From the sequence record OR805294.1: a DNA stretch of 64,000 nt. One strand, given 5' to 3'. A program made the position numbers and the translations under genes. Shown one piece after another: positions 1 to 64,000 of the stretch; positions within the stretch are counted from its first letter, which is position 1, and every line of letters starts with the position of its first letter. The notes under the pieces were generated by a model. The model did no database searches, was not told the origin of the DNA, and saw only the letters and a program-made list of their open reading frames with translations.

Positions 1-422
1 ACATCGGCACCCTGCGCATCGTGCGCACCGCTAACAAAGAGGTCGGAAGTGTGCTCGACCTAAAAGTTAACGGGGTAGTAGTAGGGCAAGCTTTCCCGCT
101 CTACAGCACAAAAACCCAGCGTAGCTGGAACGCAAGCATGCACGCTACCGTTAACGGTGTAGAGGTGCAGTTTGCACAGGAAGGCGTGTTCAGTGCAATC
201 CGCATTGCACGGGCGTTCGAGGATGCAGTAAAGTATGCCGTTAGCAACGGCGAACAAGGGCAACCCCTCCCCGCCCCGGCGGCGGCAGAAGCGCAAGCAG
301 AAGCGCAAGCAGAAGCCCCGGCGGCGCAGTCCGACGAGGCGCCGGAGACCCCGGCAGCCGAAGCTAAGCCCGCCCGCAAAGGCGGCAGCAAAGGCGGCAG
401 CAAAGGCGGCAGCAAAAAGTAA
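1..422 (+). CDS. Early hypothetical protein, 5'-truncated at the window edge; paralogue of 6828..7265; Ala/Glu/Pro linker and (KGGS)3KK tail
   Basis: Frame is open from position 3 (IGTLRIVRT...). Shares TKTQRxW and GVFSAIRIARA with 6828..7265. GC-rich codons. 12-bp repeat AAAGGCGGCAGC x3 at 378-413. Confidence 0.85.
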   Translation, partial: IGTLRIVRTANKEVGSVLDLKVNGVVVGQAFPLYSTKTQRSWNASMHATVNGVEVQFAQEGVFSAIRIARAFEDAVKYAVSNGEQGQPLPAPAAAEAQAEAQAEAPAAQSDEAPETPAAEAKPARKGGSKGGSKGGSKK

Positions 423-435
423 GCGCTGCTAACAC

Positions 436-464
436 AGGAAAGGGGCAACTGCCCCTTTCCTTTT
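436..464 (+). terminator. Intrinsic terminator
   Basis: AGGAAAGGGGC-AACT-GCCCCTTTCCT followed by TTT, just after the stop codon. Confidence 0.85.
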
Positions 465-474
465 ATGTCCTAGT

Positions 475-501
475 TGTAAACGCAAATTAATCTTATTTGC
501 A
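475..501. promoter_or_regulatory. 27-bp Fur-box-like palindrome
   Basis: TGTAAACGCAAAT-T-AATCTTATTTGCA. Confidence 0.65.
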
Positions 502-522
502 TTTGCACAAGTCAATCTCCGG

Positions 523-550
523 TTGCATTACTGCGGTAAGATGTTAGTAT
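523..550 (+). promoter_or_regulatory. sigma70-type early promoter
   Basis: TTGCAT-16-TAGTAT with extended -10 TG; GGAG RBS and ATG577 follow. Confidence 0.7.
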
Positions 551-576
551 ATATGTAGCTATACGGAGTAATTGCT

Positions 577-807
577 ATGAAGCGCAAGTACCTAAAGGCA
601 CAGTTCGAGCATGTCAGTGCCGGGCGAGTTGCAAAAGAACTCGACGAGAAGTTCAATTTCGTTGTAGGCGATAATGTACACTACTGGGCCATCTTCGAAA
701 CTAATGTCAAACCCGAAGTTCTACAAAAGGCAATTCATGACATGAACGGTGGTGCTTACTGCCATGCATATTCTATTCCGTATGAGGATGTAGAGGAGTA
801 TCTCTAA
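577..807 (+). CDS. Small early hypothetical protein (76 aa)
   Basis: Promoter and GGAG RBS upstream. Confidence 0.8.
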   Translation: MKRKYLKAQFEHVSAGRVAKELDEKFNFVVGDNVHYWAIFETNVKPEVLQKAIHDMNGGAYCHAYSIPYEDVEEYL

Positions 808-1021
808 TGCTCTACTATCGCGATGTTTATGCAGGTGTTTGCTGTTAAACTTGTATAGCCGGCACCAGGTCGCATATAACACGCCTAGCCCCATGCAAAC
901 TGCGGACATGATCCATTCACGCCTGCAGCGTATGTTCGAAGAATTCGGTTGCAAGCCCGATGGTTGCTCTGCTAGCATGTACGAGGATAAGACGCACATC
1001 ACATTAGCCTGGAGCAAGTAA
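807..1021 (+). pseudogene. Small hypothetical gene, probably with a 1-nt frameshift (or sequencing error) near 837-840
   Basis: ATG807 is coupled to the upstream TAA and has an AGGAG RBS, but stops after 13 aa. One extra T in GTTTG would join it to the 839..1021 frame (71 aa). Confidence 0.45.
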
Positions 1022-1312
1022 ATGGATATGTCGATTGTGAACAAGCGCTTCGAGAAAGAACTAGCGCTGTTTAATGTCGAAGTTCTCGGTAAGCGCACAG
1101 TGAATCATATAACGAAACCGAACATCGAAGTTTCGTTCAAACTAAAGGGTCATACTACTGAAAAAGAGATGACCACTGTTACTCAGCTCGCACGTCCCAT
1201 TATGGAGTATGTAAGCGGACGTAGGGTGGTCTGGGCACATACCGGTCTTTGGCGCTCAATGAAAGACGACCTCGAAGTAGCAGTGCTGACAATGAAGTTA
1301 TCCAAACAATAA
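1022..1312 (+). CDS. Small early hypothetical protein (96 aa)
   Basis: GGAG RBS; terminator follows the stop. Confidence 0.8.
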   Translation: MDMSIVNKRFEKELALFNVEVLGKRTVNHITKPNIEVSFKLKGHTTEKEMTTVTQLARPIMEYVSGRRVVWAHTGLWRSMKDDLEVAVLTMKLSKQ

Positions 1313-1314
1313 GA

Positions 1315-1427
1315 GAAAGGGGCAACTGCCCCTTTCCTTTTATGTCCTAGTTGTAAATGCAAATTAATCTTATTTGCATTTGCACAAGTCAATCTCCTGT
1401 TGCATTACTGCGGTAAGATGTTAGTAT
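1315..1427 (+). repeat. 113-bp intergenic cassette, copy 2 (palindrome at 1352-1378, promoter TTGCAT...TAGTAT)
   Basis: 111/113 identical to 438..550. Confidence 0.95.
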
Positions 1428-1467
1428 GTGTTTAGCAGTAACACATAACTAGCAGGAGCAATAGACA

Positions 1468-1716
1468 ATGGCTAAAGTATTGCATGTTAACAGCATCGGC
1501 AACATCGCCGAAGTGTTTACATCTGTAGACCTCGACAGCGCCTTGTTGCACGCAATCAAGCGCTGTGCATTGATGGGCAAGGTTAAGGTTGTTGGTCCCA
1601 ACGCTCCCGTGTTTGCTAGCCATTACGACGCACTGAGAGCGTACGACGTGCAGTGGCGCCTAGTTCCTCCGGGCTGCGGCGTTACTTTGTACGTCATCGC
1701 CGAGGACAACAACTAA
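1468..1716 (+). CDS. Small early hypothetical protein (82 aa)
   Basis: CAGGAG RBS after the cassette promoter. Confidence 0.8.
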   Translation: MAKVLHVNSIGNIAEVFTSVDLDSALLHAIKRCALMGKVKVVGPNAPVFASHYDALRAYDVQWRLVPPGCGVTLYVIAEDNN

Positions 1717-1727
1717 GGAGAGACATA

Positions 1728-2030
1728 ATGAATCTCGTTCATCTGTGGATCAACGGGCGTGCTGTGACTGCCCGCAAGGTTGTCAGTAAACACACTGTCC
1801 GCAATCCGAACAGTCCGATCGATATCGAGACTATCGACGTTGTTCGACTGCGTCTGCCCCGTGGTGTTCGTGCTAGCAGTTGGACACTCCGTAAGGCAGT
1901 GTACCAGCTCATGGAGCAAAGCTGTAGCTGCTCGAGAGACTGTTGTGGACACTGGTTCGGCGGTGCACGCAAGATCTACATTAACGGCAGAGACATCAGT
2001 GTCGTTGCCGGGTACCAGCGCAATTACTAA
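1728..2030 (+). CDS. Small Cys-rich hypothetical protein (100 aa, CSCSRDCCGHWFG)
   Basis: TAAGGAG RBS places the start at 1728 rather than 1653. Confidence 0.8.
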   Translation: MNLVHLWINGRAVTARKVVSKHTVRNPNSPIDIETIDVVRLRLPRGVRASSWTLRKAVYQLMEQSCSCSRDCCGHWFGGARKIYINGRDISVVAGYQRNY

Positions 2031-2060
2031 AGGAAAAGGGGCAACTGCCCCTTTCCTTTT
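2031..2060 (+). terminator. Intrinsic terminator (same GGGGCAACTGCCCC family)
   Basis: AAAGGGGC-AACT-GCCCCTTTCCTTTT. Confidence 0.85.
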
Positions 2061-2071
2061 ATCCATTAATG

Positions 2072-2144
2072 TGTAAACGCGAATAATTCTTATTTGCACA
2101 GGTCATTGAGATGCGAATGCAAACAAGAGGCATTCTTGATACGG
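2072..2144. promoter_or_regulatory. Two Fur-box-like palindromes (2072-2098, 2118-2144)
   Basis: TGTAAACGCGAAT-A-ATTCTTATTTGCA and TGCAAACAAGAGG-C-ATTCTTGATACGG. Confidence 0.6.
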
Positions 2145-2179
2145 TCGGGTGATAAGAATTGTTCACAAAAAGAAAAAGC

Positions 2180-2207
2180 TTGCGTTATGCTACACAGGTG
2201 CTAGTAT
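2180..2207 (+). promoter_or_regulatory. sigma70-type early promoter
   Basis: TTGCGT-16-TAGTAT with TGn. Confidence 0.65.
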
Positions 2208-2249
2208 GTGTATTGCAGTATCTATAAACATTAATAGCAGGATAAGAAA

Positions 2250-2570
2250 ATGGTTGACTTTAAAGGTTTTAACTGGGACGCACTAGTCCCAGTGGACAAC
2301 GTTTCTACAGTTTCCATTAAAAATCACTACGAGGAACTCCTACAAAGTTTTGTTGACAACGGCATAGACTATGTGTTAGTCCGGCTGTCCCAGGAACTGC
2401 CGCACTACGAGGATTCAGATTATCCCTGCTACAAATTGGTTGACAAGTATGCAGGATGGATAGTAGGTTGGGACTACTACGGATTTGTTGTGGAACGCAT
2501 GGACACGCACCTTTTCTTTGACAACTGCACTGCAAAGGGTGTAATGGACTTCCTGGAAGCCAACGGCTAG
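2250..2570 (+). CDS. Small acidic hypothetical protein (106 aa)
   Basis: CAGGA RBS, promoter upstream, terminator downstream. Confidence 0.8.
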   Translation: MVDFKGFNWDALVPVDNVSTVSIKNHYEELLQSFVDNGIDYVLVRLSQELPHYEDSDYPCYKLVDKYAGWIVGWDYYGFVVERMDTHLFFDNCTAKGVMDFLEANG

Positions 2571-2574
2571 CACA

Positions 2575-2604
2575 AAAAGGAAGGGGCGCAAGCCCTTTTC
2601 TTTT
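2575..2604 (+). terminator. Intrinsic terminator
   Basis: GGAAGGGGC-GCAA-GCCCTTTTC followed by TTTT. Confidence 0.75.
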
Positions 2605-2618
2605 GTCTGCAATTTCTG

Positions 2619-2645
2619 TGCAAATAAGACGCATTCTTGATTAGG
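2619..2645. promoter_or_regulatory. Fur-box-like palindrome
   Basis: TGCAAATAAGACG-C-ATTCTTGATTAGG. Confidence 0.55.
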
Positions 2646-2764
2646 CCTGATAATAAGTTCTTATTAACAACAAAGAAACTGAATAAGAATAATTCTGAAA
2701 AAATAACCCTGCAGCGTAATAAAAAGGGTTTGCAAATTGCAAGCCCTTTTTAATATGCGTTTGT

Positions 2765-2824
2765 TAAGATTAATTCTTATTTGTAATGATAATATTCCCG
2801 CCTTACAAATAAGAATTAATCTTA
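2765..2824. repeat. Perfect 22-bp inverted repeat with 16-bp spacer, built from two motif half-sites
   Basis: TAAGATTAATTCTTATTTGTAA (2765-2786) / TTACAAATAAGAATTAATCTTA (2803-2824). Confidence 0.9.
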
Positions 2825-2913
2825 GAACAAATATTCACTTGATTTTTCTCCTAACATAGTGTATGTGTATGCTGGATAAGATTAAGTCTTGTTTGCTTGT
2901 TACATTTTATATG

Positions 2914-2942
2914 TTGCAATGCTAAGGCAATGACACTATTAT
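2914..2942 (+). promoter_or_regulatory. sigma70-type promoter
   Basis: TTGCAA-17-TATTAT. Confidence 0.65.
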
Positions 2943-2973
2943 ATGTACAGCAACACAAAACAGGAGATATAAC

Positions 2974-3279
2974 ATGTCAGCAGAATTGAAGCGGTTGTTA
3001 GAGATTTTTCCAACCTTTAAATCATTCATTTATGCTGAAGGGGCATATGGCATTGATGTTTGGAAGGCTACGGGTAGTGTTACTTTGGAACAGGTATTCA
3101 ATGCTGTTAATGCAGGCAATGCAGAATGGCAATGTAAAGGTGATCCAACATGCAGCCTGGAACAAAACAGCATGTATATTTTCATTACTATTCAGGAACC
3201 AGACTACACAGGAATGGTTGACATTGATGTTTGTGTAAAGATTACTAACGGTAATGAAGTAAGTTATCAAATAGCATAA
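2974..3279 (+). CDS. Small hypothetical protein (101 aa)
   Basis: CAGGAG RBS; terminator follows. Confidence 0.8.
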   Translation: MSAELKRLLEIFPTFKSFIYAEGAYGIDVWKATGSVTLEQVFNAVNAGNAEWQCKGDPTCSLEQNSMYIFITIQEPDYTGMVDIDVCVKITNGNEVSYQIA

Positions 3280-3280
3280 T

Positions 3281-3312
3281 AAAGGAAAGGGGATTAATTC
3301 CCCTTTCCTTTT
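3281..3312 (+). terminator. Intrinsic terminator
   Basis: AAAGGAAAGGGGA-TTAAT-TCCCCTTTCCTTT followed by T. Confidence 0.85.
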
Positions 3313-3326
3313 ATGTATAATATACT

Positions 3327-3379
3327 TATAAATAAGAATTAATTTTATTTAATTAAAATTAGAATAATTCTTATTTGCA
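3327..3379. promoter_or_regulatory. Two adjacent Fur-box-like palindromes
   Basis: TATAAATAAGAAT-T-AATTTTATTTAAT and TTAAAATTAGAAT-A-ATTCTTATTTGCA. Confidence 0.6.
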
Positions 3380-3497
3380 CGATCCCGCACTTATAACACA
3401 AGTATATTACAAAAGCAAGAATAAAATTAACTTGACACACATATATAGAATATAGCACAATGTGTTTATAAATTATATTACTACAGGAGCGTTAACC

Positions 3498-3869
3498 ATG
3501 TTCAAATGCAAATTGTTTGTAGTAGATCCTGTTTATAACAACCTTTGCTACACTCAACAAATATGGCTCGAAAGTGACGTAAATGTGTGTAGTCAAATAA
3601 AGCGTATTATTTCTAACGCAGAATTGGCATGCGCAAATAGGATAGTAAATAATCCTCATAGTCCACTATGCGTTAAATCGGCAGCATTAAAAATGGTTAT
3701 GGACGGGCGCATTGACATCGAACTCAAAGATGTCGATAGTTACGTCGATCAATATAAAGACATTCTCCCTAGCACAAATATTTTGGGTGTTTTTAAACCG
3801 ACGTTTTTATCTAACTGGAAAGAAGAGTGTGAACTTTATTTCCTTACTTGTGTTGAAAAAGACAATTAA
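3498..3869 (+). CDS. Hypothetical protein (123 aa)
   Basis: CAGGAG RBS places the start at 3498; TTGACA at 3432. Confidence 0.75.
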   Translation: MFKCKLFVVDPVYNNLCYTQQIWLESDVNVCSQIKRIISNAELACANRIVNNPHSPLCVKSAALKMVMDGRIDIELKDVDSYVDQYKDILPSTNILGVFKPTFLSNWKEECELYFLTCVEKDN

Positions 3870-3875
3870 TATAAT

Positions 3876-4163
3876 ATGGAAGATGATTTAAAAAATATTG
3901 TTTCGAAGACTATCTTATCTAATAAAATTAAGATAGTCTCTTTACGTACTGTAGTAAAAGCTCAGTATAAAAGAGTAGACTTCCATTATAAGATAGAATG
4001 TGAAAATAGTTCTGCAAAACGTAATTTGGCACTTGCCCGTATATGCAAACCATTAGAACACACATTAGGTTCAAAACTTGTTTATGTAGATATTGTGCCT
4101 ATCAAGTTTAAGAAAGATGAAATGCCATCTACTATTCTATCAGTAAGTGTAATGACCGATTGA
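3876..4163 (+). CDS. Hypothetical protein (95 aa), possible distant paralogue of 1022..1312
   Basis: ORF directly after the previous gene. Confidence 0.7.
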   Translation: MEDDLKNIVSKTILSNKIKIVSLRTVVKAQYKRVDFHYKIECENSSAKRNLALARICKPLEHTLGSKLVYVDIVPIKFKKDEMPSTILSVSVMTD

Positions 4164-4210
4164 TAATTGGATTTGATAATTGGATTTGATAATTGGATTT
4201 GATATTTGGA
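4161..4210. repeat. 13-bp tandem repeat TGATAATTGGATT x3 plus one degenerate copy
   Basis: Read directly; each unit contains GATAAT and the array abuts the palindrome at 4209-4235. Confidence 0.95.
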
Positions 4211-4235
4211 AATATAATAATAATTCTTATTTGCA
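4209..4235. promoter_or_regulatory. Fur-box-like palindrome
   Basis: GAAATATAATAAT-A-ATTCTTATTTGCA. Confidence 0.6.
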
Positions 4236-4281
4236 ATTATAATAAATTCTTGTTTACTTTTAAAATAAAAGCAAATTCTAG

Positions 4282-4310
4282 TTGCATAGCTAGCGGCAAT
4301 GTGCTAGTAT
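4282..4310 (+). promoter_or_regulatory. sigma70-type promoter
   Basis: TTGCAT-17-TAGTAT with TGn. Confidence 0.75.
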
Positions 4311-4339
4311 ATTAAAAAATAAAGACAGGAGTGTTATTC

Positions 4340-4522
4340 ATGCAAACCAAAGCAACCGAGTTGGCAGTAGGCGATGTTGTTTTCTACAATGGCATGAAAA
4401 TGACTATCCAGAAAATTTCTAAAGGTCGGTGTGCAATAGATATTACACTAGTAAATACTTTGGCTAAACTCACATCTTATGTGACAGTCGACTACGACGA
4501 AGAATTTGAAGAAGTATTATAA
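4340..4522 (+). CDS. Small hypothetical protein (60 aa), possibly SH3/KOW-like beta protein
   Basis: CAGGAG RBS gives ATG4340; ELAVGDVV motif. Confidence 0.75.
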   Translation: MQTKATELAVGDVVFYNGMKMTIQKISKGRCAIDITLVNTLAKLTSYVTVDYDEEFEEVL

Positions 4523-4539
4523 TGCAGAAATTATAGTCA

Positions 4540-4568
4540 TAAGAAAAGGGGCAATGCCCCTTTTCTTA
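4540..4568. terminator. Bidirectional terminator
   Basis: TAAGAAAAGGGGC-AAT-GCCCCTTTTCTTA between convergent genes. Confidence 0.85.
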
Positions 4569-4805
4569 TAGTCCCAACAAATGCTTGCCACTTTTGACTT
4601 GCATCATACGTACTTTCTTTTTGCGCATTTGCGTTCTTACGTTCAGGCTGTTGGGACCTTTGAAGCTATACAGTATTTCAGTAGTCCCGTCTTCATAGTT
4701 GCGTACCACATTTGCAACAATTTGACTGCCTTCCTGGAACGCTTCGATAAACACGCAGTAATTGAAATTTTCCTTGTTAGCGTTATGTGCGCGTAGTTGC
4801 ATCAT
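4566..4805 (-). CDS. Small hypothetical protein (79 aa)
   Basis: Minus-strand CAGGAG RBS, promoter at 4844-4871, ends in the bidirectional terminator. Confidence 0.75.
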   Translation of the reverse strand: MMQLRAHNANKENFNYCVFIEAFQEGSQIVANVVRNYEDGTTEILYSFKGPNSLNVRTQMRKKKVRMMQVKSGKHLLGL

Positions 4806-4843
4806 TTTCTGTTACTCCTGCGTTGTTTTGCTTTGTTATGTGT

Positions 4844-4871
4844 AGTATACGCTATGTGTGTACTAATGCAA
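4844..4871 (-). promoter_or_regulatory. sigma70-type promoter
   Basis: TTGCAT-16-TATACT on the minus strand. Confidence 0.65.
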
Positions 4872-4949
4872 GAATTTTCTTCCATTTTCTTTCAAATAAA
4901 ATGTTATTAGCATCTATTCTGTTATAACATTTTCTATGACTTCGTGTTT

Positions 4950-4976
4950 TGCAAATAAGAATTAATCGCATTTGCA
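4950..4976. promoter_or_regulatory. Fur-box-like palindrome
   Basis: TGCAAATAAGAAT-T-AATCGCATTTGCA. Confidence 0.65.
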
Positions 4977-5158
4977 TTCCTACCTATCTGCCTAAAATTT
5001 AGGCAGCCTGGGTGATTGTCTCCCCCGCCCTATTACTGGTCTCTGTATAAAGATAATAGCATATTTGCATCTGCATGCAAGCATTTTTTGTAGAATTTTC
5101 CTCTTGACATTCCTTGCTGTAGGCTACATTATGCACACACAAAGCAGGAGATACCATT

Positions 5159-5539
5159 ATGGCACTCATAGCATTAGTCGCAACTGCATATGACAAAGAA
5201 GGCGATAAGTTCGACTATGTTCGATATCTTAAAGCTCATATCAATTTTGTGTCTGCTCAAGATCAACTGAAAGAATGGATCAAAAACAAAATTGATGCAA
5301 GTATAGCAGAAGTTAAAATCGGATTACGTGCAGAAATCGAAGTATTGGCCTATTTGGGAAACTATATAAGCCATAGTCACCGGATTATTAGTCCCGCCGG
5401 AATCATTATGTACATTGTTCTTGATGAGAAGTATGTTAACGAACTTCACGGTCAAATTTCTAATGCAATTGATTGTGAAGAAAAGAAACATGTAATAAAG
5501 AAAGAAGAAAACGTCACTTATATTGATTTTAAAAAATAA
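5159..5539 (+). CDS. Hypothetical protein (126 aa)
   Basis: TTGACA-17-CATTAT promoter from 5104; CAGGAG RBS. Confidence 0.8.
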   Translation: MALIALVATAYDKEGDKFDYVRYLKAHINFVSAQDQLKEWIKNKIDASIAEVKIGLRAEIEVLAYLGNYISHSHRIISPAGIIMYIVLDEKYVNELHGQISNAIDCEEKKHVIKKEENVTYIDFKK

Positions 5540-5540
5540 C

Positions 5541-5569
5541 TTGCATTAGCTGTAACGTATATGTATTAT
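5541..5569 (+). promoter_or_regulatory. sigma70-type promoter for a candidate sRNA
   Basis: TTGCAT-17-TATTAT. Confidence 0.65.
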
Positions 5570-5574
5570 GTACT

Positions 5575-5733
5575 CAAGTTTGCAGCAAGACGTATTAATT
5601 TGTTTTGCTGTTAGTTGTAACTCCTGCTACCAAGTATGTGTCGAGCTAATGCTCCTGACTTGGTCTTTGGTACACTGGTTTGGGTGTACCGTTCTTGAGC
5701 TGCAAAGGGCTTGCCCGGAGCAGCTTTTTTTTT
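5575..5733 (+). ncRNA. Candidate ~155-nt structured small RNA
   Basis: Promoter upstream, several hairpins, GC-rich 3' stem plus T9 tract, no RBS-led ORF. Confidence 0.55.
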
Positions 5734-5813
5734 GACCAATATTATTCATTTGACAAAAAATAATAATTAAAAATATAATAGCTTATTATATAACTTCTCA
5801 TATTAGGTTAATT

Positions 5814-6185
5814 ATGAAACTTATTATTGCTTCAATTGCATTGTCTTTGTCCACACTAGTTTCTGCAGAATCTATTTCTGAAGTTAAGATAACTAAAGAA
5901 ACATGCCTTACACTTCTGGAATTATCTAAGATTCATGTTGATATGGTAGTAAATGAACATATGAATGCAATACAAATTGCATCTCATATGGATATTGTAT
6001 CTAATTTATATAAGAATAATAATAGTAAATGGCTTGCATTCTTGCAGGCTCAAGCAAATATTTCAAAATTAATTGATGACGTATATGAGTTTTCATCTAC
6101 TGAAGAAAGAAAGATTATTCCTCTAGCCATATTTAACGGTTGTATGGAAAGAGTTGGTAATACTTTTGAAATATATAAGAAATAA
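5814..6185 (+). CDS. Putative exported protein with signal peptide (123 aa)
   Basis: MKLIIASIALSLSTLVSA-E signal pattern; TTGACA-18-TATAAT at 5750-5779. Confidence 0.75.
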   Translation: MKLIIASIALSLSTLVSAESISEVKITKETCLTLLELSKIHVDMVVNEHMNAIQIASHMDIVSNLYKNNNSKWLAFLQAQANISKLIDDVYEFSSTEERKIIPLAIFNGCMERVGNTFEIYKK

Positions 6186-6186
6186 T

Positions 6187-6495
6187 ATGTATAATGTATA
6201 TGTAGTCCACGGAATAATCAACACAGGTGTTGAGACTAATATATGTGATATAGAACGTTACGTTGCAAGTAACGACTTCTATGCTGTAGCAAAGTTTCTT
6301 AATTTTAAAGAACATATGGTACCAAACACACGATTAATTGTTTCTGGATTAAATACTAAAAAGAACATATTAGAATTGGAATTAAATTTATCGAAAAAAG
6401 AATATGTAGTATCAGGTTTTAGAGTTACATCACCTGATATAAACAAATGTATTGAATATTACCTGTGTAGAAGGATATTTAAGTTACATGATTGA
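6187..6495 (+). CDS. Hypothetical protein (102 aa)
   Basis: ATG just after the upstream stop. Confidence 0.65.
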   Translation: MYNVYVVHGIINTGVETNICDIERYVASNDFYAVAKFLNFKEHMVPNTRLIVSGLNTKKNILELELNLSKKEYVVSGFRVTSPDINKCIEYYLCRRIFKLHD

Positions 6496-6634
6496 ATTTA
6501 TATTAAAATCCCTTTTATTAACTTCAATTGTCAGTGTTGGCATACTACTGATATTCATTATTATTTCATTGTTAATGTTTGGCTTAGCACCGATAGTTCC
6601 ATTCCTTATTTAATTTTAATTATTTGCAAGCAAA

Positions 6635-6661
6635 TGCAAATGCGAATAATTCTTATTATCC
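6635..6661. promoter_or_regulatory. Fur-box-like palindrome
   Basis: TGCAAATGCGAAT-A-ATTCTTATTATCC. Confidence 0.6.
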
Positions 6662-6827
6662 AGCAGGCCACTGTACCTAATCTTCGTTAGATAAAATCTA
6701 TTAGAATCTACAAAGTCCATTAAAACGTTCAATTGTACATGGTGGCCAGATCTGCATATACTACACACATGAAGCAAGCAAACAGCGCTTCATAAACAAA
6801 CCCAAATACAGCTAGGAGTTCCAAATC

Positions 6828-7265
6828 ATGACCAAAGCAACCGTTACCGTCGAGCAATCCGCAATCAAACTGGTCCGCCGCAACCTGGAAGGGCACCGGC
6901 AGGCCCTGCTGCTGAACGGCGTCGAAGTAGGCAGCAGCGAAGCGTTCTACAAGACCAAAACCCAGCGCACCTGGTCGGCGAAGATCGACGCCAACATCAA
7001 CGGCAAGGACATCGTCCTCGAACAGAAAGGCGTGTTCAGCGCGATCCGGATCGCCCGGGCGATGGAACAAGCAATCCTGTTCATCCTGACCGACGGCAAA
7101 GAAGGCGCCGAGATGCCGGCCAGCACGCTGAGCAAGGAAGAGCAAGCCCACAACCTGGTCAAGGCAGTAGTCCAGGTCGCCGACCACGCAGTCCAGTCCG
7201 GCGACGCTGCCCCGGCGAAGAAAGGCAGCTCGAAGAAGCGCAAAGAAGCCCAGCCGGAAGCATAA
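6828..7265 (+). CDS. Early hypothetical protein (145 aa), paralogue of 1..422, basic C-tail
   Basis: TAGGAG RBS, GC-rich host-like codons, shared motifs, GAAA-loop terminator downstream. Confidence 0.9.
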   Translation: MTKATVTVEQSAIKLVRRNLEGHRQALLLNGVEVGSSEAFYKTKTQRTWSAKIDANINGKDIVLEQKGVFSAIRIARAMEQAILFILTDGKEGAEMPASTLSKEEQAHNLVKAVVQVADHAVQSGDAAPAKKGSSKKRKEAQPEA

Positions 7266-7278
7266 TCCGGACTACACC

Positions 7279-7304
7279 GAGAAAGCACCGAAAGGTGCTT
7301 TCTC
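7279..7304 (+). terminator. Intrinsic terminator
   Basis: GAGAAAGCACC-GAAA-GGTGCTTTCTC. Confidence 0.85.
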
Positions 7305-7310
7305 TATGAC

Positions 7311-7370
7311 TGTTAATAACAAATATTCTTATTTGCATCTATTCTGACATAATAATAACTCTTATTTACA
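7311..7370. promoter_or_regulatory. Two Fur-box-like palindromes (7311-7337, 7344-7370)
   Basis: TGTTAATAACAAA-T-ATTCTTATTTGCA and CTGACATAATAAT-A-ACTCTTATTTACA. Confidence 0.55.
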
Positions 7371-7421
7371 AATCATACTGAATAGTGTATTTTACACACT
7401 AAACATTGTAGGTAATATAAA

Positions 7422-7910
7422 TTGAATATATTTGTGACTGACACAAATCCTTATGTATGTGCCAAACATCATTGTGATGTTCATCTAAGAAAGATGATAG
7501 TAGAAACAGCACAATTGTTAAGCACCACTCATTATATAATAAACGGATATACTCCTGCATATAAACCTACTCATAAAAATCATCCATGTGCCGTTTGGAT
7601 TAGAGAAAGTTCAAAAAACTATGAATGGACTTATGAACTTCTTACAAATCTTATAAATGAATTTGAATATAGATTTGACAAACAACATGCAACTAAAATT
7701 CACCTTTCGTCATTAAAAACTATACCAAAACTCCCTAATATAGAAAGAACAGAGTTTGTCTTAGTTATGCCAGACGAATTTAAAACAGGTAATGTAACAC
7801 ATTCATATCAGTTATATTTAAATGACAAATTTAAAGAATGGGCATCGAGATCTAACAGACCCATTTATGCTACATATACAAAGACACCTAAACCATATTT
7901 TATTAGTTGA
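7422..7910 (+). CDS. Pyrimidine-dimer DNA glycosylase-family protein (endonuclease V-related)
   Basis: MNIF...HCDxHxxKMIVETAQLLST and YKPTHKNHPCAVW motifs; TTG start. Confidence 0.8.
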   Translation: MNIFVTDTNPYVCAKHHCDVHLRKMIVETAQLLSTTHYIINGYTPAYKPTHKNHPCAVWIRESSKNYEWTYELLTNLINEFEYRFDKQHATKIHLSSLKTIPKLPNIERTEFVLVMPDEFKTGNVTHSYQLYLNDKFKEWASRSNRPIYATYTKTPKPYFIS

Positions 7911-7982
7911 AATATAATAAAAATGATTGACATGTACATAAGATCATATTATGCTGTATAAAACAGCAAGGAGTAGATATAC

Positions 7983-8216
7983 ATGTACCGCAAACTGAAT
8001 ACAAATCCACGCCCAATGCCAAAAACAAAGGCAATTCCAACTAAATTTGTCATTCAGTACACTGCACGGAATAAAGCAACAGAAAGTTTGTTCAAAAAAA
8101 GAACTATTACATTACATGCGTTTGGGCGTCTCGATGCACAAACACTCCTATCAAAACATATCCGAAAAAATAATTTGGAATTAGGTGTAATTATTGATTT
8201 CGGTGAAACAGTTTAG
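7983..8216 (+). CDS. Small basic hypothetical protein (77 aa)
   Basis: TTGACA-17-TATGCT at 7927-7955; AAGGAG RBS. Confidence 0.8.
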   Translation: MYRKLNTNPRPMPKTKAIPTKFVIQYTARNKATESLFKKRTITLHAFGRLDAQTLLSKHIRKNNLELGVIIDFGETV

Positions 8217-8227
8217 TTAGTGACATA

Positions 8228-8254
8228 GGGAAAGGGGCAGTTGCCCCCTTTCCC
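8228..8254 (+). terminator. Intrinsic terminator (inverted copy of the GGGGCAACTGCCCC hairpin)
   Basis: GGGAAAGGGGC-AGTT-GCCCCCTTTCCC. Confidence 0.75.
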
Positions 8255-8274
8255 ATTATTAAGTCAATTGCAAA

Positions 8275-8301
8275 TGCAAATACAAATTATTCTTATTTGC
8301 A
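8275..8301. promoter_or_regulatory. Fur-box-like palindrome
   Basis: TGCAAATACAAAT-T-ATTCTTATTTGCA. Confidence 0.65.
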
Positions 8302-8483
8302 CAGATCAGACCATCCATTCCAATAACATTACTAACTTGGATGAAATGGCTTACTACAATGAACTTTGAATACTAAAAAGTACCTAAGAAGTAATTCCAG
8401 TTGTATCTAAAACACTATGTGTTATTATACATATAGTGTTTTTATTTCTTATAACTATATTCAATAATAATGGTAAAACATAT

Positions 8484-8807
8484 ATGATTGAAGTAATTAA
8501 ATGCATTATATGTAATGAATCACCCCGTCCTTGTGCATTTGCAGCATTTATTACTCAAATGCGTCAAGTAGTAAAACCTCATGCAACTATAACTAGTTGG
8601 AATATTCTGCCCGGCATTAATGATGATCCAACTAGTTATATTCATGCATTCAGTATAAAATCAAAAACAGCATACGATATTAATCAAGCGGTTACCTTAT
8701 TACTAATGTCATTATATAATGCTAGTGAATATAAGACTAGCTACATACCTACTTCGTTTAAAGACTATGAATCTACAATAAAGCATTTATCTAAGATCAA
8801 ACAATAA
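8484..8807 (+). CDS. Hypothetical protein (107 aa)
   Basis: ORF with ATG8484; promoter-like TTGTAT-16-TATTAT at 8401. Confidence 0.6.
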   Translation: MIEVIKCIICNESPRPCAFAAFITQMRQVVKPHATITSWNILPGINDDPTSYIHAFSIKSKTAYDINQAVTLLLMSLYNASEYKTSYIPTSFKDYESTIKHLSKIKQ

Positions 8808-8871
8808 CCAGTTGCATATTTACAAATATACATGTATGCTAATATGTATACACAATCATGAGTACATTATC

Positions 8872-9027
8872 ATGACAAAAGAAATTGCTTTTACTGAAGG
8901 ATTAAAAGCAGGCACTCAAATAAAAGAAGGCAAAGCTATCCTAACTGACTTCTTTCGATATTTCAATTCCTTACCAACTAATATGAGAACTTCTTTTATT
9001 ATCGGTATCAAAACCGGTAGAAACTAA
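8872..9027 (+). CDS. Small hypothetical protein (51 aa)
   Basis: TTGCAT-17-TATGCT at 8812-8840 overlaps the track's start, so ATG8872 is more likely. Confidence 0.55.
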   Translation: MTKEIAFTEGLKAGTQIKEGKAILTDFFRYFNSLPTNMRTSFIIGIKTGRN

Positions 9028-9114
9028 TAAGCATATTAATTTTCATATTTTGGTAGACAAAGGTACTCACTGGATGCATACTGTATACATACAGAACATA
9101 CGGAGTACAAAGGG

Positions 9115-9384
9115 ATGGATGCGCGTAGCCTGCTTCGCCTGATAGAAGACCTTCCTATAGCTGTCTTCGGCAGCACAATGGATATTGTTCATCGAGTCAA
9201 TTTTGAAGCTCTGGACAATGCCGCCCACACCGACGGGGTAAAAGTCCACGAAGACGGAACCAACCGTTATACAGACGCTTTTGTCGATTGTTGGCTCCGC
9301 AGCGTCGAAACAGTTTTGGCCTGTTGCGATTTTGTGACCGAAGACGCAGCGAAGTGGTATATCGAGCACGGTGTCAAGTTTTGA
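9115..9384 (+). CDS. Small acidic hypothetical protein (89 aa)
   Basis: GGAG RBS; GC-rich. Confidence 0.75.
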   Translation: MDARSLLRLIEDLPIAVFGSTMDIVHRVNFEALDNAAHTDGVKVHEDGTNRYTDAFVDCWLRSVETVLACCDFVTEDAAKWYIEHGVKF

Positions 9385-9414
9385 CATCCTCTGCCGCGCC
9401 TGCAGATAAAAAGG

Positions 9415-9457
9415 TTGACGTAGACTAGCAATAGACACATAATAATTACAACGCAAC
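9415..9457 (+). promoter_or_regulatory. sigma70 promoter, twin of 10816..10858
   Basis: TTGACG-17-CATAAT followed by AATTACAACGCAAC. Confidence 0.8.
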
Positions 9458-9482
9458 GCAACTAGCCCTGGAGGGCAAAACT

Positions 9483-9632
9483 ATGTGTAACATTCAATGC
9501 ATGAACAGCAAAGCCGGCGAGTCCTACGCATGGATTTGGAGCGATAGCGATAGCGATATCTGCTACGAAGTTATCTTCCGGCATGGCCAAGTCCTCACCC
9601 AGGTTTGGCTCGGCTATGATATTGTAGCCTAA
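9483..9632 (+). CDS. Small protein (49 aa, MCNIQCMNSKAGESYAWIW...), not in the ORF track
   Basis: GGAGG RBS after the promoter; hairpin AAAGCCCCG/CGGGGCTTT at 9641-9665 downstream. Confidence 0.65.
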   Translation: MCNIQCMNSKAGESYAWIWSDSDSDICYEVIFRHGQVLTQVWLGYDIVA

Positions 9633-9681
9633 CACCAACTAAAGCCCCGTCCCAGGCGGGGCTTTACCGAAGGAAAAGATC

Positions 9682-9891
9682 ATGATCGAACAACTGAAAG
9701 ACATGCTCGTAGCGCAACGCATGCGCATGAACCAACTCGAAAAACTGCGCTACACCGGACGCGTCGCTAGCGAGTTGCATGCCCACGCCAGGGAATTGTG
9801 TGAAGCCTTGGAACTGGCAATTGCAAATGCCCAGTGCCTGGAAATGCGCAAGTTCGAAGAAGCCGCCCTGCACGCCCTGTTCGCACAATAG
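9682..9891 (+). CDS. Small helical hypothetical protein (69 aa)
   Basis: AAGGA RBS; GC-rich codons. Confidence 0.75.
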   Translation: MIEQLKDMLVAQRMRMNQLEKLRYTGRVASELHAHARELCEALELAIANAQCLEMRKFEEAALHALFAQ

Positions 9892-9924
9892 CCCATCGCG
9901 CACAACCCGACAAGGAAACCAAAC

Positions 9925-10416
9925 ATGAGCACCACAATCCCTGATTCGATTAACCCGGGTGATCTTCCTGAAATCGGCCAGCCATTGGCCGATGGAACCT
10001 TCTTTGCCCGCCAATGGCTCAATGGCAAAGAATACGCCTACGTCGATCTCGGCAAAAGCGCCGAGTTCACTGGAGAATGGGGCGAGTATGGGCTGGACGT
10101 GGCCAGCGCCGTTAGCTATCGAGACGGAGCTTCGAACACGGTCGCCATGGCTGAAGCTGGCAGCCCGATTGCCAAGCAAGCTCTTGAGATCGGAGAAGGC
10201 GTATTCATTCCCTCTGTTCTGGAACTGGCTCTTCTGTTCTCCGCCAAGCAAGCCGGCGAGCTGTCTGGTTTCGCAGATCGCTGGTATTGGTCGAGTTCGC
10301 AATACTCCGCCTACGGCGCCTTCAACACGCACCTCGGCGACGGCGACACAGGCCTCGACCCCAAGTACGTCGACTTCCGTGTCCGCCCCGTCCACAAGAT
10401 TCTCATTCTTCAGTAA
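9925..10416 (+). CDS. DUF1566 (Lcl/CLec-like) domain protein of Pseudomonas prophage type
   Basis: C-terminal WYWSSSQYSAYGAF...DG...FRVRPVH motif; AAGGA RBS. Confidence 0.75.
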   Translation: MSTTIPDSINPGDLPEIGQPLADGTFFARQWLNGKEYAYVDLGKSAEFTGEWGEYGLDVASAVSYRDGASNTVAMAEAGSPIAKQALEIGEGVFIPSVLELALLFSAKQAGELSGFADRWYWSSSQYSAYGAFNTHLGDGDTGLDPKYVDFRVRPVHKILILQ

Positions 10417-10493
10417 TCTAGCCCCGGAGATAACACAATGAACCTGCACCTCTCCAAGCATTGTCTGCGCCCGCGCGCGACTAAGGAACAGTC

Positions 10494-10742
10494 ATGAGCA
10501 TTGCAAGCTACTTCTTGTTGTCCACTATTGTCTTCAACAACAACACCTACGCTCGTTCGACGACAGTGGACACCATTGTTGTTCGTGACCTCAGCAAGGA
10601 AGACTGCGAGGCGCTCAAGCGTGAGCGCGAAGCAGTTGTTAAGAACATCCGGGCAAGGAACTTCGGTAGCTCTGGTGATACGAGCGGTATCGCCGTGGGC
10701 TTTTCCAAACATAGCTGCACAAAGATGGAGGGTACGAAATGA
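10494..10742 (+). CDS. Small hypothetical protein (82 aa)
   Basis: TAAGGA RBS. Confidence 0.7.
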   Translation: MSIASYFLLSTIVFNNNTYARSTTVDTIVVRDLSKEDCEALKREREAVVKNIRARNFGSSGDTSGIAVGFSKHSCTKMEGTK

Positions 10743-10815
10743 CTCAACTGGCCACGGCGAGCAAACATTGCCCGGAAGGTGCTAGCTGAACGCCTGGCGG
10801 AACAATAAATAAAAG

Positions 10816-10858
10816 TTGACGTGGCCAAGCGAAGGGCGCATAATAATTACAACGCAAC
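10816..10858 (+). promoter_or_regulatory. sigma70 promoter, twin of 9415..9457
   Basis: TTGACG-17-CATAAT followed by AATTACAACGCAAC. Confidence 0.8.
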
Positions 10859-10882
10859 ACAGCAAGCCCCGGAGGCGCAACC

Positions 10883-11083
10883 ATGACCCAGATCGTAGAT
10901 GTCAAGCAAATTGCAATTGATGCAAACCGTCGCCCTGCCTACAATGCGGTCATGGTGCGCTGGTTGATGCAGGAAGCTGAATTGCACCGTAGCTGCGGTC
11001 GCACCGCTACCCTGTTCTGCATCGTTCGCAACCGCCCTGACGGCACACAGCGCCAGCTTGTGCAGCTTGTGGCTAGCGAGTAA
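10883..11083 (+). CDS. Small hypothetical protein (66 aa)
   Basis: GGAGG RBS after the promoter. Confidence 0.8.
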   Translation: MTQIVDVKQIAIDANRRPAYNAVMVRWLMQEAELHRSCGRTATLFCIVRNRPDGTQRQLVQLVASE

Positions 11084-11113
11084 CTTCTACAACCCTACGC
11101 CCAGGAGGCCGTC

Positions 11114-11278
11114 ATGAATGCTGCACTGGCTAGACTTCAAAACGAACGTTGCATGTTACTTCGCCGGATGCTTTGCAGCAAATGGCACGGATTCTGTTTT
11201 GCAGGTCACCCCTGGGCAGAACAAGCCCGTAGTCTGCACAACGAATCCAAGTGCATCCGCGAACATTACAGTAAGTAA
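11114..11278 (+). CDS. Small Cys/His-containing protein (54 aa, MNAALARLQNERCMLL...), not in the ORF track
   Basis: CAGGAGG RBS; the track's 11118 frame is a shadow. Confidence 0.7.
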   Translation: MNAALARLQNERCMLLRRMLCSKWHGFCFAGHPWAEQARSLHNESKCIREHYSK

Positions 11279-11312
11279 TCCAATCCCACCGGATCTTACT
11301 GAGGATAAGATA

Positions 11313-11417
11313 ATGACATACGCAGAACTAATAAAGAAACTACATAACATAGAAGCTGGTCATTATCTTTCCAATAATGAAGTTAAGTTTCAAAACACAG
11401 GCAAGCAGGAGAACTAA
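11313..11417 (+). CDS. Small protein (34 aa, MTYAELIKKLHNIEAGHY...)
   Basis: GAGGA RBS. Confidence 0.5.
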   Translation: MTYAELIKKLHNIEAGHYLSNNEVKFQNTGKQEN

Positions 11418-11418
11418 A

Positions 11419-11715
11419 ATGAATTGCGAACATTTTTTCCTCAGTGCAGTAAAAGAACTTCTGTCCCTGTACCACATTAAGAGTACTATTCAACCGTCTT
11501 CTGATAACCTCGAAGAATTGGTAGTAGTTATTACCGATACTGCTTTCGGTACTATCAGATATGTCGGAAATAATACTGGATCAGTTATGTGTTATACTAT
11601 GGGCGGTAATTACCCGTTGTATGATACTGAGTGTTATTCCAACCGAACTATGATAGATTGTGTTATGTTGATATCAGTTTGGTATTCAATGTTTCCGGCA
11701 TTTGATAATAAGTAA
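11419..11715 (+). CDS. Hypothetical protein (98 aa)
   Basis: CAGGAG RBS gives ATG11419. Confidence 0.75.
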   Translation: MNCEHFFLSAVKELLSLYHIKSTIQPSSDNLEELVVVITDTAFGTIRYVGNNTGSVMCYTMGGNYPLYDTECYSNRTMIDCVMLISVWYSMFPAFDNK

Positions 11716-11723
11716 TATAATGG

Positions 11724-11769
11724 TTGTTCTATATAGTGTATGATGTTAGTTGTATATTATATAGAACAA
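11724..11769. repeat. 12-bp inverted repeat
   Basis: TTGTTCTATATA (11724-11735) / TATATAGAACAA (11758-11769). Confidence 0.85.
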
Positions 11770-11971
11770 TTCTATTAACTGGGAGGGATTAATAAAAATA
11801 TTTTCTTGACAATAGTAGGTATAGGATAATTCTATTATACTGAAAATTGTTATAGAAAAATATAGTTGACAAATTTTGAAAGTGATGAATTCCAACACCG
11901 GGTGGCTGTAAGCTGAGACGGTTGACATTTGGTGAGTGGTGGATTGTTACGCGGGTAGATTTTGAAATTCA

Positions 11972-12029
11972 CCGTATATAGGTTCACTTATGTCACTTAT
12001 GAGTCATTTCCGTATATAGGTTCACTTAT
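11972..12029. repeat. 20-bp direct repeat CCGTATATAGGTTCACTTAT x2
   Basis: Copies at 11972-11991 and 12010-12029. Confidence 0.95.
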
Positions 12030-12166
12030 AACACATATAAGTTACTTCCATTCGCTCATAAGTAACGTTCGATTATAAGTATCTTTTGCTTATATGTTTA
12101 CTCATAGGTTATGATAAATCACATTCAGTACTGTTACTACACACATTCACGCCTATAAGTCATTTC

Positions 12167-12211
12167 ACTGTACTGTACTGTACTGTACTGTACTGTACTG
12201 TACTGTACTGT
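12167..12211. repeat. (ACTGT)9 microsatellite
   Basis: Read directly. Confidence 0.95.
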
Positions 12212-12560
12212 ATCATATATACTTTATACAATTCTCTTCTTTATCATGCTGCTAGTAAACAATCTATGTTATTATGCGTAGAAATGTTGTATAGTGTATA
12301 TTATAGTAAGTATAGTATGATTGCTATACAATATTCCTAATCTCATATTGTTGTTTAACTTTCCAAATCTGTCTCGGCTGTTCTACTTTATGTCTCATAG
12401 TTACGTATTTTCTTTATCTAGGCGTATACGTAATAAACAAAGTAACTTTATAAAAAATTACTATAACTCATTAAAATGGGTATACGGTGAAAGAAACATT
12501 TATAGATATATTACACGATACTCATTATGTAGAGCACTATATAGAGGCTATTAAATAAAA

Positions 12561-12770
12561 ATGAGTGGTATAATAAAAACATCTGTGTATTATAATAATA
12601 TTAATATATCTTCTTATGTTGCAATTATTAAACTAGCTACAACATATAGGTTAAAAGAATTTTCACACGTTGGAAATTTAAATATATCTTTAATACGCAA
12701 TAAAACGTATGTTACATTAAGTGTAAGTAAATATGGTATAAAAATTAATGTTAATATTAGAAATATCTAG
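12561..12770 (+). CDS. AT-rich small hypothetical protein (69 aa)
   Basis: First gene of a tightly packed chain. Confidence 0.55.
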   Translation: MSGIIKTSVYYNNINISSYVAIIKLATTYRLKEFSHVGNLNISLIRNKTYVTLSVSKYGIKINVNIRNI

Positions 12771-12777
12771 GTTAGCG

Positions 12778-12933
12778 ATGGTTATACGATATGATACATT
12801 CCTTAATGCTAAATATACACTTTTTAATAGTATACCGAATTTAAGCATGTATAAAATAGGCATTGATGTTGATGATAACGTTATATCTATAATAGTTTAC
12901 CAAACATATGAACAAGATATTTTTAATTTCTAA
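12778..12933 (+). CDS. AT-rich small hypothetical protein
   Basis: ATG after the upstream stop; start uncertain. Confidence 0.5.
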   Translation: MVIRYDTFLNAKYTLFNSIPNLSMYKIGIDVDDNVISIIVYQTYEQDIFNF

Positions 12934-13123
12934 CAATATTAATTTAATGAAGTATAACATACTTTACTATTATTATTCTGCTATTGCAGTTAATACACAT
13001 AAATTCTGGAAGGATAGAAGCTACGATATCGAAATAACATTTACAGGAGGCAATGCAATTATTCTGGAGTTGTTATTTCTAAATTGTAGAATAAAGGTTA
13101 GGAAACAATATGACTACGAATAA
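12908..13123 (+). CDS. AT-rich small hypothetical protein
   Basis: Chain packing; start could be 12947. Confidence 0.5.
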   Translation: MNKIFLISNNINLMKYNILYYYYSAIAVNTHKFWKDRSYDIEITFTGGNAIILELLFLNCRIKVRKQYDYE

Positions 13124-13304
13124 GATGATACACTGCTCGCGTATTGTAGGGATGAACAGAATACGAAAATACATTGTTGTATTTTATAAATGTGAGTTTA
13201 AAAGTTTATATATACAGCTTAATAACGAGCTTGGCTATTATGGAAGTTTAAGTTTAATGTATAGAGACTTTGATTCAGATATACTTTTTCGTATAATTCG
13301 ATAA
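13110..13304 (+). CDS. AT-rich small hypothetical protein (64 aa)
   Basis: Start overlaps the upstream gene's end. Confidence 0.55.
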   Translation: MTTNKMIHCSRIVGMNRIRKYIVVFYKCEFKSLYIQLNNELGYYGSLSLMYRDFDSDILFRIIR

Positions 13305-13306
13305 TT

Positions 13307-13492
13307 ATGAATATATTTAAAATTAGTGTTTTATCTTATGAAACAATGCAATTAGATACATTGCTTCGATATATTACAATACCCCAACATGTACCTATAA
13401 AGACTGTTTCTATAGTATATTTAAATGATTCAAAATTTGAAGTATACATTATCTTTGATAATATGAATTATATAATACTCACACATGAATAG
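13307..13492 (+). CDS. AT-rich small hypothetical protein (61 aa)
   Basis: 2 nt after the upstream stop; LSYET motif. Confidence 0.6.
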   Translation: MNIFKISVLSYETMQLDTLLRYITIPQHVPIKTVSIVYLNDSKFEVYIIFDNMNYIILTHE

Positions 13493-13712
13493 TATTTTAT
13501 TAAGATCTAGAATTCTATCATACGAAACTATAAATTCTTTTTTTAATATACTCTCGGCTATCAGTAGTAAGCGTAATCATACCTGGTCTGCTGTACGCAG
13601 CGTATCGTGCGAGTGTTTCAGAGACAATAATTACACACGGGTAAATTTCTCTGTTGAAACCTTTGCAGATAATACATTTATTTTAGCCAAATATAGAAGT
13701 AACAAAGCATAA
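13485..13712 (+). CDS. AT-rich small hypothetical protein (75 aa)
   Basis: Overlapping start; LSYET motif shared with the previous gene. Confidence 0.6.
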   Translation: MNSILLRSRILSYETINSFFNILSAISSKRNHTWSAVRSVSCECFRDNNYTRVNFSVETFADNTFILAKYRSNKA

Positions 13713-13857
13713 CTCTATATTAAATATACACTAGGGTGAAGGGTGAATAGTATAAGATTGAAACTTGTATATAAGAAAGTGGATCATACATGATAAAATG
13801 AATAAACATGTAGGAATGGGTTATATGTGTGAAGTGGATGTGTGATTGTGTTGTGGC

Positions 13858-13936
13858 GAAGTGAAATGAAGTGGATGAAGTGAAGTGAAATGAAGTGGAT
13901 GAAGTGAAGTGAAGGGAGTGAAGTGAAGGGAGTGGA
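13858..13936. repeat. C-free GAAGT-based compound tandem repeat (24 bp x2 plus 14 bp x2)
   Basis: GAAGTGAAATGAAGTGGATGAAGT x2, then GAAGTGAAGGGAGT x2. Confidence 0.95.
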
Positions 13937-14072
13937 TTATCTACTAGCACAATCGATTTAAAAAAATGCGTGCTAGCTCCACCATTCTAAAAAAAATAAA
14001 ATCTTGCTATGCGAATGTATGCAGTTTTGCTATAATAATATTATATTTAATCTAATATAACGGAATTTTGAA

Positions 14073-14447
14073 ATGATATTTGTTTTCGGTAGTAATGAAG
14101 CGGGTAGACATGGCGCCGGTGCAGCAAAATTTGCACTACAGCATAAAGGTGCAATCTACGGTATCGGTGTAGGTCATCATGGACAAAGTTATGCAATTCC
14201 TACTAAAGATCATAACATAATTACACTACCGTATGCTGATATAGAAAAATATGTTAAGCAGTTTTTAGAATATGCGAAAAATAATCCACAATTGCAATTT
14301 CAAGTAACCCGAATTGGGTGTGGTCTAGCAGGTTTCACTAATAACGAAATAGCTCCTCTGTTTGTCACTGCATCGGATAATTGCTATTTCGATAGCGCCT
14401 GGGCGCCTTATCTTCCTGGCAATTTTAAATTTTGGGGAAGTTTATGA
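14073..14447 (+). CDS. Macrodomain-like phage protein (A1S_2505-type family)
   Basis: IFVFGSNxAGRHGAGAA and FQVTRIGCGLAG motifs. Confidence 0.8.
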   Translation: MIFVFGSNEAGRHGAGAAKFALQHKGAIYGIGVGHHGQSYAIPTKDHNIITLPYADIEKYVKQFLEYAKNNPQLQFQVTRIGCGLAGFTNNEIAPLFVTASDNCYFDSAWAPYLPGNFKFWGSL

Positions 14448-14659
14448 ATATAATAGAGAAAATACAAGACTATAATAGTGTTTTTGATAGAATAACAGTC
14501 TCATATTTATTGCAATTAATAACAGGGAGTGAAAAGTTAATTAACTTTGATTTTATCAATATAAAGATAGTAACATATAAAACTAGTGTAACTAGTAAAC
14601 CTAGTGCAACATTAGAATATAGAACATGCAGTTTTCCTATAAAAATAGGATTAGTATAG
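14444..14659 (+). CDS. AT-rich small hypothetical protein (71 aa)
   Basis: ATGA overlap with the upstream stop. Confidence 0.6.
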   Translation: MNIIEKIQDYNSVFDRITVSYLLQLITGSEKLINFDFINIKIVTYKTSVTSKPSATLEYRTCSFPIKIGLV

Positions 14660-14874
14660 TGAATAAACAAGCAGAATATATTCACGCATACATTAAGGTA
14701 TTAAGCGTCTGTTCTATTAATAAAATTATTAATAAGCGAGTGAAACATTTTAGTATATACATAACAGAAGTTATTCATGATTTTGATGGAAAATATTTAA
14801 TTGTGAGAGCTAAATTTTATATTGTAGGTATTTACGGTTGTTATAGCAAGCCGGTTATATACAGATGCATATAG
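14659..14874 (+). CDS. AT-rich small hypothetical protein
   Basis: GTG overlapping the upstream TAG; start uncertain. Confidence 0.5.
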   Translation: MNKQAEYIHAYIKVLSVCSINKIINKRVKHFSIYITEVIHDFDGKYLIVRAKFYIVGIYGCYSKPVIYRCI

Positions 14875-15059
14875 ATATATTAGATTATTCAGCACGTTTC
14901 GGCAGAAGGTCTAATGCCGTATATATGTTAATTTACCTTGCGTTTTTAACGGTTAATAGTAAACATATAAAAATAAAAATAGATAAATCGTCTAGGGTTT
15001 TCTTTTCTATAATAGAAAACAACAATTTAAGATATAGTATAGGTATAGTATGTCAGTAA
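14865..15059 (+). CDS. AT-rich small hypothetical protein (64 aa)
   Basis: Overlap-coupled chain. Confidence 0.55.
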   Translation: MHIDILDYSARFGRRSNAVYMLIYLAFLTVNSKHIKIKIDKSSRVFFSIIENNNLRYSIGIVCQ

Positions 15060-15307
15060 AGGATATACTAATTTTATCTAATTTCTTTAATAAAGAAAAG
15101 TCGATTGCATCTATTTGTCCCATGCTAACAGTAAATTCAAATCTTGCTCCTTTAGAAATGCCGTTCGAAAACATAAAACTTCTAACTGTAAATATACATT
15201 TTTCCAAAGCTACCTCAAACCACATAAAATATGAGTTTACTTTTGTAACAGACAACACCGTACTTAACAACTTAAATGGATATGCAGTGTATATAAGACA
15301 TGATTAA
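15050..15307 (+). CDS. AT-rich small hypothetical protein (85 aa)
   Basis: Overlap-coupled chain. Confidence 0.55.
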   Translation: MSVKDILILSNFFNKEKSIASICPMLTVNSNLAPLEMPFENIKLLTVNIHFSKATSNHIKYEFTFVTDNTVLNNLNGYAVYIRHD

Positions 15308-15521
15308 ATATTTCGACAGTGTTACCAATATCCTATTTTTATCCCATTATATTATTGTAAATGATAAACTTATATCTGCATTTGTAAAATTTTACAATAC
15401 GGATAAAAATAAAGATGTTAAACCGCATTTTATTATAGTTACAGACTATTATAATAGAATATCGAAAAATATATTTTTCGTAGTAGACGATGCGTATTAT
15501 GTAACTAGGTATAACGAATGA
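15300..15521 (+). CDS. AT-rich small hypothetical protein (73 aa)
   Basis: Overlap-coupled chain. Confidence 0.55.
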   Translation: MIKYFDSVTNILFLSHYIIVNDKLISAFVKFYNTDKNKDVKPHFIIVTDYYNRISKNIFFVVDDAYYVTRYNE

Positions 15522-15757
15522 ATTATCATACCAAACTTTTTACATCAGTTAATACATTTTCTATATCACATGCCATGCACTGCAATATATGTAATGCACA
15601 TTTAGCTAACATAACGTTTTTATTTTATATTAAAGATGCATATTGTGTAGATTTGCATCACGTTAAGTTAACAACAAAAAAATTGTTTAATAAAGATGAA
15701 ATTTATATGTTTACTAATATAAATTCTTTAAAAATATGTGAAATACGTTGTGTATAA
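15518..15757 (+). CDS. AT-rich small hypothetical protein (79 aa)
   Basis: ATGA overlap; HCxxCxxH segment. Confidence 0.55.
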   Translation: MNYHTKLFTSVNTFSISHAMHCNICNAHLANITFLFYIKDAYCVDLHHVKLTTKKLFNKDEIYMFTNINSLKICEIRCV

Positions 15758-15886
15758 CTTTTTATATTATAATAAGTTTTATAGCATGATTGAGAATCAT
15801 CTAAATTTATGTTCAATGTATATACGAATGCCTAATAATCTTACTTATTAACGTACTATTCAGCATTATAGGATTTTATAATTGAT

Positions 15887-16072
15887 ATGTATATAATAGA
15901 CCTGCAATATTTTTATTCCTACAAATCTATAATAAAATCCATAATATATATTAACACACATTCCATTAATGTACGTTTTTCATTAATAAAATACCACTAC
16001 GCATGGCTAGTATATACTAGTCACGGTCATACATTATTCAACAAAATAATAACAGATAATATTGCTAAGTAA
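15887..16072 (+). CDS. AT-rich small hypothetical protein (61 aa)
   Basis: ORF with AGGA upstream. Confidence 0.5.
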   Translation: MYIIDLQYFYSYKSIIKSIIYINTHSINVRFSLIKYHYAWLVYTSHGHTLFNKIITDNIAK

Positions 16073-16172
16073 TCGTTTCATATTTGCTTATAAACAAATG
16101 TTTACATAATTGTATTACATAGTGTATTATTAAGTATTGTTGCAAGGATCGCAACAACGGAGATAACAAGGA

Positions 16173-16358
16173 ATGTTAACAATTTCATCAGTAGAATTGG
16201 CATATGTAAATACTACATGCCTTTTTAGGGCATCTATGTTGCTAAGGGAAATGCCAGGTAGTAATATAAGAGTTTATCTAGGTAAAAAAGTACAAACGAT
16301 GGTAATGTTGTCACGTACATTACCTGTTAAAATTGGATATATTCCGCAGAAGGGTTAA
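16173..16358 (+). CDS. Small hypothetical protein (61 aa)
   Basis: AAGGA RBS. Confidence 0.6.
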   Translation: MLTISSVELAYVNTTCLFRASMLLREMPGSNIRVYLGKKVQTMVMLSRTLPVKIGYIPQKG

Positions 16359-16361
16359 GAA

Positions 16362-17339
16362 ATGACTATAGTATATGCACATGAAATAAAAAATGATGTT
16401 TTTGTAGTTAGAACTAGTGCATATCTGTTTAACAATAATACAGCAATCCCTAGGCAAAATAACGGAAAACCTATTATTTCTGTCGATTTTGCTATACATG
16501 ACGGAATAAAAGAACATGCAGTAAAAAGTAATGGTTTGATAGAATTTTATGCATCTAAAGACGACATAGAAACTAAACAGTACACAATAATAACATATAT
16601 TCATTATGTTTCTCATTATATTCATTCTGTAGATAATACTATATTGTCTGTTCAAGATTATGACACATTTAAACTATGTAATGAAATAGATAAAGGATAT
16701 TTAAATCTTTATTCTGAGTGCTATGCCAAGACAAAATACAAAGAAGATACAATCCAAATTGTCATACAAAATAAGCTCGAAAGTATTGAAGACGAAATGC
16801 TAAGAAAGCATGCAATGCCTGTATTTTTGCCAGATCCGTACAACGTAAGTTCCGGAAAATCGGTGTATTCTATAAATTTAGAAAATGTAATTATAGATTA
16901 CATTGAAACTAATGTTAATTCTGTAGTTAAAAATAAACTTGAACAAAAAATAAAAAATCCTTCTGATCCGTATTTTTATAAATCAAAAATTCTTAGAAAC
17001 CAATATTATATAGAAAAAACAAACATTTCTATTGCACTAAGTATAGGACAGTCACTACACAGTACACTCTATACTAGTAATACGTTCGTCGGGTCTATAG
17101 AAAGTATTAACATATCGTTAAAACATGCTATGAAACAATTAAAAATGATGTGCGATCTTTATATATCGTTAAATGATACATCAAATACCGATATGACCTT
17201 TTTAGTTGGCCATCTCGACTCATTAGCTAGAATAGTACGACAGATAGATTTTAAAATAAAAGATAAAGACAAAAGAACTTTATTAATTGATTCGATTGAT
17301 AAAATAAAAGAAAGTATAATAAAAAGAAAAGAAGATTAA
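16362..17339 (+). CDS. Hypothetical protein (325 aa)
   Basis: Long ORF in AT-rich DNA ending at a bidirectional terminator. Confidence 0.8.
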   Translation: MTIVYAHEIKNDVFVVRTSAYLFNNNTAIPRQNNGKPIISVDFAIHDGIKEHAVKSNGLIEFYASKDDIETKQYTIITYIHYVSHYIHSVDNTILSVQDYDTFKLCNEIDKGYLNLYSECYAKTKYKEDTIQIVIQNKLESIEDEMLRKHAMPVFLPDPYNVSSGKSVYSINLENVIIDYIETNVNSVVKNKLEQKIKNPSDPYFYKSKILRNQYYIEKTNISIALSIGQSLHSTLYTSNTFVGSIESINISLKHAMKQLKMMCDLYISLNDTSNTDMTFLVGHLDSLARIVRQIDFKIKDKDKRTLLIDSIDKIKESIIKRKED

Positions 17340-17354
17340 ATCTTCTTTTCTTTT
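17321..17354. terminator. Bidirectional terminator
   Basis: AAAAGAAAAGAAGA-TTAAA-TCTTCTTTTCTTTT between convergent genes. Confidence 0.7.
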
Positions 17355-18573
17355 ATATTATTAAAATTGTTTTTGTATAAGTATACGTATTATTGTCGTA
17401 TGTAGTTACTCGCCATGTTATGTCTTGCGTCTGTCCCACTGTGCCGGAATTTGACGAAAAAGTCCATGTTCTGTTAACTACAACAGGATCATTTGGTCTT
17501 ACATAATTAACAGAGCCCTTTGAATTTGTTCTAGTTGTATTAGATCCTACAGGCAGAGGGTATGCAACTCCGTCAAATACTATTTCTTCAGATACGATTG
17601 CTTGATAGCCGAATGTAAATATTGCAGATCCGGTTACACTAGCACCCTGCTGTACTTGGTTAGGACCGGAAATGTTCATAGTAGGAACTATTGCTGCACT
17701 ATTTGTTAAATTATATAACAGTGCATAAGTAGGCGATATAACAGGATATATTGCACTAGAAATATGTTCTATTACTGTAAATTGCAAATTTCCTTGAACT
17801 ATAGTTTGTGTGTCAAATTCCGTAAATATTACATAAAATGATATAACAGATGGACTGTTTAACTTTGCTTGAACAGACATCTGGACGTTGTCTATTTTAA
17901 GTATAAAAACTGTTTGATATGTATTATTTAATTCATAGAACGTTTTAGTACATGGTTTGCTGTTAGTTGGTACGCTTGGTGCAGATATTCCGAAAAATAC
18001 AACAGAATTTATATTTTCTAAAAGCTCCTTCATCTTTGTAGAAATAGTAGTGCTCGGCGAGGTTAACTGAGGCGTTATTCTTATTGCACCGCCTGTATTG
18101 AAAAATTGTCTTGCATGATTATTATCATTAAATGTGACAGTAAACTCTGAATATACAGATTGATCCCACGGAGCACTCGTCGGTCTACTAGATGTTAGTT
18201 TAGTAGTATAAGTCGGATTTGCTAATTTACCTCTATTAGCTTCTAATAAAGATAATGCATCGCCTAATGGTAATAATGTACCGGGCGGTTGCATTACATC
18301 ATAGTTATATGCAGCAATTGTATTACTTGAAGATACAATTGCTGGCCAGGCTGCGCCTAGTAACGATGTGCCTTGATGTAATGCAATAGTTTGCATAGTA
18401 GAAAACAGTGTATTCCAGTTAGATGCACTGATTATATTTCCTATAGCAACTTGTTGTACAGGAACAGTCTGTCCGTATCCGTAACTACCTGTTCCTGTAC
18501 CTAAAATATTTTGTATTTTAGAAGAAAATAGATTATAATCAGCAGCCTGTATTACCTGATTTCTTGCGTACAT
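17353..18573 (-). CDS. Virion structural protein (tail/baseplate associated, 406 aa)
   Basis: Last gene of the structural operon; I.AADYN...LGTGTGSYGYGQ N-terminus; T/S/N-rich beta composition. Confidence 0.75.
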   Translation of the reverse strand: MYARNQVIQAADYNLFSSKIQNILGTGTGSYGYGQTVPVQQVAIGNIISASNWNTLFSTMQTIALHQGTSLLGAAWPAIVSSSNTIAAYNYDVMQPPGTLLPLGDALSLLEANRGKLANPTYTTKLTSSRPTSAPWDQSVYSEFTVTFNDNNHARQFFNTGGAIRITPQLTSPSTTISTKMKELLENINSVVFFGISAPSVPTNSKPCTKTFYELNNTYQTVFILKIDNVQMSVQAKLNSPSVISFYVIFTEFDTQTIVQGNLQFTVIEHISSAIYPVISPTYALLYNLTNSAAIVPTMNISGPNQVQQGASVTGSAIFTFGYQAIVSEEIVFDGVAYPLPVGSNTTRTNSKGSVNYVRPNDPVVVNRTWTFSSNSGTVGQTQDITWRVTTYDNNTYTYTKTILII

Positions 18574-20009
18574 TATTTAGAGCCTATTGCACATAAAACT
18601 AATTCTACATCCGATGTTGATTTAGAACTAATGGCACGTCCTATAATACTATATACACCCATAGGACCTAACTGTTGCAATTCTGACATTGTTATTCTAC
18701 GAGCAACACCAGGAACATCACTAGCAACTAATCTATCGCCCTTAGATATGGGTCCTATTACTTTCACGGGTACTCTTCCTGCTAATGCGACAAACGGATG
18801 AGTGTCATCAGTCCCTGCGTCGGCATTCATCATTATGCCTGCACTTGTACTTATTACACCGAATACTTCTGTATCTGCATCAAGTGTTGTCATTGTTATT
18901 TCTTTAGAACCACCCAATTTAACTACAGTTCCTGTATCTAATTCTCCATCAGCTTCATATCTTTCTGCAAGATCTGCATATTTACTTGATGTAGACGTAC
19001 CTATTAAATTAGTTCCATAAATATTTTGGAAAGGACTAGTTTGACTTCCTATAGAAGAAGTAGTTGTTCTAGCATTTATTTTAGATGTTGTTATTTCGTT
19101 TATGTATGATAGGCCAAATGCATTATTAACATCGCCCATTGTGGTAGTATCAGGTACACCGGGAATTATCTTATCTCTTGCATATAATTCCATACCGTAT
19201 ATTTTAGAATATCTATTTGTATCTGAACCTAAAGTAAACGCATTAGTTGTGCTAGGTATTAAGTTAGTAATAACACCATAACCTGGCTGCCCAGATCCGA
19301 CCGATAAACTATTAGCATACATCCCGCTTGTATATATACCTGCAATTCTACTCGAAGCACTACCTAGAGTATCAGTTGTGTTTTTCATCCCAACTGCTGT
19401 ATCACTAAGAGGTATAAAACCTAAAGTAATATTACCGTTTGATCTAGAAAATACAATTTCTTGTGTTGCAAGAAATCTTCTTGCATATACATCTGCAAAT
19501 GTTAAACTTGCCGAACCTATAGAATACTGAGAAGTTGTACTGGGTAGTACATTACCGCCTATAGTAGTAGCACCTAATTGGGTTGTTCCTGCAACTAAAT
19601 TAGTTGTATTAACTGTACTGAAATAACCTACTCTGAATCTATTTGCAGCGGCGCCTAAATCTACTGTATTTGTTGCAGGAATTATTGTAGAATCTACTGT
19701 ACTTATTAATGATTTCCACGATGCATGATTTGGGTTTGCACTAGTGTTGTCTGTAGAATTGACAGGATCGTTTCCTATCCATACTTTCATTACATTAGTT
19801 CTAGTATCAAACCAAAGTTGCCCTTTTATTGCACCCCTAGGAGATGTATTATTTGCAAAGTTTTCTAATGTTCTTATTGTAGACTGTGCTAAAGATTGTC
19901 CATATGCAGGTGTTATTCTACCAACTAAGCTAGTAGAATATACGTTAGATATAGTACCATCAGGTATTGCTATTATATTTCCGTTTGACTTTGTAATTGT
20001 ATATGACAT
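18573..20009 (-). CDS. Tail fibre-like protein with C-terminal intramolecular-chaperone-type domain (478 aa)
   Basis: YADLAERY...GTVV...FGVIST...VALAGRVPVKVIG...KGDRLV; N-terminus paralogous to 20012..21757. Confidence 0.8.
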   Translation of the reverse strand: MSYTITKSNGNIIAIPDGTISNVYSTSLVGRITPAYGQSLAQSTIRTLENFANNTSPRGAIKGQLWFDTRTNVMKVWIGNDPVNSTDNTSANPNHASWKSLISTVDSTIIPATNTVDLGAAANRFRVGYFSTVNTTNLVAGTTQLGATTIGGNVLPSTTSQYSIGSASLTFADVYARRFLATQEIVFSRSNGNITLGFIPLSDTAVGMKNTTDTLGSASSRIAGIYTSGMYANSLSVGSGQPGYGVITNLIPSTTNAFTLGSDTNRYSKIYGMELYARDKIIPGVPDTTTMGDVNNAFGLSYINEITTSKINARTTTSSIGSQTSPFQNIYGTNLIGTSTSSKYADLAERYEADGELDTGTVVKLGGSKEITMTTLDADTEVFGVISTSAGIMMNADAGTDDTHPFVALAGRVPVKVIGPISKGDRLVASDVPGVARRITMSELQQLGPMGVYSIIGRAISSKSTSDVELVLCAIGSK

Positions 20010-20011
20010 TA

Positions 20012-21757
20012 TTAACCTACCCTAATCCATACGTATGCACATTGCCACGGAGATTGGTTATTATGTTTTCCGTCGCCGCCGACAGAAGAAGTTAGAGGCG
20101 CTGTAGTAACGCTCTGGAATCCGTAACCGTCTTCGACCCTAGCAGATTGACCTCCGACTGAACCGAATCTACCCGATTGCGAAACGTTATTTCCGAAACC
20201 TTGTATATGCTGATGTGCTGGCATCTCTGCTACAGTAAGTTTATGGAAATAAGTTCCTCCTGTTGATCCAGCAGCATATCCACCCGAATCTCCATTTGCA
20301 TCAGTAGTAGATCCGTTCCCGACTATAGATCTGCCCTGTGCATACGGATTCCAGACCCCGAATCCTAAATAAGTTGCTGGATTTGCCGAATTAGTTGCGT
20401 TAATGTATACAGAACCTATAGGATATACTAATTCTCTAGTAGCTGCAATGGCAGTTAAAATTTTCTGATCTACTTGGTCTTGGGTATAAACGGTAGGAAG
20501 ATTGCCAGTATGCCATATTCTTTGACCATTTATATATAGTGCGCCGTCGTTTACGCCATCTGTATGCAGTCGGACATCATAATCAGTAGAAGAATTCGTG
20601 GCATGGTGAAAATCTAAATACCTAGCTATTTCTGTAACACCAGATGTACTAACAACAGGAATCTTGTTAGCCATATTTCCAGGAACACCAGGTGCTATAA
20701 CATCGTGTGACGCTGCTGTGCCTAATCCAACTACAGTTGTGTTCATTGTAACGTTTGTAGTACCGTCTAATACTACTGAACCTAAAACATTTCCAGTTAG
20801 TGTTAATGTTCTGCCAAACGTCCATTTATCTGCAGAAGCTGCTCTGGTTGCATTAGTCGCACTTGATGCATTACCTACGAAATTTACAGAATACATGTTT
20901 CTATAGCGCCGAGCAGTAGAACCTAAGTCATACGTATTATCTATTACAGGCATCAAATGAGAATTTAAACCTTGATTTGTGCCAGTTCCTAGTGTTAATA
21001 ACGTCGTATTTACATCTTGGCCGAAGAATCTTGTTACTCTATATGAAGTACCACCTATAATCCATGTGCCCCTACAGAATAAATCGTTATTAGGTCCGTT
21101 TTCTAATGCTATAACAGAAGAACCATTAGTAAAAGTTATACCACCGGAATTAATCCATGCTTTCTTTGTATATAAATTATCCCATTGTTTTGCAGACGAA
21201 CCCAAACTAGACGATGTTATAAACTGACAAGGATTCGGCATAGTCGATTGGGTTTCGGGTAATATGTCGCCTTGAACTGAAGTATTTCCTACAACTGTAA
21301 GAGCAGTTCTGTTAGAACTAGATGTACATTTTCTTAAAGTTGCTTCTGTTCCGAAAAAGCCCACTGCATAGATATTTTTAAATCTAAGTGTAGGAGACCC
21401 TATATTAATTGTATTATCAACTTTTGGCAATAGATCTTGTATTAATGCTCCGCCAATAGGAGTCCACATTTCGTTAGATCTATCTGCACTAGTGTTATCG
21501 TTGGGAGATAGAGGGTCTGCTCCTTTCCATACTTTAAGTATTTCCTGCTGAGTATCATACCACAGTTGGCCCTTAATAGCCCCCCGAGGCGGAATTGTAT
21601 TGGCAAAATTTTCTAAATGCCTAATTGTACTCTGTGCTATTTCTCCGCCATACGGTGATATGTCTTTGCCTAGCAATGGCAAAGTATAATTCTCTAATAT
21701 TGTTTGGTCTGCAACAGTAATAGGGGTGCCGTTACTTTTGGAAATATTATATGACAT
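20012..21757 (-). CDS. Tail fibre protein with T4 gp10/gp12-like C-terminal domain (581 aa)
   Basis: YPIGSVY...NPATYLGFGVW...LTVAEMPAHQH...HNNxxP...YVWIR; LGSxxxR repeats. Confidence 0.8.
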   Translation of the reverse strand: MSYNISKSNGTPITVADQTILENYTLPLLGKDISPYGGEIAQSTIRHLENFANTIPPRGAIKGQLWYDTQQEILKVWKGADPLSPNDNTSADRSNEMWTPIGGALIQDLLPKVDNTINIGSPTLRFKNIYAVGFFGTEATLRKCTSSSNRTALTVVGNTSVQGDILPETQSTMPNPCQFITSSSLGSSAKQWDNLYTKKAWINSGGITFTNGSSVIALENGPNNDLFCRGTWIIGGTSYRVTRFFGQDVNTTLLTLGTGTNQGLNSHLMPVIDNTYDLGSTARRYRNMYSVNFVGNASSATNATRAASADKWTFGRTLTLTGNVLGSVVLDGTTNVTMNTTVVGLGTAASHDVIAPGVPGNMANKIPVVSTSGVTEIARYLDFHHATNSSTDYDVRLHTDGVNDGALYINGQRIWHTGNLPTVYTQDQVDQKILTAIAATRELVYPIGSVYINATNSANPATYLGFGVWNPYAQGRSIVGNGSTTDANGDSGGYAAGSTGGTYFHKLTVAEMPAHQHIQGFGNNVSQSGRFGSVGGQSARVEDGYGFQSVTTAPLTSSVGGDGKHNNQSPWQCAYVWIRVG

Positions 21758-21760
21758 AAA

Positions 21761-22366
21761 TTACCCCATTTGCACTCTAACAGTATATTGTATTTGTAAT
21801 GCTCTATTAGATGATTTTTGTATAGGATGGAATATTACATGAGTAATCATTATAGCTTCACTTTGATCTAAATTTCCAGCTATACTGGGCGGACCTACAT
21901 ATAACGCAATTTCATCGAATACAGAACTATCTTTATTATCTTCTGCAAAACTGGGTGCTCTGTCTATAATTTGTTGTTGTAGTCCTGCTTCATCATATGC
22001 AAGAGTAGTGGTTACTTTTAAATCTGAAAAGTTTGTACTTCCTAAAATAACTTCTATTTTATTCTGAAGTGTATTATCTATTTCTTTTTTAAATGTTTCG
22101 TTATATAACGAATCGTCGGGATTGCGTATAATAGAAACATTGGGTTCCCTATAAATTATTTCGCCCTCAGCAGTCACTCGAGTACCGCCGTTGCCGAAAG
22201 CCATATATCTTACGTGCCCGTTATCTTGTCCAGCCAATGCAGATACTATAGCAGCAGCCAAATTACCGAAATGAATTGCATTCTTTTTGCTAAGAAGTAT
22301 TTCACCCGTGTCTTTATCTACAATAGTAAGATGCCCAATAGCACGGATAGTTCCACTATCTTGCAT
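21761..22366 (-). CDS. Virion structural protein (201 aa)
   Basis: In-operon; MAFGNGG, FDEIALY, ITHVIFHPIQKS motifs. Confidence 0.8.
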   Translation of the reverse strand: MQDSGTIRAIGHLTIVDKDTGEILLSKKNAIHFGNLAAAIVSALAGQDNGHVRYMAFGNGGTRVTAEGEIIYREPNVSIIRNPDDSLYNETFKKEIDNTLQNKIEVILGSTNFSDLKVTTTLAYDEAGLQQQIIDRAPSFAEDNKDSSVFDEIALYVGPPSIAGNLDQSEAIMITHVIFHPIQKSSNRALQIQYTVRVQMG

Positions 22367-22367
22367 A

Positions 22368-22493
22368 TTAACCCCTTTTATTTAATAATTCTTTATTTGT
22401 TTTCAGATCTACAATTTTAACGTGATCGAGGGCGTGACCGAGCACGTCCTCGTCTGGTTTTTTATTGTTACTGTTATCTTTCTTATCATCCAT
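22368..22493 (-). CDS. 41-aa protein MDDKKDNSNNKKPDEDVLGHALDHVKIVDLKTNKELLNKRG, not in the ORF track
   Basis: Fills the gap, stops 1 nt before the next ATG, resembles that gene's N-terminus; ATG is 5 nt after GATAAATA. Confidence 0.7.
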   Translation of the reverse strand: MDDKKDNSNNKKPDEDVLGHALDHVKIVDLKTNKELLNKRG

Positions 22494-22498
22494 ATCGA

Positions 22499-22506
22499 TA
22501 TTTATC
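22499..22506 (-). promoter_or_regulatory. Late promoter (GATAAATA)
   Basis: T4 TATAAATA-like motif. Confidence 0.6.
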
Positions 22507-22517
22507 TGTGTTTTAAA

Positions 22518-25500
22518 CTACGGAGTTAATCCACTACTAGGTCTGTTTTGTAAGAATATAGCCCAGGGAGTTGTACTTAGAGCAAGTCCACCGTTATTAT
22601 TTTCCCATATGTACTTACCTGTATCTTCTTGTTCTTGTTTATACGAACCGTCAAATACTCTAGTATATAAAGGCACAGTTGTATCTCCATTTGTTCCGGT
22701 ATATACAGATGTCCCTAATGATCCCCTAGTCAATCCGTGTAATTTATTACCGCGTTTATATAAGAATTCTATACGTTCGGTTCCTATCCAAACTACACCG
22801 GGTTTACTACTAGACGGATCTACTATTGCAGATGCATCTACTAACTCTATAGATTTATCTGTAAGTTTTAATGGTTTAGCTAATCTAGTGCTATAATAAT
22901 CAGAAATCCTAACATAGTGTGTTTCGCCCATTTCATCTAGGTGTACCCTGAAGCTTAGCGGTTTGGCAGGATATTTGATTACAACATTATCACCTTGCAT
23001 TGTAACTGGATTTATGAAATTGTGTTGTTCATTGAATACAGCTACCCACGAATTATTAACAATATCGGTTACTTTTTGAATGTTTGTTTCAGTCCAATCG
23101 ATTCGTATAATATCGCCTGCGTTAAGAGTACCCTTATATACTACTAATAACTTAGCATTATCACCTGTTATATTTGTGAATTCTATAGTGTAGTCTTTGT
23201 CTTTAGTTTTACTAATTCCATTTATATAAACTGTCTCTCCTACAAAATTACGTATACTAGTATCTACAGTGAAAAGTTTTGTATTTGTATACAATATTTC
23301 TTTACTCTTACGAGTATATAAATTATTAGATACACTGATCATTCTTTTGTTAGCAGCAACAAACATGTCTAATGTCTGCAACTTATATTCAGATGCAGTA
23401 ACAGAAGTTATGTTATATTTGTTCATTACATACGAAACATAATCATCTAACTTCATTATAGAATAAGATTGATATTTAACTGTAATTACAGTTCCTGCAC
23501 TCGGTGCAATTTCAAAATTAATAACAAGTTCAGGAGTAATTCCACTATTATCTACAACTACTGTATAGCCATACATTGCAACTCCGCTCGAATAAACACC
23601 CTGGACTCTGTTGGGGAGAATATTCATACCTGTATGTATCATAGTATCTACACCATTTGCAGTAATATCTACGAACTTGTATGTAAGTTGTCCCGATGCC
23701 TGTGCGACTACTTCGTCAGGATTAGCAATAGTTGGCATATCTATAGGTAGTAGATACACACTATCTGCATTTTCTGGAGAATCTATGCTTGGATCCCAAG
23801 CAAATGTATCCCATGTGTTTATATCTTTATTTTGTTTTGTATTTCTTAAATCTACAGTTATGTATCCTTGAGTATTATCCCTTACTACTGAATTAGTATC
23901 AAACCTATAATCGTTAGCTACAGTAGTTTGTGAAGTATAATTATCTTTATAGACTACTGATATAATATCACCTGTACTGAAACTAGTAGGATATGCAATT
24001 ACTACGGTATTAATGCCGTTGTTATCTATATTAAACTTCAATTTGTCTTCAGTATTAGGATCTCCGTTTATAACTAACCCTATTATATCCTGTAACACTA
24101 TTTTTTCAGTTAATACTATTTTAACAAACGGGTTCGAAGTATCTGTATTAGTAACAACATACTGAACTTCTGTAGTCTTCGCATTAGAATCTACAATAAT
24201 AACCATGTTCTCTGTAGGAGATACTAATGCTTGTTCTTCTGGGATTCCTTCTCTTACGTTAGTATCTTCAAAATATGCACCATCTATTATAGGCTTACTA
24301 GTGTCACTGTTAAATGTATTAGTAACAGGATTAAAAGTAAACACTATTTCGTCACCTTCTACTGCGCCAGGAACTTCTATAGATGTAAAATTAGAACCTT
24401 TTGTAGCAGTGTATTGTGTAGAAGATCCATTTAGTGTTACGCTAGTTATATCTACTACATATCGTATGACAAATGTTGTTTTTCCTTCCGATATGACTGT
24501 TGCACTTGTTTCGGTATAATTAGGAGTAATAACATACGTAGCAGTAGAGGCATCCCATGCGTATTCGTCCCATTTTGTACTATCCCACGGTCTGCTAAAT
24601 ATGTACTCAAAATCTTTAGCATCTATGACCTTGCCTTCATAGTCACACCCGTATTCGTCGCCGAATCGTTCGTTAAATTGGAATAAAACATCTCTCTCGC
24701 CGGCTGAACTTTCGTATAGACGTTCAGTAAACGAACTGTATGGATATGAACCGTTTATGGGTGCGGCACTTAAAATATCCCGTTGCAAGTCAGTTTGATA
24801 TAATATATATCTTCCAGCAGCGCCAGAATATTGTAAGTATTCAGTCCATAATTGACGATTACCTTCTTGTATTGTGCCCGGTATACCCCAACGTAATTGA
24901 CCCCACTTAGGTATACCCCAGCCGCCTGCGATTTTACCAGCCGGATCTATTGCTAAATCAAATATAGGTTTAAGCACTTTACCGGGTTGTCTAGCATTAT
25001 ACTCTAACCTCATTTCCTCTAACGGAGTTTGGGTGAATTCTGTACCAGAATATAATTTTATTTTAGATCCTATTTTAATAAGAGTATTTGATTTAAATGT
25101 TACTTGTAGATAGCCATTCTCGTTTATTTCTACATCATATTGCTCTTTAGTAATAGTTTTTCCATCTACCTTAATTTTCCAAACAGATTTTATATCAGTG
25201 TAGTTTACTATTATTACATCACCTGCATCAGGAGTAGAAGGAAGTATTATAAATGTTGCATTTAATATTGTAGTGAATGTGTAACCTTCTATTTCTTGCC
25301 CGTTTATTGTTACAGATGTTATTCTAGAAATATCTTTATTAGCACCTAATTGATATTGAGAAATTCCATCTAATGCTATAAATTCATCATTAGGAGTATT
25401 TGCTATAAGAACTACTTGACCGCCGGTACCGATAAATGTTTGGTCGCCTAAGTCTATATAATTCGGTTTAGTTATGTAACCGCATTGTACTCGATCGTAT

Positions 25501-28500
25501 AACGAATTTATATCAAATAATCTGGGTACTTCTATCGGACGGAATGGTGCTTGTTCTCCCTCGTGATCGTCTGGCCAATCATATAATGAATCATAGTCAT
25601 ACGCTGTTCCGTTAGCGATATCCATAGGAACATTATATTTTACCCCTAAGTCTCTTATTTTTGTAGTATACGGTTTAATTTCTTTTATATAAGAAATAAA
25701 ACTCTGTATAGGATCGGTTGTAACCGATTCTTGCTGAGTTAAACTTTCTCCTTCTTGATTAACTTTTATATAAGTAGTCTTGAATACCCAATCTAAGTTT
25801 TGTTGCTCAGATAAAATATAATTTATTAACGCAAAGAACACTAAGTTCCTCATTACTAAGTTTGCGTCTTTAAATACATTGTTATAAAGAGCAAATATTA
25901 GTTCTCGCAGTGCATTATCATTTGTATATGATCTAGATACTGTATAGATTGCAGGCAACAACTGAATAGCACTGTTCTGACGTCCAATTAGCGTAAAATT
26001 TTGATTACTGTATTGATAAAGTGTAAATTCTTCAGGTCTTACTAATTTAACTATATCGCCGTCTTTTAGTTTTCCTACAAGTCCCGTTAATTCACCTACA
26101 GTAGACACCTGTTTTACAGGTGTTGTATTAAATTGATTAAATCCGTCAGCATACCAGTTTACATATCTCCAAAGAACAGAAGACGCTAATCCGTCAGCCC
26201 ATGCAGGATTAAAATCTTTTATAGATATAGTAGACAGAAGACTGTTTGCATTTTGAACAAATACTTTTCTTGCTGCCATTCTATTATCTATCATAGATTG
26301 TCTAGGTCTTACTTTTATACCCAATTTACTAAATTCAGACAACGTAGGGTCAGGAACTATATCTCCGTTTATGTTATATCCAACTAAACTATCTACTAAT
26401 CTATTCCATAGATATGTAGGGATAACCGAAACTTCGTCGCCTTCCCTTAGTAGTTTCCATTCTGTATGTTTCTCGTTTATATTTTTAGTGTATCTATAAT
26501 TAACCTGGAATACTGGTGTTTTTCCATTAATAGTTTTTGATACATTAGAAAATACAAACGAATTATTTCCTATAAACGAGAACCATTTATAACCCTGTGA
26601 TTTAGGATTAGTTATAAGATTCTCTACACTAGTAGAAGTCATATTTCTACTTTTTATATTATTAGGTATTTCTTGTTTACCTTTTACCCAATAATAATAT
26701 ATAGGTGTTGCTTGACCAGCAGAATTAGTGTCATACCTGACAACATAATCTGTTAACGATTTCGGCGCGCCGGTGCCGTTGTATAAATCAGGTGTAAACG
26801 GACTTGAAACCCATTCGTAAACATTTATTACCGAACCCGGGAATAGTTTACCCCAATTATCTCTTCTATATTCTAGAATTTGTTCTTTGGTTTCAGATCC
26901 ATCTAATTTTCCAGGTTGTTCATATTGTAAATACCTGCAAGTAGATGTATCCCACCATAATCTTCCCACTTCAGAGTCTGTAAATGCTAGCTCATCATCT
27001 ATATTTGCAGAATTAGCAGAAACAGAATATGTAGTAGGATCTATTTCTGATTTATAGTGAATGTTTCTATCAGCAGTTCCCGGTATTAATCCTTTAACTG
27101 GATCGTAAACTGGTAGAAAATCTATAGTTTGTTTAGTGTCTTTATCATAGAAGTATGCATTTTCAAATAATTTACTATCTACTAAATTTTGTCTAGAACG
27201 AATATTTGTTATAGTAGATCCGGAAACAACAGCAACGGCCCAGTCATTATCTGAATTTATACTATCAATCCATACTTTACCTGATGTTACGTTAACAGTT
27301 GCATTATTTTTAAATCTCACATTTTTAAAGAATAAAGGATTCTGTATAGGTACATTAGTTACTTGTTTACCTTCTTTATCAAATATTGCATCTATAACAC
27401 CGTCCGAATCTACAGTATACGAATATACCATGTTGTTTATAACACAATACGGATATAGCGCATTAGTAGCAGGTGTTAGTCCAGAGTATATAACAAATAC
27501 ACCCCAGTCGATACCTACTGACGAGGCATTACCTACCCAAATGTAACTAGTTAGACTCGGTTTAGAAACATCTTTTCTTTCCCACAATGTAAATATGTTT
27601 TTAGGATATAGTATTTGATGAGTAACATCTTTGGTGTTTACATACCCAGCTGTAGGTATATTTCCGTCTAGCTGTTTTGTAGTAGGAACTAATCTATCAT
27701 TATACTTAATCTCATTACCTACAATTACTGGCATTCTGCCATTAGGTTTAGATAGCCAACGCTCGTTGTCATCGCTATCTATAGTAATAATCATATCATA
27801 TGGACTATCTTCGTCTATTTTATTTTTTATAATAGAAATTAACTTATCGATAGTTATGACAGTCTGGTTATAAATTATTGCTATTTTGGGAGGTTTTATA
27901 TAACCGTATCCCGGTTCAGTTATAGTAACAGAATCAATTCTTCCATTTTTTAATACAACCTGTCCTGTTGCTCTAATTTCCTCTACAATACTATTATTGG
28001 GGCTATTTAATTGATTGCCTTGCAAATATGCATCTACATTAGGATCTAAGCCAGCATTAGCTTCTTCGGGTGTAGCAAATACTATTATAGGTGTAGTAGT
28101 ATAAATCATTTCTGAACTTAATACTCTAACTTCAGAAACTTTACCTGTACCATATGATACAGGATATGATAACTCTACTATTTGCGGATCACTTTTTACT
28201 AAATCGCCGTCAATTAATACTTCTAATTGTGCATTACTATTAGTAGCACCAAAATCTGCTAACTTAAATGCAAATTCCTCGTAAATCTGAATATTTTCAT
28301 TACTTTTAATAAATTCAGATCGTAAGAGTTTATCTACAGACTGCTTTGTACCTTTCTGAGAAATCATGCCTTTATAGAATAGATATTGCTGATCGCCTGT
28401 AATACGTAGATTGTTTAAATACTCTCTATCTTGGAATCCTATTAGATGTCTAGCAGTTTGTTCTATTATGGGATTATCTAATGTATTTTCGGTATCGTAA

Positions 28501-31500
28501 TAATGCCATATTGAATCAGTTAAATTCTCAAAGTTTTGTAATAGATTATCATCTTGTATTAAATAACCATCCGCCTCAAATTTACCGTACCAATCGTTTG
28601 TGCGAATGCCGCGCAACTGAAGTCTTTTTTGTCTAGAGTATAGTAACGGATCGTATATAGTATCATTAAATATAGTTTTGTTATCAAATAGTATAGCGTG
28701 TTCTGTATCGCTTGTAGAAACACGGAATAAATATATTCCAATTTGATCGCTTTCGTGAGATACAGAGATAGTTCTTCTGTCCCTATCTATGATAGTATCA
28801 TTAGGCGATATAGCATATCCATTTTGATCTAATATACTATAAACACCATTTGATATTCTTTCTACCTTCTCAGGATAACCTTCGTTTACTTCTAATGTAA
28901 TTTTAGAAGCGCCAGGGGCGACGAATAAAGTGTTATTTGGTGCCCATTGAGTGGTTGCCCAGAATAGGAATCCCTTAGCAGAAGTAACCCAATTTAATAC
29001 TTCTCCTGTAGTTTGGTCTATTTCATTAAATTTCCATCCGTTTAATTCTAAATACTGACCATATCCTATTAGGAAATCAAATACATCCTGAGGAGTATCT
29101 AATTCACTTCCGTATTCTATTTCGTAGAATTCGCTATAATCACCTTCATTAATATAGTTTACTGTTATACCGCCAGTTGCAGGAAGCGATTTTAGACGCA
29201 TCCAGTTATCTTGATTAAATTTTCCTTGTGCTGCAATGACAACGCATTGATAGTAGACTCCATTGTATCGAACTACATCTCCGTAATTGTACTGAACATT
29301 AGTGTCATAAATTGTGAAATTAGAAGTTGTTCCACCTACATTTATTGTAGTTCCGGATACTAACGTACTTCTAGGAACAACTTTAAATACAGGATTTAAT
29401 ACATCGTATCCTCTTACTTCAAATTTTCCATATTCGTTCACACGTATTGCAACACCGCTGAATACGTATTCAGTTATAGGTTTGCCAGTGTATACTCTTA
29501 CATGTATATTTTCGTTAGGTAACAACATGCTAGAATTAGTAGAGCCGCCAGATATACTATCAGCATATACGTTCAATGTATCTACATTGGTATATCCTGC
29601 AAGTCTATGTGCTAAACAAACATCTAACGAACGTATCTTACTACCGAAATTGTATGTAATATCTTGTTTACCCATGAAGGACAATCTATCAAATACGTAT
29701 TGTTGATATCCAGAGTTTAACACTATATTTCCATTTACTACTTCGCCGTGGGCATATGTGTTACTATTAGCAATTCTAGTATATGTAGAACTTGATATAT
29801 ACTGCTTCGCGTTTATGGGTGCTCTTGTATCGTCAAGTGGATTCCAATATCTTTCACCGAAATCTGCAGGTTTCATTAAATATAACAATTCTAACTGAAC
29901 AAATGGCCATTCCGAATTGGTATACCATGCTTCTTCTACAGGACTATTGTCCCCGAATATCCATTCGTCTTGAAGTGTTTCTATTTCTTGATTAGAAAGC
30001 TGCGGAACTATACCTAACTCCTCTGGTGTTTTTAAATCACCAGATGCATCCGACGGTATTAGATTTGGAACTAATCCAGTCCTTTTATACTTTTCATGGG
30101 TGCCTGCTCTATTGCCACGGCGAATTATACCGTTTTCAATATCAGTCCACATATCAGTGTTTTGTGAAGTATAATCTCCATTATATTCTTCATCCCACCA
30201 TGTCGGCTTTTCTACAAACCCTAACATTTCCCACGGTGTTTTATTAGGTGTTAGTGTGTTATAGTAGTATTTGTATAATCCACGCCAGGATCCGATAGAA
30301 TCGTTACTAACTGGACGATAATTCCAAGTTTTCCAGTTTAACGAATTAAATCCAGAATATAATTTATAATTAAGACTATTCTTTAAACACCATTTTAAGA
30401 AATAAGGTTTTACTATTTCATTATATTGTTGCAGAGTATACCCGTTTTCATAAAATTTTGTCGGTTTTACATCGTCTAATTTAAGTAATAAATTGTAATC
30501 TAGTCTAAATTTGTCGGCAATATTGTTATATATTCTTGTTTCAAATTCTAATAATAGATCATCCCTAATATCACCGTAGGTGGGTATTTTAGAACCATCA
30601 TGACCTAAAATTACTTCTGTAGGAGTAACATAACTAGTATCTACAATTATTTTAGGTTGATATACAGGATAACATCCTATTTTAGAAGGTGTTGCAGGTA
30701 TTTTTGCAGAAAGTATGTTATTGTATATACGAACAATATACGACGTATTCGAAGGTGTACTAGACAGTTTAACAACTAAATTATTATTAGAATACGATAG
30801 TGTATAGTCTTTATCTATTGTTAATGTATTGTAATCAACAGAAGTGCCAGATCTTCTAAATACAAGAACAGAAGAATCCATTTTACCTAATATGTTATTA
30901 GTCGGTACTAATAATGTATTTCCTACTGATGCGCTAGAGAAATTGTATTCATCGTATACATCACCCCATGCAGCCATATATGACTGTGTGAAGGCACCAT
31001 TGTATTCGAACGTGCTAGTAACGCGATTTATCACATACGTAAACAATGCATCTATGTTTACTGGGTTTGTATTTTGATTTAAAGGCGCTGCTATTAATTC
31101 TTTTGCATATTTTATGAACTTATCTTTATATCTAGTATATTCGTCGCGTGCAAATCTTATAGCAGAATTTATATTTAATTCTTCGCTAGAAGATACAAGC
31201 ATTGTTTTTAACAATGGACTTCTATTTTGTAGAATAAATGTACCTAAAGATTTGTCTTCAGCAGTATCTCTGTAATTATTATTAGAACTATAAGGATCTC
31301 CTTTAAATCCTATTTGATTAGTCATTATACTAACAAAATGGTTTGTTAGCTCATTTGACGAGTATTCATTTACTTCTAAGTTATTAGGGTTATTCTCTAA
31401 TTGTTGTGGAATTTGATAATACCCTAGTGCGTTATCTGGCAAAGCTTCTTTAGAATAGGTGTATGTTTGAATAACATCAGTTGCAGAGAGTGATCTCAAT

Positions 31501-34091
31501 ATTTTTATAGTTTTAGTAGGTTTCCCGTCGTTATCTAGGACTATAGTAAATTCCACATTCTGTGCAAGGGTAGATTTATTGTATTCTACTCTTATGTCAA
31601 ATATACCCGGTTCCAATTCTTCGGGTGTTACGCTTAGTTCGTATTCTTTTTGCGAAGAATCCGATACTACAAATCTATCTATTACTCTTTGTTTAGAATT
31701 TCCGTCAAATGGCACCCAGGTATGCTCATATGTGGGATTAGAGCCAGATATTGTATAATTCCATTGTTTAAAATAATAATAACCTTTTATTGGTTCGAAT
31801 TCATTTCCGTTAAAGTATTGGAATACATCCATGTGAAGATCGTGTCTAAACACAATATCGGATATTTGACCTAAGTTTTTTACTTCAATAGGAAATCCTA
31901 GTATTTCATCGTCGTATGCACTTTCTTCATTTATTTTATACGAAAAAATCTTAGATCCAGCAAATGTAGATTGCGGGAAACTATCTAACGAAATTGCATT
32001 GTTATTAGAGTCTAAATCAGTATAATATAAATTAAACAAGGGAGCTTGGTTAGCATTTGTTTTTCTATTATAAGTCCTTTCCCATTGTACTCCAGTATAA
32101 TAGAACATGTCTCCTGCAAATGTATCTCCTTCAGTTACTAATACTACATCTCCTTTAGCAACTTTTGTGTATTTGTTAGGAACAGGGATTATACTGTTTA
32201 CTACAGTATTGTCTGGCTGTTCTACTTTAACTATTTTCCATATATAGTCTGTTGCATTTAGTGTAAGAGTTTCGTTATCTCTTACTATTAATTTAACAAT
32301 ACTATCGTCGGGCACTATATTTTTAAATTCTACTAATAGTGCATTATCTTGTTCTATTGTAAAACTAACAAAATCATCTGCAGGATTATATAAGTAGTCA
32401 TACGATACTGGATCATTGTTTGCATCTCTTGTATATGCATCTATTTGAATACCTATTATATGATTACCTATATTTTGTTGAGTAAAATTAAAAGTAAAAT
32501 CATTATTAAATAAAAATGTTCTTCTAGCGCCCGGTCCTTCTATTGCTTCAGCAGCAGGCTTCTTATACATGTTTACTTTATTGTTTACATTTATTTCTAC
32601 TTGGTCGCCAGGCAATAACCCATCTATGTTATCATTTATGATAACATCAAATGCTAAATTAGTAGGTAAGGTAGTTCCTGTAATGGTTACAATGCTATTA
32701 TTCTTGCCAACAGGTGTATTTAATGTTTCTACATTAAATGTAAACGAAGTTCTCGGCTGTCTTATAGATGTTCCTCTGTTAACTACATCTATAGTCTTAA
32801 TAGTTCCTACGCTAGATGGTGTATAAAATTTATATTCAACGCCATTTGTTATGTTTTCAAAACTAACATTGTTTATATCATACGAAATGGGATTCCATTG
32901 CAATCCTTTTGTGTCTGCAATGAAATTCATTTGGTTTAATTCATCTTCGTACGAATACCATTCGGGATTGTAAAACATTTTGTTACCACGTTTTACAATT
33001 ACAAATATATCATCTGTATCAGTAAATGGTTTTCGTAATATTATATTGTATGGCGCTGCATCTGCAATAAATGTATCTACAATTGGATAAGTTATTGTGC
33101 TATTAGATAAGAAAATTAACTTATCTTGATCTTCTAATAGTTTTCCATCAATAGTGTATGATGCAGAATTTGATATACTAGAAATATTATCAGACTCGGC
33201 TACTAGATTAACTTCACCTAAGTAATTATTTCCAGATTTAAATAACTCTATATCTCTATCAAACTCTATAATAGGTCTTCTTGCCTTAACTGCGTTGTTA
33301 TACGTAGATGTATTGGTTGCAGAGGCAGAAGTTGCCATTACAGATTTATGATACCATTTGTTAGTGCGGGACCATGCGTTGCCATCTCTGCAGCCGCGTT
33401 CTATAGTGATATAATCTACAGAGCCAACAGTATCTACTAAGTGAGATTCATCTTTTACTAAAATAATACCTTTTCCGACACCTTCTACAGTTAATGGTCT
33501 ATTAAATGAAGACGAGTTAGTATATTGTATTCTGAGTCCGTTAGAAAGCTGAATAGTATTACCGTTTTCTAATGTTATACTGGCGTTCTTTTTTCCTATT
33601 ATATTGTTTATTATCCATTCGTCTGCGTTTATACCACTTTCGTTTTCTACTGTTAACATAATAACAGGCAGCCGATCTTCTATCCAATAATAATTTTGGA
33701 AATTTATAAATTTATCTAAATCTATCGGCGGACCGAAAGAATAATATCCGCCAGAAAATAAAGTGTCATTATTCTTTGTATTGGCACCATAATAATTTAA
33801 CCTGTTTAACAAGTCTTGGTAAAACATTATATTTGTTTGATCTAACGTAGTAGAATCAATACTATACGAGGTTGCTTCTAACTGATACCAAGTCCGTTCT
33901 TTAGTAGGTTCTGCTAAGTAATAATCGTTTATAGGATCATGTCTACCAGGAACTCTTCTACCTATGTAAGCAGTTATATCCTCTACATTCTTTTTAGAAA
34001 ATAGTTGCTCAAATGTAGCTAAAAAGAATCTTTTTTGGGTATCTGTTCTAAATATACCAGGTAACTTGTTAAACGTTTTTAATGTTGCCAT
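22518..34091 (-). CDS. Giant virion/baseplate wedge-associated protein (3857 aa)
   Basis: Uninterrupted 11.5-kb ORF right after the gp6-like gene; WDxxxWD repeats. Confidence 0.85.
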   Translation of the reverse strand: MATLKTFNKLPGIFRTDTQKRFFLATFEQLFSKKNVEDITAYIGRRVPGRHDPINDYYLAEPTKERTWYQLEATSYSIDSTTLDQTNIMFYQDLLNRLNYYGANTKNNDTLFSGGYYSFGPPIDLDKFINFQNYYWIEDRLPVIMLTVENESGINADEWIINNIIGKKNASITLENGNTIQLSNGLRIQYTNSSSFNRPLTVEGVGKGIILVKDESHLVDTVGSVDYITIERGCRDGNAWSRTNKWYHKSVMATSASATNTSTYNNAVKARRPIIEFDRDIELFKSGNNYLGEVNLVAESDNISSISNSASYTIDGKLLEDQDKLIFLSNSTITYPIVDTFIADAAPYNIILRKPFTDTDDIFVIVKRGNKMFYNPEWYSYEDELNQMNFIADTKGLQWNPISYDINNVSFENITNGVEYKFYTPSSVGTIKTIDVVNRGTSIRQPRTSFTFNVETLNTPVGKNNSIVTITGTTLPTNLAFDVIINDNIDGLLPGDQVEINVNNKVNMYKKPAAEAIEGPGARRTFLFNNDFTFNFTQQNIGNHIIGIQIDAYTRDANNDPVSYDYLYNPADDFVSFTIEQDNALLVEFKNIVPDDSIVKLIVRDNETLTLNATDYIWKIVKVEQPDNTVVNSIIPVPNKYTKVAKGDVVLVTEGDTFAGDMFYYTGVQWERTYNRKTNANQAPLFNLYYTDLDSNNNAISLDSFPQSTFAGSKIFSYKINEESAYDDEILGFPIEVKNLGQISDIVFRHDLHMDVFQYFNGNEFEPIKGYYYFKQWNYTISGSNPTYEHTWVPFDGNSKQRVIDRFVVSDSSQKEYELSVTPEELEPGIFDIRVEYNKSTLAQNVEFTIVLDNDGKPTKTIKILRSLSATDVIQTYTYSKEALPDNALGYYQIPQQLENNPNNLEVNEYSSNELTNHFVSIMTNQIGFKGDPYSSNNNYRDTAEDKSLGTFILQNRSPLLKTMLVSSSEELNINSAIRFARDEYTRYKDKFIKYAKELIAAPLNQNTNPVNIDALFTYVINRVTSTFEYNGAFTQSYMAAWGDVYDEYNFSSASVGNTLLVPTNNILGKMDSSVLVFRRSGTSVDYNTLTIDKDYTLSYSNNNLVVKLSSTPSNTSYIVRIYNNILSAKIPATPSKIGCYPVYQPKIIVDTSYVTPTEVILGHDGSKIPTYGDIRDDLLLEFETRIYNNIADKFRLDYNLLLKLDDVKPTKFYENGYTLQQYNEIVKPYFLKWCLKNSLNYKLYSGFNSLNWKTWNYRPVSNDSIGSWRGLYKYYYNTLTPNKTPWEMLGFVEKPTWWDEEYNGDYTSQNTDMWTDIENGIIRRGNRAGTHEKYKRTGLVPNLIPSDASGDLKTPEELGIVPQLSNQEIETLQDEWIFGDNSPVEEAWYTNSEWPFVQLELLYLMKPADFGERYWNPLDDTRAPINAKQYISSSTYTRIANSNTYAHGEVVNGNIVLNSGYQQYVFDRLSFMGKQDITYNFGSKIRSLDVCLAHRLAGYTNVDTLNVYADSISGGSTNSSMLLPNENIHVRVYTGKPITEYVFSGVAIRVNEYGKFEVRGYDVLNPVFKVVPRSTLVSGTTINVGGTTSNFTIYDTNVQYNYGDVVRYNGVYYQCVVIAAQGKFNQDNWMRLKSLPATGGITVNYINEGDYSEFYEIEYGSELDTPQDVFDFLIGYGQYLELNGWKFNEIDQTTGEVLNWVTSAKGFLFWATTQWAPNNTLFVAPGASKITLEVNEGYPEKVERISNGVYSILDQNGYAISPNDTIIDRDRRTISVSHESDQIGIYLFRVSTSDTEHAILFDNKTIFNDTIYDPLLYSRQKRLQLRGIRTNDWYGKFEADGYLIQDDNLLQNFENLTDSIWHYYDTENTLDNPIIEQTARHLIGFQDREYLNNLRITGDQQYLFYKGMISQKGTKQSVDKLLRSEFIKSNENIQIYEEFAFKLADFGATNSNAQLEVLIDGDLVKSDPQIVELSYPVSYGTGKVSEVRVLSSEMIYTTTPIIVFATPEEANAGLDPNVDAYLQGNQLNSPNNSIVEEIRATGQVVLKNGRIDSVTITEPGYGYIKPPKIAIIYNQTVITIDKLISIIKNKIDEDSPYDMIITIDSDDNERWLSKPNGRMPVIVGNEIKYNDRLVPTTKQLDGNIPTAGYVNTKDVTHQILYPKNIFTLWERKDVSKPSLTSYIWVGNASSVGIDWGVFVIYSGLTPATNALYPYCVINNMVYSYTVDSDGVIDAIFDKEGKQVTNVPIQNPLFFKNVRFKNNATVNVTSGKVWIDSINSDNDWAVAVVSGSTITNIRSRQNLVDSKLFENAYFYDKDTKQTIDFLPVYDPVKGLIPGTADRNIHYKSEIDPTTYSVSANSANIDDELAFTDSEVGRLWWDTSTCRYLQYEQPGKLDGSETKEQILEYRRDNWGKLFPGSVINVYEWVSSPFTPDLYNGTGAPKSLTDYVVRYDTNSAGQATPIYYYWVKGKQEIPNNIKSRNMTSTSVENLITNPKSQGYKWFSFIGNNSFVFSNVSKTINGKTPVFQVNYRYTKNINEKHTEWKLLREGDEVSVIPTYLWNRLVDSLVGYNINGDIVPDPTLSEFSKLGIKVRPRQSMIDNRMAARKVFVQNANSLLSTISIKDFNPAWADGLASSVLWRYVNWYADGFNQFNTTPVKQVSTVGELTGLVGKLKDGDIVKLVRPEEFTLYQYSNQNFTLIGRQNSAIQLLPAIYTVSRSYTNDNALRELIFALYNNVFKDANLVMRNLVFFALINYILSEQQNLDWVFKTTYIKVNQEGESLTQQESVTTDPIQSFISYIKEIKPYTTKIRDLGVKYNVPMDIANGTAYDYDSLYDWPDDHEGEQAPFRPIEVPRLFDINSLYDRVQCGYITKPNYIDLGDQTFIGTGGQVVLIANTPNDEFIALDGISQYQLGANKDISRITSVTINGQEIEGYTFTTILNATFIILPSTPDAGDVIIVNYTDIKSVWKIKVDGKTITKEQYDVEINENGYLQVTFKSNTLIKIGSKIKLYSGTEFTQTPLEEMRLEYNARQPGKVLKPIFDLAIDPAGKIAGGWGIPKWGQLRWGIPGTIQEGNRQLWTEYLQYSGAAGRYILYQTDLQRDILSAAPINGSYPYSSFTERLYESSAGERDVLFQFNERFGDEYGCDYEGKVIDAKDFEYIFSRPWDSTKWDEYAWDASTATYVITPNYTETSATVISEGKTTFVIRYVVDITSVTLNGSSTQYTATKGSNFTSIEVPGAVEGDEIVFTFNPVTNTFNSDTSKPIIDGAYFEDTNVREGIPEEQALVSPTENMVIIVDSNAKTTEVQYVVTNTDTSNPFVKIVLTEKIVLQDIIGLVINGDPNTEDKLKFNIDNNGINTVVIAYPTSFSTGDIISVVYKDNYTSQTTVANDYRFDTNSVVRDNTQGYITVDLRNTKQNKDINTWDTFAWDPSIDSPENADSVYLLPIDMPTIANPDEVVAQASGQLTYKFVDITANGVDTMIHTGMNILPNRVQGVYSSGVAMYGYTVVVDNSGITPELVINFEIAPSAGTVITVKYQSYSIMKLDDYVSYVMNKYNITSVTASEYKLQTLDMFVAANKRMISVSNNLYTRKSKEILYTNTKLFTVDTSIRNFVGETVYINGISKTKDKDYTIEFTNITGDNAKLLVVYKGTLNAGDIIRIDWTETNIQKVTDIVNNSWVAVFNEQHNFINPVTMQGDNVVIKYPAKPLSFRVHLDEMGETHYVRISDYYSTRLAKPLKLTDKSIELVDASAIVDPSSSKPGVVWIGTERIEFLYKRGNKLHGLTRGSLGTSVYTGTNGDTTVPLYTRVFDGSYKQEQEDTGKYIWENNNGGLALSTTPWAIFLQNRPSSGLTP

Positions 34092-34097
34092 TTTTGG

Positions 34098-37000
34098 TTA
34101 AATTCTCATATTCATTTCTGTTAAGTTATTTACTATCTCTACATTAGCTACAGTTGCAGTAGATATAAACAATTCATCCGATTCTGCTCTAATTTGGAAT
34201 AAATTACCAAATTTAGAAGTTTGTTCTATAGGTACTATAACAACCGAACCTATAACTCCCGCTAGGGTTTGGTGAATGTATGCTGCTAATTCTGTATAAT
34301 AGAATGATTCACCGAAATCCCAGTTGTTTATGTTAAAATATTCGTCTATTGCAGAAACAACTTTAGATTTTATTTCGTTATCAGTTAAAGTAGTGGAACC
34401 TACTTTAACTACTTTGAATGTACATTTGTATTCTTCTCTTGCTTGCTGACCAAATAATACTTTAAATCTAGCAGGCTGGAATACAATTTGGTCTGACAGC
34501 ATTTTGTATGTACTAAGATCACCAAATTGTATTCTTAGTTCTTCAGTAGTAGGCGATTCAGGGAAACGTTCGATAGGTAAATTTTGATTTTTCCATTTAA
34601 GGATATCGTCATAATACGATTGTGTTAAAGTTACCATATCTACAATATTACTTATACTAGGATCTATTCTGTTATCTGAAGGAGCATAATGTTTCCATTT
34701 ATAATGCAACGGATAAAACTGAGAATCCTCATTCTGTGTATAACCCCTTCCGTTACTAACACTATGGTCATCATCAAACACATATGATAATACAGCATAA
34801 CTTGCAGTTAATGTCATAAACTGTGCTAATGAAGACGAATTAGCCTTTGCTGCGGTTATACCTGTTATTTCGTTAATAGTTTGATTATTTCCATTGTTAA
34901 TGCGTATTGTTTCAAAAATACGACTACCAGGAGAATCTAAATTCTGTGTTACAATATTTATTCCGTCATTTTCTATGCGTTCTATAAAAATAGTTGTCCC
35001 ATCAACACTATTATTACTATTATAATTATCAGAATATATTGCTTCTAATACTTTAGTCCTTAGCAATGATTTAAAAGATGATTCTGCTGCACTTGCAATT
35101 AAAACTAAGTCCCTTGCAACAACATCATTATAATTAAAATCTAAACTATTAGGATTCTGTTGGCGAAGATCTAACCAAGATGCTTGCCATAATCTATTAT
35201 ATTCATACCCGTCGTAATCTGTGGTTTTTTCGTGAAAAACTAAATCCGTAGGTGAAACAAATTGTTCAAAAATAAAAGTATTATCTGGTATACCGTCTCT
35301 ATCTCTGTCTGCAGGAACTACTACTATTTTTCTGGGATCACTATAGCCGTCAGATTCTATAAATGTTTGGAAAGAATTCCAGACAATAGAATTACCCAAT
35401 TGGCCTTGATTAGAATAAAATATTCGTATAATATCGTTAACTTGTTGCCCTACGTATTCTGCATCTAAAACGCCAGCAGATGCAGCTCCGGTTGGCAATG
35501 CACCCGGTAATAATATGCCGTTTTGCCAATACTGAATTTCTTTAGGTAAAGTATCTCTGTATTTTAAAATTATTTTGTTGTCGGGATATGTTAAACTAAC
35601 TATACCGTTAACCAAACGCCATTGACCGTTTCCGATAAACTGCCAATTTTCTACTATAGTAGGACCTGTGTTAATTCCTAATATTTCTATTTCATCTCTT
35701 TGTGCAGAACCGGTGTTTATATCAAATTCGGTTTCGTCAGTATCGTAGTAAAATTCTACGGTACCATTTGTTTCAAATATAAACTTTGTTCCTCTTGATA
35801 AAAATGTGTAATTATCTGTTTCGGTAGAATACGTCAAAACAAGCATCCAGTCTTTTCTAACTGCAGGTTGAGATAAAGATAAATCGAATTCAAAATTATC
35901 TAAATTTGTAGTGGGTACGCCCAATACAATAAACCACGAACCTTCTGGATCTACATCTATATCGTACTTTAATCCAAATTCATTTCTTCTAAATAGTTGA
36001 TTTGCTATATCTGTAGTTTCTTCTGTATCAAACGTTGTTTTATATCTAGGATATACACTATCTACATACCAATTGGCTGGAATTTCTATATCAAATACAA
36101 ATAAACTTGCGTTTAATCTAGTTGCAATAAACTCATTATCTGTAGTTGCATCCCCTTGTGACACTGGGTTAGTAATACTTTTAACGGTTACTTCTTTATA
36201 TTCTGTACCGTTTGTAAATTTAATTTTAGATCCGACAGAAAGGAATCTAAATTCCCCTTCTGGTCTATTATTATAATTCGTAGGATATATATAGTTGGTA
36301 GATCCTTTAACTAAGTATCCTGTATTAGTTGCATCAGACGACGGATACGTTACCCACTTTGCTTGAGTAGAAGTGTATCTAAATATATTAGGAACTCCGG
36401 GGCGAACAATAGAGGTATTTATGGGGTTAGGAGTTGGGTTTTGTCTATATCTTATATACTCACTTAGGTAATTATTCCAATAAAAGTTGATTAAATCTTG
36501 ATTTCTGATAAATGTCTGTAAATTATTTCTAACTACTATATTTTCGCTAACTAATTTATCACCCATTGCTACTGTAGTAGAAGGCACAGTACTCTGATTG
36601 TATATAGAACCATCTTCGCCAAAAATATTTAAATTTTGATGAAATCCAGTAGGATCGTTAATATCTATATATCTAGAATGTCCAGAATGTGTTCTATTGA
36701 TAGCATGAACTTTTGCAATAGAACTACCCTGCGTTAACGGGAAAACATTATAGTCCTCATTGTTTACCATTCTGTCTTGGGTATAATATACTTGCGGTGC
36801 TCTGGTTTTTATCTCATCGTTTGTTTCTGTAGGCGAAGAATTAGATATAGTTTGTTCTAAACTAAAAATTAATCGAAGATCATATTGTTGAGAATCCGCA
36901 CCTATATACGGTATTACTAATTCCATCCCGGATGCTTCTTCCGGACGTAAAGTAAAAGTAGTGTTAGATGAAACTCTATACCATACTCTAAATGTACCTG

Positions 37001-38057
37001 TAGGAATAGTACCGAAATTTCCATCAGAGAATTTAACAGAAATTTGATCATTAACTCTAGAAACTACTTCAAATATATTTCTTATACCTAAGTTAATACT
37101 ATTATAAATTATATTTGTTCCGCCAGAAACGTTAGGTACCTTAGTCCATTTTTCTTCAACAGTTCCAATTTCGTTAATCTCTTGGACCCACACATCAGTT
37201 TCGTTTATATTTCTATCATTTATATCTATAATTCTATTTTGAACAGGAAAATCGAATGCAAAATCTTTAAATGCAAGAGTACCTTGTTTAAATTGCAAAA
37301 AGAAACCTGTGTTTGCAGAATCTAACCCCTGACCATCGTTCCTGTATATAACATGAAACGCATCGTCTGGATCGGGTTGTCTTTCCGTAAATGTTTCGTC
37401 AAAATCTGAGTTAACTACTTCAAACGGTAAGGCGACATTATTGACAACTATCGGTATAGGAAATGCAACGTTTACCCTTTTTACGTTGTTTAATTGATAT
37501 AAGCTAGTAGGTATATTACCTACTGTTCCACTTTTAAATGGTCTACCAAATGGATTAGTAGAAGCGAATGCCGCATTTAATATAGTTATAAACTTGTCAT
37601 AACTATCTATATCGTTGGGATCATTCCAAAATACAGTTCTATTATTTAAATTCCTTTCTTGAGAATCTGTAACTGGTTCCGACGTTTGCACACCTATTAA
37701 TTTAAATAACCCTTTAGCAGGTATATTTCGTTTAGGTTGATAGTTTATCATTCTAGCTAAACGTATAATGCTATCCCTACGCTCAGCAGTATCCATAAAG
37801 TTTTCTCTAGAATTTAAATCCATTCTGAATGCAAGACTAGTTCCTAGATATGCAAGCAATTCAATAATAGCAATAAATTCAGAGCTTTCTATGTAATCAT
37901 TAAAATCTTCAGGATAATGAATTTGAACATAATTAACTAACGCAGTCTTTAAGGAATCAAAATCATATGCTTTGAAATCGACGTCCTTGAAACTTTTATA
38001 TATTTTTCTATAATCTTCCGCTGCGAACAGATTAGATTGTCTTACGTCTTGTGACAT
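34098..38057 (-). CDS. gp6: Baseplate wedge protein, T4 gp6-like (1319 aa)
   Basis: DFDSLKxAL...DF.D...SSE...IIELLAY...RENFMDTAERRDS; QDRMVxxEDY; follows gp25. Confidence 0.85.
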   Translation of the reverse strand: MSQDVRQSNLFAAEDYRKIYKSFKDVDFKAYDFDSLKTALVNYVQIHYPEDFNDYIESSEFIAIIELLAYLGTSLAFRMDLNSRENFMDTAERRDSIIRLARMINYQPKRNIPAKGLFKLIGVQTSEPVTDSQERNLNNRTVFWNDPNDIDSYDKFITILNAAFASTNPFGRPFKSGTVGNIPTSLYQLNNVKRVNVAFPIPIVVNNVALPFEVVNSDFDETFTERQPDPDDAFHVIYRNDGQGLDSANTGFFLQFKQGTLAFKDFAFDFPVQNRIIDINDRNINETDVWVQEINEIGTVEEKWTKVPNVSGGTNIIYNSINLGIRNIFEVVSRVNDQISVKFSDGNFGTIPTGTFRVWYRVSSNTTFTLRPEEASGMELVIPYIGADSQQYDLRLIFSLEQTISNSSPTETNDEIKTRAPQVYYTQDRMVNNEDYNVFPLTQGSSIAKVHAINRTHSGHSRYIDINDPTGFHQNLNIFGEDGSIYNQSTVPSTTVAMGDKLVSENIVVRNNLQTFIRNQDLINFYWNNYLSEYIRYRQNPTPNPINTSIVRPGVPNIFRYTSTQAKWVTYPSSDATNTGYLVKGSTNYIYPTNYNNRPEGEFRFLSVGSKIKFTNGTEYKEVTVKSITNPVSQGDATTDNEFIATRLNASLFVFDIEIPANWYVDSVYPRYKTTFDTEETTDIANQLFRRNEFGLKYDIDVDPEGSWFIVLGVPTTNLDNFEFDLSLSQPAVRKDWMLVLTYSTETDNYTFLSRGTKFIFETNGTVEFYYDTDETEFDINTGSAQRDEIEILGINTGPTIVENWQFIGNGQWRLVNGIVSLTYPDNKIILKYRDTLPKEIQYWQNGILLPGALPTGAASAGVLDAEYVGQQVNDIIRIFYSNQGQLGNSIVWNSFQTFIESDGYSDPRKIVVVPADRDRDGIPDNTFIFEQFVSPTDLVFHEKTTDYDGYEYNRLWQASWLDLRQQNPNSLDFNYNDVVARDLVLIASAAESSFKSLLRTKVLEAIYSDNYNSNNSVDGTTIFIERIENDGINIVTQNLDSPGSRIFETIRINNGNNQTINEITGITAAKANSSSLAQFMTLTASYAVLSYVFDDDHSVSNGRGYTQNEDSQFYPLHYKWKHYAPSDNRIDPSISNIVDMVTLTQSYYDDILKWKNQNLPIERFPESPTTEELRIQFGDLSTYKMLSDQIVFQPARFKVLFGQQAREEYKCTFKVVKVGSTTLTDNEIKSKVVSAIDEYFNINNWDFGESFYYTELAAYIHQTLAGVIGSVVIVPIEQTSKFGNLFQIRAESDELFISTATVANVEIVNNLTEMNMRI

Positions 38058-38071
38058 GAATTAATTCCTAC

Positions 38072-38464
38072 TTATAATCTATCTATGTTAGAACTATTTT
38101 CTTGAGTAAAAATAGCAATAAGCCTTTCTGGGGTTTGGTATGGCAAAAATGTAAGTAATACTTCTATTCTTATTCCGTTGTGAAGTTGTATTACTTTTAT
38201 ATCGTCATCGCTATTTAATTGAACTCTCGGGTCAGAACCAATTACGTCCTTGACATCATCTACAACTATTCCTACTGTATATTCGTCTAGGGGATCCATT
38301 ACATAGTCGTGTATGATACTTCCAAATTCGGGTAACATAACTCGTTCGCCCTTTCTTGTATAGAAATGATTCATTAAATCTACTTTAACTAAATCTATGT
38401 CATTTACTTGATACGGTGGCCTAACTTTACCTACCGTAGAAAATCCAATAAACACTTTTGCCAC
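38072..38464 (-). CDS. gp25: Baseplate wedge protein, gp25-like
   Basis: L.NHFYTRKGERVMLPEFGS...DPRV motif. Confidence 0.9.
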   Translation of the reverse strand: MAKVFIGFSTVGKVRPPYQVNDIDLVKVDLMNHFYTRKGERVMLPEFGSIIHDYVMDPLDEYTVGIVVDDVKDVIGSDPRVQLNSDDDIKVIQLHNGIRIEVLLTFLPYQTPERLIAIFTQENSSNIDRL

Positions 38465-38487
38465 TTTATTATTCCTGTTTATTTCAA

Positions 38488-38495
38488 TATTTATC
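38488..38495 (-). promoter_or_regulatory. Late promoter (GATAAATA)
   Basis: About 24 nt upstream of the gp25 start. Confidence 0.65.
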
Positions 38496-38519
38496 TGGAT
38501 ATTTTTCTACATACTTAAC

Positions 38520-38548
38520 TTGACGGATAACAGTAAAATTAGTATACT
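38520..38548 (+). promoter_or_regulatory. sigma70-type promoter
   Basis: TTGACG-17-TATACT. Confidence 0.75.
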
Positions 38549-38600
38549 GTGTGCATGTTAAGTAATTCCGCTTAACAGTAACCAAGCTAAGAAAAAGAAA

Positions 38601-38843
38601 ATGGCAAAAGAAAAAGTAACTTTCCCTATCTATAAATTCAACCGCATTGCAGAAATGGCTGACAAATATAATTCTAAAACTAAGACACAACGGTTTCAAG
38701 TTATGTCTAAGTTTAAAGGAACTCAGCTCATAGAAGTTGGACTGTACGATACTAAAGATAAGAAATATGTACTAGTAGATACACGCCATTATACAATGGA
38801 TGATTGTATAAAAGAAATGGAATCTATGATTTCAGGAAAGTAA
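38601..38843 (+). CDS. Small hypothetical protein (80 aa), antisense insertion in the baseplate operon
   Basis: Promoter upstream; hairpin AGGGGGTTA/TAACCCCCT at ~38858-38881 downstream. Confidence 0.75.
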   Translation: MAKEKVTFPIYKFNRIAEMADKYNSKTKTQRFQVMSKFKGTQLIEVGLYDTKDKKYVLVDTRHYTMDDCIKEMESMISGK

Positions 38844-38887
38844 CTTAAACAGAAGGGAGGGGGTTAAGTAACTAACCCCCTATTTTT

Positions 38888-39172
38888 ATGCCCGGAAAAT
38901 TAAAGTATCATAATAGCTATGACTTTATATACGGCGTCTATGTTATCGCAAAAGATTCCCACAAAGGACAATATGTATGCATAGCTTTATCCGAAGACTT
39001 AGACGAAGAATATATATTTAATGAAATCAATTTTTATAGTGTACGCTATATAAAAGATAATTTCTACGATGTATATTGCAAATTCGATTTATTTACTTTT
39101 GCTAGAATGTTGGCAACACATTTAGAATTATTGTACGACAGAAGATACAATTATTTTAATGACGATTTATAA
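38888..39172 (+). CDS. Small hypothetical protein (94 aa)
   Basis: Fills the gap up to the gp5-like stop. Confidence 0.6.
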   Translation: MPGKLKYHNSYDFIYGVYVIAKDSHKGQYVCIALSEDLDEEYIFNEINFYSVRYIKDNFYDVYCKFDLFTFARMLATHLELLYDRRYNYFNDDL

Positions 39173-39179
39173 AGGAGCA

Positions 39180-40613
39180 TTATGCTCCTTTATTTTTGTG
39201 CTCAGGGCACGGTTCGAATGTATTAAATCTAGATACTATAGTAGTTACTCCTGGCTGAGACATTCTATTATATCTATTTGCATCACTAAACTCAGGCAAT
39301 ATATTAGTTTTGCCATTAGTAGTAGGTGTACTTGCTTCAGTAGGAGAATCAGGCGCAGGCGGCTGCGGACCGTTCATATGTATATTAGCACCTAACTCGA
39401 TAATATCCCCGCCTGCACTTAACCCATATGTTCCGTTAGTAGCAGTTGCTATCTGTCCTGCAGCTTGTAAATTATAATTAGAACCTGCTTTTAAAGATAT
39501 ATCAACTCCGGCAGTGTTATGCAAACTGCCTCCTAATTGGTTTAGTAATGTATCTTTTTGTGATTGAATATTTAAATTATTATTAGCTTGTATAAATATA
39601 TCTCCACCTTGACCTGTTAGTTCCGGTGCTATGCCTCCGGTAGAAACAGTAGTATAGTCTTTAGATGCTTTAATGTTTATATTTCTTCCTGCCTCTATAT
39701 TAATATCTCTATCTGCTCGTATATTAAAATCTTCCATAAAACGTAAAGATCCGGATTTTGCACCAAATACATCTACGTTGCCCGAGTTATCTAATTCTAT
39801 CCAAGCAGTGCCCAATTTATTAATTATATAAATTATTCCATTAGTTTCATCTAATCTTATTTGAGCACCAGATCTAGTTCTTAATGTGATATGTTCAGAT
39901 GTGGGTGCATCATCCATAACGAACTGATGACCGCCATGCCTTCTTGCATTTGCACCGTCTATCACTGGACCCGGGGTAAGAATACCGAATACCTGACTAG
40001 GTGCTTCCCTGCGTGCAGATGATGAAGATACACCCCGTATATTATCGTTAATAAGCCCTTGCGTTTTTAATCCTTGGGCAAGACTAGCAACAGGTTTATT
40101 AATAGTTTGTGCATTTACTTTTTCTAGTGTGTTTTTATTATATTCGCCTACAGGTAGAGATTTGCCTGCTGTCTCATAATTATTAACACTGCCAGCAACT
40201 GCAGGAATCATATGATTCATCTGTTGTTGCCATATACATCCAAACCAAAATCCCTTTGCAGGGTCGCCATTAGCAAACATTACAGCTACCTGATTTTCAA
40301 GATCCGGCGGAACTGCCCACATACCGTAAGATGTTTGTGTTTCGTGGAATGCAGATACATCTTGTGAGCCGCCGATTGTCATAGGATTAGTTGCGCCAGC
40401 AAATGGCGAACAGTATCCAACTAACAACCAACCAGATTCATCGCTCGGATCAGTACCGAATTCCGGTACCCAAACCCTAAGTCTTCCCATTCTGTTGCTA
40501 TCGACATTATCTTTGACAAACCCAATATACATTCCGTAATATTTTTGTGCTCTGCCTGTCGGTGTTTTGCTAGCAGACGGATTTACACCTACTGTTCTAG
40601 AATATGTACTCAT
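39180..40613 (-). CDS. Baseplate central spike/hub, gp5/VgrG-like OB-fold protein (477 aa)
   Basis: GxVKDNVD...GRLRVWVP...PFAG...GMWAVPPD...V.V.FANGD; GGHQFVMDD beta-helix. Confidence 0.85.
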   Translation of the reverse strand: MSTYSRTVGVNPSASKTPTGRAQKYYGMYIGFVKDNVDSNRMGRLRVWVPEFGTDPSDESGWLLVGYCSPFAGATNPMTIGGSQDVSAFHETQTSYGMWAVPPDLENQVAVMFANGDPAKGFWFGCIWQQQMNHMIPAVAGSVNNYETAGKSLPVGEYNKNTLEKVNAQTINKPVASLAQGLKTQGLINDNIRGVSSSSARREAPSQVFGILTPGPVIDGANARRHGGHQFVMDDAPTSEHITLRTRSGAQIRLDETNGIIYIINKLGTAWIELDNSGNVDVFGAKSGSLRFMEDFNIRADRDINIEAGRNINIKASKDYTTVSTGGIAPELTGQGGDIFIQANNNLNIQSQKDTLLNQLGGSLHNTAGVDISLKAGSNYNLQAAGQIATATNGTYGLSAGGDIIELGANIHMNGPQPPAPDSPTEASTPTTNGKTNILPEFSDANRYNRMSQPGVTTIVSRFNTFEPCPEHKNKGA

Positions 40614-42637
40614 TATTGATTAAACCTTTGGATGTCTATGTCTGTTATATCAGTTAATTTATCTCTTACTGCTTGCAATTCTTGGCGGAATATGCCTTTG
40701 GAAAAAACATGCTTCACTACTATAACTTGATATATGCCATTTATAATAGTATTTTGTTTCATAGAAGATGTTACTGTTCCTTCTATATAATTTAAATTAG
40801 GAGTCTGACTAGTAAACAAAAAGAATACCTGAGACGAAGTAGGATTAACATAAGATGTATTTGTACTGTTTATCCTATCTTCTACTGTACTTATTTTATT
40901 AGTTGTGGGCGGACCTAGCCAATAAGGATCTCCTTTTATAGATAAATCTATTTTAAGCAATTCGGCATTATCATCATACATTATTTGAGAAAATAATGAA
41001 GATAAAAAAGATTTACCTGCATGATAGTTGTCTTCTACACCTATATCATCATTTGAAGTATCTGGGGTTTCTATAGTTGTAATAGGAAGTTTACTTAATG
41101 AATCTGCAGTAGCATCTTCTATAAATTGTATGGCATTTTGCCTTACTTCAGTTTCTTGATCTGTGTCGGGATCTGCATTTGTATTTTCTCTAATCCTTGC
41201 TTGCCTTCCTTTTGACACTAGAGACGATTGTTCTGTATTTGTATCTACAGTAGATACATTTCTAGGATCCTGGCGATCTGTACCAGGAGTAACTGTTGAA
41301 TTAAATTTGCTTTTCACAGATGCACTTGTTGACATCTTCTGTTTTAATAATAACTGATCAGGAGACATTCTTCTACCTGGATCAACAGATGTATAAGTAT
41401 CTACTGTTCCTGTTTGTCTAGGTAGCGTAGCATACCACATGAAATTAAATTTCAAATTAAAATCTAATATTTGATCATTTAATCCAGTAAATAGATAATT
41501 ATAATGCTTTCTTAGTACACTTCTGCCTAAATATTCATTAAATCTGTTTTCTGAAGACTCGGGTGTAACTCTAGATTCATCCTTCGATGCAACTATTGTC
41601 ATTGTATCGTACGGTACGATAACATACCTAAAATTCCTAGCATAATCCCCTCTTCCTGGGTCATATTCTAGCGTGTCTACTTGAGACAAAACCCTATATA
41701 ATTTTTTAACCATAGACCTATTTGGATCTGGATTAAATTGGGGGTGAGCCGGAACATCCGAACCTGCAATTTCCTTTTCAATAACTTCTGTAGAATTTAT
41801 TATAGTTTCAATTATATACTGAATACTAGTATTATCATAAAATTGAACAGTAGTTACTGAGTTATCATCCACTACATAGTCAGATAGTCTGTCAATTGTT
41901 TGGTCGGAATTAGATATTTTTAACGGAGCATTTATTAATCTCTCATCCGAAATTATTATTTCGTACTTATCTGGCTTCAATTGTTTATTAGATGCTCGCT
42001 GTGGCTGTCTATCATTGAGTGATTGTTTTAATTTTTCTAACATTTCGCCTACAGTTTTGCCAGAAAGAGATATACCTTGTTGCATATCGCCGTATTGGTT
42101 TGTATATCCTAGTTCACTGTATACTGCTCCTACAAAATCATAAGTTGTACCCGATCCTGTAACAACCATATCCATTTTAGTTATAGTAATAGGAAATACC
42201 CATTTTGCCTTCATAACAGACGGCAACGAAGAAGTTGTTGTTCTACCTTTAAAAGTCAATTCCATAAAATATGGTGCTTTTAAGTAATTATCTATACCTA
42301 AACTAACAGCAGATGCATATAACTGATCTAACATACTACTGCCATGAGGTTCTTGAATTTTAAAAGATAATGTTGTAGACTCACCCGTGCCAGTTTCTAC
42401 TGTCATTCCGGGAACAGTTGTTAATATGAAGTCATCTATACCTAATCCAGTAACACCCGATTCTGCAATTGTTATTTGCCTGGACCTGTCTAATACATTA
42501 TTGTTTACTATATCTTCTATAGAGCACATATATAGTCGCAAATGATAAGTAGTGCTAGTTATAGAATCTAATGGATTAGGTAAAAACGGATACATATTTG
42601 TATCCGTATTAGTAGGAGTAGGTTTGTTTAATGACAT
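40613..42637 (-). CDS. Baseplate hub protein (gp27/gpD-like, 674 aa)
   Basis: Between LysM and spike genes; DLSIKGDPYWL and GIYQVIVVKHVFSKGIFRQEL. Confidence 0.7.
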   Translation of the reverse strand: MSLNKPTPTNTDTNMYPFLPNPLDSITSTTYHLRLYMCSIEDIVNNNVLDRSRQITIAESGVTGLGIDDFILTTVPGMTVETGTGESTTLSFKIQEPHGSSMLDQLYASAVSLGIDNYLKAPYFMELTFKGRTTTSSLPSVMKAKWVFPITITKMDMVVTGSGTTYDFVGAVYSELGYTNQYGDMQQGISLSGKTVGEMLEKLKQSLNDRQPQRASNKQLKPDKYEIIISDERLINAPLKISNSDQTIDRLSDYVVDDNSVTTVQFYDNTSIQYIIETIINSTEVIEKEIAGSDVPAHPQFNPDPNRSMVKKLYRVLSQVDTLEYDPGRGDYARNFRYVIVPYDTMTIVASKDESRVTPESSENRFNEYLGRSVLRKHYNYLFTGLNDQILDFNLKFNFMWYATLPRQTGTVDTYTSVDPGRRMSPDQLLLKQKMSTSASVKSKFNSTVTPGTDRQDPRNVSTVDTNTEQSSLVSKGRQARIRENTNADPDTDQETEVRQNAIQFIEDATADSLSKLPITTIETPDTSNDDIGVEDNYHAGKSFLSSLFSQIMYDDNAELLKIDLSIKGDPYWLGPPTTNKISTVEDRINSTNTSYVNPTSSQVFFLFTSQTPNLNYIEGTVTSSMKQNTIINGIYQVIVVKHVFSKGIFRQELQAVRDKLTDITDIDIQRFNQ

Positions 42638-42936
42638 TAAATTATACCTTCTAACGATTCTATAGTGGGTGCATATATAGATTTTCCAGCAGTAAAATCG
42701 TATATAGGATCGATTAATTCATCCATATTTCTTACCGCAAATACCCACCAAAGTTCTTCTGTTCCGTATAAATCATACGAAAGCAAATCAGGTCTTTGAT
42801 CATATTTAGGTGCAATAACAATTAATTCATCAGTTATATTAGGTAATATTTTCCTAGGAACCCATAAATCTAAATAAAAATCTTTTATAGGTGTATCATA
42901 ATATCGGCTTTTCGTAGAAGAAATGTTATTTGCCAT
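42637..42936 (-). CDS. LysM/gp53-like baseplate protein
   Basis: YDQRPDLLSYDLYGTEELWWVFAVRN motif. Confidence 0.85.
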   Translation of the reverse strand: MANNISSTKSRYYDTPIKDFYLDLWVPRKILPNITDELIVIAPKYDQRPDLLSYDLYGTEELWWVFAVRNMDELIDPIYDFTAGKSIYAPTIESLEGII

Positions 42937-43571
42937 TATATAAATCCTTTATTATTCTTCAGTAACTCACCTGTCCTAAATTTACTTAGATCAAATGTCT
43001 GCCTAACTTCTTGTGGATTATATTGAGGTTCTAACGTTATCGTCATAGTTAATTGAGTAGGAACATCTGTATTTTCACTTATGTTGTTAAATCTTACAGG
43101 GACATAATCTACTTTGTTGTCTAAAATAATACTGAAATTTTTAACAACCACTGGTACATTTTTGAACATGTATGTTCCTAAGTAATTAAATGATAAAATA
43201 GGCGGCGGCGTACCTGCTCTTACTAAATCTGTTTGTCCGAAGTAATTTTTTGTTACTGTTCGCATAAAATGCATTGCTGCTAATGTATATCTTGCCTCTA
43301 CATCTGTTTGTGATGTAAATATTGCTTCTACTGATATAGGCTGAGGTGCAGATTTAACATATGCAAGGTATTTGTAGTTAGTATGAGTAAAATGAAAGGA
43401 TTCATCGTATTCTGCATCTGCTGCTAATGTAACTATCGGTCTGAACGGAAATATCAAACCGCCTGTCTTTTTTAGAGGTGCAAGAATGTTAACAAGCTGG
43501 TCGTTACTTTCTCCAAATAAATCATTTGCAGCTAACGCATTCTTTGGTTTTAAAATTGCTCTACTATCCAC
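42936..43571 (-). CDS. Tail tube initiator/baseplate protein (gp48/gp54-like)
   Basis: GLIFPFRP...FTHTNY...PPPILSFNYLG...NVPVVV; first gene of the operon. Confidence 0.65.
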   Translation of the reverse strand: MDSRAILKPKNALAANDLFGESNDQLVNILAPLKKTGGLIFPFRPIVTLAADAEYDESFHFTHTNYKYLAYVKSAPQPISVEAIFTSQTDVEARYTLAAMHFMRTVTKNYFGQTDLVRAGTPPPILSFNYLGTYMFKNVPVVVKNFSIILDNKVDYVPVRFNNISENTDVPTQLTMTITLEPQYNPQEVRQTFDLSKFRTGELLKNNKGFI

Positions 43572-43591
43572 GATATATAATCTCTTTTATA

Positions 43592-43599
43592 TATTTATC
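43592..43599 (-). promoter_or_regulatory. Late promoter (GATAAATA)
   Basis: About 20 nt upstream of the operon's first gene. Confidence 0.7.
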
Positions 43600-43673
43600 A
43601 GTAGGTTTATATGCTAATATTTGACTTTGAAAATATTTTGTTGTAAAATAATAATAAAAAGCATGGATGCACA

Positions 43674-44516
43674 ATGAATACAAAAATTGTAGTTAATTAT
43701 ATTAATAATAAAGAAATGTTAAAGGAAATACATCGTAGTAAAAATTCATTCTGCGAATATATTTCCCCAGAGTATAAAGATTACGATATTATCTTTACTT
43801 CAAAAGAAGACTGTCTGAAACAAGAAAATATAAACGCAGCAATACTTAAACGAGCAGAGCGTTTAACTCAAGTACAGATAGATGAATATGCATTAAGAAC
43901 AAATACTAGTTCTAAAAAAGCAAAAGCATCTATAACCCAAGTAGATCCTGCAACAATAAATAAACATGATGTTGTTTTTCGTGTTATCACATACGAACAT
44001 ATTCCAGAAGATCATGATAGGAAAAAGACAAAAAAATCAATTAAAGACTATCATGTTAAGTTAAATTTTACTCCTTTTAAGCATTTTATTATAGACGAAA
44101 ATAATAACTTAGTAGAAGTAGGCAGAAGCCACAGCAAAAAAGGAGAGTTTTGCTTAACTGGAGGATCTATATCAGATAGATTAGCAAAAATGTTTATGTT
44201 GTTAATTGACAAATTCGGTCAAAAAAGCAACTGGCGTGGATATTCATATCTAGATGAAATGAAGGGACAAGCTTTACTTCAGTTAGCGTCTATGGGGTTG
44301 CAATTCGACGAACATTTAAGTGATAATCCCTTTGCATATTACACTTCGTCTATAAACAATTCTTTTACTAGGGTATTCAACATAGAAAAACGTAATCAAA
44401 TAATCAGGGATGATTTATTACAAAATATGGGACAAAATCCTAGCCTTACTAGACAATTAGAACACGATGAGCAAATTCGGTTGCTCAGAGAATTAAATGA
44501 TTCTAAAGATGATTAA
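43674..44516 (+). CDS. gp55: Late-transcription sigma factor, T4 gp55-like
   Basis: YINNKEML; NWRGYSYLDEM; NPFAYYT...NSF.R....EK; TTGACT-17-TAAAAT promoter at 43621. Confidence 0.85.
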   Translation: MNTKIVVNYINNKEMLKEIHRSKNSFCEYISPEYKDYDIIFTSKEDCLKQENINAAILKRAERLTQVQIDEYALRTNTSSKKAKASITQVDPATINKHDVVFRVITYEHIPEDHDRKKTKKSIKDYHVKLNFTPFKHFIIDENNNLVEVGRSHSKKGEFCLTGGSISDRLAKMFMLLIDKFGQKSNWRGYSYLDEMKGQALLQLASMGLQFDEHLSDNPFAYYTSSINNSFTRVFNIEKRNQIIRDDLLQNMGQNPSLTRQLEHDEQIRLLRELNDSKDD

Positions 44517-44527
44517 AAGGATTTAAA

Positions 44528-45541
44528 GTGGGTAATTTATTTAAGAAAGTTGCATGTTTTAGTGATATTCACTTCGGATTGCATCATAACTCTAAAATTC
44601 ACAATCAAGACTGTGAAGATTTCATTAAGTGGTTTTGTAAAACTGCTAAAGAAAAAAATGCAGAAACATGTATATTTTTAGGCGATTGGCATCATACAAG
44701 AAACACCATTAATGTATCTACACTAAACTACACCATGTCTAGTTTAGAACTACTAAACGATACGTTCGAAAAAGTATATTTTATCACTGGCAATCATGAC
44801 CTTATGTATAGAGAAAAAAGAGAAGTACATTCTATTCCGATGGGTCACAAATATCCTAATATAGTTATGATAGAAGATCCGTTCGAACAAGGAGATGTAT
44901 CTATTCTACCGTGGTTAGTAGGAGATGAATGGAAAGACGTTCCTAAAATAAAAGCAAAATATTTGTTTGGGCATTTAGAAATTCCAGGATTTAAACTAAA
45001 TGCAATGGTAGAAATGCCCGATGTAGGAGAAATAAAATCCGAACATTTTGTTAATCAAACATATGTATTTTCTGGACATTTTCATAAGAGACAAGTAAAT
45101 GGAAAAATTAATTATATCGGCAATCCATTTGGTCACAACTATTCTGATGTATGGGATTTTGATAGGGGTGCAATGTTTTTAGAATGGGGAGGGGAGCCTG
45201 AATATGTTAATTACGAAGACGGACCTAGATTCATATCCACTACATTGAAACAAATACTAGAAAATCCAGATTATTATCTTAAGCCAAAAACTCACGTAAA
45301 AGCAACTATAGATGTAGATATAACATACGAAGAAGCCAATTTCTTACGTGAAACATTCTTGTCTTCATATAAAGTTAGAGAATTTAAATTATTACAGTCT
45401 AAATATAGCGAACACGAAATAGAAAGTGATACTGAAACTGAATTCGAAACTGTAGATGAAATTGTTATTTCCGAACTAACTAATATCCAAAGTGATAACT
45501 TTGATAAAAACATACTTATAAGCATTTACACAAACCTATAA
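44528..45541 (+). CDS. gp47: Recombination endonuclease subunit (Mre11/SbcD-like)
   Basis: DIHFG, GDWHH, GNHD, GHLE, SGHFH metallophosphoesterase motifs. Confidence 0.95.
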   Translation: MGNLFKKVACFSDIHFGLHHNSKIHNQDCEDFIKWFCKTAKEKNAETCIFLGDWHHTRNTINVSTLNYTMSSLELLNDTFEKVYFITGNHDLMYREKREVHSIPMGHKYPNIVMIEDPFEQGDVSILPWLVGDEWKDVPKIKAKYLFGHLEIPGFKLNAMVEMPDVGEIKSEHFVNQTYVFSGHFHKRQVNGKINYIGNPFGHNYSDVWDFDRGAMFLEWGGEPEYVNYEDGPRFISTTLKQILENPDYYLKPKTHVKATIDVDITYEEANFLRETFLSSYKVREFKLLQSKYSEHEIESDTETEFETVDEIVISELTNIQSDNFDKNILISIYTNL

Positions 45542-47295
45542 TGTTAAAATTTAAATCTATATCAATGCGAAATTTTATGTCTGTCGGTAATAATACACAG
45601 ACTATATTGCTAGACGAAAACGATCTAACATTAGTTTTAGGAGAAAATTTAGATCTCGGCGGCAATGACAGTAAAAACGGAACCGGTAAGACTGCAAAAT
45701 TAAATGCACTTTCGTACGCACTCTTTGGTACAGCATTAACTAATATAAGAAAAGAAAATCTAATTAATAAAACAAATGAAAAAAATATGTATGTTAAATT
45801 AGAATTTTCGTTGAATAATAAAGAATACAAAATAGAAAGGGGAAGAAAACCCAATATATTTAAAGTTATAATCAACAACAAAGAATTAGAAACAGACGAA
45901 ACTGACGAAGCGCAAGGCGACAGCAGACAAACACAACTTGCATTAGAAAAGGAATTAGGTTTTAGTCATAATATGTTTAAAAACATAATTGCACTAAACA
46001 CTTATTCCACTCCTTTTCTCTCTATGAAAACTACCGAACAAAGAGAATTAATAGAACAACTGCTAGGCATAACTAAACTAAGTGAAAAAGCAGATATTCT
46101 AAAAAATTTAGTTAAAGATACTAAAGATAGAATTAAAGAAGAAGAATTTAGAATTAAAGCAATCCAAGAAGCAAATAAAAGCATAGAACAAAACATTGCT
46201 TCTATGGAACTTAGAAGCAAAGCCTGGGATAAAAGACATTTAGATACTTTACAAGAATACAGAGAATCGCTAGAGCATCTAAATAAAATAGATATAGATA
46301 CTGAAATAGAAATGCATAAAGTTTTAAAAGAGATTTCTATTAAAGAAAGAGAAAAAAATGATATTTTAAAAGAATATAATATTGTAGAACGAGAAATACA
46401 GTCATTATCTACAACAGTATCTCACCTTTCGTCACAATTACTAAAAACTACAGAACACAACGAATGTCCTACGTGCGGACAAGAATTAAATGATAGTCAT
46501 ACTTCATTAACTGAATCTTTAAAATTAAAGTTAGAATCTGCAACTAATTCACTTAAAGAAAAAGAAAATGAAAAAGAATTAATTTTAAATACATTAAATT
46601 CTATTTTTATACCGGAAAAACCATCTACGTTTTATTCGTCTTTAGATGACGTTTATAATCATAAAACTATGATCAATACACTAGAGCATTCTATAGAAAA
46701 AGAAGAAATGCTAACTAACCCTCACGTAGAAAATGTTTCTATTTTACGGGATAGTATAAAACAAGTGGATTTTGAAACTATTAATACGTTAGTTTCGCTG
46801 CGAGATCATCAAGAATTTTTATTAAAACTGCTAACCTCAAAAGATAGTTTTATAAGAAAAAAGATTATAGATCAAAATTTATCTTATCTAAATACAAGAC
46901 TTGCACACTACTTAATAAAAATAGGATTGCCACACGAAGTAAAATTTATGTCTGACCTAGAAGTTCAGATTACAGAACACGGCAGAGAATTAGATTTTGA
47001 TAATTTAAGTAGAGGTGAACGCACCCGTTTAATTCTTTCACTAAGTTGGGCATTCAGGGATGTATTTGAAAGTCTTAACTATAAAATAAATCTGCTGTAT
47101 ATAGACGAATTAATAGACAATGGATTAGATACCAGAGGTGTAGAATCTGCTCTAAGCATTCTAAAACAAATGTCAAGGGATTCTAGCAGAAAAGTATTTT
47201 TAGTGTCACACAGAGAAGAATTAATTGGACGAGTTGATGTTCAACTAAAAGCAGTAAAAGAAGGTGGATTTACTTCTTATACAATCGAAGGATAA
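45541..47295 (+). CDS. gp46: Recombination ATPase subunit (Rad50/SbcC-like)
   Basis: Walker A NGTGKT, CPTCG zinc hook, LSRGE signature, IDELID. Confidence 0.95.
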   Translation: MLKFKSISMRNFMSVGNNTQTILLDENDLTLVLGENLDLGGNDSKNGTGKTAKLNALSYALFGTALTNIRKENLINKTNEKNMYVKLEFSLNNKEYKIERGRKPNIFKVIINNKELETDETDEAQGDSRQTQLALEKELGFSHNMFKNIIALNTYSTPFLSMKTTEQRELIEQLLGITKLSEKADILKNLVKDTKDRIKEEEFRIKAIQEANKSIEQNIASMELRSKAWDKRHLDTLQEYRESLEHLNKIDIDTEIEMHKVLKEISIKEREKNDILKEYNIVEREIQSLSTTVSHLSSQLLKTTEHNECPTCGQELNDSHTSLTESLKLKLESATNSLKEKENEKELILNTLNSIFIPEKPSTFYSSLDDVYNHKTMINTLEHSIEKEEMLTNPHVENVSILRDSIKQVDFETINTLVSLRDHQEFLLKLLTSKDSFIRKKIIDQNLSYLNTRLAHYLIKIGLPHEVKFMSDLEVQITEHGRELDFDNLSRGERTRLILSLSWAFRDVFESLNYKINLLYIDELIDNGLDTRGVESALSILKQMSRDSSRKVFLVSHREELIGRVDVQLKAVKEGGFTSYTIEG

Positions 47296-47296
47296 T

Positions 47297-47322
47297 AAAA
47301 AAGAGGCTTAAGCCTCTTTTTT
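47297..47322. terminator. Bidirectional terminator
   Basis: AAAAAAGAGGC-TTAA-GCCTCTTTTTT. Confidence 0.85.
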
Positions 47323-48057
47323 ATTAGTTTCTATTTTTGCTTTATCTAGTTGCTGTTTACTAATATATTTCGCATTAATTGTTATATTTTTGTTATCTCT
47401 TGCTTTAGTTAACCTATGAGCACCGTCTATTACATATAGTTTACCGTTGTCTTTATACACTATTATAGGGATGCTCACATCGGCAGCTTTTACTCTCGAC
47501 GGCGCTAATTTGGTATATCGTAATATCCATGTTAAGTCTTTTATTTTAACACTTTCTACAGGAGCATGCTCTGTACTTCTAAAAATATCATCTAATCTAT
47601 ATTCATTACCATTATGCGTTAATGTACTATGTTTACCTTCTGTATAAGATTCAGAAATAGTATTAATGTTGTTGCCTATGTTAGATATTCTTGTTAAACT
47701 AGATTCAGTATCAGAAGCTATTATGTCTCTACTATCTCCTGATCCTTTAAAATCGTAAACAATTATTCTTACTACATTAGGGAATATAGAAGATTTATTT
47801 ACTTTAAGTCTTTTTATACGGTTACCCTGGGTGTCGTATAATGTTTCGTCAATTATATTAATATTAAAAGATTTTGCTAAATCCTTTGCAGTAATACCTA
47901 CCTCTGCGGGTGATTCTCTAGAATATCTAGCCCTATTATCTATTACTAACTCGGTATTGTTGAAAAATGGATATTTATTCAATACATTGTTTAGTATTTT
48001 TTTAAATTTTGTATCTATAGGCTTAAACGGTAAAATCTCACCTTCTATAAATCTCAT
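47308..48057 (-). CDS. Protein with C-terminal ParB/Srx-like domain (249 aa)
   Basis: PIIVYKDNGKLYVIDGAHRL motif. Confidence 0.75.
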   Translation of the reverse strand: MRFIEGEILPFKPIDTKFKKILNNVLNKYPFFNNTELVIDNRARYSRESPAEVGITAKDLAKSFNINIIDETLYDTQGNRIKRLKVNKSSIFPNVVRIIVYDFKGSGDSRDIIASDTESSLTRISNIGNNINTISESYTEGKHSTLTHNGNEYRLDDIFRSTEHAPVESVKIKDLTWILRYTKLAPSRVKAADVSIPIIVYKDNGKLYVIDGAHRLTKARDNKNITINAKYISKQQLDKAKIETNKKEA

Positions 48058-48059
48058 TA

Positions 48060-48557
48060 TTATTTACTCAGCTGTTTTACTTTCTCTTTATTCTCTTCTG
48101 TCCAGAAATTATTCCAACTACAGAATACCCAACCCTTGTAATCTATACTATTATTTACTTTAATACCGGTTTTTTCTTCAAATACTACCCATTTGCCTTG
48201 CCGAGTTATTTTTATAAAAATAATATTAAAATCACCTTCGCTAGCAGTATCACGTACCTGTGATATCCATGTATCTAATTGTTTGCACTCTCCCTCGAAC
48301 AACGAAGTAAATGAAAATTTTGCATACGATTTACATTCAGAATTAAAATGTTCCCATGTATCTGGAGGGAAAATATCACCTTTATAGGATTTGATTTGAT
48401 TATTGCCTAGTGATGTTTTTCTGACAGAATTTTGTCCTCCTATAAAGGCACCTGAATGTGCTGTTCTAGTAAAGGGTTCGTTGTAAAATGAGGTAAGATC
48501 TTTTGCTACATCTCGTTCCCAGCTACTACCTTTAATTTTACTTTTCGATCCAGACAT
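48060..48557 (-). CDS. Holliday junction resolvase-like PD-(D/E)xK nuclease
   Basis: SKxKGSSWERDVAK; GDI; ECKSY. Confidence 0.8.
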   Translation of the reverse strand: MSGSKSKIKGSSWERDVAKDLTSFYNEPFTRTAHSGAFIGGQNSVRKTSLGNNQIKSYKGDIFPPDTWEHFNSECKSYAKFSFTSLFEGECKQLDTWISQVRDTASEGDFNIIFIKITRQGKWVVFEEKTGIKVNNSIDYKGWVFCSWNNFWTEENKEKVKQLSK

Positions 48558-48631
48558 GTTTTGTTAACCTTTTATATACCTGTTAAATTTTACATTATTT
48601 AGTTAATTTTATACCCATATAATACTGTCGA

Positions 48632-48639
48632 GATAAATA
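48632..48639 (+). promoter_or_regulatory. Possible late promoter (GATAAATA) upstream of the ncRNA candidate
   Basis: Same motif as other late promoters. Confidence 0.45.
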
Positions 48640-48688
48640 TGTGTGTAGATAACTTATAGCATTATTTTTAACGATTTTAGTACAATGG

Positions 48689-48717
48689 TTGACAGTATTA
48701 ATATCGTATGCTATAAT
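48689..48717 (+). promoter_or_regulatory. Consensus sigma70 promoter
   Basis: TTGACA-17-TATAAT with extended -10 TG. Confidence 0.9.
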
Positions 48718-48723
48718 CCGCAA

Positions 48724-49690
48724 CATAATAAAACTAAAGGACGTATGTAACAAAACAGACGTTCTCCTAAGTGTTTTAAAGTTTTTGCTTAGGAAGACCC
48801 AGTTGTATGTTTAAAGGGTGAACGGTAACGGGCATTCTTGTTTAAGACTAGTTCTTATGAAGACATTGGCAACTAACATAGCAGCTTTGTTCCATCATTG
48901 GATATTGGTAGTAGAAACTATCCCCATCGTGCCTTTACTGTAGTACCGTTAGAGACGGAGATGACGCAGGAAAAAAGGTTATTTAAATTATGATTTTGGG
49001 TGCTGCAGAACACTTTCGTAAACAAAAGGAATATAGTTTACGTATACACAACGGGAACGGGAAAAAGCTTTTTAAGCAAAAACGAGTCCCTGGTAATTGG
49101 TGTTTAACGGGAGTGACGTCCCAAATGTTATTCATCGATTAACACTGTAAGAAGGTTGTAAGGGTTATTGTGTTCGAAGTGGTTTACACAACTGTTCTTC
49201 CTACATTTATGTACAGAAGTGTAAACGAAAGGATGTTGCTCTGGTAGAAAAAGATCAACGTACTTTATGACACTATCCTTGTGACATATGTACTTGTACC
49301 AACAACAGCCGCAGGTTACGGATATGGTATTACAAACTGTACTGCGGTTCCGGGAGTTGAAAGTGGATGTTAGCTTAGGTGGCTGTTTGCTTAATTATAA
49401 TGTTTAATTTAGGCAATATAAGCGTCGGGTGAGGCTTTCGTAGGTTGCGTGTTTATGCTACGGTGTAAATGGGCTAGACTACTGGCGCATACATGAGTAT
49501 TGTAGGATTGGCGCTTTAATAAAGAAATTTGTTAAAGTTTGAGTTTAGCTCCCCGCTCATTAGCAATAAACGTTGCTAGTCGATAGTATACCCACGCCTA
49601 AATAATGCCGTCATTGTTTAGTTTTTTTAAAAAATATAATTGTCAATTATATGTCGTACGCATCTACCCCGAAAAGGGGTAGATGTTTAT
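48724..49690 (+). ncRNA. Candidate large (~950-nt) structured non-coding RNA
   Basis: Perfect promoter, no ORF of 60 aa or more, raised GC, many local and long-range helices, 10-bp terminal hairpin at 49661-49685. Confidence 0.6.
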
Positions 49691-49692
49691 GA
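49661..49692 (+). terminator. Terminator-like hairpin
   Basis: CATCTACCCC-GAAAA-GGGGTAGATG followed by TTTATGA. Confidence 0.65.
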
Positions 49693-49747
49693 CTTTCGTT
49701 TACACTCATGTCATAATCAGTACACGCCATTTTAGGCCATTCTACAT

Positions 49748-49918
49748 CAATACACTGCTTCTAGCAGTGTATTGGACATACAAAATGATCTTAAATTATA
49801 TCAAATTTGTTTAATTACTTTAATTTTGTTACTTTAGTAATTTGTATTTTGTTTATATGAGTTGTAGTTTACGAAAACGAATATAAACAAAATACATATG
49901 TGAACTGTAGTTCACATA
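49748..49918. repeat. Cluster of perfect inverted repeats
   Basis: 11 bp (49748-58/49764-74), 16 bp (49843-58/49881-96), 9 bp (49897-905/49910-918). Confidence 0.9.
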
Positions 49919-50070
49919 CTTACTAACGTTGTATATTACGGTAATTCTATAAAATATCTCTATATAATTATAAACGTTTTATGGCATACTACGACTGAAC
50001 GAAATTGAAAATTAACTAGAGATTTAATTAGATAAATAATATTGTAAAAATTGTATAGAGGTATACATCA

Positions 50071-50523
50071 ATGAACGATTACACACATTACACAGAGGAA
50101 GATTTCATATTTTTAGCATATGATTTAAATACTCAGCTTATAAATGATGGATATCCTGACGCTGCTGTAAAATTTATTACTAATCAGTTTATTTTAGAGC
50201 ATAGACATCCTGACGAAATAAAACGTTGTATAGGATGTAATTCTAAAATGTACGAAGATGTTATTGCTACTAAGAGAAATTTATCTGGTAAATCGCATTG
50301 CAGACATTGCGAATCGAAACTTAGTATGTATAAGGAAGTTGTTAAAGAAGTAGCAAATACAACACAAATACTTCGCATACCAGAAAAACATTTAAATTCA
50401 GTTAAACGATTAATTAGAATATATAATGAGCAAAACAAAACTAGTGCATATCAGAGTATATTAGTTAAAACAAAGAAACTTAACACAGGAGTTTCTAAAA
50501 AGTTAAAAAGAAAGGGACGTTAA
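50071..50523 (+). CDS. Zinc-finger-containing hypothetical protein (150 aa)
   Basis: CIGC...CRHC pair, basic C-terminus; GATAAATA at 50031 and GAGG RBS. Confidence 0.75.
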   Translation: MNDYTHYTEEDFIFLAYDLNTQLINDGYPDAAVKFITNQFILEHRHPDEIKRCIGCNSKMYEDVIATKRNLSGKSHCRHCESKLSMYKEVVKEVANTTQILRIPEKHLNSVKRLIRIYNEQNKTSAYQSILVKTKKLNTGVSKKLKRKGR

Positions 50524-50540
50524 TTGTCCCTTTCTTTTTA
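50507..50540. terminator. Bidirectional terminator
   Basis: AAAGAAAGGGAC-GTTAATT-GTCCCTTTCTTT. Confidence 0.8.
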
Positions 50541-50765
50541 TAGGAAGCTTCTACCTGTTTCTGCTTCGATTTTTTGTTTAATAAATTCTCCTAAACGTAC
50601 CCGCTCTTGATATGATAAAGACCAAGCAGTGTGCCAGTCAAATCCATTAATTTTATCACATATTTGGACTATTTCGCCTTCTAATCCCAGTGATTCTTGT
50701 TCATATTCTTGTATAACGTTCCTAATATCATCTGGGGTTCCCGATACTAGGATTCTCTGAAAAAA
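50538..50765 (-). CDS. -1 frameshift extension (73 aa) of the gp26-like chaperone; gp51/GT-like domain
   Basis: Frame has no ATG/GTG/TTG; entered through slippery U UUU UUC (50765-50759) with a 10-bp stem 6 nt downstream. Confidence 0.75.
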   Translation of the reverse strand, partial: FFQRILVSGTPDDIRNVIQEYEQESLGLEGEIVQICDKINGFDWHTAWSLSYQERVRLGEFIKQKIEAETGRSFL

Positions 50766-51601
50766 CTTACTGGGTTAAAATCTACAGGTACTACAAAACT
50801 TTTATTACAGTTGTCGCATACTGCATCAAAGTCGCCATTAACTCCTACTTGATTTATTTCTTTTAAAAGACTATCTATTTTATTAACATCTGCTCTATCT
50901 ATATTTGCTATAAATTCTTTTATATCAGCCAGTGTCTGAGGAGTATTATTAACTATATCTATACCGTTAGTTTCATCTACAATACGAACTATTGTTTTTG
51001 CAATTAATTCGAAATTTAATGATGACAGTTCATTTATTGTGTTAGAAAAGGCAGAAAGTTTTTCTTCATCTGAATACATATCGCTTTGCATTATTCTAAT
51101 AAATTTTGCTTGTTCTAATGCAGTTTTTGCAACTGTCATATTATCTGAAAAATCATATGGTCTAATAAATATAGATAGACCGTTATCGAGGTTCACGACG
51201 TATTGATCTTCTAAATAAGTGGACGTATTAATAACATTTAATAAGTCTATTCCATATAAATTTTTATGATTACAATGCGGGCACGTAGAAGAAATATCTA
51301 TTGTGTTACCGTATGATGCTGCTTTTATAGCAACACATATCATATGAATGTCATTAATCAAGAGTTTATTTACATCTTTAATTCCCGGTACACAACTCTT
51401 AATTACTTCTTTTAAGCCTTCACCGTTCACTAATGCATCAGGATTTTTTATTAATACTTCATCTTTTCCTGTCATAGCATATACCCCTAGTTCTCCAGAA
51501 TCGGTGTATTCTACAACATTTGATGGATAAAATGAATTTCCGCTGGGCAAACGAATATAAGATTTGAATGTTCTGTAATATTGATGTAATTTGTTGCTCA
51601 T
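50747..51601 (-). CDS. Baseplate hub/tail assembly chaperone, T4 gp26-like (284 aa)
   Basis: YIRLPSG..FY; MTGKDE; CPHC and CDNC motifs; ends FNPVSFF. Confidence 0.8.
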   Translation of the reverse strand: MSNKLHQYYRTFKSYIRLPSGNSFYPSNVVEYTDSGELGVYAMTGKDEVLIKNPDALVNGEGLKEVIKSCVPGIKDVNKLLINDIHMICVAIKAASYGNTIDISSTCPHCNHKNLYGIDLLNVINTSTYLEDQYVVNLDNGLSIFIRPYDFSDNMTVAKTALEQAKFIRIMQSDMYSDEEKLSAFSNTINELSSLNFELIAKTIVRIVDETNGIDIVNNTPQTLADIKEFIANIDRADVNKIDSLLKEINQVGVNGDFDAVCDNCNKSFVVPVDFNPVSFFRES

Positions 51602-51620
51602 AATGTGTATATGCTCTTTT

Positions 51621-51648
51621 GATAAATATGCTATATACCGTATTTATC
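51621..51648. promoter_or_regulatory. Face-to-face pair of late promoters
   Basis: GATAAATA (+, 51621-28) and TATTTATC (-, 51641-48). Confidence 0.7.
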
Positions 51649-51670
51649 ATAGCATTTTATAGAGGTTCTT

Positions 51671-54067
51671 GTGGCAGAAGATATTAGAATTGTTGGCGTT
51701 GATCCTAGTGTCCCTGGCTGGGCTAGAGAAGAAACTCTTAATAAAATAGTATCTGAGTTAAAAAAACTCAATGGATCTAATACAAGAGAAAACGACGAAC
51801 TAAAAGATGCAGTAGATGAACTAGTTAGGGTAACCCGTAGATCTAACGAAGATACATCTAGAACAGATAATAACACTGAAATAAAAGAAGCATTAAATAG
51901 ATTATCTTCTTCGTTAAAACAACAGAAAAAATCTGATAATTCTTTATCTGCAAAGCAAGGTGGAAACAAACCTCCCGTATTGCCGCCTGACAATAAGAAA
52001 TCTAAATTAGATACAGATACTATAGGCGCATTTATTACTGCCGTCGGTACTGCTTCAAAGGCAGTAGCAAAATTTACTTTAAGTATGGCATCTTTTGCAG
52101 TTGGCGGAAGTATATATGCTGCATTAAAGCAAGCTGCATCGTCGCAACTTACTTTATCTAGAGATTTATATAAATCAGGTTGGAACTTCGGAACGGTATT
52201 AGACGATGCATCTGGTATTATTAAATCTACCAACTTAGACGGTATTTCGTATGCCATAAAAGGTTTAGGTATAAATTCATCTGCATTATCTGAAGTATTA
52301 AAAGGCAATGAATTAGCAATACAAAAATACGGAATAAAATCGTTTGTAGATTTGTCTTCTAGCTTAAAAAGACAAGGCAATAGCTTAGGTATGTCTTTAA
52401 AAGAAACAGCAGATTATGTAGGAGAATATTTAGAATCTCAACGTTTAATGGGTACATTTGATAAAATGCGCCAAGTAAACATGACTGCCCTTGCATCTAA
52501 AGCACTTAAAGATACCCAAGCATTTGCTACTGCATTAAGAATGTCCACAGAAGACCTTCAGGCAAAAATGAATGAAAGTTTAAAAGATGTAGACTTTCGT
52601 GTAGCAATAGAATCAGTTAACGCAAATTCTAAAGAAGCCGCCGCCCAAATTTATGCCGCTTTGCCGGAACAATTGCAAACTATGTTTAAGGTAGCTCTTA
52701 AAGATACTCCGTCTTTTATGGCATCCAAAGAATACGCCGATTTAATAAAATCCGGGCAAGGAGAATTAGCTAGACAAATAATTGCAGTATCATCTGGACT
52801 GAAATCTGGTAATATAACTAACGGTCAGGCAGATGATGCAATGAAACGACTTATAAAATCTACTAGTTTTGCAGAAAGTACAATGCGTAGACTTGCTATG
52901 CTAGATGCTCGTGGACTAATAGATAGTAATGTTGCTGCTGCTGCGTATGGATTAAAAGACCTTAGAGATAAAATGGATGGTCATTATGAAGGAATCCAAA
53001 ATACAGAAGCTACAAATTTAGCAAAAGTCGAAGATGTAAGAAATAGAGCATTAGCTGTATTAGATACGTTTGTATCATCTATAATGAGAGCAGGATTCGA
53101 ATCTGATGAATTTGCTAAATTATTAGATAATGCAAATGAAATGTTAAAAACAATTCATAATACAGCAGAAGACTTAGGTAAACAATTAGGTCCGGAATTA
53201 TTTAAATTTGTTAACAATGCTATGGAATATCTAAATGGTTTATTTAGTAAAGATGTAGCAGGAAATATAAATGTAAATTATTCTAAAATAATAGGAGATA
53301 TTTTAACAAGTTCCGGTGCTGCTATAGTAGTTGGCGTTCTTGCTATTATGACTACATTTAAAGGTGTTGTTATTTCTTCGTTATCGTCGTGGCTTAAAGG
53401 TGCATCAGGACCTATGTCATCATTAGGTGGCACCGTAAAAACTATAGCAGGAAGATTAGGGGCATTTGCAGCACTAGCAGTATCGTTTACAAATGGAATA
53501 GGTAGATTAAGTCAATCAATTTCGGAAGGCGGCGATGCAATAGAATCTGCATTGAATTTTTTATCGGGCGCCGGCGAAGGTATAATAGATCCTGTGTTTA
53601 AATCCCTTACATGGGCAGCTAACAAATTAGGTATAGTATCTGATGAAGCAGCAGATGGATTTAGTAAATACATCAGTGATACTAATTTGCAACAGTTCTT
53701 GGGTCTACAAGATATACCTATAAAAGTAGAAACTACTAATAAACCTGCATATACACCGCCTGGACCTACTGCTACTAAAACATCTGCATACGGTAAAATA
53801 GAAACTCCGAAAGCTCCTGCTATAATTCCTACAGCTCAGCCAGATGTTGCAGACGCAGCAAAACAAAGTCCTACTCCTGTAGATCCTACTAGCAATATAA
53901 AGCCTATAGAAAATACAGGAATGAGTTCTCAAGACATGCTAAATAGAAGTACAGATAAACTTATACGTTTACAAGAAGAACAAATACGACAGTTACAAGA
54001 GCTTGTAGATATTCAGCGCAGAGCATTAGCTGCTACTAGAGAAACTGGATTTACAAGAACTAGGTAA
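51671..54067 (+). CDS. Tape-measure-like protein (798 aa)
   Basis: Long helical Ala/Leu/Ser/Lys-rich protein with hydrophobic segments, next to the chaperone gene. Confidence 0.65.
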   Translation: MAEDIRIVGVDPSVPGWAREETLNKIVSELKKLNGSNTRENDELKDAVDELVRVTRRSNEDTSRTDNNTEIKEALNRLSSSLKQQKKSDNSLSAKQGGNKPPVLPPDNKKSKLDTDTIGAFITAVGTASKAVAKFTLSMASFAVGGSIYAALKQAASSQLTLSRDLYKSGWNFGTVLDDASGIIKSTNLDGISYAIKGLGINSSALSEVLKGNELAIQKYGIKSFVDLSSSLKRQGNSLGMSLKETADYVGEYLESQRLMGTFDKMRQVNMTALASKALKDTQAFATALRMSTEDLQAKMNESLKDVDFRVAIESVNANSKEAAAQIYAALPEQLQTMFKVALKDTPSFMASKEYADLIKSGQGELARQIIAVSSGLKSGNITNGQADDAMKRLIKSTSFAESTMRRLAMLDARGLIDSNVAAAAYGLKDLRDKMDGHYEGIQNTEATNLAKVEDVRNRALAVLDTFVSSIMRAGFESDEFAKLLDNANEMLKTIHNTAEDLGKQLGPELFKFVNNAMEYLNGLFSKDVAGNINVNYSKIIGDILTSSGAAIVVGVLAIMTTFKGVVISSLSSWLKGASGPMSSLGGTVKTIAGRLGAFAALAVSFTNGIGRLSQSISEGGDAIESALNFLSGAGEGIIDPVFKSLTWAANKLGIVSDEAADGFSKYISDTNLQQFLGLQDIPIKVETTNKPAYTPPGPTATKTSAYGKIETPKAPAIIPTAQPDVADAAKQSPTPVDPTSNIKPIENTGMSSQDMLNRSTDKLIRLQEEQIRQLQELVDIQRRALAATRETGFTRTR

Positions 54068-54096
54068 TAAACACAATATATATTGAGATAGAGTAC

Positions 54097-55812
54097 ATGT
54101 CTAGTTGGAAAAAACATTTTAAGCCTGCATCAAATTCAGCGCTGCCTATACAAACTAAAAATACATCTGGTTATGCTTCTGCTGTTTCAAAATATAACAC
54201 ATGGCTTCCTGAAGTTTATATGGGTCCGCCTAACAGATTGGAGCGGTACATTCAATATGAACAAATGGATCTAGATCACGAAGTAAACACTGCATTAGAT
54301 ACTATAGCAGAGTTTTCTACACAACCAGACGGTGTAACTGGATTACCATTAAATATAAAATTTACAGAAGAACCTACCGAAACAGAATTAAAAATTTTAA
54401 CAAAAAGCTTAAAAAGATGGATACATCTTAATAAGTTTGAAGATAGGCTTTTCGGTATTTTTAGATCTACAATAAAGTATGGAGATCAATTCTTTATAAG
54501 AGATCCAGAAACTTACGAATTATATTGGGTAGACCCGCACAAAGTAGAAAAAATAATTGTTAACGAAAGTAAAGGAAAAGAAATAGAGACCTATTTCATT
54601 AAAGATGTCGATTTAAATACTGCAGAGTTAGTAGGATCTAATGTAACTAATAAAATACAAATAGGATACGGAAACACAGCATCTGCTTTCCCCCAAGCAA
54701 CTATGGGAATAAATCCTGCAGGACCATACGCATCTGCAAATAATCCTAGTCAGAATGGCTCGTTAGCTAACAGCGAAGCTATGCCGATAAATGCAACGCA
54801 TATAGTTCATTTTTCTATGACAGAAGGTATGAATTCTGCGTGGCCATTCGGTACTAGTGAATTAGAGACTATATTTAAAGTATATAAGCAAAAAGAAATG
54901 CTTGAAGATGCAATGCTTATATATAGAATTCATCGTGCACCGGAAAGACGTGTGTTTATTATCGACACAGGTAACTTGCCTCCTAACAAAGCTCAGCAAG
55001 TGTTAGAGCGCGTTAAATATGAAGTACAACAAAAAAGGATTCCTAATAAAACTGGCGGCGGAAGTAATATTCTAGACTCGTCATATAACCCTCTTTCTAC
55101 TCTTGAAGATTATTATTTTGCTCAATCAGCAGACGGCAGAGGATCGAAAGTAGATGTTTTACCAGGAGGTTCTAATCTAGGCGAAATAGATGATATGCGT
55201 TATTTTAATAATAAAATGATGCGTGCGTTAGGAGTTCCTAGTTCATATCTGCCTACAGGGCCCGATGATGGTACAGCAGGATATAATGATGGAAGAGTAG
55301 GAACTGCATATATACAAGAATATAGATTTAGTGAAAGATGCAAAAGACATCAACGCCAGATAGTAAAAACATTAGATAAAGAATTTAAACTATATCTTAA
55401 GTTTAGTGGCATTACTATAGACAATAGTATATTTAATATAACATTTGTAGAGCCACAAAATTTTGCTAAATATCGACAAATAGATATGGATTCTGCTCAA
55501 GTTGCAGTTTTTAATGGAATTGCTGATGTCCCCTACATAAGTAAGCGGTTTGCATTAAAACGTTATTTAGGTTGGGGAGAAGCTGAAATTCTAGAAAACG
55601 AAAAAATGTATGCAGAAGAACAGAGTCTTAAAAACAAACGTGGTAAAAAAGCTGATGCTGGTATGAGACAAGTGGGTATTTCGCCGGCTGCGCTAGCTGG
55701 TGTTGGGGAGTTTGATACTAGTGCAGTTAGTGATAGTTCTGACTTTAGTGATGACGATATAGTCGATGATATTGATTTAGATCAAACAGTAGAAGACTTT
55801 GGGAAAGAATAA
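54097..55812 (+). CDS. gp20: Portal protein
   Basis: EDAMLIYRIHRAPERRVFIIDTGNLP, EDYYF, LPGG motifs. Confidence 0.95.
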   Translation: MSSWKKHFKPASNSALPIQTKNTSGYASAVSKYNTWLPEVYMGPPNRLERYIQYEQMDLDHEVNTALDTIAEFSTQPDGVTGLPLNIKFTEEPTETELKILTKSLKRWIHLNKFEDRLFGIFRSTIKYGDQFFIRDPETYELYWVDPHKVEKIIVNESKGKEIETYFIKDVDLNTAELVGSNVTNKIQIGYGNTASAFPQATMGINPAGPYASANNPSQNGSLANSEAMPINATHIVHFSMTEGMNSAWPFGTSELETIFKVYKQKEMLEDAMLIYRIHRAPERRVFIIDTGNLPPNKAQQVLERVKYEVQQKRIPNKTGGGSNILDSSYNPLSTLEDYYFAQSADGRGSKVDVLPGGSNLGEIDDMRYFNNKMMRALGVPSSYLPTGPDDGTAGYNDGRVGTAYIQEYRFSERCKRHQRQIVKTLDKEFKLYLKFSGITIDNSIFNITFVEPQNFAKYRQIDMDSAQVAVFNGIADVPYISKRFALKRYLGWGEAEILENEKMYAEEQSLKNKRGKKADAGMRQVGISPAALAGVGEFDTSAVSDSSDFSDDDIVDDIDLDQTVEDFGKE

Positions 55813-56033
55813 TGAAAATAAACGATATTATAACAGAAGGTTATTATAATCCTGCAGACGATTCTAGTGCAATTGCACATAAGTCAGACACACGTAGACC
55901 TAGACTAACATTTTCTCATTTAAATAAGCTTAGAAAAATGAGAGAATTGCGTAAAGTAGAAACAGAAGAACATTTAGTGTTAGTTAGACAAATGTATAGC
56001 CAGCCGACACAATCGGACGATGCATTTGGATAA
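55812..56033 (+). CDS. Small head-associated protein (73 aa)
   Basis: Between portal and core; DTRRPRLT..HLNKLRKM; MKINDIITE N-terminus. Confidence 0.75.
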   Translation: MKINDIITEGYYNPADDSSAIAHKSDTRRPRLTFSHLNKLRKMRELRKVETEEHLVLVRQMYSQPTQSDDAFG

Positions 56034-56099
56034 AATTTCTAAAAATGTTAGTTTTTGGGGCATAAATGCCCCTTTTTTAATATTAAGTGTAAATACCGA

Positions 56100-56107
56100 T
56101 ATAAATA
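56100..56107 (+). promoter_or_regulatory. Late promoter TATAAATA
   Basis: Exact T4 late consensus upstream of 56139. Confidence 0.75.
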
Positions 56108-56138
56108 ATATACAACGTTTTCCTAAAGGAGTAAAAAC

Positions 56139-56951
56139 ATGTCTCATCGTAAGGAACTAGAAAAAGTTCTAGATCTTCTACTAAATGAAAATGCAGAACA
56201 AGCTTCGGCATTATTACATCAAATTGTTGTAGCTAAAGCTCGTGATATTTACGAACAAGAATCTGCAGATTTTGAAGAAGATTTTGTAAATGAAGAAGTA
56301 GGTGGCGACAGCCGCGAATCGTTTATCGACGACATTAAATCTGACGAAGAAGAAATCGATGCAGATGAAATGTTTGATGATCAGTCTAGCGAATTAAATT
56401 CTGAAGATGAAGAAGAAGCTGATGTTGATCAAGATATAGAAGATAAAGTAGAAGATCTAGAAGCTCAGTTAGCTGCATTAAAAGCAGAATTTGAAACTCT
56501 AGTAAGTCAAGAAGAAGATGAACCGTATCATCCTAATTTAGAACAAGATTTAGATGATGCTGCCGCTGATGCCCTAGAAAAATTTGAAAGTTTAGAAGAA
56601 GCAACTAAGTTTAGTGATTCTGTAAACGTAGATATGAAACAAGAAGGTAAATTAGCAGGAACAGGTAATAAAAGTAAAACTGGTTCTGTAGATAAAGAAT
56701 CACCTTTTAGCAAACCTACTCAAAAGAAAAATTACGGAGTAGATCCTGTTAAATTTGCTAAATCTACTAATCAAGGCGCTGAAGCTTCAAAGAAAGCAGA
56801 CGAATCGTGTGATTTGAATACAGAAGCTACTCCTGAAAAAGTTAGCGATCCTGCAATGAAACAAGAAGGTAAATTAGCAGGAACAGGTAATAAAAGTAAA
56901 ACTGGTTCTGTAGATAAAGAATCACCCCTATCTAAAGCACCTAAGAAGTAA
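56139..56951 (+). CDS. Acidic prohead core protein (gp67/68-like position)
   Basis: Highly acidic; upstream of the protease; internal duplication. Confidence 0.75.
   Translation: MSHRKELEKVLDLLLNENAEQASALLHQIVVAKARDIYEQESADFEEDFVNEEVGGDSRESFIDDIKSDEEEIDADEMFDDQSSELNSEDEEEADVDQDIEDKVEDLEAQLAALKAEFETLVSQEEDEPYHPNLEQDLDDAAADALEKFESLEEATKFSDSVNVDMKQEGKLAGTGNKSKTGSVDKESPFSKPTQKKNYGVDPVKFAKSTNQGAEASKKADESCDLNTEATPEKVSDPAMKQEGKLAGTGNKSKTGSVDKESPLSKAPKK
56634..56926 (+). repeat. Perfect 71-bp intragenic direct repeat
   Basis: Copies at 56634-56704 and 56856-56926, encoding MKQEGKLAGTGNKSKTGSVDKESP. Confidence 0.95.
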
Positions 56952-56969
56952 TTTAGGATAAGTATAAGT

Positions 56970-57602
56970 ATGGCTAGACAGCTTTACGAATATATGTCCC
57001 AATCTAAGGGATCGATAATAATAGAACACGGCACTGGACCTGACGGTGCCCGTGATCTATTTATGCGCGGAATATTTATTCAAGGTGATGTAAAAAATCA
57101 TAATCAGCGCATCTATCCCCTACATGAAATATCTCATGCAGTTGAATCAGTAAAAGCAAAAATACAGGAAGGGTTTTCTGTTTTAGGAGAACTCGATCAT
57201 CCAGAAGAATTAACTATTAATTTAGACAGAGTGTCTCATATAATCACAGAAATGTGGATGGAAGGCAACTGCGGCTACGGCAAATTAAAATTATTAGATA
57301 CTCCTACTGGAATTATTGCTAAAAGCTTATTAACTGCCGGAGCCAAATTGGGCGTAAGTTCTCGCGGCTCAGGTAATGTAGGTTATGACGGTGTAGTGAG
57401 CGACTTTGATATTGTAACAGTTGACATTGTTGCACAACCGAGCGCGCCTAATGCATATCCTAAACCTATATATGAAAGTTTATACAACATGAAAGGCGGC
57501 GAAATCATTATGGATTTAGCCCGTAACACACCACAGGATCCTAGTGCAGATAAATATCTCAGTAGGGAAATAATAAAACTTATATCCGAATTGAAAAAAT
57601 AG
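56970..57602 (+). CDS. gp21: Prohead protease
   Basis: GELDHP, VSHII, LGVSSRGSG, DIVAQPSAPNA motifs. Confidence 0.95.
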   Translation: MARQLYEYMSQSKGSIIIEHGTGPDGARDLFMRGIFIQGDVKNHNQRIYPLHEISHAVESVKAKIQEGFSVLGELDHPEELTINLDRVSHIITEMWMEGNCGYGKLKLLDTPTGIIAKSLLTAGAKLGVSSRGSGNVGYDGVVSDFDIVTVDIVAQPSAPNAYPKPIYESLYNMKGGEIIMDLARNTPQDPSADKYLSREIIKLISELKK

Positions 57603-57614
57603 TAGGAGATTTAA

Positions 57615-58721
57615 ATGACAGTGAAGTTCGAACATATCCTAAACGAACAAACTTCTTTAAGTGCAGAAGTAAAATCTGCTATTACAGAAGCATGGGAAGC
57701 TCGTATAGGACAAGTAAAAGAAGAACTCACTGCTGAGCTTCGTGAAGAATTTGCTCGTAAGTTTGCACACGACAAAGAACAACTTGTCGAAGCAATGGAC
57801 AAATTCTTAGAAGAAAAAATCCGCAGTGAAATCGAAGAATTTGCTCAAGACAAACGAGAACTAGCTGCCGAACGAGTTCAAGCTAAAATGCAAGTAAAAG
57901 AACATATCGAAATGCTCGATAAGTTCTTAATAGATGCAGTTTCTAAAGAAGTCAAAGAACTTCGTGAAGATCGCCGTGCAATTAAAGGCAATCTAGAGAA
58001 ACTAGAAGAGTTTGCACTCACTAATCTTGCAACCGAAGTTAAAGAGCTTCGGGAAGAAAAGCAAGCATTAGTTCGTCAGAAAGTTAAATTAATTAGTGAA
58101 GCAAAAAAACAATTAGCAGAAACTAAAAAGCAGTTCATAAAGAAAGCGTCGCAAATAGTAGACACAAACATTAATAGCGTATTGCAAGAAGAAATAAAGC
58201 AATATAAAGAAGATATTGATGCTGCTCGTCGAAATGACTTTGGACGTCGTTTATTTGAAGCTTTTGCTGCAGAGTACATGACTTCGCATCTAAACGAAGG
58301 TAGTGAACTTAAGAAACTCAAAAATATTCTTATACAAAAAGAAGAAGCCCTTAATGAAGCTTTATCTCATGTAGAAGAACGTGAAGCACTTGCAGAAAAT
58401 CTACGCACTCGCATTTCTGTATTAGAAGAGCGTGTTAAACGTAGCTCTGTAATGTCTGAATTGTTAGCTCCGCTAAATAAAGAAAAGCGTAGTGTAATGC
58501 AAGATCTTTTAGAGTCTGTAAAAACAGAACATTTAAAAGTTGCATATAACAAATATTTGCCAGCAGTGCTAGATTGTAGTGCAGCACCGGCAAGTAAAAA
58601 AGAAGCTCTAACTGAGTCAGCAAGAGCTGTAAAAACTGGTAACAGGGCGTCTAGCGTTGCCCAGCAAGATGACTCATCTGTAGGCGTTGAAGAATTAAGA
58701 CGCCTAGCAGGCATTAAGTAA
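57615..58721 (+). CDS. gp22: Prohead scaffold protein
   Basis: Glu/Lys-rich coiled coil between protease and capsid genes; FGRRLFEAF. Confidence 0.9.
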   Translation: MTVKFEHILNEQTSLSAEVKSAITEAWEARIGQVKEELTAELREEFARKFAHDKEQLVEAMDKFLEEKIRSEIEEFAQDKRELAAERVQAKMQVKEHIEMLDKFLIDAVSKEVKELREDRRAIKGNLEKLEEFALTNLATEVKELREEKQALVRQKVKLISEAKKQLAETKKQFIKKASQIVDTNINSVLQEEIKQYKEDIDAARRNDFGRRLFEAFAAEYMTSHLNEGSELKKLKNILIQKEEALNEALSHVEEREALAENLRTRISVLEERVKRSSVMSELLAPLNKEKRSVMQDLLESVKTEHLKVAYNKYLPAVLDCSAAPASKKEALTESARAVKTGNRASSVAQQDDSSVGVEELRRLAGIK

Positions 58722-58740
58722 TTAGGAGAATAACTTAAAA

Positions 58741-59928
58741 ATGTCTAATCGTCTATTTGAAAGCAACTGGGCTGCTACTAAAAGCGCCCTCACTGAAGGT
58801 CTAAAAGGTCAACGTAAGTCGACCATGGACGCAGTAATGGAAAACACTAAGCGTTTCTTAGTTGAAAATGCTTCCGCCGGTGCAACCCAAGCCGGTAACA
58901 TAGCTACTATCAACAAAGTGATGCTACCCCTAATCCGTCGTGTTATGCCTTCCGTTATTGCTAACGAAATTATGGGTGTACAGCCTATGACTGGTCCCGT
59001 AGGTCAGATACATACCCTACGTGTTCGTTATGCTGATACTGCATCTGGTGTTCAAGCTGGTACTGAAGCACTAAGCCCGTTCGATATTGCAAAAGCATAT
59101 TCCGGTAACGAAGCTTTAAACAACAGCACTAACCCAGTTCCAGGCGCTGCCAACACTTCTCGTATGGAAGGTTTTGCTGGTAATCGCATGAACATTCAAA
59201 TTCTAAAAGAAACCGTAGAAGCACGTACTCGTCGTCTAAGCGCTCGCTGGACCTTCGAATCTGCACAGGATGCTAACGCTCTTCACGGTATAGATATAGA
59301 AGCTGAAATCATGCAAGCTTTAGCTCAAGAAATTACCGTCGAAATCGACCAAGAAATGCTAAATCGTCTACGTATTTTAGCTGGTCCGGCTCCTGTAACT
59401 TATAACCAAGCTGCTGTATCTGGTACTGCTACTTATGTTGGTGATGAACATGCTGCATTAGCTGTAATGATCAACCAACAGGCTAACTTAGTTGCTGCTC
59501 GTACTCGTCGCGGCGCTGCTAACTGGGCTGTTATTTCGCCTAACGCACTAACTGTTCTACAGTCTGCAACTACTTCGACTTTTGCTCGTACTACTGAAGG
59601 TGTATTTGAAGCGCCTACTAACGTTAAATTTGCAGGTACCTTAAACGGAACTATGCGCATTTATGTAGATACTTATGCTGCTGAAGATGAAAAAGTTTTA
59701 ATCGGTTATAAGGGTTCGACTGAAACTGATGCTGCTGCATTCTTCTGCCCGTATATTCCGTTAATGAGCACTGGTCCGGTAATTGATCCTACTACTTTCG
59801 AGCCTGTAGTATCATTTATGTCCAGATACGGTTACTTAGAACTCACCAATACTGCTAACTCGCTGGGTAACGGTGCTGACTATCTAAGTTCGATTGCTAT
59901 AGATGCATCCACTCTTAAATTCTTCTAA
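58741..59928 (+). CDS. gp23: Major capsid protein
   Basis: IRRVMP...GVQPMTGPVGQI; RRLSARWT; EIDQE; FFCPYIPL; SRYG motifs. Confidence 0.97.
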   Translation: MSNRLFESNWAATKSALTEGLKGQRKSTMDAVMENTKRFLVENASAGATQAGNIATINKVMLPLIRRVMPSVIANEIMGVQPMTGPVGQIHTLRVRYADTASGVQAGTEALSPFDIAKAYSGNEALNNSTNPVPGAANTSRMEGFAGNRMNIQILKETVEARTRRLSARWTFESAQDANALHGIDIEAEIMQALAQEITVEIDQEMLNRLRILAGPAPVTYNQAAVSGTATYVGDEHAALAVMINQQANLVAARTRRGAANWAVISPNALTVLQSATTSTFARTTEGVFEAPTNVKFAGTLNGTMRIYVDTYAAEDEKVLIGYKGSTETDAAAFFCPYIPLMSTGPVIDPTTFEPVVSFMSRYGYLELTNTANSLGNGADYLSSIAIDASTLKFF

Positions 59929-59963
59929 TAATAACAAGTTATACTTGTTATTCGAAGAATACC

Positions 59964-59997
59964 AAAAAAAGTGTAGTAGAAATACTACACTTTTTTA
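59964..59997 (+). terminator. Intrinsic terminator
   Basis: GTGTAGTA-GAAA-TACTACAC followed by T6. Confidence 0.9.
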
Positions 59998-60026
59998 TTG
60001 ACTAGAAAAAAATAATTTGTTAGTAT
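59998..60026 (+). promoter_or_regulatory. sigma70-type promoter
   Basis: TTGACT-17-TAGTAT with TGn. Confidence 0.7.
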
Positions 60027-60046
60027 TATAAAAAACTATTTTATAT

Positions 60047-61624
60047 ATGTCAGACTTAATAATACAAATAAAAGAATTGATAAAAAGTAAACCAAAGCAT
60101 TTCAGTGTTTTGATTAAAAAAGATTTAAAATTAGCAGAATTTGTAGAGCAACACTGCACTAATCCCTATAATACTGTGTATGCTGCTAAAGTGTATACTG
60201 CTATAACCGGCGAAAAAGAAGAATGCAAATACGGAAACACAAAAAAATTTAATTCAATAAATGACGGGTTTAGATTTTGTGGTACTGCATCCTCGTGCAA
60301 GTGTTGTAAAGAAAGTGTATCTAATAACTTAGTGCAATCAAAAAAGATAGAAAATAAAGAAATATCAAAGAAAAAGCGTGAAAAAACTAATCTAAAAAAA
60401 TACGGAGTATCAAATACTGGGCAATCTGCTATTGCTCTACAAAATCATGCAAAATTTTACGAAAATAAACAAAATGTAGACAAAGTAACGTCTAAGATAA
60501 AGCACACTAAGTCAATAAAATACGGTAACAAAAATTTTAATGGTAATAAATGGTATTCTAAAATATCGGAAAAACTAAAAGAAAATAATTTATCTTTTAC
60601 TATACAAGAACATGAATATAAAGGTATGGCAGAAACATATTGCATAAAATGTGGAACCTGTAATACCACTTTTATGTCTAAGGTTAGATATAGTAGTATA
60701 CCGACTTGTGCAATATGTATGCCAGAATTGACAGTATGTAATTCAACACAAGAACAAGAATTATTTAATTTTATAAGACAACATTATTCTGGAGAAATAA
60801 TAACTGGATCTAGAAAAATATTAGATTCTGGAAAAAGTTTAGATATATACCTTCCTGAAAAAAATCTTGCGATAGAATATAATGAGCTTTATTGGCATGT
60901 AATGGATAACGATCGTTTACCGCACATAACCAAAACGTATCATTATGACAAATATATAGGTTGTAAAGAAAAGGGAATATCGTTAATTACTATATATGGA
61001 CATTTGTATAACTCTAAAAAAACTATAATAGAAAACAGATTACTTCATAAATTAGGCTATACACAAGAGACGGTATATGCTAGAAAATGTATTATTAAAG
61101 ATGTGCCTTCTGCAGAAGAAAAAGAATTTTTGAATAAAACGCATATACAAGGTTATGTTCCGTCATCTATAAAATACGGATTGTATTTTAATGATGTATT
61201 AGTTGCATTAATGAGTTTTATAAAATCATCTAACAGAAACATTTCGGGAAATAACAGATACGACTACGAATTGCTTAGATATGCAACATCTTGTTCGGTA
61301 CTAGGCGGTGCATCTAAATTGTTTTCTCATTTTGTAAAGAATAATATTCCTAATTCTATAGTTTCATATTCACAAAACGAATGGAATACAGGCAATGTTT
61401 ACCGTATATTAGGGTTCAAACAAGAACCTAAAATAAACATAGGATATTGGTATGTAAGTCCGGATTTTTGTAAAGTATATCATAGGACTAATTATACTAA
61501 AAAGAAATTAATAGAACATGGCTTTAATTCAAATAAGTCAGAACACCAGATAATGGAAGAGCGTGGATTTAGACGACTATATGATTGTGGTAATACCAAA
61601 TGGGTGTGGGAAAACAAAATATAA
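60047..61624 (+). CDS. Free-standing homing endonuclease-like protein (Hef-like, PD-(D/E)xK domain, Zn motifs)
   Basis: LDIYLPEKNLAIEYNxLYWH; YARKC...FLNKTHIQG; CGTC/CAIC motifs. Confidence 0.8.
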   Translation: MSDLIIQIKELIKSKPKHFSVLIKKDLKLAEFVEQHCTNPYNTVYAAKVYTAITGEKEECKYGNTKKFNSINDGFRFCGTASSCKCCKESVSNNLVQSKKIENKEISKKKREKTNLKKYGVSNTGQSAIALQNHAKFYENKQNVDKVTSKIKHTKSIKYGNKNFNGNKWYSKISEKLKENNLSFTIQEHEYKGMAETYCIKCGTCNTTFMSKVRYSSIPTCAICMPELTVCNSTQEQELFNFIRQHYSGEIITGSRKILDSGKSLDIYLPEKNLAIEYNELYWHVMDNDRLPHITKTYHYDKYIGCKEKGISLITIYGHLYNSKKTIIENRLLHKLGYTQETVYARKCIIKDVPSAEEKEFLNKTHIQGYVPSSIKYGLYFNDVLVALMSFIKSSNRNISGNNRYDYELLRYATSCSVLGGASKLFSHFVKNNIPNSIVSYSQNEWNTGNVYRILGFKQEPKINIGYWYVSPDFCKVYHRTNYTKKKLIEHGFNSNKSEHQIMEERGFRRLYDCGNTKWVWENKI

Positions 61625-61675
61625 GTTTTTAAAATACAGAGTTGTGTTATACTTTAAAAATAAAAGGGGTTTTTA

Positions 61676-62140
61676 GTGTCAGACATAGTTGATATACGTT
61701 TTGAGTTTGTAGGATACGATTCAGACATAAAATACGTAAATAATTGCGAAAATAGTGGATGTTATGATGAGGGTATATGTCGTTGTGGACATTTTGAAGA
61801 TACAGATATAAATGGTATACCAGATGATCCCGAATATATTTTTCCAACTAAAATGTCTGTATGGAGACGAGTAGGATATAATGGAATATATGATGATTAC
61901 AAACATAGTTACTATGAAATCACTGAATCCGATAGAAAATATTTTGCAAAAATAATGCATTTTATCGGTTATACACTAGATTCTTTTTATTTTGATATCG
62001 AATCGGGGTACTATGGCGAAGAAGGCGGAGATCTAGTACACGATAAACAGGGCTTGTTAAAATCTGCCATGATTGACATTTTAAACAGACCTGACGAAGA
62101 AGACAGATTGGTGTATTTATTATCTAAAACTTGGGAATAA
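61676..62140 (+). CDS. Cys-rich hypothetical protein (154 aa), paralogue of the next gene
   Basis: CENSGCYDEGICRCG and ESGYYGEEGG motifs. Confidence 0.75.
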   Translation: MSDIVDIRFEFVGYDSDIKYVNNCENSGCYDEGICRCGHFEDTDINGIPDDPEYIFPTKMSVWRRVGYNGIYDDYKHSYYEITESDRKYFAKIMHFIGYTLDSFYFDIESGYYGEEGGDLVHDKQGLLKSAMIDILNRPDEEDRLVYLLSKTWE

Positions 62141-62141
62141 T

Positions 62142-62840
62142 ATGGATACATTCATTACATTTTATGGCAGATACTATGCAACTTTAGATTACGAACTGCA
62201 ACACAATTGTAATAACGATTGTATAGAAAGCGGAATATGCAGATGTTCTGTAATAACATCCCCTGTAGTGGTATCTATCAATAACTATAAAGTGTATGAT
62301 ATGGTCGAGGTGTTAGTAAATAAACCCGATTTAAACGGAACACCTAGATGTGTTAGATATATGTATAGTCAAATAGAGCAATATTGTGTAGAAAGAATCA
62401 TAACAAAACATAAAATTTTAGACGGTTCACTATATTATGTAACTGTAGAACGTGGTTATTACGGTGATGAAATCGGTGACATAATCCATGAAAATGAACA
62501 AAATGCAATGGATGATATATTAACGATGATTTCATTAAAAACCGATATAGAAAAACTACATTATGTTTTAATGTTAGAATACGGGTATATTGCTCCTATA
62601 ATTTCTGAGTGTAAAAACTTGGCTATTAAAAAAGTATGTATAAACGATATAGTTCCTACTATTGCATATAAAAGTATGGAACCTCAGCATACCTATCATT
62701 TAGATGTATATGATGATATGATAATGGGTGTGCTAAAGGGAAATAAATTGATTGATGGTAATCATAGATATTCATTTTATATGAATAAAATGAGAGATAA
62801 AAATAAAGATAACTTTGTATATTATATAGAATTATCTTAA
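62142..62840 (+). CDS. Cys-rich protein with C-terminal ParB-like motif (232 aa)
   Basis: CNNDCIESGICRCS, ERGYYGDEIG, LIDGNHRY. Confidence 0.8.
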   Translation: MDTFITFYGRYYATLDYELQHNCNNDCIESGICRCSVITSPVVVSINNYKVYDMVEVLVNKPDLNGTPRCVRYMYSQIEQYCVERIITKHKILDGSLYYVTVERGYYGDEIGDIIHENEQNAMDDILTMISLKTDIEKLHYVLMLEYGYIAPIISECKNLAIKKVCINDIVPTIAYKSMEPQHTYHLDVYDDMIMGVLKGNKLIDGNHRYSFYMNKMRDKNKDNFVYYIELS

Positions 62841-62850
62841 CGGTGTATAT

Positions 62851-63156
62851 ATGAAAACAATAGGCGTGGATTATGATGACACTATATCACAAGATGATAA
62901 CGGATGGTTATCTGTATTACTTGCACTTGAGCATATTGGATACAGGGTTGTTATTGTTACTTACCGTAATCCTACCTGCTATCCAGAAGATCTTCAATTT
63001 TTAATAGATAAAGGATATAAGGTATACTTTACAAGTCAACATGCTAAAAGAACGTATATGGAAAATCTTGGCATAGATATAGATATTTGGATAGACGATA
63101 GTCCTGAATCTATATTATATAATTATGATTCATATTTAGGTAAGTATATAAAATAA
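62851..63156 (+). CDS. Small HAD-superfamily hydrolase
   Basis: DYDDT motif I, IVTYR motif II, WIDD motif IV. Confidence 0.8.
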   Translation: MKTIGVDYDDTISQDDNGWLSVLLALEHIGYRVVIVTYRNPTCYPEDLQFLIDKGYKVYFTSQHAKRTYMENLGIDIDIWIDDSPESILYNYDSYLGKYIK

Positions 63157-63183
63157 AAAAAAGGAGCATAATGCTCCTTTTTT
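63155..63183 (+). terminator. Intrinsic terminator
   Basis: AAAAAAGGAGC-ATAAT-GCTCCTTTTTT. Confidence 0.85.
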
Positions 63184-63186
63184 ATT

Positions 63187-63194
63187 GATAAATA
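63187..63194 (+). promoter_or_regulatory. Late promoter (GATAAATA)
   Basis: Upstream of the virion gene at 63219. Confidence 0.7.
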
Positions 63195-63218
63195 TATGCA
63201 TCTTAAGGAATAAGGTGT

Positions 63219-64000
63219 ATGTCGAGTAAAATTAAATTCACGGATCAATATATCCTATCTAGTGTTGGGCAAACTTCTAATAATATAGTATATTTGCAAG
63301 TAAATGATGATCAACAATTAGTTGTTACTCATCCTATGTATGCAACTGAATGGTCTACATTAGGTGGGCTTAGAGTAACAGGTGATCAGTCTAAATTTGA
63401 TGGATCATTAGAAGTTGGATATGAATTGCTAGTAGGACAAACATCTACCTTTAACAACGACATGGTAGTAAACGGTTTAGTTACAGTAAACAGAGATTCT
63501 CTAGATGCAATGCTCATTCACGGGAATGTTACATTACATGGCAACTTAACTGTAGTAGGTAGCAGCTCAGGGACTACACCCGGGCAAGTAACTATTTCCG
63601 ACAACATTATGGTCGTGAATACAGATGACGTAGGTCCGGGCGTCACTGCAACATATTCTGGTTTTGAAGTCCAGCGTGGAATTCCCGTAGGCGAAACTAA
63701 TAGTCACGGTGAACCTGGCCAAGGTAAATTGCCTTCTGCTGGATTAGTTTGGAATGAAGTGCAAAAATCCTGGGATCTTAATTATAACCCTATTCTTTCT
63801 GAAAAATTACCACAAAATCCTAGAATAATTAACTTAGGGCAGCCAGTTGCTGACAACGATGCTTCTACAAAAAAATATGTGAATGATAGCATAACTGCTG
63901 CACTTGACGATGATATTTATTTAGATAGACTTACTGATGTAACAATTTCTTCTCCGGCTAATAAAAATATACTACAGTACGATTCTTCTACATCGCAGTG
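63219..64000 (+). CDS. Virion structural/fibre-like protein, 3'-truncated by the window
   Basis: Open from ATG63219 (MSSKIKFTDQ) to the end; INLGQPVADNDASTKKYV and LDRLTDVTI motifs; AAGG RBS. Confidence 0.8.
   Translation, partial: MSSKIKFTDQYILSSVGQTSNNIVYLQVNDDQQLVVTHPMYATEWSTLGGLRVTGDQSKFDGSLEVGYELLVGQTSTFNNDMVVNGLVTVNRDSLDAMLIHGNVTLHGNLTVVGSSSGTTPGQVTISDNIMVVNTDDVGPGVTATYSGFEVQRGIPVGETNSHGEPGQGKLPSAGLVWNEVQKSWDLNYNPILSEKLPQNPRIINLGQPVADNDASTKKYVNDSITAALDDDIYLDRLTDVTISSPANKNILQYDSSTSQ

Follow-up and report, generated by a model that had tools for sequence, protein, structure and literature searches.

The window, a stretch of 64,000 nt, corresponds, at 100% identity, to bases 186,001-250,000 of Pseudomonas phage Ettore, a PA5oct-like jumbo phage. 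Its first 8.3 kb carry copies of a 27-bp dyad, together with terminator hairpins and predicted promoters (Table 1). The 11-mer TCTTATTTGCA is present in exactly nine copies, at the positions and on the strands of the original prediction, against 0.18 expected, and nine copies were reached in none of 100 shuffles. All of them lie at or before position 8301, so that the 11-mer is indeed absent from the rest of the window. When 27-mers were scored against TGCAAATAAGAATNATTCTTATTTGCA, 13 of the 15 sites first listed reached at least 19/26, a level for which a Markov null gives 0.03 matches per 8.4 kb, and no match at this threshold was found in the other 55.6 kb of the window. The two remaining listed sites are weaker (17/26 at 2118, 18/26 at 2759), and such scores occur elsewhere too.

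Table 1. Dyads and associated features in the window; Fur match refers to the proteobacterial consensus in 9-1-9 register, and promoters are predicted.
Feature	Position	Strand	Fur match	Remarks
Gene of GC-rich gp038/gp086/gp098 paralog family	1-422
Duplicated 154-bp cassette	423-576; 1313-1467
Terminator hairpin, AAAGGGG-loop-CCCCTTTCCTTTT family	436-461	+
Further terminators of this family	1315-1336; 2035-2054; 2579-2599; 3287-3306; 7279-7304; ~8229-8250
Dyad TGTAAACGCAAAT-T-AATCTTATTTGCA	475-501	+	13/18	3' of terminator 436-461; -35 begins 21 nt further on
Early promoter TTGCAT, 16-nt spacer, TGt-TAGTAT	523-550	+		Sequence reading
Dyad	1352-1378	+	14/18	Within duplicated cassette
Promoters of TTGCAT/extended -10 type	1400-1427; 2180-2207; 4282-4310
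Dyad TGTAAACGCGAAT-A-ATTCTTATTTGCA	2072-2098	+	15/18
Weaker second copy	2118-2144			Beside dyad 2072
Single-arm site	2619-2645	-		Exact 11-mer on minus strand; partner arm poor
Two facing weaker sites	2759-2785; 2804-2830	.		ATTCTTATTTGTA arm in each
Adjacent dyads	3327-3353 (weak); 3353-3379 (strong)	+	14/18; 16/18
Dyad, strong right arm	4209-4235	+	14/18	Promoter 46 nt 3': TTGCAT (4282-4287), N17, TAGTAT (4305-4310)
Near-perfect dyad TGCAAATAAGAAT-T-AATCGCATTTGCA	4950-4976	-	15/18	Flanked by divergent genes (minus strand 4566-4805, plus strand 5159-5539)
Dyad TGCAAATGCGAAT-A-ATTCTTATTATCC	6635-6661	+	16/18	5' of gp098-like gene
gp098-like gene, GC-rich gp038/gp086/gp098 paralog family	6828-7265	+
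Dyad and weaker copy	7311-7337; 7344-7370	+		After terminator 7279-7304; downstream TTTACA (7391), N16, TAATAT
Dyad TGCAAATACAAAT-T-ATTCTTATTTGCA	8275-8301	+	14/18	Final dyad of the cluster, among the strongest

The clustering in the early region was predicted correctly, but its size was underestimated. Ettore has 26 dyads, all inside 166,639-194,301 (~28 kb), so that the cluster sets in about 19.4 kb 5' of the window. The remaining 238 kb of the genome contain no dyad, and shuffles gave none either. Two dense arrays (166,620-166,765 and 185,500-185,620) are located at ~8.7 and ~27.5 kb of the terminal repeat. The element is conserved in related phages, with 24 dyads in PA5oct, 19 in MIJ3 and 22 in PAC2, and is kept on metagenomic relatives with a GC content of 47-49% and proteins of 32-48% identity. 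The prediction that the sites are always intergenic agrees well with the RNA-seq-curated annotation of PA5oct, in which 21 of 24 dyads are strictly intergenic in a region that is 67% coding; the other three lie inside ORFs of 39-73 codons (two of ~40) that we judge doubtful. By correspondence with PA5oct, the dyads occupy the early block of the terminal repeat, in which transcription is strong; at 5 min the rifampicin-sensitive host RNA polymerase transcribes genes gp34-gp105 of the PA5oct repeat at a high level (PMC7318152).

Of the 13 pairs of the palindrome, 6-11 are self-complementary, which makes it imperfect. The arm ATTCTTATTTGCA, which is promoter-proximal in 20 of the 26 dyads, is conserved far better than its partner. 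Since the weak arm, for which no selection was applied, is still conserved as TGCAAAT-R-M-GAAT, the dyad symmetry is real. The 19-bp core reads AAT-R-M-GAAT-N-ATTC-K-Y-ATT, and outside the 27 bp the information content falls to 0.1-0.5 bit.

Each cassette is built of a terminator hairpin, a dyad and a predicted sigma-70 promoter with TGn-extended -10, in this order. Terminator-like sites number 20 against 10.4 expected, and a dyad begins 7-25 nt 3' of each terminator of the AAAGGGG-loop family. By our reading, 15-21 nt separate dyad and -35 in nine compact cassettes, of which three are from Ettore and six from the metagenomic contigs L127 and L131; at other sites the distance is 20-130 nt. The original placement of most sites 20-100 bp upstream of the -35 is thus about right, as is the statement that the sites lie 5' of the promoters and not on them. 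Relative to the predicted promoters, the dyad centre in compact cassettes is near -63 to -69. Other cassette families of the same repeat, namely TTGACG-N17-CATAAT at 9413 and 10815, have no dyad. The arrangement resembles the PeSL cassettes of T4-type phages, which are likewise intergenic composites of a terminator and a sigma-70 early promoter with an AT-rich stretch 5' of the -35, lie in a plastic region rich in small orphan genes, and mark the breakpoints of indels among close relatives. Unlike PeSL cassettes, those of the phage have a defined 27-bp dyad as their AT-rich upstream stretch, with the hairpin 5' of it and outside the promoter, and their promoters combine an extended -10 with a weak -35 (TTGCAT).

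The dyads had been described as Fur-box-like operators, and four independent sequence tests support this view. The first is the consensus score. In the 9-1-9 register (AATGAgAATcATTctCATT), the dyads match 12-16 of 18 positions of the published proteobacterial consensus AATGAGAATNATTCTCATT; validated Xanthomonas Fur boxes match 13-17 of 19 with the centre base counted, the same range. The second is a scan by the Fur consensus alone, with no input from the phage, in which the same 28 kb was enriched ~22-fold: matches of at least 14/18 numbered 17 in 28.4 kb versus 7 in 259 kb, and those of at least 15/18 seven inside the cluster region versus none outside. Thirdly, at least 120 bacterial genomes contain the exact phage half-site with centre, GAATNATTCTTATTTGCA, and 51 of these sites are in loci with a GC content of at least 0.5. 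Fourteen sites lie within ~400 nt 5' of TonB-dependent receptor genes, 11 of them within 100 nt, spread over many Proteobacteria; one more adjoins a gene whose product, a periplasmic solute-binding protein, belongs to Pfam families with Fe3+-binding members. Fourthly, the unselected arm of these natural sites reads ATTC-[G/T]-[C/T]-ATT, which is the K/Y degeneracy of the phage arms.

The dyad thus shares with the Fur box (AATGAkAATnATTmTCATT, or an array of GATAAT hexamers) the 19-bp core, the dyad symmetry, the invariant AAT-N-ATT centre, GAGAAT/GCGAAT arm variants and, by our reading, the 6-bp phase of additional half-sites. It differs in its TGCA flank, which is conserved in the phage and not in the unselected arm of natural sites, in the polarity of its strong arm relative to transcription, and in the consensus C, absent from the majority arm: T replaces it in 35 of 52 arms, as in the better-conserved arm ATTCTTATT. 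This C pairs with a guanine that is contacted by Arg57 in Fur-DNA structures, and the contact would therefore be available on one arm only in many dyads. Also unlike usual Fur boxes, ~26 copies lie within 28 kb of a virulent phage, and they do not cover the -35 or -10. Host Fur operators on phage DNA have precedents in cargo genes of temperate phages, sitABCD of lambdoid phages and stx1. The Fur boxes of temperate phages serve the lysogen via one accessory operon, whereas the Ettore sites belong to the early promoters of a virulent phage itself. From these arguments, which are drawn from sequence and partly across species, we infer that host Fur probably binds the dyads.

The most likely function of the dyads would be modulation of early promoters from upstream sites, because they do not lie over the promoters and gene expression is strong in iron-replete LB. 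Within the early cassettes of the terminal repeat, the 27-bp dyads would then serve as operators for Fur, the ferric uptake regulator of the host, and the 19-bp core would be a GAGAAT/GCGAAT-type Fur box. The conserved TTTGCA flank may provide a further half-site in 6-bp phase, comparable to arrays of GATAAT hexamers, which more than one Fur dimer can occupy. On this DNA of 33% GC, iron-loaded Fur could have a positive or anti-silencing effect or be a graded modulator, and whichever the sign, immediate-early expression would be coupled to the iron status of the host. Upstream-acting Fur is described for E. coli ftnA, Salmonella hilD, Neisseria and Pseudomonas bfr, with a site tens of bp 5' of the promoter (PMC6922518; see also PMC3089636). 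The Fur box of bfr in a Pseudomonas lies 92 bp 5' of the start site, and at ftnA Fur reverses silencing by H-NS (PMC6922518 and work cited there). Those cases share with the phage AT-rich DNA and a host with xenogeneic silencers; they concern one or few promoters, whereas the phage has a bank of ~17, read from its sequence. Genome scans of E. coli suggest, however, that Fur seldom activates directly from a site upstream (PMC2189734). The spacing between dyad and promoter differs by half a helical turn, even among compact cassettes, which argues against a stereospecific contact with RNA polymerase.

A phage protein, made early or delivered with the virion, might instead read the dyad; it would activate the early cassettes when the DNA enters or shut them down at the early-to-middle transition, and mimicry or coincidence would account for the likeness to Fur boxes. 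We consider this unlikely, although several observations point that way. The TGCA flank and the strong-arm polarity exceed the 19-bp Fur core. The two densest arrays lie 5' of the genes for the gp038-like and gp086-like proteins, and the gp098-like gene has a dyad 5' of it; the pairing of array and gp086-family gene recurs on L127 and L131, while on contig L132, which has a gp086-family gene, the array precedes a different gene. In these orphan proteins an acidic linker joins a beta-rich N-domain of ~90 residues to a basic tail of KKGSKK type, and PA5oct gp038 was found in virions by mass spectrometry. The N-domain is modelled confidently (pLDDT 84), and its best PDB fold matches, which are weak and not significant, are to ssDNA-binding proteins (4psn, E 0.05). 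Extended -10 promoters are independent of -35 recognition, and an AsiA-type anti-sigma would, from the T4 precedent, leave them active and thus give no shut-off. Against such a binder, the family has no match to DNA-binding families in Pfam, PHROGs or PDB sequences, and its members at loci L133, L134 and L137 are accompanied by no dyads or by one half-site only. No DNA-binding family was recognisable among 79 early proteins. Moreover, chance would have to explain why the dyads agree in such detail, down to the K/Y degeneracy, with natural Fur boxes. We regard the gp038/gp086/gp098 family as a demoted candidate for a phage-encoded binder.

All evidence for Fur-box membership applies equally if the dyads serve to titrate Fur, so that host iron uptake is derepressed to the benefit of phage enzymes that depend on iron; the phage encodes a class I ribonucleotide reductase and the radical-SAM enzyme QueE. 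Multicopy Fur boxes do titrate Fur, the principle on which the FURTA assay rests, and no single target promoter is obvious for the dense arrays. This explanation appears improbable, and in early infection the numbers seem to speak against it. With 26 dyads in each repeat a packaged genome has 52, a number that replication multiplies, and ~50 sites are few compared with the thousands of Fur molecules reported per E. coli cell. Most sites are one dyad per early cassette at a constrained position, which a pure sink would not need. Once copies are numerous, 93% of the transcripts are already of phage origin (PMC7318152). The text of the PA5oct transcriptome paper, an RNA-seq study at MOI 50 with 698 differentially expressed host genes, mentions no iron-related or siderophore response, which speaks weakly against titration and likewise against the Fur reading as a whole.

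Arrays of Fur-consensus sites also occur in T5-like and RaK2-like phages, again within terminal repeats. In T5-like phages, 12 matches to the Fur consensus, four of them perfect (18/18), lie in the gene-free part of the left terminal repeat (DT571/2 6,829-8,725), a repeat-rich region that is discussed as the injection stop signal; in that discussion the responsible host protein is described as unsolved and Fur goes unmentioned, and the literature explains the region by DnaA boxes. In RaK2-like jumbo phages the array opens the predicted terminal repeat. By analogy, Fur on the arrays of the first-entering repeat could pause, anchor or protect the DNA and leave transcription aside, and the Ettore repeat likewise has two arrays. 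We hold this to be quite improbable: the kind of site and the arrays in gene-free DNA of a long first-entering repeat are common to both, but the T5-like sites form one tight array in untranslated DNA, whereas most Ettore sites are dispersed, single and promoter-coupled. The link to T5 is our own sequence observation, and no report of two-step injection of PA5oct-like phages was found in the literature.

The breakpoints of indels among Ettore, PA5oct, MIJ3 and PAC2 coincide with the cassettes and even with the dyad (551/1314, 2619-2629, 3292-3367, 8312-8346): the gene module between the two copies of the duplicated cassette is missing from PA5oct and MIJ3, one breakpoint falls within site 2619, MIJ3 and PAC2 have an extra gene between the terminator and the arm starting at 3367, and MIJ3 has another directly after dyad 8275. 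That the dyad is a mere homology patch of mobile terminator-promoter cassettes, homogenised by recombination among copies and unread by any protein, would suit these breakpoints and the like behaviour of T4-type PeSL cassettes (PMC2839356), but is very hard to reconcile with conservation limited to the 27 bp, a dyad symmetry not imposed by the selection of sites, the dyad-free TTGACG-N17-CATAAT cassettes and survival of the element in such distant relatives.

We thus return to Fur acting upstream of the early promoters. That the dyads are host Fur operators in the early cassettes which couple immediate-early expression to host iron is, judged from the sequence, a proposition with a little less than even chances. 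If it is true, the phage ties its earliest gene expression to the iron status of its host.

The first 9000 nt of the window are identical (100%) to positions 186,001–195,000 of Pseudomonas phage Ettore (OR805294.1), which belongs to the PA5oct-like jumbo phages (genus Wroclawvirus), and ten relatives match this stretch with 96–98% identity across 70–92% of its length. In PA5oct the counterpart of the early region is located at 27,974–36,160, within the 39-kb direct terminal repeat. The terminal-repeat genes of PA5oct (gp34–gp105) show high transcription 5 min after infection, and phage production is blocked by rifampicin; therefore host RNA polymerase is used (PMC7318152). The regulatory signals described in that study and its preprint are only −10/−35 boxes and terminators. 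The phage encodes a late sigma factor similar to T4 gp55 (ETTORE_0452), a sign of late transcription of the T4 type on the host RNA polymerase. In the deposited annotation of Ettore, many short minus-strand ORFs of window 1–8,300 lie over GC-rich plus-strand genes and intergenic repeats, as exemplified by ETTORE_0373, which is annotated across a gene similar to gp086 of PA5oct. For gene calls in this part of the window, the RNA-seq-curated annotation of PA5oct is more credible than that of the Ettore record.

The original prediction described Fur-box-like 27-bp palindromes (dyads) in the early region, with nine copies of an exact 11-mer. All nine copies were recovered at the positions reported (0.18 expected), and 13 of the 15 listed 27-mers match the consensus at 19 or more of 26 positions, while no match of this quality occurs elsewhere in the window (55.6 kb). 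The sites had also been called always intergenic, and in the curated annotation of PA5oct this applies strictly to 21 of 24 dyads, in a stretch with 67% coding sequence. Conservation in related phages was found as well, with 24 dyads in PA5oct, 19 in MIJ3 and 22 in PAC2. These counts come from a fixed-seed dyad matrix, which was preferred to an iterative half-site matrix that drifted. Applied to the whole Ettore genome, it detected 26 dyads, every one within 166,639–194,301, and gave no match in the remaining 238 kb of the genome or in shuffled sequences. The cluster begins about 19.4 kb before the window starts, and its extent coincides with the early block; the observation is real, and the cluster is bigger than originally reported. 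The palindrome is imperfect, with ATTCTTATTTGCA as the strong arm. Conservation of the weaker arm, TGCAAAT-R-M-GAAT, lies outside what site selection imposed.

Location of genes and site arrays in Ettore and in RaK2-like phages
Feature	Location	Setting
gp086-like gene	window 1-422	
gp098-like gene	window 6828-7265	
gp038-like gene	Ettore 167,139-167,843	
Dense dyad array 1	Ettore 166,620-166,765	just outside the window; after the PA5oct ncRNA001 terminator, upstream of the gp038 homologue
Dense dyad array 2	Ettore 185,500-185,620	just outside the window; precedes the gp086 homologue
T4 gp55-like late sigma factor ETTORE_0452	window 43,674-44,516	adjoins SbcCD-like genes
RaK2-like cluster of Fur-consensus sites	L267 3352-3475	also at Klebsiella phage RaK2 225,143-225,866 and phage Muenster 339-1055

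The dyads are part of a recurrent unit. A terminator hairpin of the family AAAGGGG-loop-CCCCTTTCCTTTT is followed after 7–25 nt by the dyad; in compact cassettes a weak −35, often TTGCAT, lies 15–21 nt beyond the dyad, and a −10 extended by TGn (TAGTAT), a short leader and a ribosome-binding site complete the unit. At non-compact sites the distance from dyad to promoter is 20–130 nt. The strong arm is oriented toward the promoter in 20 of the 26 dyads. Terminator-like hairpins are enriched (20 versus 10.4 expected); generic sigma-70 consensus scans were uninformative in DNA of 33% GC (46 matches versus 42 expected), and an Rfam search of the window gave no match. The terminal repeat also contains a second, dyad-free cassette family, TTGACG-N17-CATAAT-AATTACAACGCAAC, at 9413–9450 and 10815–10852, which points to two promoter classes inside the early region. 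A gene block of 55–60% GC (window 9,100–11,300) is driven by this second family.

Where Ettore and its relatives differ by insertions or deletions, the ends fall in cassettes. Window 551–1314 is absent from PA5oct and MIJ3 and has a duplicated 154-bp cassette on both sides, and further breaks are at 2619–2629, from 3292/3310 to 3367, and from 8312 to 8346. Such indel ends between close relatives are a likeness to the promoter-early stem-loop (PeSL) cassettes of T4-type phages (PMC2839356, PMC4122927). As read from the sequence, the Ettore cassettes also share with PeSLs the combination of a stem-loop terminator and a sigma-70 early promoter, placed among small orphan genes.

The original prediction had set the sites against the 7-1-7 form of the Fur operator. 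The Fur-box-like reading stood as sequence membership, in the 9-1-9 register. The Xanthomonas Fur box is a 9-1-9 palindrome, AATGAgAATcATTctCATT; the E. coli 19-mer has to be shifted by 3 bp before it lines up with this box, and validated Xanthomonas boxes match at 13–17 of 19 positions (PMC1790865). Our scoring used this Xanthomonas-type consensus. Compared with AATGAGAATNATTCTCATT, the dyads match at 12–16 of 18 positions (mean 13.9), and 24 of the 26 score at least 13. Scoring in the E. coli register against GATAATGATAATCATTATC and TGATAATnATTATCA, which gave only 10–14 of 19 on a background of 9.3–9.9, was rejected as the wrong register; the low score is discounted because the 19-mer is offset by 3 bp (PMC1790865). 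With the Fur consensus alone, matches of at least 14/18 numbered 17 in 28.4 kb of early region versus 7 across 259 kb of this genome (33% GC), an enrichment of about 22-fold, and at 15/18 or more there were seven inside and none outside.

When one genome from each bacterial species was scanned with GAATNATTCTTATTTGCA, at least 120 matches were returned, many of them in high-GC Proteobacteria, where chance occurrence is not expected; P. aeruginosa was not among the matches listed. The left flank, outside the pattern, is conserved as TAATGCGAAT or AAATGAGAAT. When ten neighbouring genes were checked with Pfam, four encoded TonB-dependent receptors and one a periplasmic solute-binding protein of Pfam families that cover Fe3+-binding proteins, and a profile built from the receptors identified 14 TonB-dependent receptor genes that start just downstream of a site. 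The adjoining genes thus point to iron uptake. Across 51 natural sites the arm that was not selected has the form ATTC-[G/T]-[C/T]-ATT, with a two-state degeneracy equal to that of the phage arms.

Two features speak against binding by Fur. The majority arm carries T in place of the consensus C, the partner of the guanine that is read by Arg57 in Fur-DNA structures (PMC4506495). Fifteen of 52 arms in Ettore and 16 of 34 on relatives have the canonical C/G, in most dyads on one arm only, and this single-arm arrangement is also seen in natural sites upstream of receptor genes. The second feature is the conserved TTTGCA flank of the phage dyads, which is absent from the unselected arm of the natural sites. 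Since multi-dimer Fur sites overlap in 6-bp steps (PMC2189734), the flank could be an extra half-site in phase (ATTCTT/ATTTGC/ATTTGC). Membership by sequence supports the Fur-box reading, under which host Fur would bind in a metal-dependent way, and we class the dyads as putative Fur operators that a virulent jumbo phage carries within PeSL-like early cassettes.

Three metagenomic relatives (L127, L131 and L132), with a GC content of 47–49% and proteins that are 32–48% identical to those of Ettore or without homologue, contain the same cassettes and dyads, all intergenic. Each of them has an array, which on L127 and L131 is directly upstream of a gene of the gp038/gp086/gp098 paralog family. 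A single half-site is all that L133 carries, and no site is present on L134 or L137. When viral contigs were scanned with the phage-specific arm, only single chance matches came up.

The dyads end 15–130 nt upstream of the −35, in line with the earlier statement that the sites lie upstream of the promoters and not over them. We favour the view that Fur would act from upstream on the early promoters and would thereby couple early expression to host iron status. Positive effects of Fur from upstream sites are documented, one case being a box located 92 bp ahead of bfr in a Pseudomonas, and the same paper cites the reversal of H-NS silencing at ftnA (PMC6922518).

Binding by a phage-encoded protein is the leading alternative, and the gp038/gp086/gp098 family, a candidate binder, is tied to the arrays only by position: the dense arrays precede members of this orphan, GC-rich paralog family. 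In a full HMMER search of 1.8 billion representative proteins, only about 20 clusters came up. The genes are GC-rich within a phage of 33% GC, and one paralog is a virion protein. The proteins combine a beta-rich N-domain with a linker that is acidic and a tail that is basic (KKGSKK). AlphaFold gave a confident model of the N-domain from 13 sequences (pLDDT 84; six strands and a helix), which was used in place of a gp098 model from a 7-sequence alignment (pLDDT 49, unusable). Its best structural match is a weak one to a single-stranded DNA-binding protein (E 0.05), and searches of the gp098 family with Foldseek against PDB and BFVD, with a PDB profile search, PHROGs, Pfam and a word-index homologue search gave nothing significant. 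Pfam and PHROGs assigned none of 79 PA5oct early proteins to a DNA-binding family; 'DNA binding' appeared as a label just once, on a protein similar to pyrimidine-dimer glycosylase. Boxes of the Fis, IHF, RpoN (−12/−24), GacA, TyrR/PhhR and PurR type were considered and dropped for lack of fit.

Titration, in which the phage sites would soak up host Fur, is less likely than action of Fur from upstream: the sites are placed one per cassette, and a packaged genome carries only about 52 of them. That the PA5oct transcriptome paper names no iron response is a weaker point against it. Classical occlusion of the promoter is unlikely, because the sites are upstream of the promoters, away from the −35/−10 position of a classical repressor, and because the early genes are strongly expressed in iron-replete LB.

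Further elements were observed in and near the early region. The same 79 proteins (L008, PA5oct 7,200–42,000) include a Pfam match to ribosome modulation factor (RMF; E 2.5e-5) and others to a dual-specificity phosphatase and an Ead/Ea22-like protein. The relative Paride was reported by Maffei et al. in 2024 to kill dormant cells, and the RMF homologue may be of interest in this regard. A candidate small RNA at window 5543–5742 comprises a promoter-like TTGCAT-N17-TATTAT, about 160 nt without ORF, a GC hairpin and a T9 terminator; it folds more stably than shuffled sequences (z = −3.9) and has no Rfam match. The homologous position in PA5oct is a gap without annotation, and by eye L133 appears to carry a similar stretch at 849–1060. 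At window 11,800–12,250, at the position of the right terminal-repeat boundary of PA5oct (39,080), a conserved element with CAACACCGGGTGGCTGT and GGTGGATTGTTACGCGGGTAGATTTTGAAAT is followed by tandem repeats (GTACT, about 15 times, and TATAGGTTCACTTAT). L128, L129 and L133 end with the same CAACACCGGGTGGCTGT/GGTGGATTGTTACGCGGGTAGATTTTGAAAT element, which may be a terminase or repeat-boundary signal.

Scanning viral contigs with the Fur consensus yielded at least 120 contigs, many of which have arrays of 5–10 sites with a spacing of 23–46 bp. One array family is formed by T5-like phages, with 401 matching records. In phage DT571/2 (L380), 12 of the 16 matches in 10 kb fall within the gene-free stretch 6,829–8,725, and four are perfect (18/18); further T5-like contigs with arrays are L362, L271, L365 and L282. 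This stretch lies in the left terminal repeat and is a repeat-rich untranslated region that has been discussed as the T5 injection stop signal. A preprint on the T5 region (10.1101/866236) invokes DnaA boxes and describes the host protein as unsolved; Fur is not mentioned in it anywhere. In RaK2-like jumbo phages, distant relatives of PA5oct, 5–6 sites are clustered at the start of the terminal repeat, which for Muenster was predicted by PhageTerm. Arrays of 5–15 sites with the same spacing (23–46 bp) were also seen on the IMG/VR contigs L283, L319, L314, L260, L344, L355, L326 and L278 (GC 0.21–0.53), some of which may be proviruses with host flanks. That big virulent phages whose terminal repeats are long follow a common strategy, in which PA5oct-, RaK2- and T5-like phages all present arrays of host Fur operators on the DNA that enters first, with Fur as a general host factor for entry or immediate-early expression and perhaps as the T5 injection-stop protein, is an unlikely, though conceivable, reading of these sequences. 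The idea that Fur-site arrays are common to phage terminal repeats is more speculative than the reading proposed for Ettore.

Fur operators were previously known on phage cargo genes, and Fur boxes are known on sitABCD of lambdoid phages. Our literature search turned up no paper on Fur-box arrays in virulent phages, and no account of a virulent phage with a bank of Fur operators at early promoters of its own. The arrays that T5-like and RaK2-like phages carry in their terminal repeats may reflect a general principle and offer a candidate for the unsolved T5 injection-stop factor. Paride and PA5oct, both members of the PA5oct-like group, are considered for therapy against P. aeruginosa. If Fur binds, the take-off of infection by this group would depend on the iron status of the host, which would be relevant where infection sites are poor in iron and where cells are dormant.

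Follow-up and report, generated by a model that had tools for sequence, protein, structure and literature searches.

A candidate small RNA outside any described family in the early region of PA5oct-like jumbo phages

Pseudomonas phage Ettore (OR805294.1) is a PA5oct-like jumbo phage. Within the 64,000-nucleotide stretch of its genome that we analysed (hereafter the window), the best-supported interpretation of the element at 5541-5733 is that it encodes a small RNA outside any described family, at a locus that had not been annotated as RNA before. The existence of a discrete non-coding RNA at this position appears likely to us. For the element as a whole, the explanation that we tentatively prefer, at slightly less than even chances, is an abundant, terminator-bounded small RNA, perhaps pairing through a linker that displays CUCCUG. 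Taken by itself, the proposal that the RNA acts by anti-Shine-Dalgarno pairing seems to us rather unlikely. The original prediction of a phage small RNA is upheld by the terminator, by G-U pairs that are specific to the + strand, by the GC island, by purifying selection, by substitutions of a non-coding type and by a spike in RNA-seq depth.

Results

The element lies between two early genes of the terminal repeat

The 1.1 kb round the element showed 100% identity to Ettore positions 191100-192200 (Ettore position = 186000 + window position) and 97-98% identity to ten other PA5oct-like records (genus Wroclawvirus). The counterpart in PA5oct, 32,667-32,940 of MK797984, is devoid of any CDS, the element itself being found at about 32703-32860. 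It belongs to the early part of the 39-kb terminal repeat (DTR), the home of the early genes. Early transcription of PA5oct uses the Watson strand almost exclusively (PMC7318152), and the phage needs the host RNA polymerase, its promoters being of the type TTGAC/TATAATA (Lood et al. 2020, PMC7318152). The features of the locus are as follows (window coordinates).

5104-5132, + strand: promoter of the upstream gene, sigma-70-type TTGACA-17-CATTAT, 10/12 matches in the promoter scan
5145-5150, + strand: CAGGAG Shine-Dalgarno of ETTORE_0395 (ATG at 5159), in the context AGCAGGAGaUAC
5159-5539, + strand: ETTORE_0395, upstream early gene, 126 aa, an ORFan confined to the genus
5541-5569, + strand: candidate weak promoter, TTGCAT (5541-5546), 17-nt spacer, TATTAT (5564-5569), 8/12 matches
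5568-5735, + strand: ORF ETTORE_0396, 55 aa, cysteine-rich hydrophobic product, probably a spurious gene call
5576-5733, + strand: predicted small RNA of about 150-158 nt, 5' end inferred, 3' end given by the terminator
5582-5611, + strand: predicted hairpin 1, 5583-5591 with 5602-5610, extended in the MFE fold to 11 bp, 5582-5592 with 5601-5611
5612-5628, + strand: predicted single-stranded linker UAGUUGUAACUCCUGCU, 17 nt, with CUCCUG motif 1 (5621-5626)
5629-5664, + strand: predicted hairpin 2, ACCAAGT 5629-5635 with ACTTGGT 5658-5664
5669-5690, + strand: predicted hairpin 3, GGTACAC 5669-5675 with GTGTACC 5684-5690
5697-5733, + strand: predicted intrinsic terminator, outer stem of 7 bp, 5697-5703 with 5720-5726, T9 at 5725-5733, -15.1 kcal/mol
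5750-5779, + strand: promoter of ETTORE_0397, perfect consensus TTGACA-18-TATAAT in the promoter scan
5814-6185, + strand: ETTORE_0397, downstream gene

Every sequence feature that had been listed in the original prediction was found at its place. The promoter proposed there would start transcription at about 5576-5577. It fell below the threshold of our promoter scan, which did not list it, and matches of its quality occur about 8 times per kb on the + strand, no better than chance. Because ETTORE_0397 has its own consensus promoter at 5750-5779, the element is not the leader of this gene. Since there is no terminator between the promoter at 5104 and position 5733, the ETTORE_0395 mRNA must at the least carry the element within its 3'UTR.

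Both flanking genes are ORFans of the genus. No distant homologues of their proteins were found in IMG/VR or in JGI metagenomes, and a search of a 5.8-billion-protein database with a flanking protein returned only clusters at 100% and 98%. Similarly, blastn of the element against phages (E up to 5) gave no distant relative and blastn against plasmids gave only AT-rich chance matches; searches with exact 18- to 22-mers of the element likewise yielded no distant relative in viral, metagenome and genome collections, and the reference collections contained it in no other genetic context. The exact 161-nt element of Ettore (all sampled 31-mers) was present in public metagenome runs (X25-X38) from biofilm, groundwater, marine, gut, sludge, soil, landfill and wastewater sources.

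RNA-seq contigs are enriched in the element

Expression was assessed by placing the Logan contigs of four PA5oct RNA-seq runs (X1-X4) on positions 3400-8300 of the window. The depth in the bin that covers most of the element (5532-5695) amounted to 21106, 2908 and 5843 in X1, X2 and X3, respectively, as compared with 319, 223 and 485 in the preceding bin, these values being summed, binned and unstranded contig word depths, a poor measure of expression that does not map ends. The depth was therefore 12- to 66-fold above that of the upstream gene in these three runs, the rise falling between bins 5368-5531 and 5532-5695. In X4 a single long contig covered the region and gave no local information. 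The contigs of three runs broke at 5623-5668, as expected of very high coverage.

A further, independent hint came from runs of three separate studies (X8, X12 and X14), the RNA type of which is a guess. They contained 0.92, 0.77 and 0.69 of the sampled words of the element, but only 0.13, 0.09 and 0.08 of those across the 1.1-kb stretch, which indicates that their contigs hold essentially the element alone. The simplest reading of these unstranded contig data is a discrete and apparently very abundant transcript. The RNA-seq study of PA5oct annotated, on the basis of these data, four ncRNAs, two of them in the DTR and none at the locus of the element (PMC7318152). When the element was compared with ncRNA001 and ncRNA002, the window and the DTR of PA5oct, no paralogue was detected by blastn or nhmmer.

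Two other depth spikes are found nearby, in bins 4384-4547 and 7008-7171. The first, at 4384-4570, reached 5617-9374 in 4/4 runs over a 60-aa gene (4340-4522) and stops at a 15-bp hairpin (4538-4570) listed by the scan as a terminator of the minus strand. The second lies within a GC-rich island (6828-7265) for which PA5oct annotates a + strand ORF of 145 aa and Ettore two - strand ORFs, with no Pfam family. Similar islands (53-61% GC in 300-nt windows, for a genome at 34.5%) are found at 1-600 and 9000-11400.

The + strand is predicted to fold into three hairpins and a terminator

The + strand of 5573-5733 had a predicted folding energy of -57 kcal/mol (z = -4.0), a value that was not reached in any of 200 dinucleotide shuffles. 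Hairpin 1 contains 3 G-U pairs among its 11 bp and closes with an 8-nt AU loop. Hairpin 2 is bipartite, with an outer stem of 7 bp and an inner one of 1+4 bp, and hairpin 3, invariant in 10/10 phages, closes a 6-nt loop with 8 bp (GGUACACU with GGUGUACC). The terminator is built of the outer stem, an internal loop, GGG/CCC, a CUUG loop and U9 (U8 in nine relatives). Its arms GCAGC/GCUGC are shared with hairpin 1, and TTTGCAGC (5579-5586) is complementary to GCTGCAAA (5699-5706), an 8-bp alternative pairing that is roughly expected by chance within 160 nt.

The - strand folded more weakly (-46.4 kcal/mol) than the + strand because five of the pairs are G-U, which is possible on the + strand only. 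We rejected a minus-strand RNA: its fold is weaker, it has no terminator and no start codon follows either CAGGAG.

With 44.7% GC, the element also forms an island as compared with 34.5% in the window and 28-34% in the flanking genes. In a sliding-window scan (mean z = -0.83, sd 1.5 over the window), its fold ranked among the top few per cent. Several other spots of the window fold far more strongly, so that structure alone is not exceptional for the element. The strongest fold of the window (2693-2852, z = -13) belongs to a region (2012-3380, corresponding to PA5oct 29,139-30,120, which is unannotated) where palindromic repeats of the type CAAATAAGAATTAATTCTTATTTG form a family, comprising a perfect 22-nt inverted repeat (2765-2786 with 2803-2824) and copies at 2078, 2682, 2877, 3325 and 3359; the region is perhaps an operator array or a further ncRNA locus. 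Structured 160-nt windows with z = -7 to -10 were also found at 7253-7412, 49653-49972, 3173-3412 and 59893-60052.

The element varies little and its predicted pairs are intact

Among the relatives, the element showed 5 variable sites in 149 nt, as compared with 32/251 third codon positions that vary in the two genes beside it (Fisher P = 0.0012); it is thus about four-fold less variable than the synonymous sites of these genes. In the flanking intergenic DNA 33/442 sites were variable (P = 0.08 as compared with the element). Four of the five changes in the element affect unpaired positions and the fifth, G5592A in hairpin 1 of phage Deifobo, replaces a G-U pair by A-U. The probability that all five would be non-disruptive by chance is 0.06. 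The 41 predicted pairs were intact in all 5 distinct sequences, 40 of them never varying and one shifting from G-U to A-U.

One CUCCUG motif is exposed and its complement is frequent at early ribosome-binding sites

CTCCTG occurs at 5621 and 5652 and is the sole repeated hexamer of the element besides the T-run. The probability of finding at least two copies in dinucleotide shuffles was 2.5e-4. CTCCTG and its complement are over-represented in the whole window (30 observed for 11.3 expected) because CAGGAG serves as a ribosome-binding site. The remark in the original prediction that neighbouring genes use CAGGAG as their ribosome-binding site is correct, and the pattern is sharper than had been stated: 8 nearby genes of the window use it, and about a fifth of the early genes round the element have a CAGGAG site. 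Of the 17 CAGGAG sites that precede a start codon in the complete PA5oct genome, 11 are found in the DTR at 15-39 kb. We compared the letter that precedes AGGAG in NAGGAG-ATG ribosome-binding sites. At PA5oct (MK797984) 15,000-39,000, which corresponds to about 1-12,000 of the window, this was C in 11 cases, A in 5 and T in 1, as compared with C in 2, A in 11, T in 10 and G in 3 in the rest of the genome (Fisher P = 1.1e-4 for the preference for C in the early DTR). Some of the 5'UTRs with CAGGAG are duplicated cassettes (for example ...aaaacaacgCAGGAG, which occurs twice), so that these sites may share ancestry rather than being independent. The 16S 3' end reads …CCUCCUUA, and a C before AGGAG adds no pairing with it but pairs with the G of CUCCUG.

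The two copies differ in their predicted accessibility. Motif 1 (5621-5626) is exposed, with a mean unpaired probability of 0.79 and an opening energy of 0.8 kcal/mol, as compared with 6.6 kcal/mol for motif 2 (5652-5657), which is buried and mostly paired within hairpin 2. The Shine-Dalgarno context of ETTORE_0395 (AGCAGGAGaUAC) matches motif 1 over 8+3 nt, with a duplex energy of -17.1 kcal/mol. When both motif contexts were hybridized in silico with 13 CAGGAG initiation regions, the mean duplex energy showed no significant gain over flank-shuffled seeds (motif 1, P = 0.11; motif 2, P = 0.29). Complementary matches of at least 11 nt across the phage genome occurred at chance frequency and revealed no long target. 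The original view, in which two anti-Shine-Dalgarno motifs would act as a repressor, is favoured by the exposed motif 1 and by the enrichment of CAGGAG in the early region; the buried motif 2, the insignificant flank complementarity and the absence of a long target match in the phage genome speak against it.

Two individual matches were judged to be due to chance. One is a 22/26 antisense match at 52759-52784 of the window (E = 0.018), in a CDS of the late region, which involves the paired interior of hairpin 2. The other is a stretch of 12 nt at PA5oct 260669 that is perfectly complementary to the region of motif 2 and is itself part of a terminator hairpin (CAGGAGC-ATTAG-GCTCCTG, MK797984 260,665-260,700) between convergent genes.

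A cis-acting module is the main rival explanation

The main rival to the small RNA reading is a purely cis-acting 3'UTR/terminator module of ETTORE_0395, ahead of an RNA that binds protein, a gene for a small protein and an attenuator, in falling order of probability. In such a module, which would stop transcription before the next promoter and shield the 3' end of the mRNA, the abundant fragment would be a stable decay remnant without a role in trans, and CUCCUG would be incidental. Several observations fit this explanation: the ETTORE_0395 mRNA must include the element, as no terminator precedes 5733, the internal promoter is weak, many other intergenic spots of the early region are strongly structured, and complementarity to targets is insignificant past 6 nt. 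However, three hairpins before a competent terminator exceed what termination needs, the constraint extends over the whole 149 nt, single-stranded linkers included, the two copies of CTCCTG are hardly expected by chance (2.5e-4), and the depth exceeds that of the gene body by 12- to 66-fold. We find a purely cis-acting module somewhat unlikely, also in the termination and protection role just described.

No known RNA family or protein-binding array is recognizable

The original prediction drew an analogy with Fur-controlled RNAs such as PrrF and RyhB, which finds no support, there being neither a Fur box nor an Rfam match. The best match to the Fur-box sequence GATAATGATAATCATTATC near the promoter scored 12/19, a value equalled or bettered at 224 positions of the window. 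The covariance models of Rfam 15 gave no match at gathering score in the whole window, and at E up to 10 the interval 5300-6000 yielded only three chance matches to eukaryotic or archaeal snoRNAs (E 1.9-8.7). The c4 model (RF01695), PrrF, RyhB, 6S, Rsm, Crc and riboswitch families did not match the element, and no tRNA or tmRNA was found. A sponge for RsmA or Crc was rejected, the element being devoid of arrays of GGA or A-rich motifs.

An RNA that binds a protein or the ribosome instead of pairing with mRNAs, for instance as a sponge of Hfq, as a decoy or together with translation factors encoded by the phage (S21, for example), is distinctly unlikely in our view. It would agree with the high abundance and the several conserved hairpins, with a U-rich 3' end as is typical of Hfq ligands, with the lack of a convincing extended mRNA target and with the fact that PA5oct encodes S21 and an IF-2-like protein. 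Against it speak a single GGA and the absence of A-rich ARN repeats, hence of any known motif array, the lack of any Rfam match, 6S, Rsm and Crc included, and the absence of a direct link to S21. The S21 homologue and the 'IF-2-like' protein of PA5oct, both translation-initiation factors, are encoded at MK797984 170,955-171,161 and 241,368-241,670 and might be tied to the unusual Shine-Dalgarno usage of the phage.

The 55-aa ORF is probably a spurious call

The element overlaps ETTORE_0396, annotated as a gene for a small cysteine-rich hydrophobic protein. The frame 5568-5735 is unbroken, automatic annotation has picked it up in five phages (Ettore, Cassandra, Paride, PAC2 and Deifobo), and small hydrophobic early proteins are common in phages. 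Yet its ATG at 5568 lies within the -10 hexamer, as had been indicated in the original prediction, thus upstream of the predicted transcript start. No Shine-Dalgarno precedes it. The ORF is absent from the RNA-seq-curated annotation of PA5oct and from four other genomes, and the length of its product varies among relatives (55, 56 or 64 aa) because the T-run is T8 or T9. In the ten phages, the variable sites within the ORF fall at codon positions 1, 3, 2, 3 and 2 (2/50 third positions being variable), unlike those of ETTORE_0395, of which 13/14 are third codon positions. The product belongs to no Pfam or PHROG family, and a search for the exact protein found Ettore as sole source. Judging from these sequence comparisons, ETTORE_0396 is probably a spurious call, and we consider it very improbable that the element is a coding gene.

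Least probable of all, to the point of being nearly negligible, is a conditional terminator (an attenuator or riboswitch-like element) in which UUUGCAGC (5579-5586) would pair with GCUGCAAA (5699-5706) and allow downstream read-through: the 8-nt complementarity and the GCAGC/GCUGC arms common to hairpin 1 and the terminator are present, but ETTORE_0397 has its own perfect consensus promoter past the terminator, the alternative helix is missing from the MFE and centroid folds, no riboswitch family matches, and the switch suggested in the original prediction thus comes down to an 8-bp match near chance level.

Discussion

Proposed mode of action

In the small RNA reading that we prefer, PA5oct-like (Wroclawvirus) phages would produce a + strand RNA of about 150-158 nt that ends at the terminator 5697-5733. 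Two origins are conceivable for its 5' end, namely initiation at the weak sigma-70-like promoter (5541-5569) and processing of the 3'UTR of the ETTORE_0395 mRNA. The RNA would fold into three hairpins and the terminator, leaving the 17-nt linker to display CUCCUG, which may pair by a short seed with Shine-Dalgarno regions. Foremost among the candidate targets would be the CAGGAG sites of nearby early genes, the translation of which would be lowered by pairing once the RNA has accumulated; host mRNAs are perhaps targeted too. In PA5oct, the genes with CAGGAG include gp52, 62, 69, 78, 87, 90, 93, 94, 95 and 105. A limit of this mechanism is that a lone 6-nt seed is short for specific regulation.

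T4 RegB is an endoribonuclease that silences a set of early genes via the GGAG of their Shine-Dalgarno sequences. By functional analogy only, RegB being a protein nuclease and the element a proposed pairing RNA, one could imagine an RNA counterpart of RegB in which the exposed CUCCUG would read CAGGAG as a private variant of the Shine-Dalgarno sequence and collectively shut the early DTR regulon, a proposal that we regard as improbable. The corollary that the spelling of the ribosome-binding site would encode a temporal programme of translation is speculative to the same degree.

Comparison with other RNAs

The closest parallels are ncRNA001 and ncRNA002 of PA5oct, which belong to the same phage lineage and, like the element, are in the early DTR, are abundant on the + strand, have no plausible ORF and show no similarity outside the genus (PMC7318152). 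The element shares no sequence similarity with them, is shorter and has the predicted architecture of a clearly terminator-bounded small RNA. ncRNA001 (MK797984 8263-8498, locus L011) starts with ...AUACCUCCUAUG, comprising an anti-Shine-Dalgarno-like ACCUCCU, and its last letters are GAGGAG, some 25 nt ahead of the gp37 start (8503). From its sequence, it could, instead of being a free lncRNA, be a 5' leader, the 5' end of which masks the Shine-Dalgarno that follows.

The c4 antisense RNA of P1/P7 pairs through two short motifs with a target region spanning a ribosome-binding site and is co-transcribed with its neighbours. The element resembles c4 (RF01695) in being a predicted phage small RNA with two short motifs directed at ribosome-binding sites. 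c4 is a feature of temperate phages, where its specific a'/b' motifs are directed at a single downstream operon, whereas the element would have one exposed motif and many dispersed candidates among the early genes.

Among the small RNAs of enterobacteria and pseudomonads, CpxQ, DapZ and MicL are 3'UTR-derived or Hfq-dependent, and PrrF and RyhB act at the ribosome-binding sites of their targets. RNAs of the CpxQ/DapZ/MicL type and the element have in common a terminator shared with the upstream mRNA, hairpins, a single-stranded seed, a 3' stem followed by a U-tail and, presumably, an action at the ribosome-binding sites of targets. The element shows no homology to CpxQ, DapZ, MicL, PrrF or RyhB, it has no Fur box, and its predicted seed would be the generic anti-Shine-Dalgarno core and not one specific to a gene.

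RNAIII and the Rsa family of S. aureus block initiation on sets of mRNAs through C/U-rich motifs in UCCC loops. As in the element, several copies of a motif complementary to the Shine-Dalgarno sequence are present. These RNAs belong to another phylum and are not homologous to the element, and their motifs are in hairpin loops, whereas the element has one copy in the linker and one in a stem.

Meaning for the phage

RNA-based regulation is almost unexplored in virulent phages, especially in the jumbo phages. PA5oct has been proposed as a model phage and as a candidate for therapy, and its published transcriptome contains four ncRNAs, among which the element does not figure. Five relatives carry the locus in their annotation as a hypothetical protein. 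If the RNA is real, the annotations need correction and the early region of PA5oct has a third highly expressed ncRNA. If the link with CAGGAG is true as well, the phage would time its early genes by means of a small RNA and a private variant of the ribosome-binding site.

Follow-up and report, generated by a model that had tools for sequence, protein, structure and literature searches.

The window (the whole stretch of DNA analysed here, 64 kb in length) is DNA of a PA5oct-type Pseudomonas jumbo phage. Between 48558 and 50070 it contains no open reading frame (ORF) of at least 60 aa, the longest being 52 and 50 aa, as the initial annotation had stated for 1.5 kb. The GC content over 48700-49600 is 0.36-0.44 versus 0.23-0.33 in the flanks, in agreement with its estimate by eye of about 40%, and the GC skew of the + strand is positive there. 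The neighbours are recombination and replication genes (gp47/gp46, PDDEXK resolvase). The DNA that follows (49700-50070) is AT-rich, with 23-26% GC and three strong palindromes; between the RNA and the baseplate-hub gene there are a + strand gene and a bidirectional terminator (50504-50540). A tRNA or tmRNA was considered and rejected, ARAGORN having found 0 such genes in the window. The features of the locus are as follows:

48631-48639, + strand: T4-late-promoter-like motif AGATAAATA, about 90 nt upstream of the predicted start
48689-48717, + strand: sigma-70 promoter with extended -10, TTGACA-17-TGcTATAAT (-35 at 48689-48694, TGc-TATAAT at 48709-48717)
48724-49692, + strand: predicted RNA body, about 970 nt, both ends placed from the promoter and the terminal hairpin
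48730-48738 with 49617-49625, + strand: candidate end-closing helix, AAAACUAAA with UUUAGUUUU, read from the sequence and present in the minimum free energy (MFE) fold
48739-48764, + strand: 5' hairpin 1, GGACGU/ACGUUC
48765-48794, + strand: 5' hairpin 2, UCCUAAG/CUUAGGA, with a conserved UUUUAAAnUUUUU loop
48871-49018, + strand: core domain D2, with helix P_a, hairpins, helix P_b and the conserved strand AUAUGAUUUUGGGUG
48881-48885 with 49002-49006, + strand: D2 helix P_a
48907-48922, + strand: D2 invariant hairpin, GGUAGU-AGAA-ACUAUC
48923-48926 with 48997-49000, + strand: D2 helix P_b, enclosing a variable hairpin (48931-48979)
49017-49042, + strand: hairpin CGUAAAC/GUUUACG, immediately 3' of P_a
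49182-49226, + strand: hairpin GUUUACAC/GUGUAAAC with an inner stem
49234-49307, + strand: long-range helix P_c, UGUUG-CUC-UGGU (49234-49245) with ACCA-A-CAACA (49298-49307)
49308-49348, + strand: hairpin GCCGCAG...CUGCGGU with inner UACGG/CUGUA stem
49634-49652, + strand: penultimate hairpin AUAUAAUUG/CAAUUAUAU
49661-49685, + strand: terminal 10-bp GC-rich hairpin, CATCTACCCC-GAAAA-GGGGTAGATG, followed by UUUAUGAC without a proper U tract
49848-49891, no strand assigned: palindrome in the AT-rich spacer, stem TTTGTTTATAT/ATATAAACAAA with GTAGTTTACGAA in the loop
49748-49774 and 49896-49918: two further spacer hairpins, flanking this palindrome

The promoter at 48689 was described beforehand as the best in the window. 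Two sigma-70 sequences in the whole 64 kb match the consensus at 12 of 12 positions, and this is the only one that also has both a 17-nt spacer and the TG extension; the predicted transcription start is near 48724. In PA5oct, the host RNA polymerase is used, with promoters of the type TTGAC/TATAATA (PMC7318152). The upstream late-type motif AGATAAATA is an exact match, as had been reported, and may serve as a second (late) promoter. The motif also stands in front of the Zn-finger ORF (50030) and of other ORFs, and since it occurs five times in the window versus 2.8 expected, it argues only weakly for late transcription.

In the eleven deposited genomes, this region is shown either with nothing (4 of 11 records: Callisto, MIJ3, 30-2 and 30-3) or with 4-6 small CDSs. 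These CDSs, such as gp338-341 of PA5oct, are hypothetical proteins of 30-52 aa (PA5oct, Ettore, PAC2), are inconsistent between records and use both strands. Among five PA5oct-type genomes, 7 variable sites were counted in the 972 nt of the unit and 11 in 541 nt of flank, an approximately three-fold lower density (Fisher p 0.04) that points to purifying selection within the unit.

The 12-mer of the 49848-49891 palindrome occurs once in the window and again at the equivalent site in contigs L065/L066 and L074/L075. Related hairpins were found in L052, L063, B-type contigs and the E. coli phage PBECO4. The conserved palindrome belongs to the RNA locus.

Homologues and the conserved fold

All eleven GenBank phage matches are at least 99% identical and are therefore of no use for covariation. 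Six diverged homologues were obtained from metagenome and Logan contigs (L049, L052, L063, L054 and L091, with L074 partial), which brings the independent sequences available for the family to six or seven. The window and L049 RNAs share 57% nucleotide identity, and the proteins that flank the homologous units are 39-70% identical. The homologues retain the promoter, the terminal hairpin and the sequence islands; no ORF is retained. The promoter reads TTGACA-17-TATACT in L049, TTGACA-17-TGcTATAGT in L052, TTGATA-17-TGtTATAAT in L063 and TTGACA-17-TATAAT in L074, and in L049 and L052 the -35 box is preceded by GATAAATA.

Searches for further relatives covered several collections. Rfam 15, including GOLLD, ROOL, OLE, raiA, HEARO, tmRNA, RNase P, group I/II introns and 6S, gave 0 matches to the whole window at gathering thresholds and 0 to L049, L052, L063, L054 and L074. 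At E<10, four sub-threshold chance matches appeared in 48400-50200, the best with 23 bits versus a gathering score of 55. This agrees with the failure of the initial annotation to recognise tmRNA, RNase P or group I motifs. Neither blastn nor nhmmer found anything for the RNA region in the first 48 related loci; DNA-pattern scans of metagenomes with islands 1 and 2 returned 0 matches, and scans of viral contigs with island-3 and island-2 patterns returned 0 or only known loci. Of nine IMG/VR matches to the island-1 pattern, eight arose by chance within a single family of protein genes. The genome-collection scan gave one doubtful match, in a Firmicutes scaffold (25 bits, most of them from the exact 23-mer), which was not counted as a member.

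The earlier impression of a highly structured region is borne out by calculation. The + strand folds with an MFE of -279 kcal/mol versus -245 +/- 8 in dinucleotide shuffles (z -4.3), and the - strand has a z of -2.6; together with the G-U pairs, these scores favour the + strand. The consensus fold of window and L049 reaches -104.6 kcal/mol versus -46.4 +/- 7.3 in column shuffles (about 8 sd), with 48 double-change pairs versus 24.7 +/- 4.9 (about 4.8 sd). When whole units were aligned with plain MAFFT, helices were misplaced, and anchors and domain-wise alignments were used for this reason.

Comparison with the homologues, akin to the check that the initial annotation had proposed for the syntenic region, revealed a common secondary-structure core that is kept through compensatory changes in at least six independent, strongly diverged contigs. 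This core consists of D2 (P_a, P_b and the AGAA-loop hairpin), P_c and several hairpins. In D2, 93.1% of the cells pair across six sequences and 14 of 23 pairs show double changes, a level reached by 0 of 500 shuffles, with 34-51% pairing in slid controls, on a model-fitted alignment that is biased towards the structure of its model. The covariance model of D2 (R1) scores 106.5 bits for 48871-49018 of the window, and 48 and 36 bits for L054 and L091, two sequences that did not contribute to the model. P_a occurs as GCAGC/GCUGC, GCUGC/GCAGC, GUAGC/GCUAC, GCGAC/GUCGC and GUGAC/GUCAC. D2 also contains a small variable hairpin.

P_c connects the two islands of highest conservation (49227-49253 and 49298-49315). 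All nine pairs are formed in six sequences (window, L049, L074, L063, L054 and L091), with four covarying positions: UCUUG/CAAGA in L074, UUGUG/CACAA in L091, and UCCUG..UGCU with AGCA/GGCA..CAGG in L063 and L054. The partner strand in L052 is ambiguous.

Several of the helices proposed in the initial annotation are present as described and have counterparts in L049. Both 5' hairpins are kept there, with stems ACGCC/GGCGU for hairpin 1 and GUAGG/CCUAC for hairpin 2 (the earlier TCCTAAG/CTTAGGA helix at 48765/48788), each with two double changes. The CGTAAAC/GTTTACG helix (49017/49036) corresponds to AAUCGAGU/ACUCGAUU with a similar loop; a hairpin at the equivalent place can also be read in the sequences of L063 and L054, and the tool alignment captured this element only in part. 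For the helix GTTTACAC/GTGTAAAC (49182/49219), L049 has GUUUAUAA/UUAUAGAC with inner UCAU/GUGA, giving two plus three double changes and no broken pair. The 49308 hairpin is GCAUCUG/CAGAUGU in L049, that is, three double compensatory pairs in one helix. The possible end-closing helix AAAACTAAA/TTTAGTTTT (48730/49617) is present in the sequence, and L049 has UUAACA/UGUUAA at the corresponding ends as its putative counterpart.

Other pairings proposed at the same time did not hold. AACGGTA/TACCGTT with GGGCAT/GTGCCT crosses the covariation-supported P_a and has no counterpart in homologues, and GGGA-GTGACG-TCCC sits in an insertion specific to the window. The 3' third (49360-49620) aligns poorly among homologues, so that its helices stay predicted ones; the putative pairing GCGT-C-GGGT/ACCC-ACGC (49422/49590) falls inside it.

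At the 3' end, the penultimate hairpin has a 14-bp equivalent in L049 (AAGCCGGUUUA.../...UAAACCGGCUU) and CUGAA/UUCAG in L063. The terminal 10-bp hairpin, noticed from the outset, is presumed to form the RNA 3' end or a protecting stem. Its equivalents are CUCUGCCCC-GCAA-GGGGCAGAG in L049, GCCUACUCC-GUAA-GGGGUAGGU in L052, UUUCGCCCC-UCG-GGGGCGAAA in L063 and UUCGUCCC-CAAAA-GGGCGAA in L054, and hairpins of similar kind end the units of L091 and L046.

Evidence for coding is lacking in the same comparison. The homologues share no ORF of constant position, frame or length; the ORF that starts in the conserved AUGAU island ranges from 7 to 50 aa across members, and peptide similarity is confined to the nucleotide islands, where it occurs in several frames and on both strands. 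No ORF of the region matches a PHROG family. The 50-aa ORF at 48990-49142, for which the initial annotation had entered a caveat, shows no conservation among homologues, and its AAGGA-cgt-ATG-TAA start-stop ORF is absent from L049. The Shine-Dalgarno G of the latter (48740) is A in PA5oct, PAC2 and 30-3, and in hairpin 1 a G-U pair thereby becomes A-U.

Probable non-coding RNA gene and competing explanations

In PA5oct-type jumbo phages, the region from about 48724 to 49692 (+ strand) probably encodes a non-coding RNA some 970 nt long, a discrete large RNA of the kind that the initial annotation had suggested at about 950 nt. Diverged homologues, compensatory changes, the lack of a conserved ORF and the lack of an Rfam match together indicate that the unit represents a real and new family of large non-coding RNA.

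Non-coding origin transcripts driven by strong or early promoters include ColE1 RNA II, the T4 oriF/oriG R-loop primers and oriE RNA. A replication-origin primer or activator RNA of the ColE1 RNA II type, or of the T4 type with promoter plus unwinding element, is an improbable reading of the present unit, although several observations are compatible with it. The unit lies amid replication and late genes and is followed by the AT-rich, palindromic DNA of 49700-50070, where an R-loop would form and be processed to a primer; read-through to this DNA is plausible since the terminal hairpin lacks a U tract. ColE1 RNA II is structured as well, three 41-nt direct repeats occur just 3' of the L054 unit, and PA5oct encodes an RNase H-like protein (PMC7318152). 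However, such direct repeats are absent downstream in the window and in members other than L054, the cumulative GC skew has its turning point near 43 kb, where gene orientation changes, and not at the RNA, and no antisense regulator promoter is evident, so that iterons, skew switch and antisense partner of the ColE1 and T4 origins were not found within the window. Moreover, a core that covaries over hundreds of nucleotides, next to unrelated downstream DNA, exceeds the needs of a T4-type origin transcript, and the conservation of the RNA fold is greater than in such transcripts.

A role in cis or by antisense is less probable still. An early promoter might repress or time the late baseplate-hub operon by transcriptional interference, given that RNA gene and hub gene point in opposite directions at all loci examined and that a hairpin without U tract could leak; yet interference requires no conserved fold, the + strand gene and the bidirectional terminator separate RNA and hub, and in L054 the RNA lies in another neighbourhood. 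As a long leader of the Zn-finger gene, the unit would need a constant downstream gene, whereas the identity and strand of that gene vary among members. Its opposite strand in L063 and C-type loci excludes a common leader, and this candidate was rejected, synteny not being kept. That the unit codes for a set of very small proteins, in line with the annotation of PA5oct, Ettore and PAC2, is very unlikely. Annotators called 4-6 small CDSs, some perhaps prompted by RNA-seq coverage (PMC7318152), and the peptides read from island 3 in the window and in L049 are similar; but the calls differ between records and lie on both strands, four records are empty, no ORF conserved among the homologues and no PHROG match supports them, and the six substitutions in the stem of island 3 all compensate one another in pairs within the RNA helix. 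Least credible is a decayed gene or neutral spacer with structure by chance. Gene remnants do occur in jumbo phage genomes and the 3' third is poorly conserved; against this, promoter, terminal hairpin, islands and helices persist while the flanking proteins have diverged to 39-70% identity, polymorphism is below that of the flanks, and every covariation statistic speaks against chance.

If the unit is a non-coding RNA gene, the unmodified host RNA polymerase would transcribe it from the first minutes of infection, and the upstream late-type motif could sustain expression later. The RNA would fold compactly, closed by the helix between its 5' and 3' ends, and would act in trans as a folded RNA rather than through a peptide. 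By analogy, the most likely roles would be a scaffold or decoy for host or phage proteins, or a self-assembling particle as in GOLLD and ROOL.

The hub-adjacent slot and related RNAs

The RNA belongs, as one branch, to a larger group of structured RNAs found at one genomic position, a slot on the downstream side of the baseplate-hub operon in which they run antiparallel to it. This opposite orientation relative to the hub gene was seen at all loci inspected for it, namely the window, L049, L063, L091, the four Polynucleobacter-1 loci and the contigs of B-type and C-type; L054 carries its RNA in a different gene neighbourhood. In other clades, different conserved structured RNAs are found in the slot. 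ORF-free stretches of at least 400 nt occur there in 43 of 75 sampled uncultured relatives, and in the three contig groups tested these are covariation-supported structured RNAs of differing types. PBECO4 also has an unannotated unit in the slot, in the gap that separates its hub gene from the endonuclease VII gene, a probable counterpart of the RNA in the window. L074 and L091 are bridging forms with modules common to different types. An anti-Shine-Dalgarno sponge was considered and rejected, as the CCUCC of the B-type RNAs is one strand of helix P_b.

For the branch described here, the family name "hub-adjacent large phage RNA, type A" is proposed. It is defined by core D2 (P_a, AGAA-loop hairpin, P_b and a conserved GAUyUUGGGUG strand), by P_c as NNNNG-CUC-UGGN with NCCA-A-CNNNN, and by a sigma-70-type promoter of its own and a terminal GC hairpin around an ORF-free unit of 580-1000 nt; the window has all three.

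Among known RNAs, GOLLD (RF01998) and ROOL (RF03087) are the most similar in kind: 580-800 nt, highly structured, non-coding, often borne by phages or prophages, and with closed multi-domain folds resembling the one predicted here. They are described as forming RNA-only multimeric cages (PMC12286853), a property that the present RNA might share by analogy. It differs from them in sequence and structure (no Rfam match at gathering thresholds and noise at E<10), is not located beside tRNA genes, and is carried by lytic T4-related jumbo phages of Gram-negative bacteria.

The Polynucleobacter-1 motif (RF01718) is an orphan of Rfam (Weinberg et al. 2010, PMC2864571). It was matched with 106-115 bits (gathering score 37) in L046, L124, L133 and L161, where it shares slot and orientation with the RNA of the window. 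The L046 unit ends with a UUUCGCCC...GGGCGAAA hairpin identical to that of L063 and L054, and its hairpin CAUAGU-AGAAAU-ACUAUG resembles the invariant hairpin of D2. However, the RNA of the window has no RF01718 match, the Polynucleobacter-1 core is different, and that motif is a 141-nt module within a unit of about 450 nt.

Strand-specific RNA-seq of PA5oct (5, 15 and 25 min) recognised four non-coding RNAs, ncRNA001-004, of 236-619 nt, for which structure and homologues were not reported (Lood et al. 2020, PMC7318152); at the locus described here, that study annotates the small CDSs gp338-341. All lie elsewhere in the genome (8263-8498, 21951-22401, 103065-103368 and 246116-246734), whereas the region described here corresponds to 75667-77179 of PA5oct (MK797984).

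A wider reading, in which the RNA of the window is a branch of a modular RNA superfamily that is near-universal in a very large clade of T4-related jumbo phages, includes Polynucleobacter-1 and has a new biochemical role required for infection, is possible but doubtful. Such a superfamily would span PA5oct, the 121Q/PBECO4-like phages and, among uncultured phages, hundreds from fresh water, the sea and wastewater. Its role might be, for example, that of a ribozyme, of a ribonucleoprotein machine or of an RNA-only assembly.

Few large structured non-coding RNAs of unknown function have been described, and every new class has opened new biology. The present RNA gene is found in a cultivable and genetically tractable pair, the PA5oct-type phages and P. 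aeruginosa PAO1, and its recognition corrects the annotation of eleven deposited genomes, in which nothing or 4-6 doubtful mini-ORFs are shown at this place. The orphan motif Polynucleobacter-1 gains a genomic home in the hub-adjacent slot of jumbo phages. The group that occupies this slot, beside the baseplate-hub gene of T4-related jumbo phages, is widespread and was undescribed until now; with bridging forms such as L074 and L091, it offers a natural system for the evolution of big RNAs by module exchange.

The predicted RNA gene and its coding potential

Eleven jumbo phages of Pseudomonas aeruginosa, all in the genus Wroclawvirus, match the 1.5-kb region around the predicted RNA gene at 99.1-100% identity; PA5oct, MIJ3, Callisto and Ettore are among them. 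In PA5oct the region corresponds to 75,667-77,179. Deposited annotations of this region conflict: four records leave it blank, and others fill both of its strands with 4-6 hypothetical proteins, each 30-52 aa long. The PA5oct omics paper gives four ncRNAs, every one outside this region (PMC7318152).

Features of the locus
48060-48557, - strand: PDDEXK (RusA-like) resolvase gene (Pfam PF24608), flanking the RNA unit; gp47/gp46-type recombination nuclease genes and a structural protein gene lie beyond it
48689-48717, + strand: exact TTGACA-17-TGcTATAAT promoter
49661-49685: terminal 10-bp GC hairpin, closing the unit
50071-50523, + strand: Zn-finger ORF of 150 aa, on the other flank
50747-51601, - strand: baseplate-hub gene, beyond the Zn-finger ORF

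The initial annotation described a highly structured, GC-richer unit behind the best promoter in the window, and measurement agrees. Two perfect sigma-70 matches occur in the 64 kb, and only that at 48689-48717 combines the optimal spacer with a TG extension. The other (5750-5779, spacer 18, without TG) lies shortly before a 123-aa ORF that begins at 5814. Transcription in PA5oct needs the host RNA polymerase, and its promoters read TTGAC/TATAATA (PMC7318152). GC content is 0.36-0.44 in the unit, against the 40% estimated by eye, and 0.23-0.33 in the surroundings, with G exceeding C on the + strand. The fold energy of the sense strand is -279 kcal/mol, versus -245 +/- 8 for shuffled sequences (z -4.3), and the antisense strand gives z -2.6.

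A conserved palindrome with GTAGTTTACGAA in its loop lies downstream of the RNA at 49848-49891, accompanied by hairpins at 49748-49774 and 49896-49918. This 12-mer occurs once in the window and recurs at the equivalent place in the related phage contigs L065/L066 (C type, see below) and L074/L075; similar hairpins with ACGAAnCGAA loops were seen in L052, L063, the B-type loci and coliphage PBECO4. Elsewhere in this phage of about 32% GC, GC-rich islands (0.42-0.58) occupy window positions 1-500, 1501-2000, 6501-7500 and 9001-11500. They carry overlapping ORFs on both strands without above-threshold Pfam matches and have no Rfam match; possibly they are additional elements, either non-coding or acquired.

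The reported lack of ORFs of 60 aa or more was confirmed, the longest between 48558 and 50070 being 52 aa, and ORFs of the region had no PHROG matches. On the sense strand, frames without a stop extend to 51-94 aa at most and are not common to the homologues, whose peptide-level similarity is confined to islands of shared nucleotide sequence, where both strands and more than one frame show it. The 50-aa ORF raised as a caveat begins within the conserved AUGAUyUUGGGUG strand, and its counterparts, read from the sequences, are only 27 (L049), 7 (L052), 12 (L063) and 14 aa (L054); no small ORF proved to be conserved, and the proposed AAGGA-cgt-ATG-TAA start-stop ORF was not conserved either. Five PA5oct-type genomes differ at 7 sites in 972 nt of the unit versus 11 in 541 nt of the flank (p 0.04), and one of these sites, 48740 G>A, replaces a G-U pair by A-U. 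Judged from sequence, the region is non-coding.

Homologues and compensatory changes

GenBank phage matches were too alike for comparative use, and homologues were sought elsewhere. A resolvase protein search identified Logan contigs L049-L051 (70% protein identity) and L052/L053 (64%), with gene order as in the window and only short colinear islands in common in the intergenic DNA. An exact-pattern scan with island 1 yielded L063, an 89-kb IMG/VR contig. A covariance model of the core domain D2 (48871-49018) added two members outside its building set: L054 (48 bits), where the RNA has a different gene neighbourhood, and L091 (36 bits), where it adjoins a hub gene of 39% identity. L074/L075 have only the second island in common with the window RNA. 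Each member has a TTGACA/TTGATA-17-TATAAT-like promoter, in most cases with TGn, a body 580-1000 nt long that lacks ORFs, and a terminal GC hairpin followed by an A/U-rich stretch without a clean U tract.

In L054 (1-146), the terminal hairpin is followed at the contig end by three 41-nt direct repeats, which may be iterons or may stem from misassembly. A scaffold from a gut bacterium (Firmicutes bacterium CAG:882, FR895355.1, 7360-7484) has the exact 23-nt island-1 hairpin, with a weak D2 fit (25 bits), in front of a 360-aa gene; this match is either chance or a distant relative.

The structure of the window RNA is conserved by compensatory changes. In D2, 93.1% of cells are paired and 14 of the 23 pairs show double-sided changes, a level reached in 0 of 500 shuffles; in the long-range helix P_c (49234-49245 with 49298-49307), all 9 pairs hold and four positions change in concert; these counts rest on few independent sequences, six for each element. 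Sliding the D2 partners by 1-3 columns reduced pairing to 34-51%. The D2 helix P_a is GCAGC/GCUGC in the window and GCUGC/GCAGC, GUAGC/GCUAC, GCGAC/GUCGC or GUGAC/GUCAC in others; covariation also appears in the AGAA-loop hairpin and in helix P_b, inside which the hairpin differs wholly in every member. P_c (UGUUG-CUC-UGGU with ACCA-A-CAACA) joins the two most conserved islands over 19-57 nt.

At the nucleotide level the closest pair, window and L049, is less alike in the RNA (57% identity) than in the resolvase (67%) or hub (62%) genes. When the two are aligned with anchors, the consensus fold has -104.6 kcal/mol versus -46.4 +/- 7.3 for column shuffles, and there are 48 double-change pairs versus 24.7 +/- 4.9. 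This alignment supports a three-pair swap in hairpin 49308-49348 (CCGCAG/CUGCGG to CAUCUG/CAGAUG) and most of the helices first listed by eye, including 48765/48788 and 49182/49219; 49017/49036 is supported in part, its L049 counterpart having been read by eye. This support concerns the RNA outside its 3' third (49360-49620), for which no reliable alignment was obtained.

Other candidate RNAs in the hub-adjacent slot

In other clades, the slot that the window family (A type) occupies, downstream of the hub operon and in the opposite orientation, is taken by different conserved elements, also ORF-free.

Elements in the slot
B type: L003, L006, L007, L044 (about 6550-7090); ~530 nt, 74% nucleotide identity; 117 predicted pairs, 18 covarying, four sequences
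C type: L065-L072 (about 6159-6808); ~640 nt; 139 pairs, 20 covarying, four sequences
Polynucleobacter-1 (RF01718): L046:6296-6431, L124:4412-4558, L133:5497-5631, L161:4104-4239; all - strand, hub +; uncultured T4-related jumbo phages

The B and C types have no Rfam match and are candidates for two further conserved structured RNAs. Polynucleobacter-1, an orphan Rfam motif, forms the 5' module of a ~450-nt unit in the ORF-free slot, with a terminal hairpin (UUUCGCCC...GGGCGAAA) identical to that of some A-type RNAs. Bridging forms also exist: L074 carries A-, B- and C-type blocks together, and in L091 the hairpin, P_c and terminal hairpin of the A type occur together with B-type strands CCUCCUUGAG...GAUGAUCUGGAG, a mixture indicating, as read from the sequence, that P_b, CCCA/UGGG in the A type, would correspond to CUCC/GGAG in the B type. 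That all the hub-adjacent elements form one modular superfamily is a realistic possibility. ORF-free stretches of at least 400 nt within 2.6 kb downstream of the hub were found at 43 of 75 IMG/VR hub loci, an uncontrolled count.

The cultured E. coli phage PBECO4 (NC_027364.1) has no annotation in the 836 nt that separate its hub and endonuclease VII genes (4430-5265). This gap contains a TGcTATAAT promoter, a GC hairpin and an intrinsic terminator (fold z -3.5), and is probably a counterpart RNA gene. At the same place in Salmonella phage PHA46 and Agrobacterium phage Atu_ph07, mini-ORFs alone are annotated.

The resolvase gene in the window, L049 and L052 is inverted relative to B-type contigs (L003:6001-6378 and relatives), and lysozyme and glycosyltransferase genes intervene between it and the RNA in some relatives (L065-L071); the neighbourhood has thus been rearranged with the RNA-hub orientation kept. 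ORFs resembling, by eye, GIY-YIG homing endonucleases stand directly upstream of the RNA gene in L046 (6505-6960, -) and L063 (1281-1694, +), which suggests that the slot may also be a landing site for mobile endonuclease genes.

Identity and possible role

The unit could be an origin primer transcript, a reading favoured by AT-rich, palindromic DNA on its downstream side and by a terminal hairpin that no U tract follows; however, there are no iterons and no skew switch, and the conserved fold exceeds the needs of such a role. That fold would be equally unnecessary for convergent interference with the hub operon, although the invariant antiparallel orientation of RNA and hub speaks for it. Small proteins and decay are both disfavoured as explanations of the region. 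The analysis instead shows that the unit is conserved and structured, does not code for protein and has a host-type promoter of its own; the initial proposal of a large structured ncRNA is supported by homologues, compensatory changes and the lack of a conserved ORF.

A search of Rfam, in line with a new RNA, returned no match, membership failing for every family, and no published description was found in the literature. The window RNA resembles GOLLD and ROOL, large ornate RNAs already known from phages, in its size, its structure and the kind of genome that carries it, but matches neither of their models; Polynucleobacter-1 is its nearest named relative by position only, through sibling loci. 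In our assessment the family is new, but the kind of element it belongs to is known. The unit would be transcribed early from its host-type promoter, with possible late transcription from the AGATAAATA motif, into an RNA whose predicted ends are joined by a 5'/3' closing helix in a compact fold, and which would act in trans, as RNA. By analogy with the phage-borne GOLLD and ROOL, our best guess, a tentative one, is that it may serve as a protein-binding scaffold or decoy, or as a self-assembling RNA.
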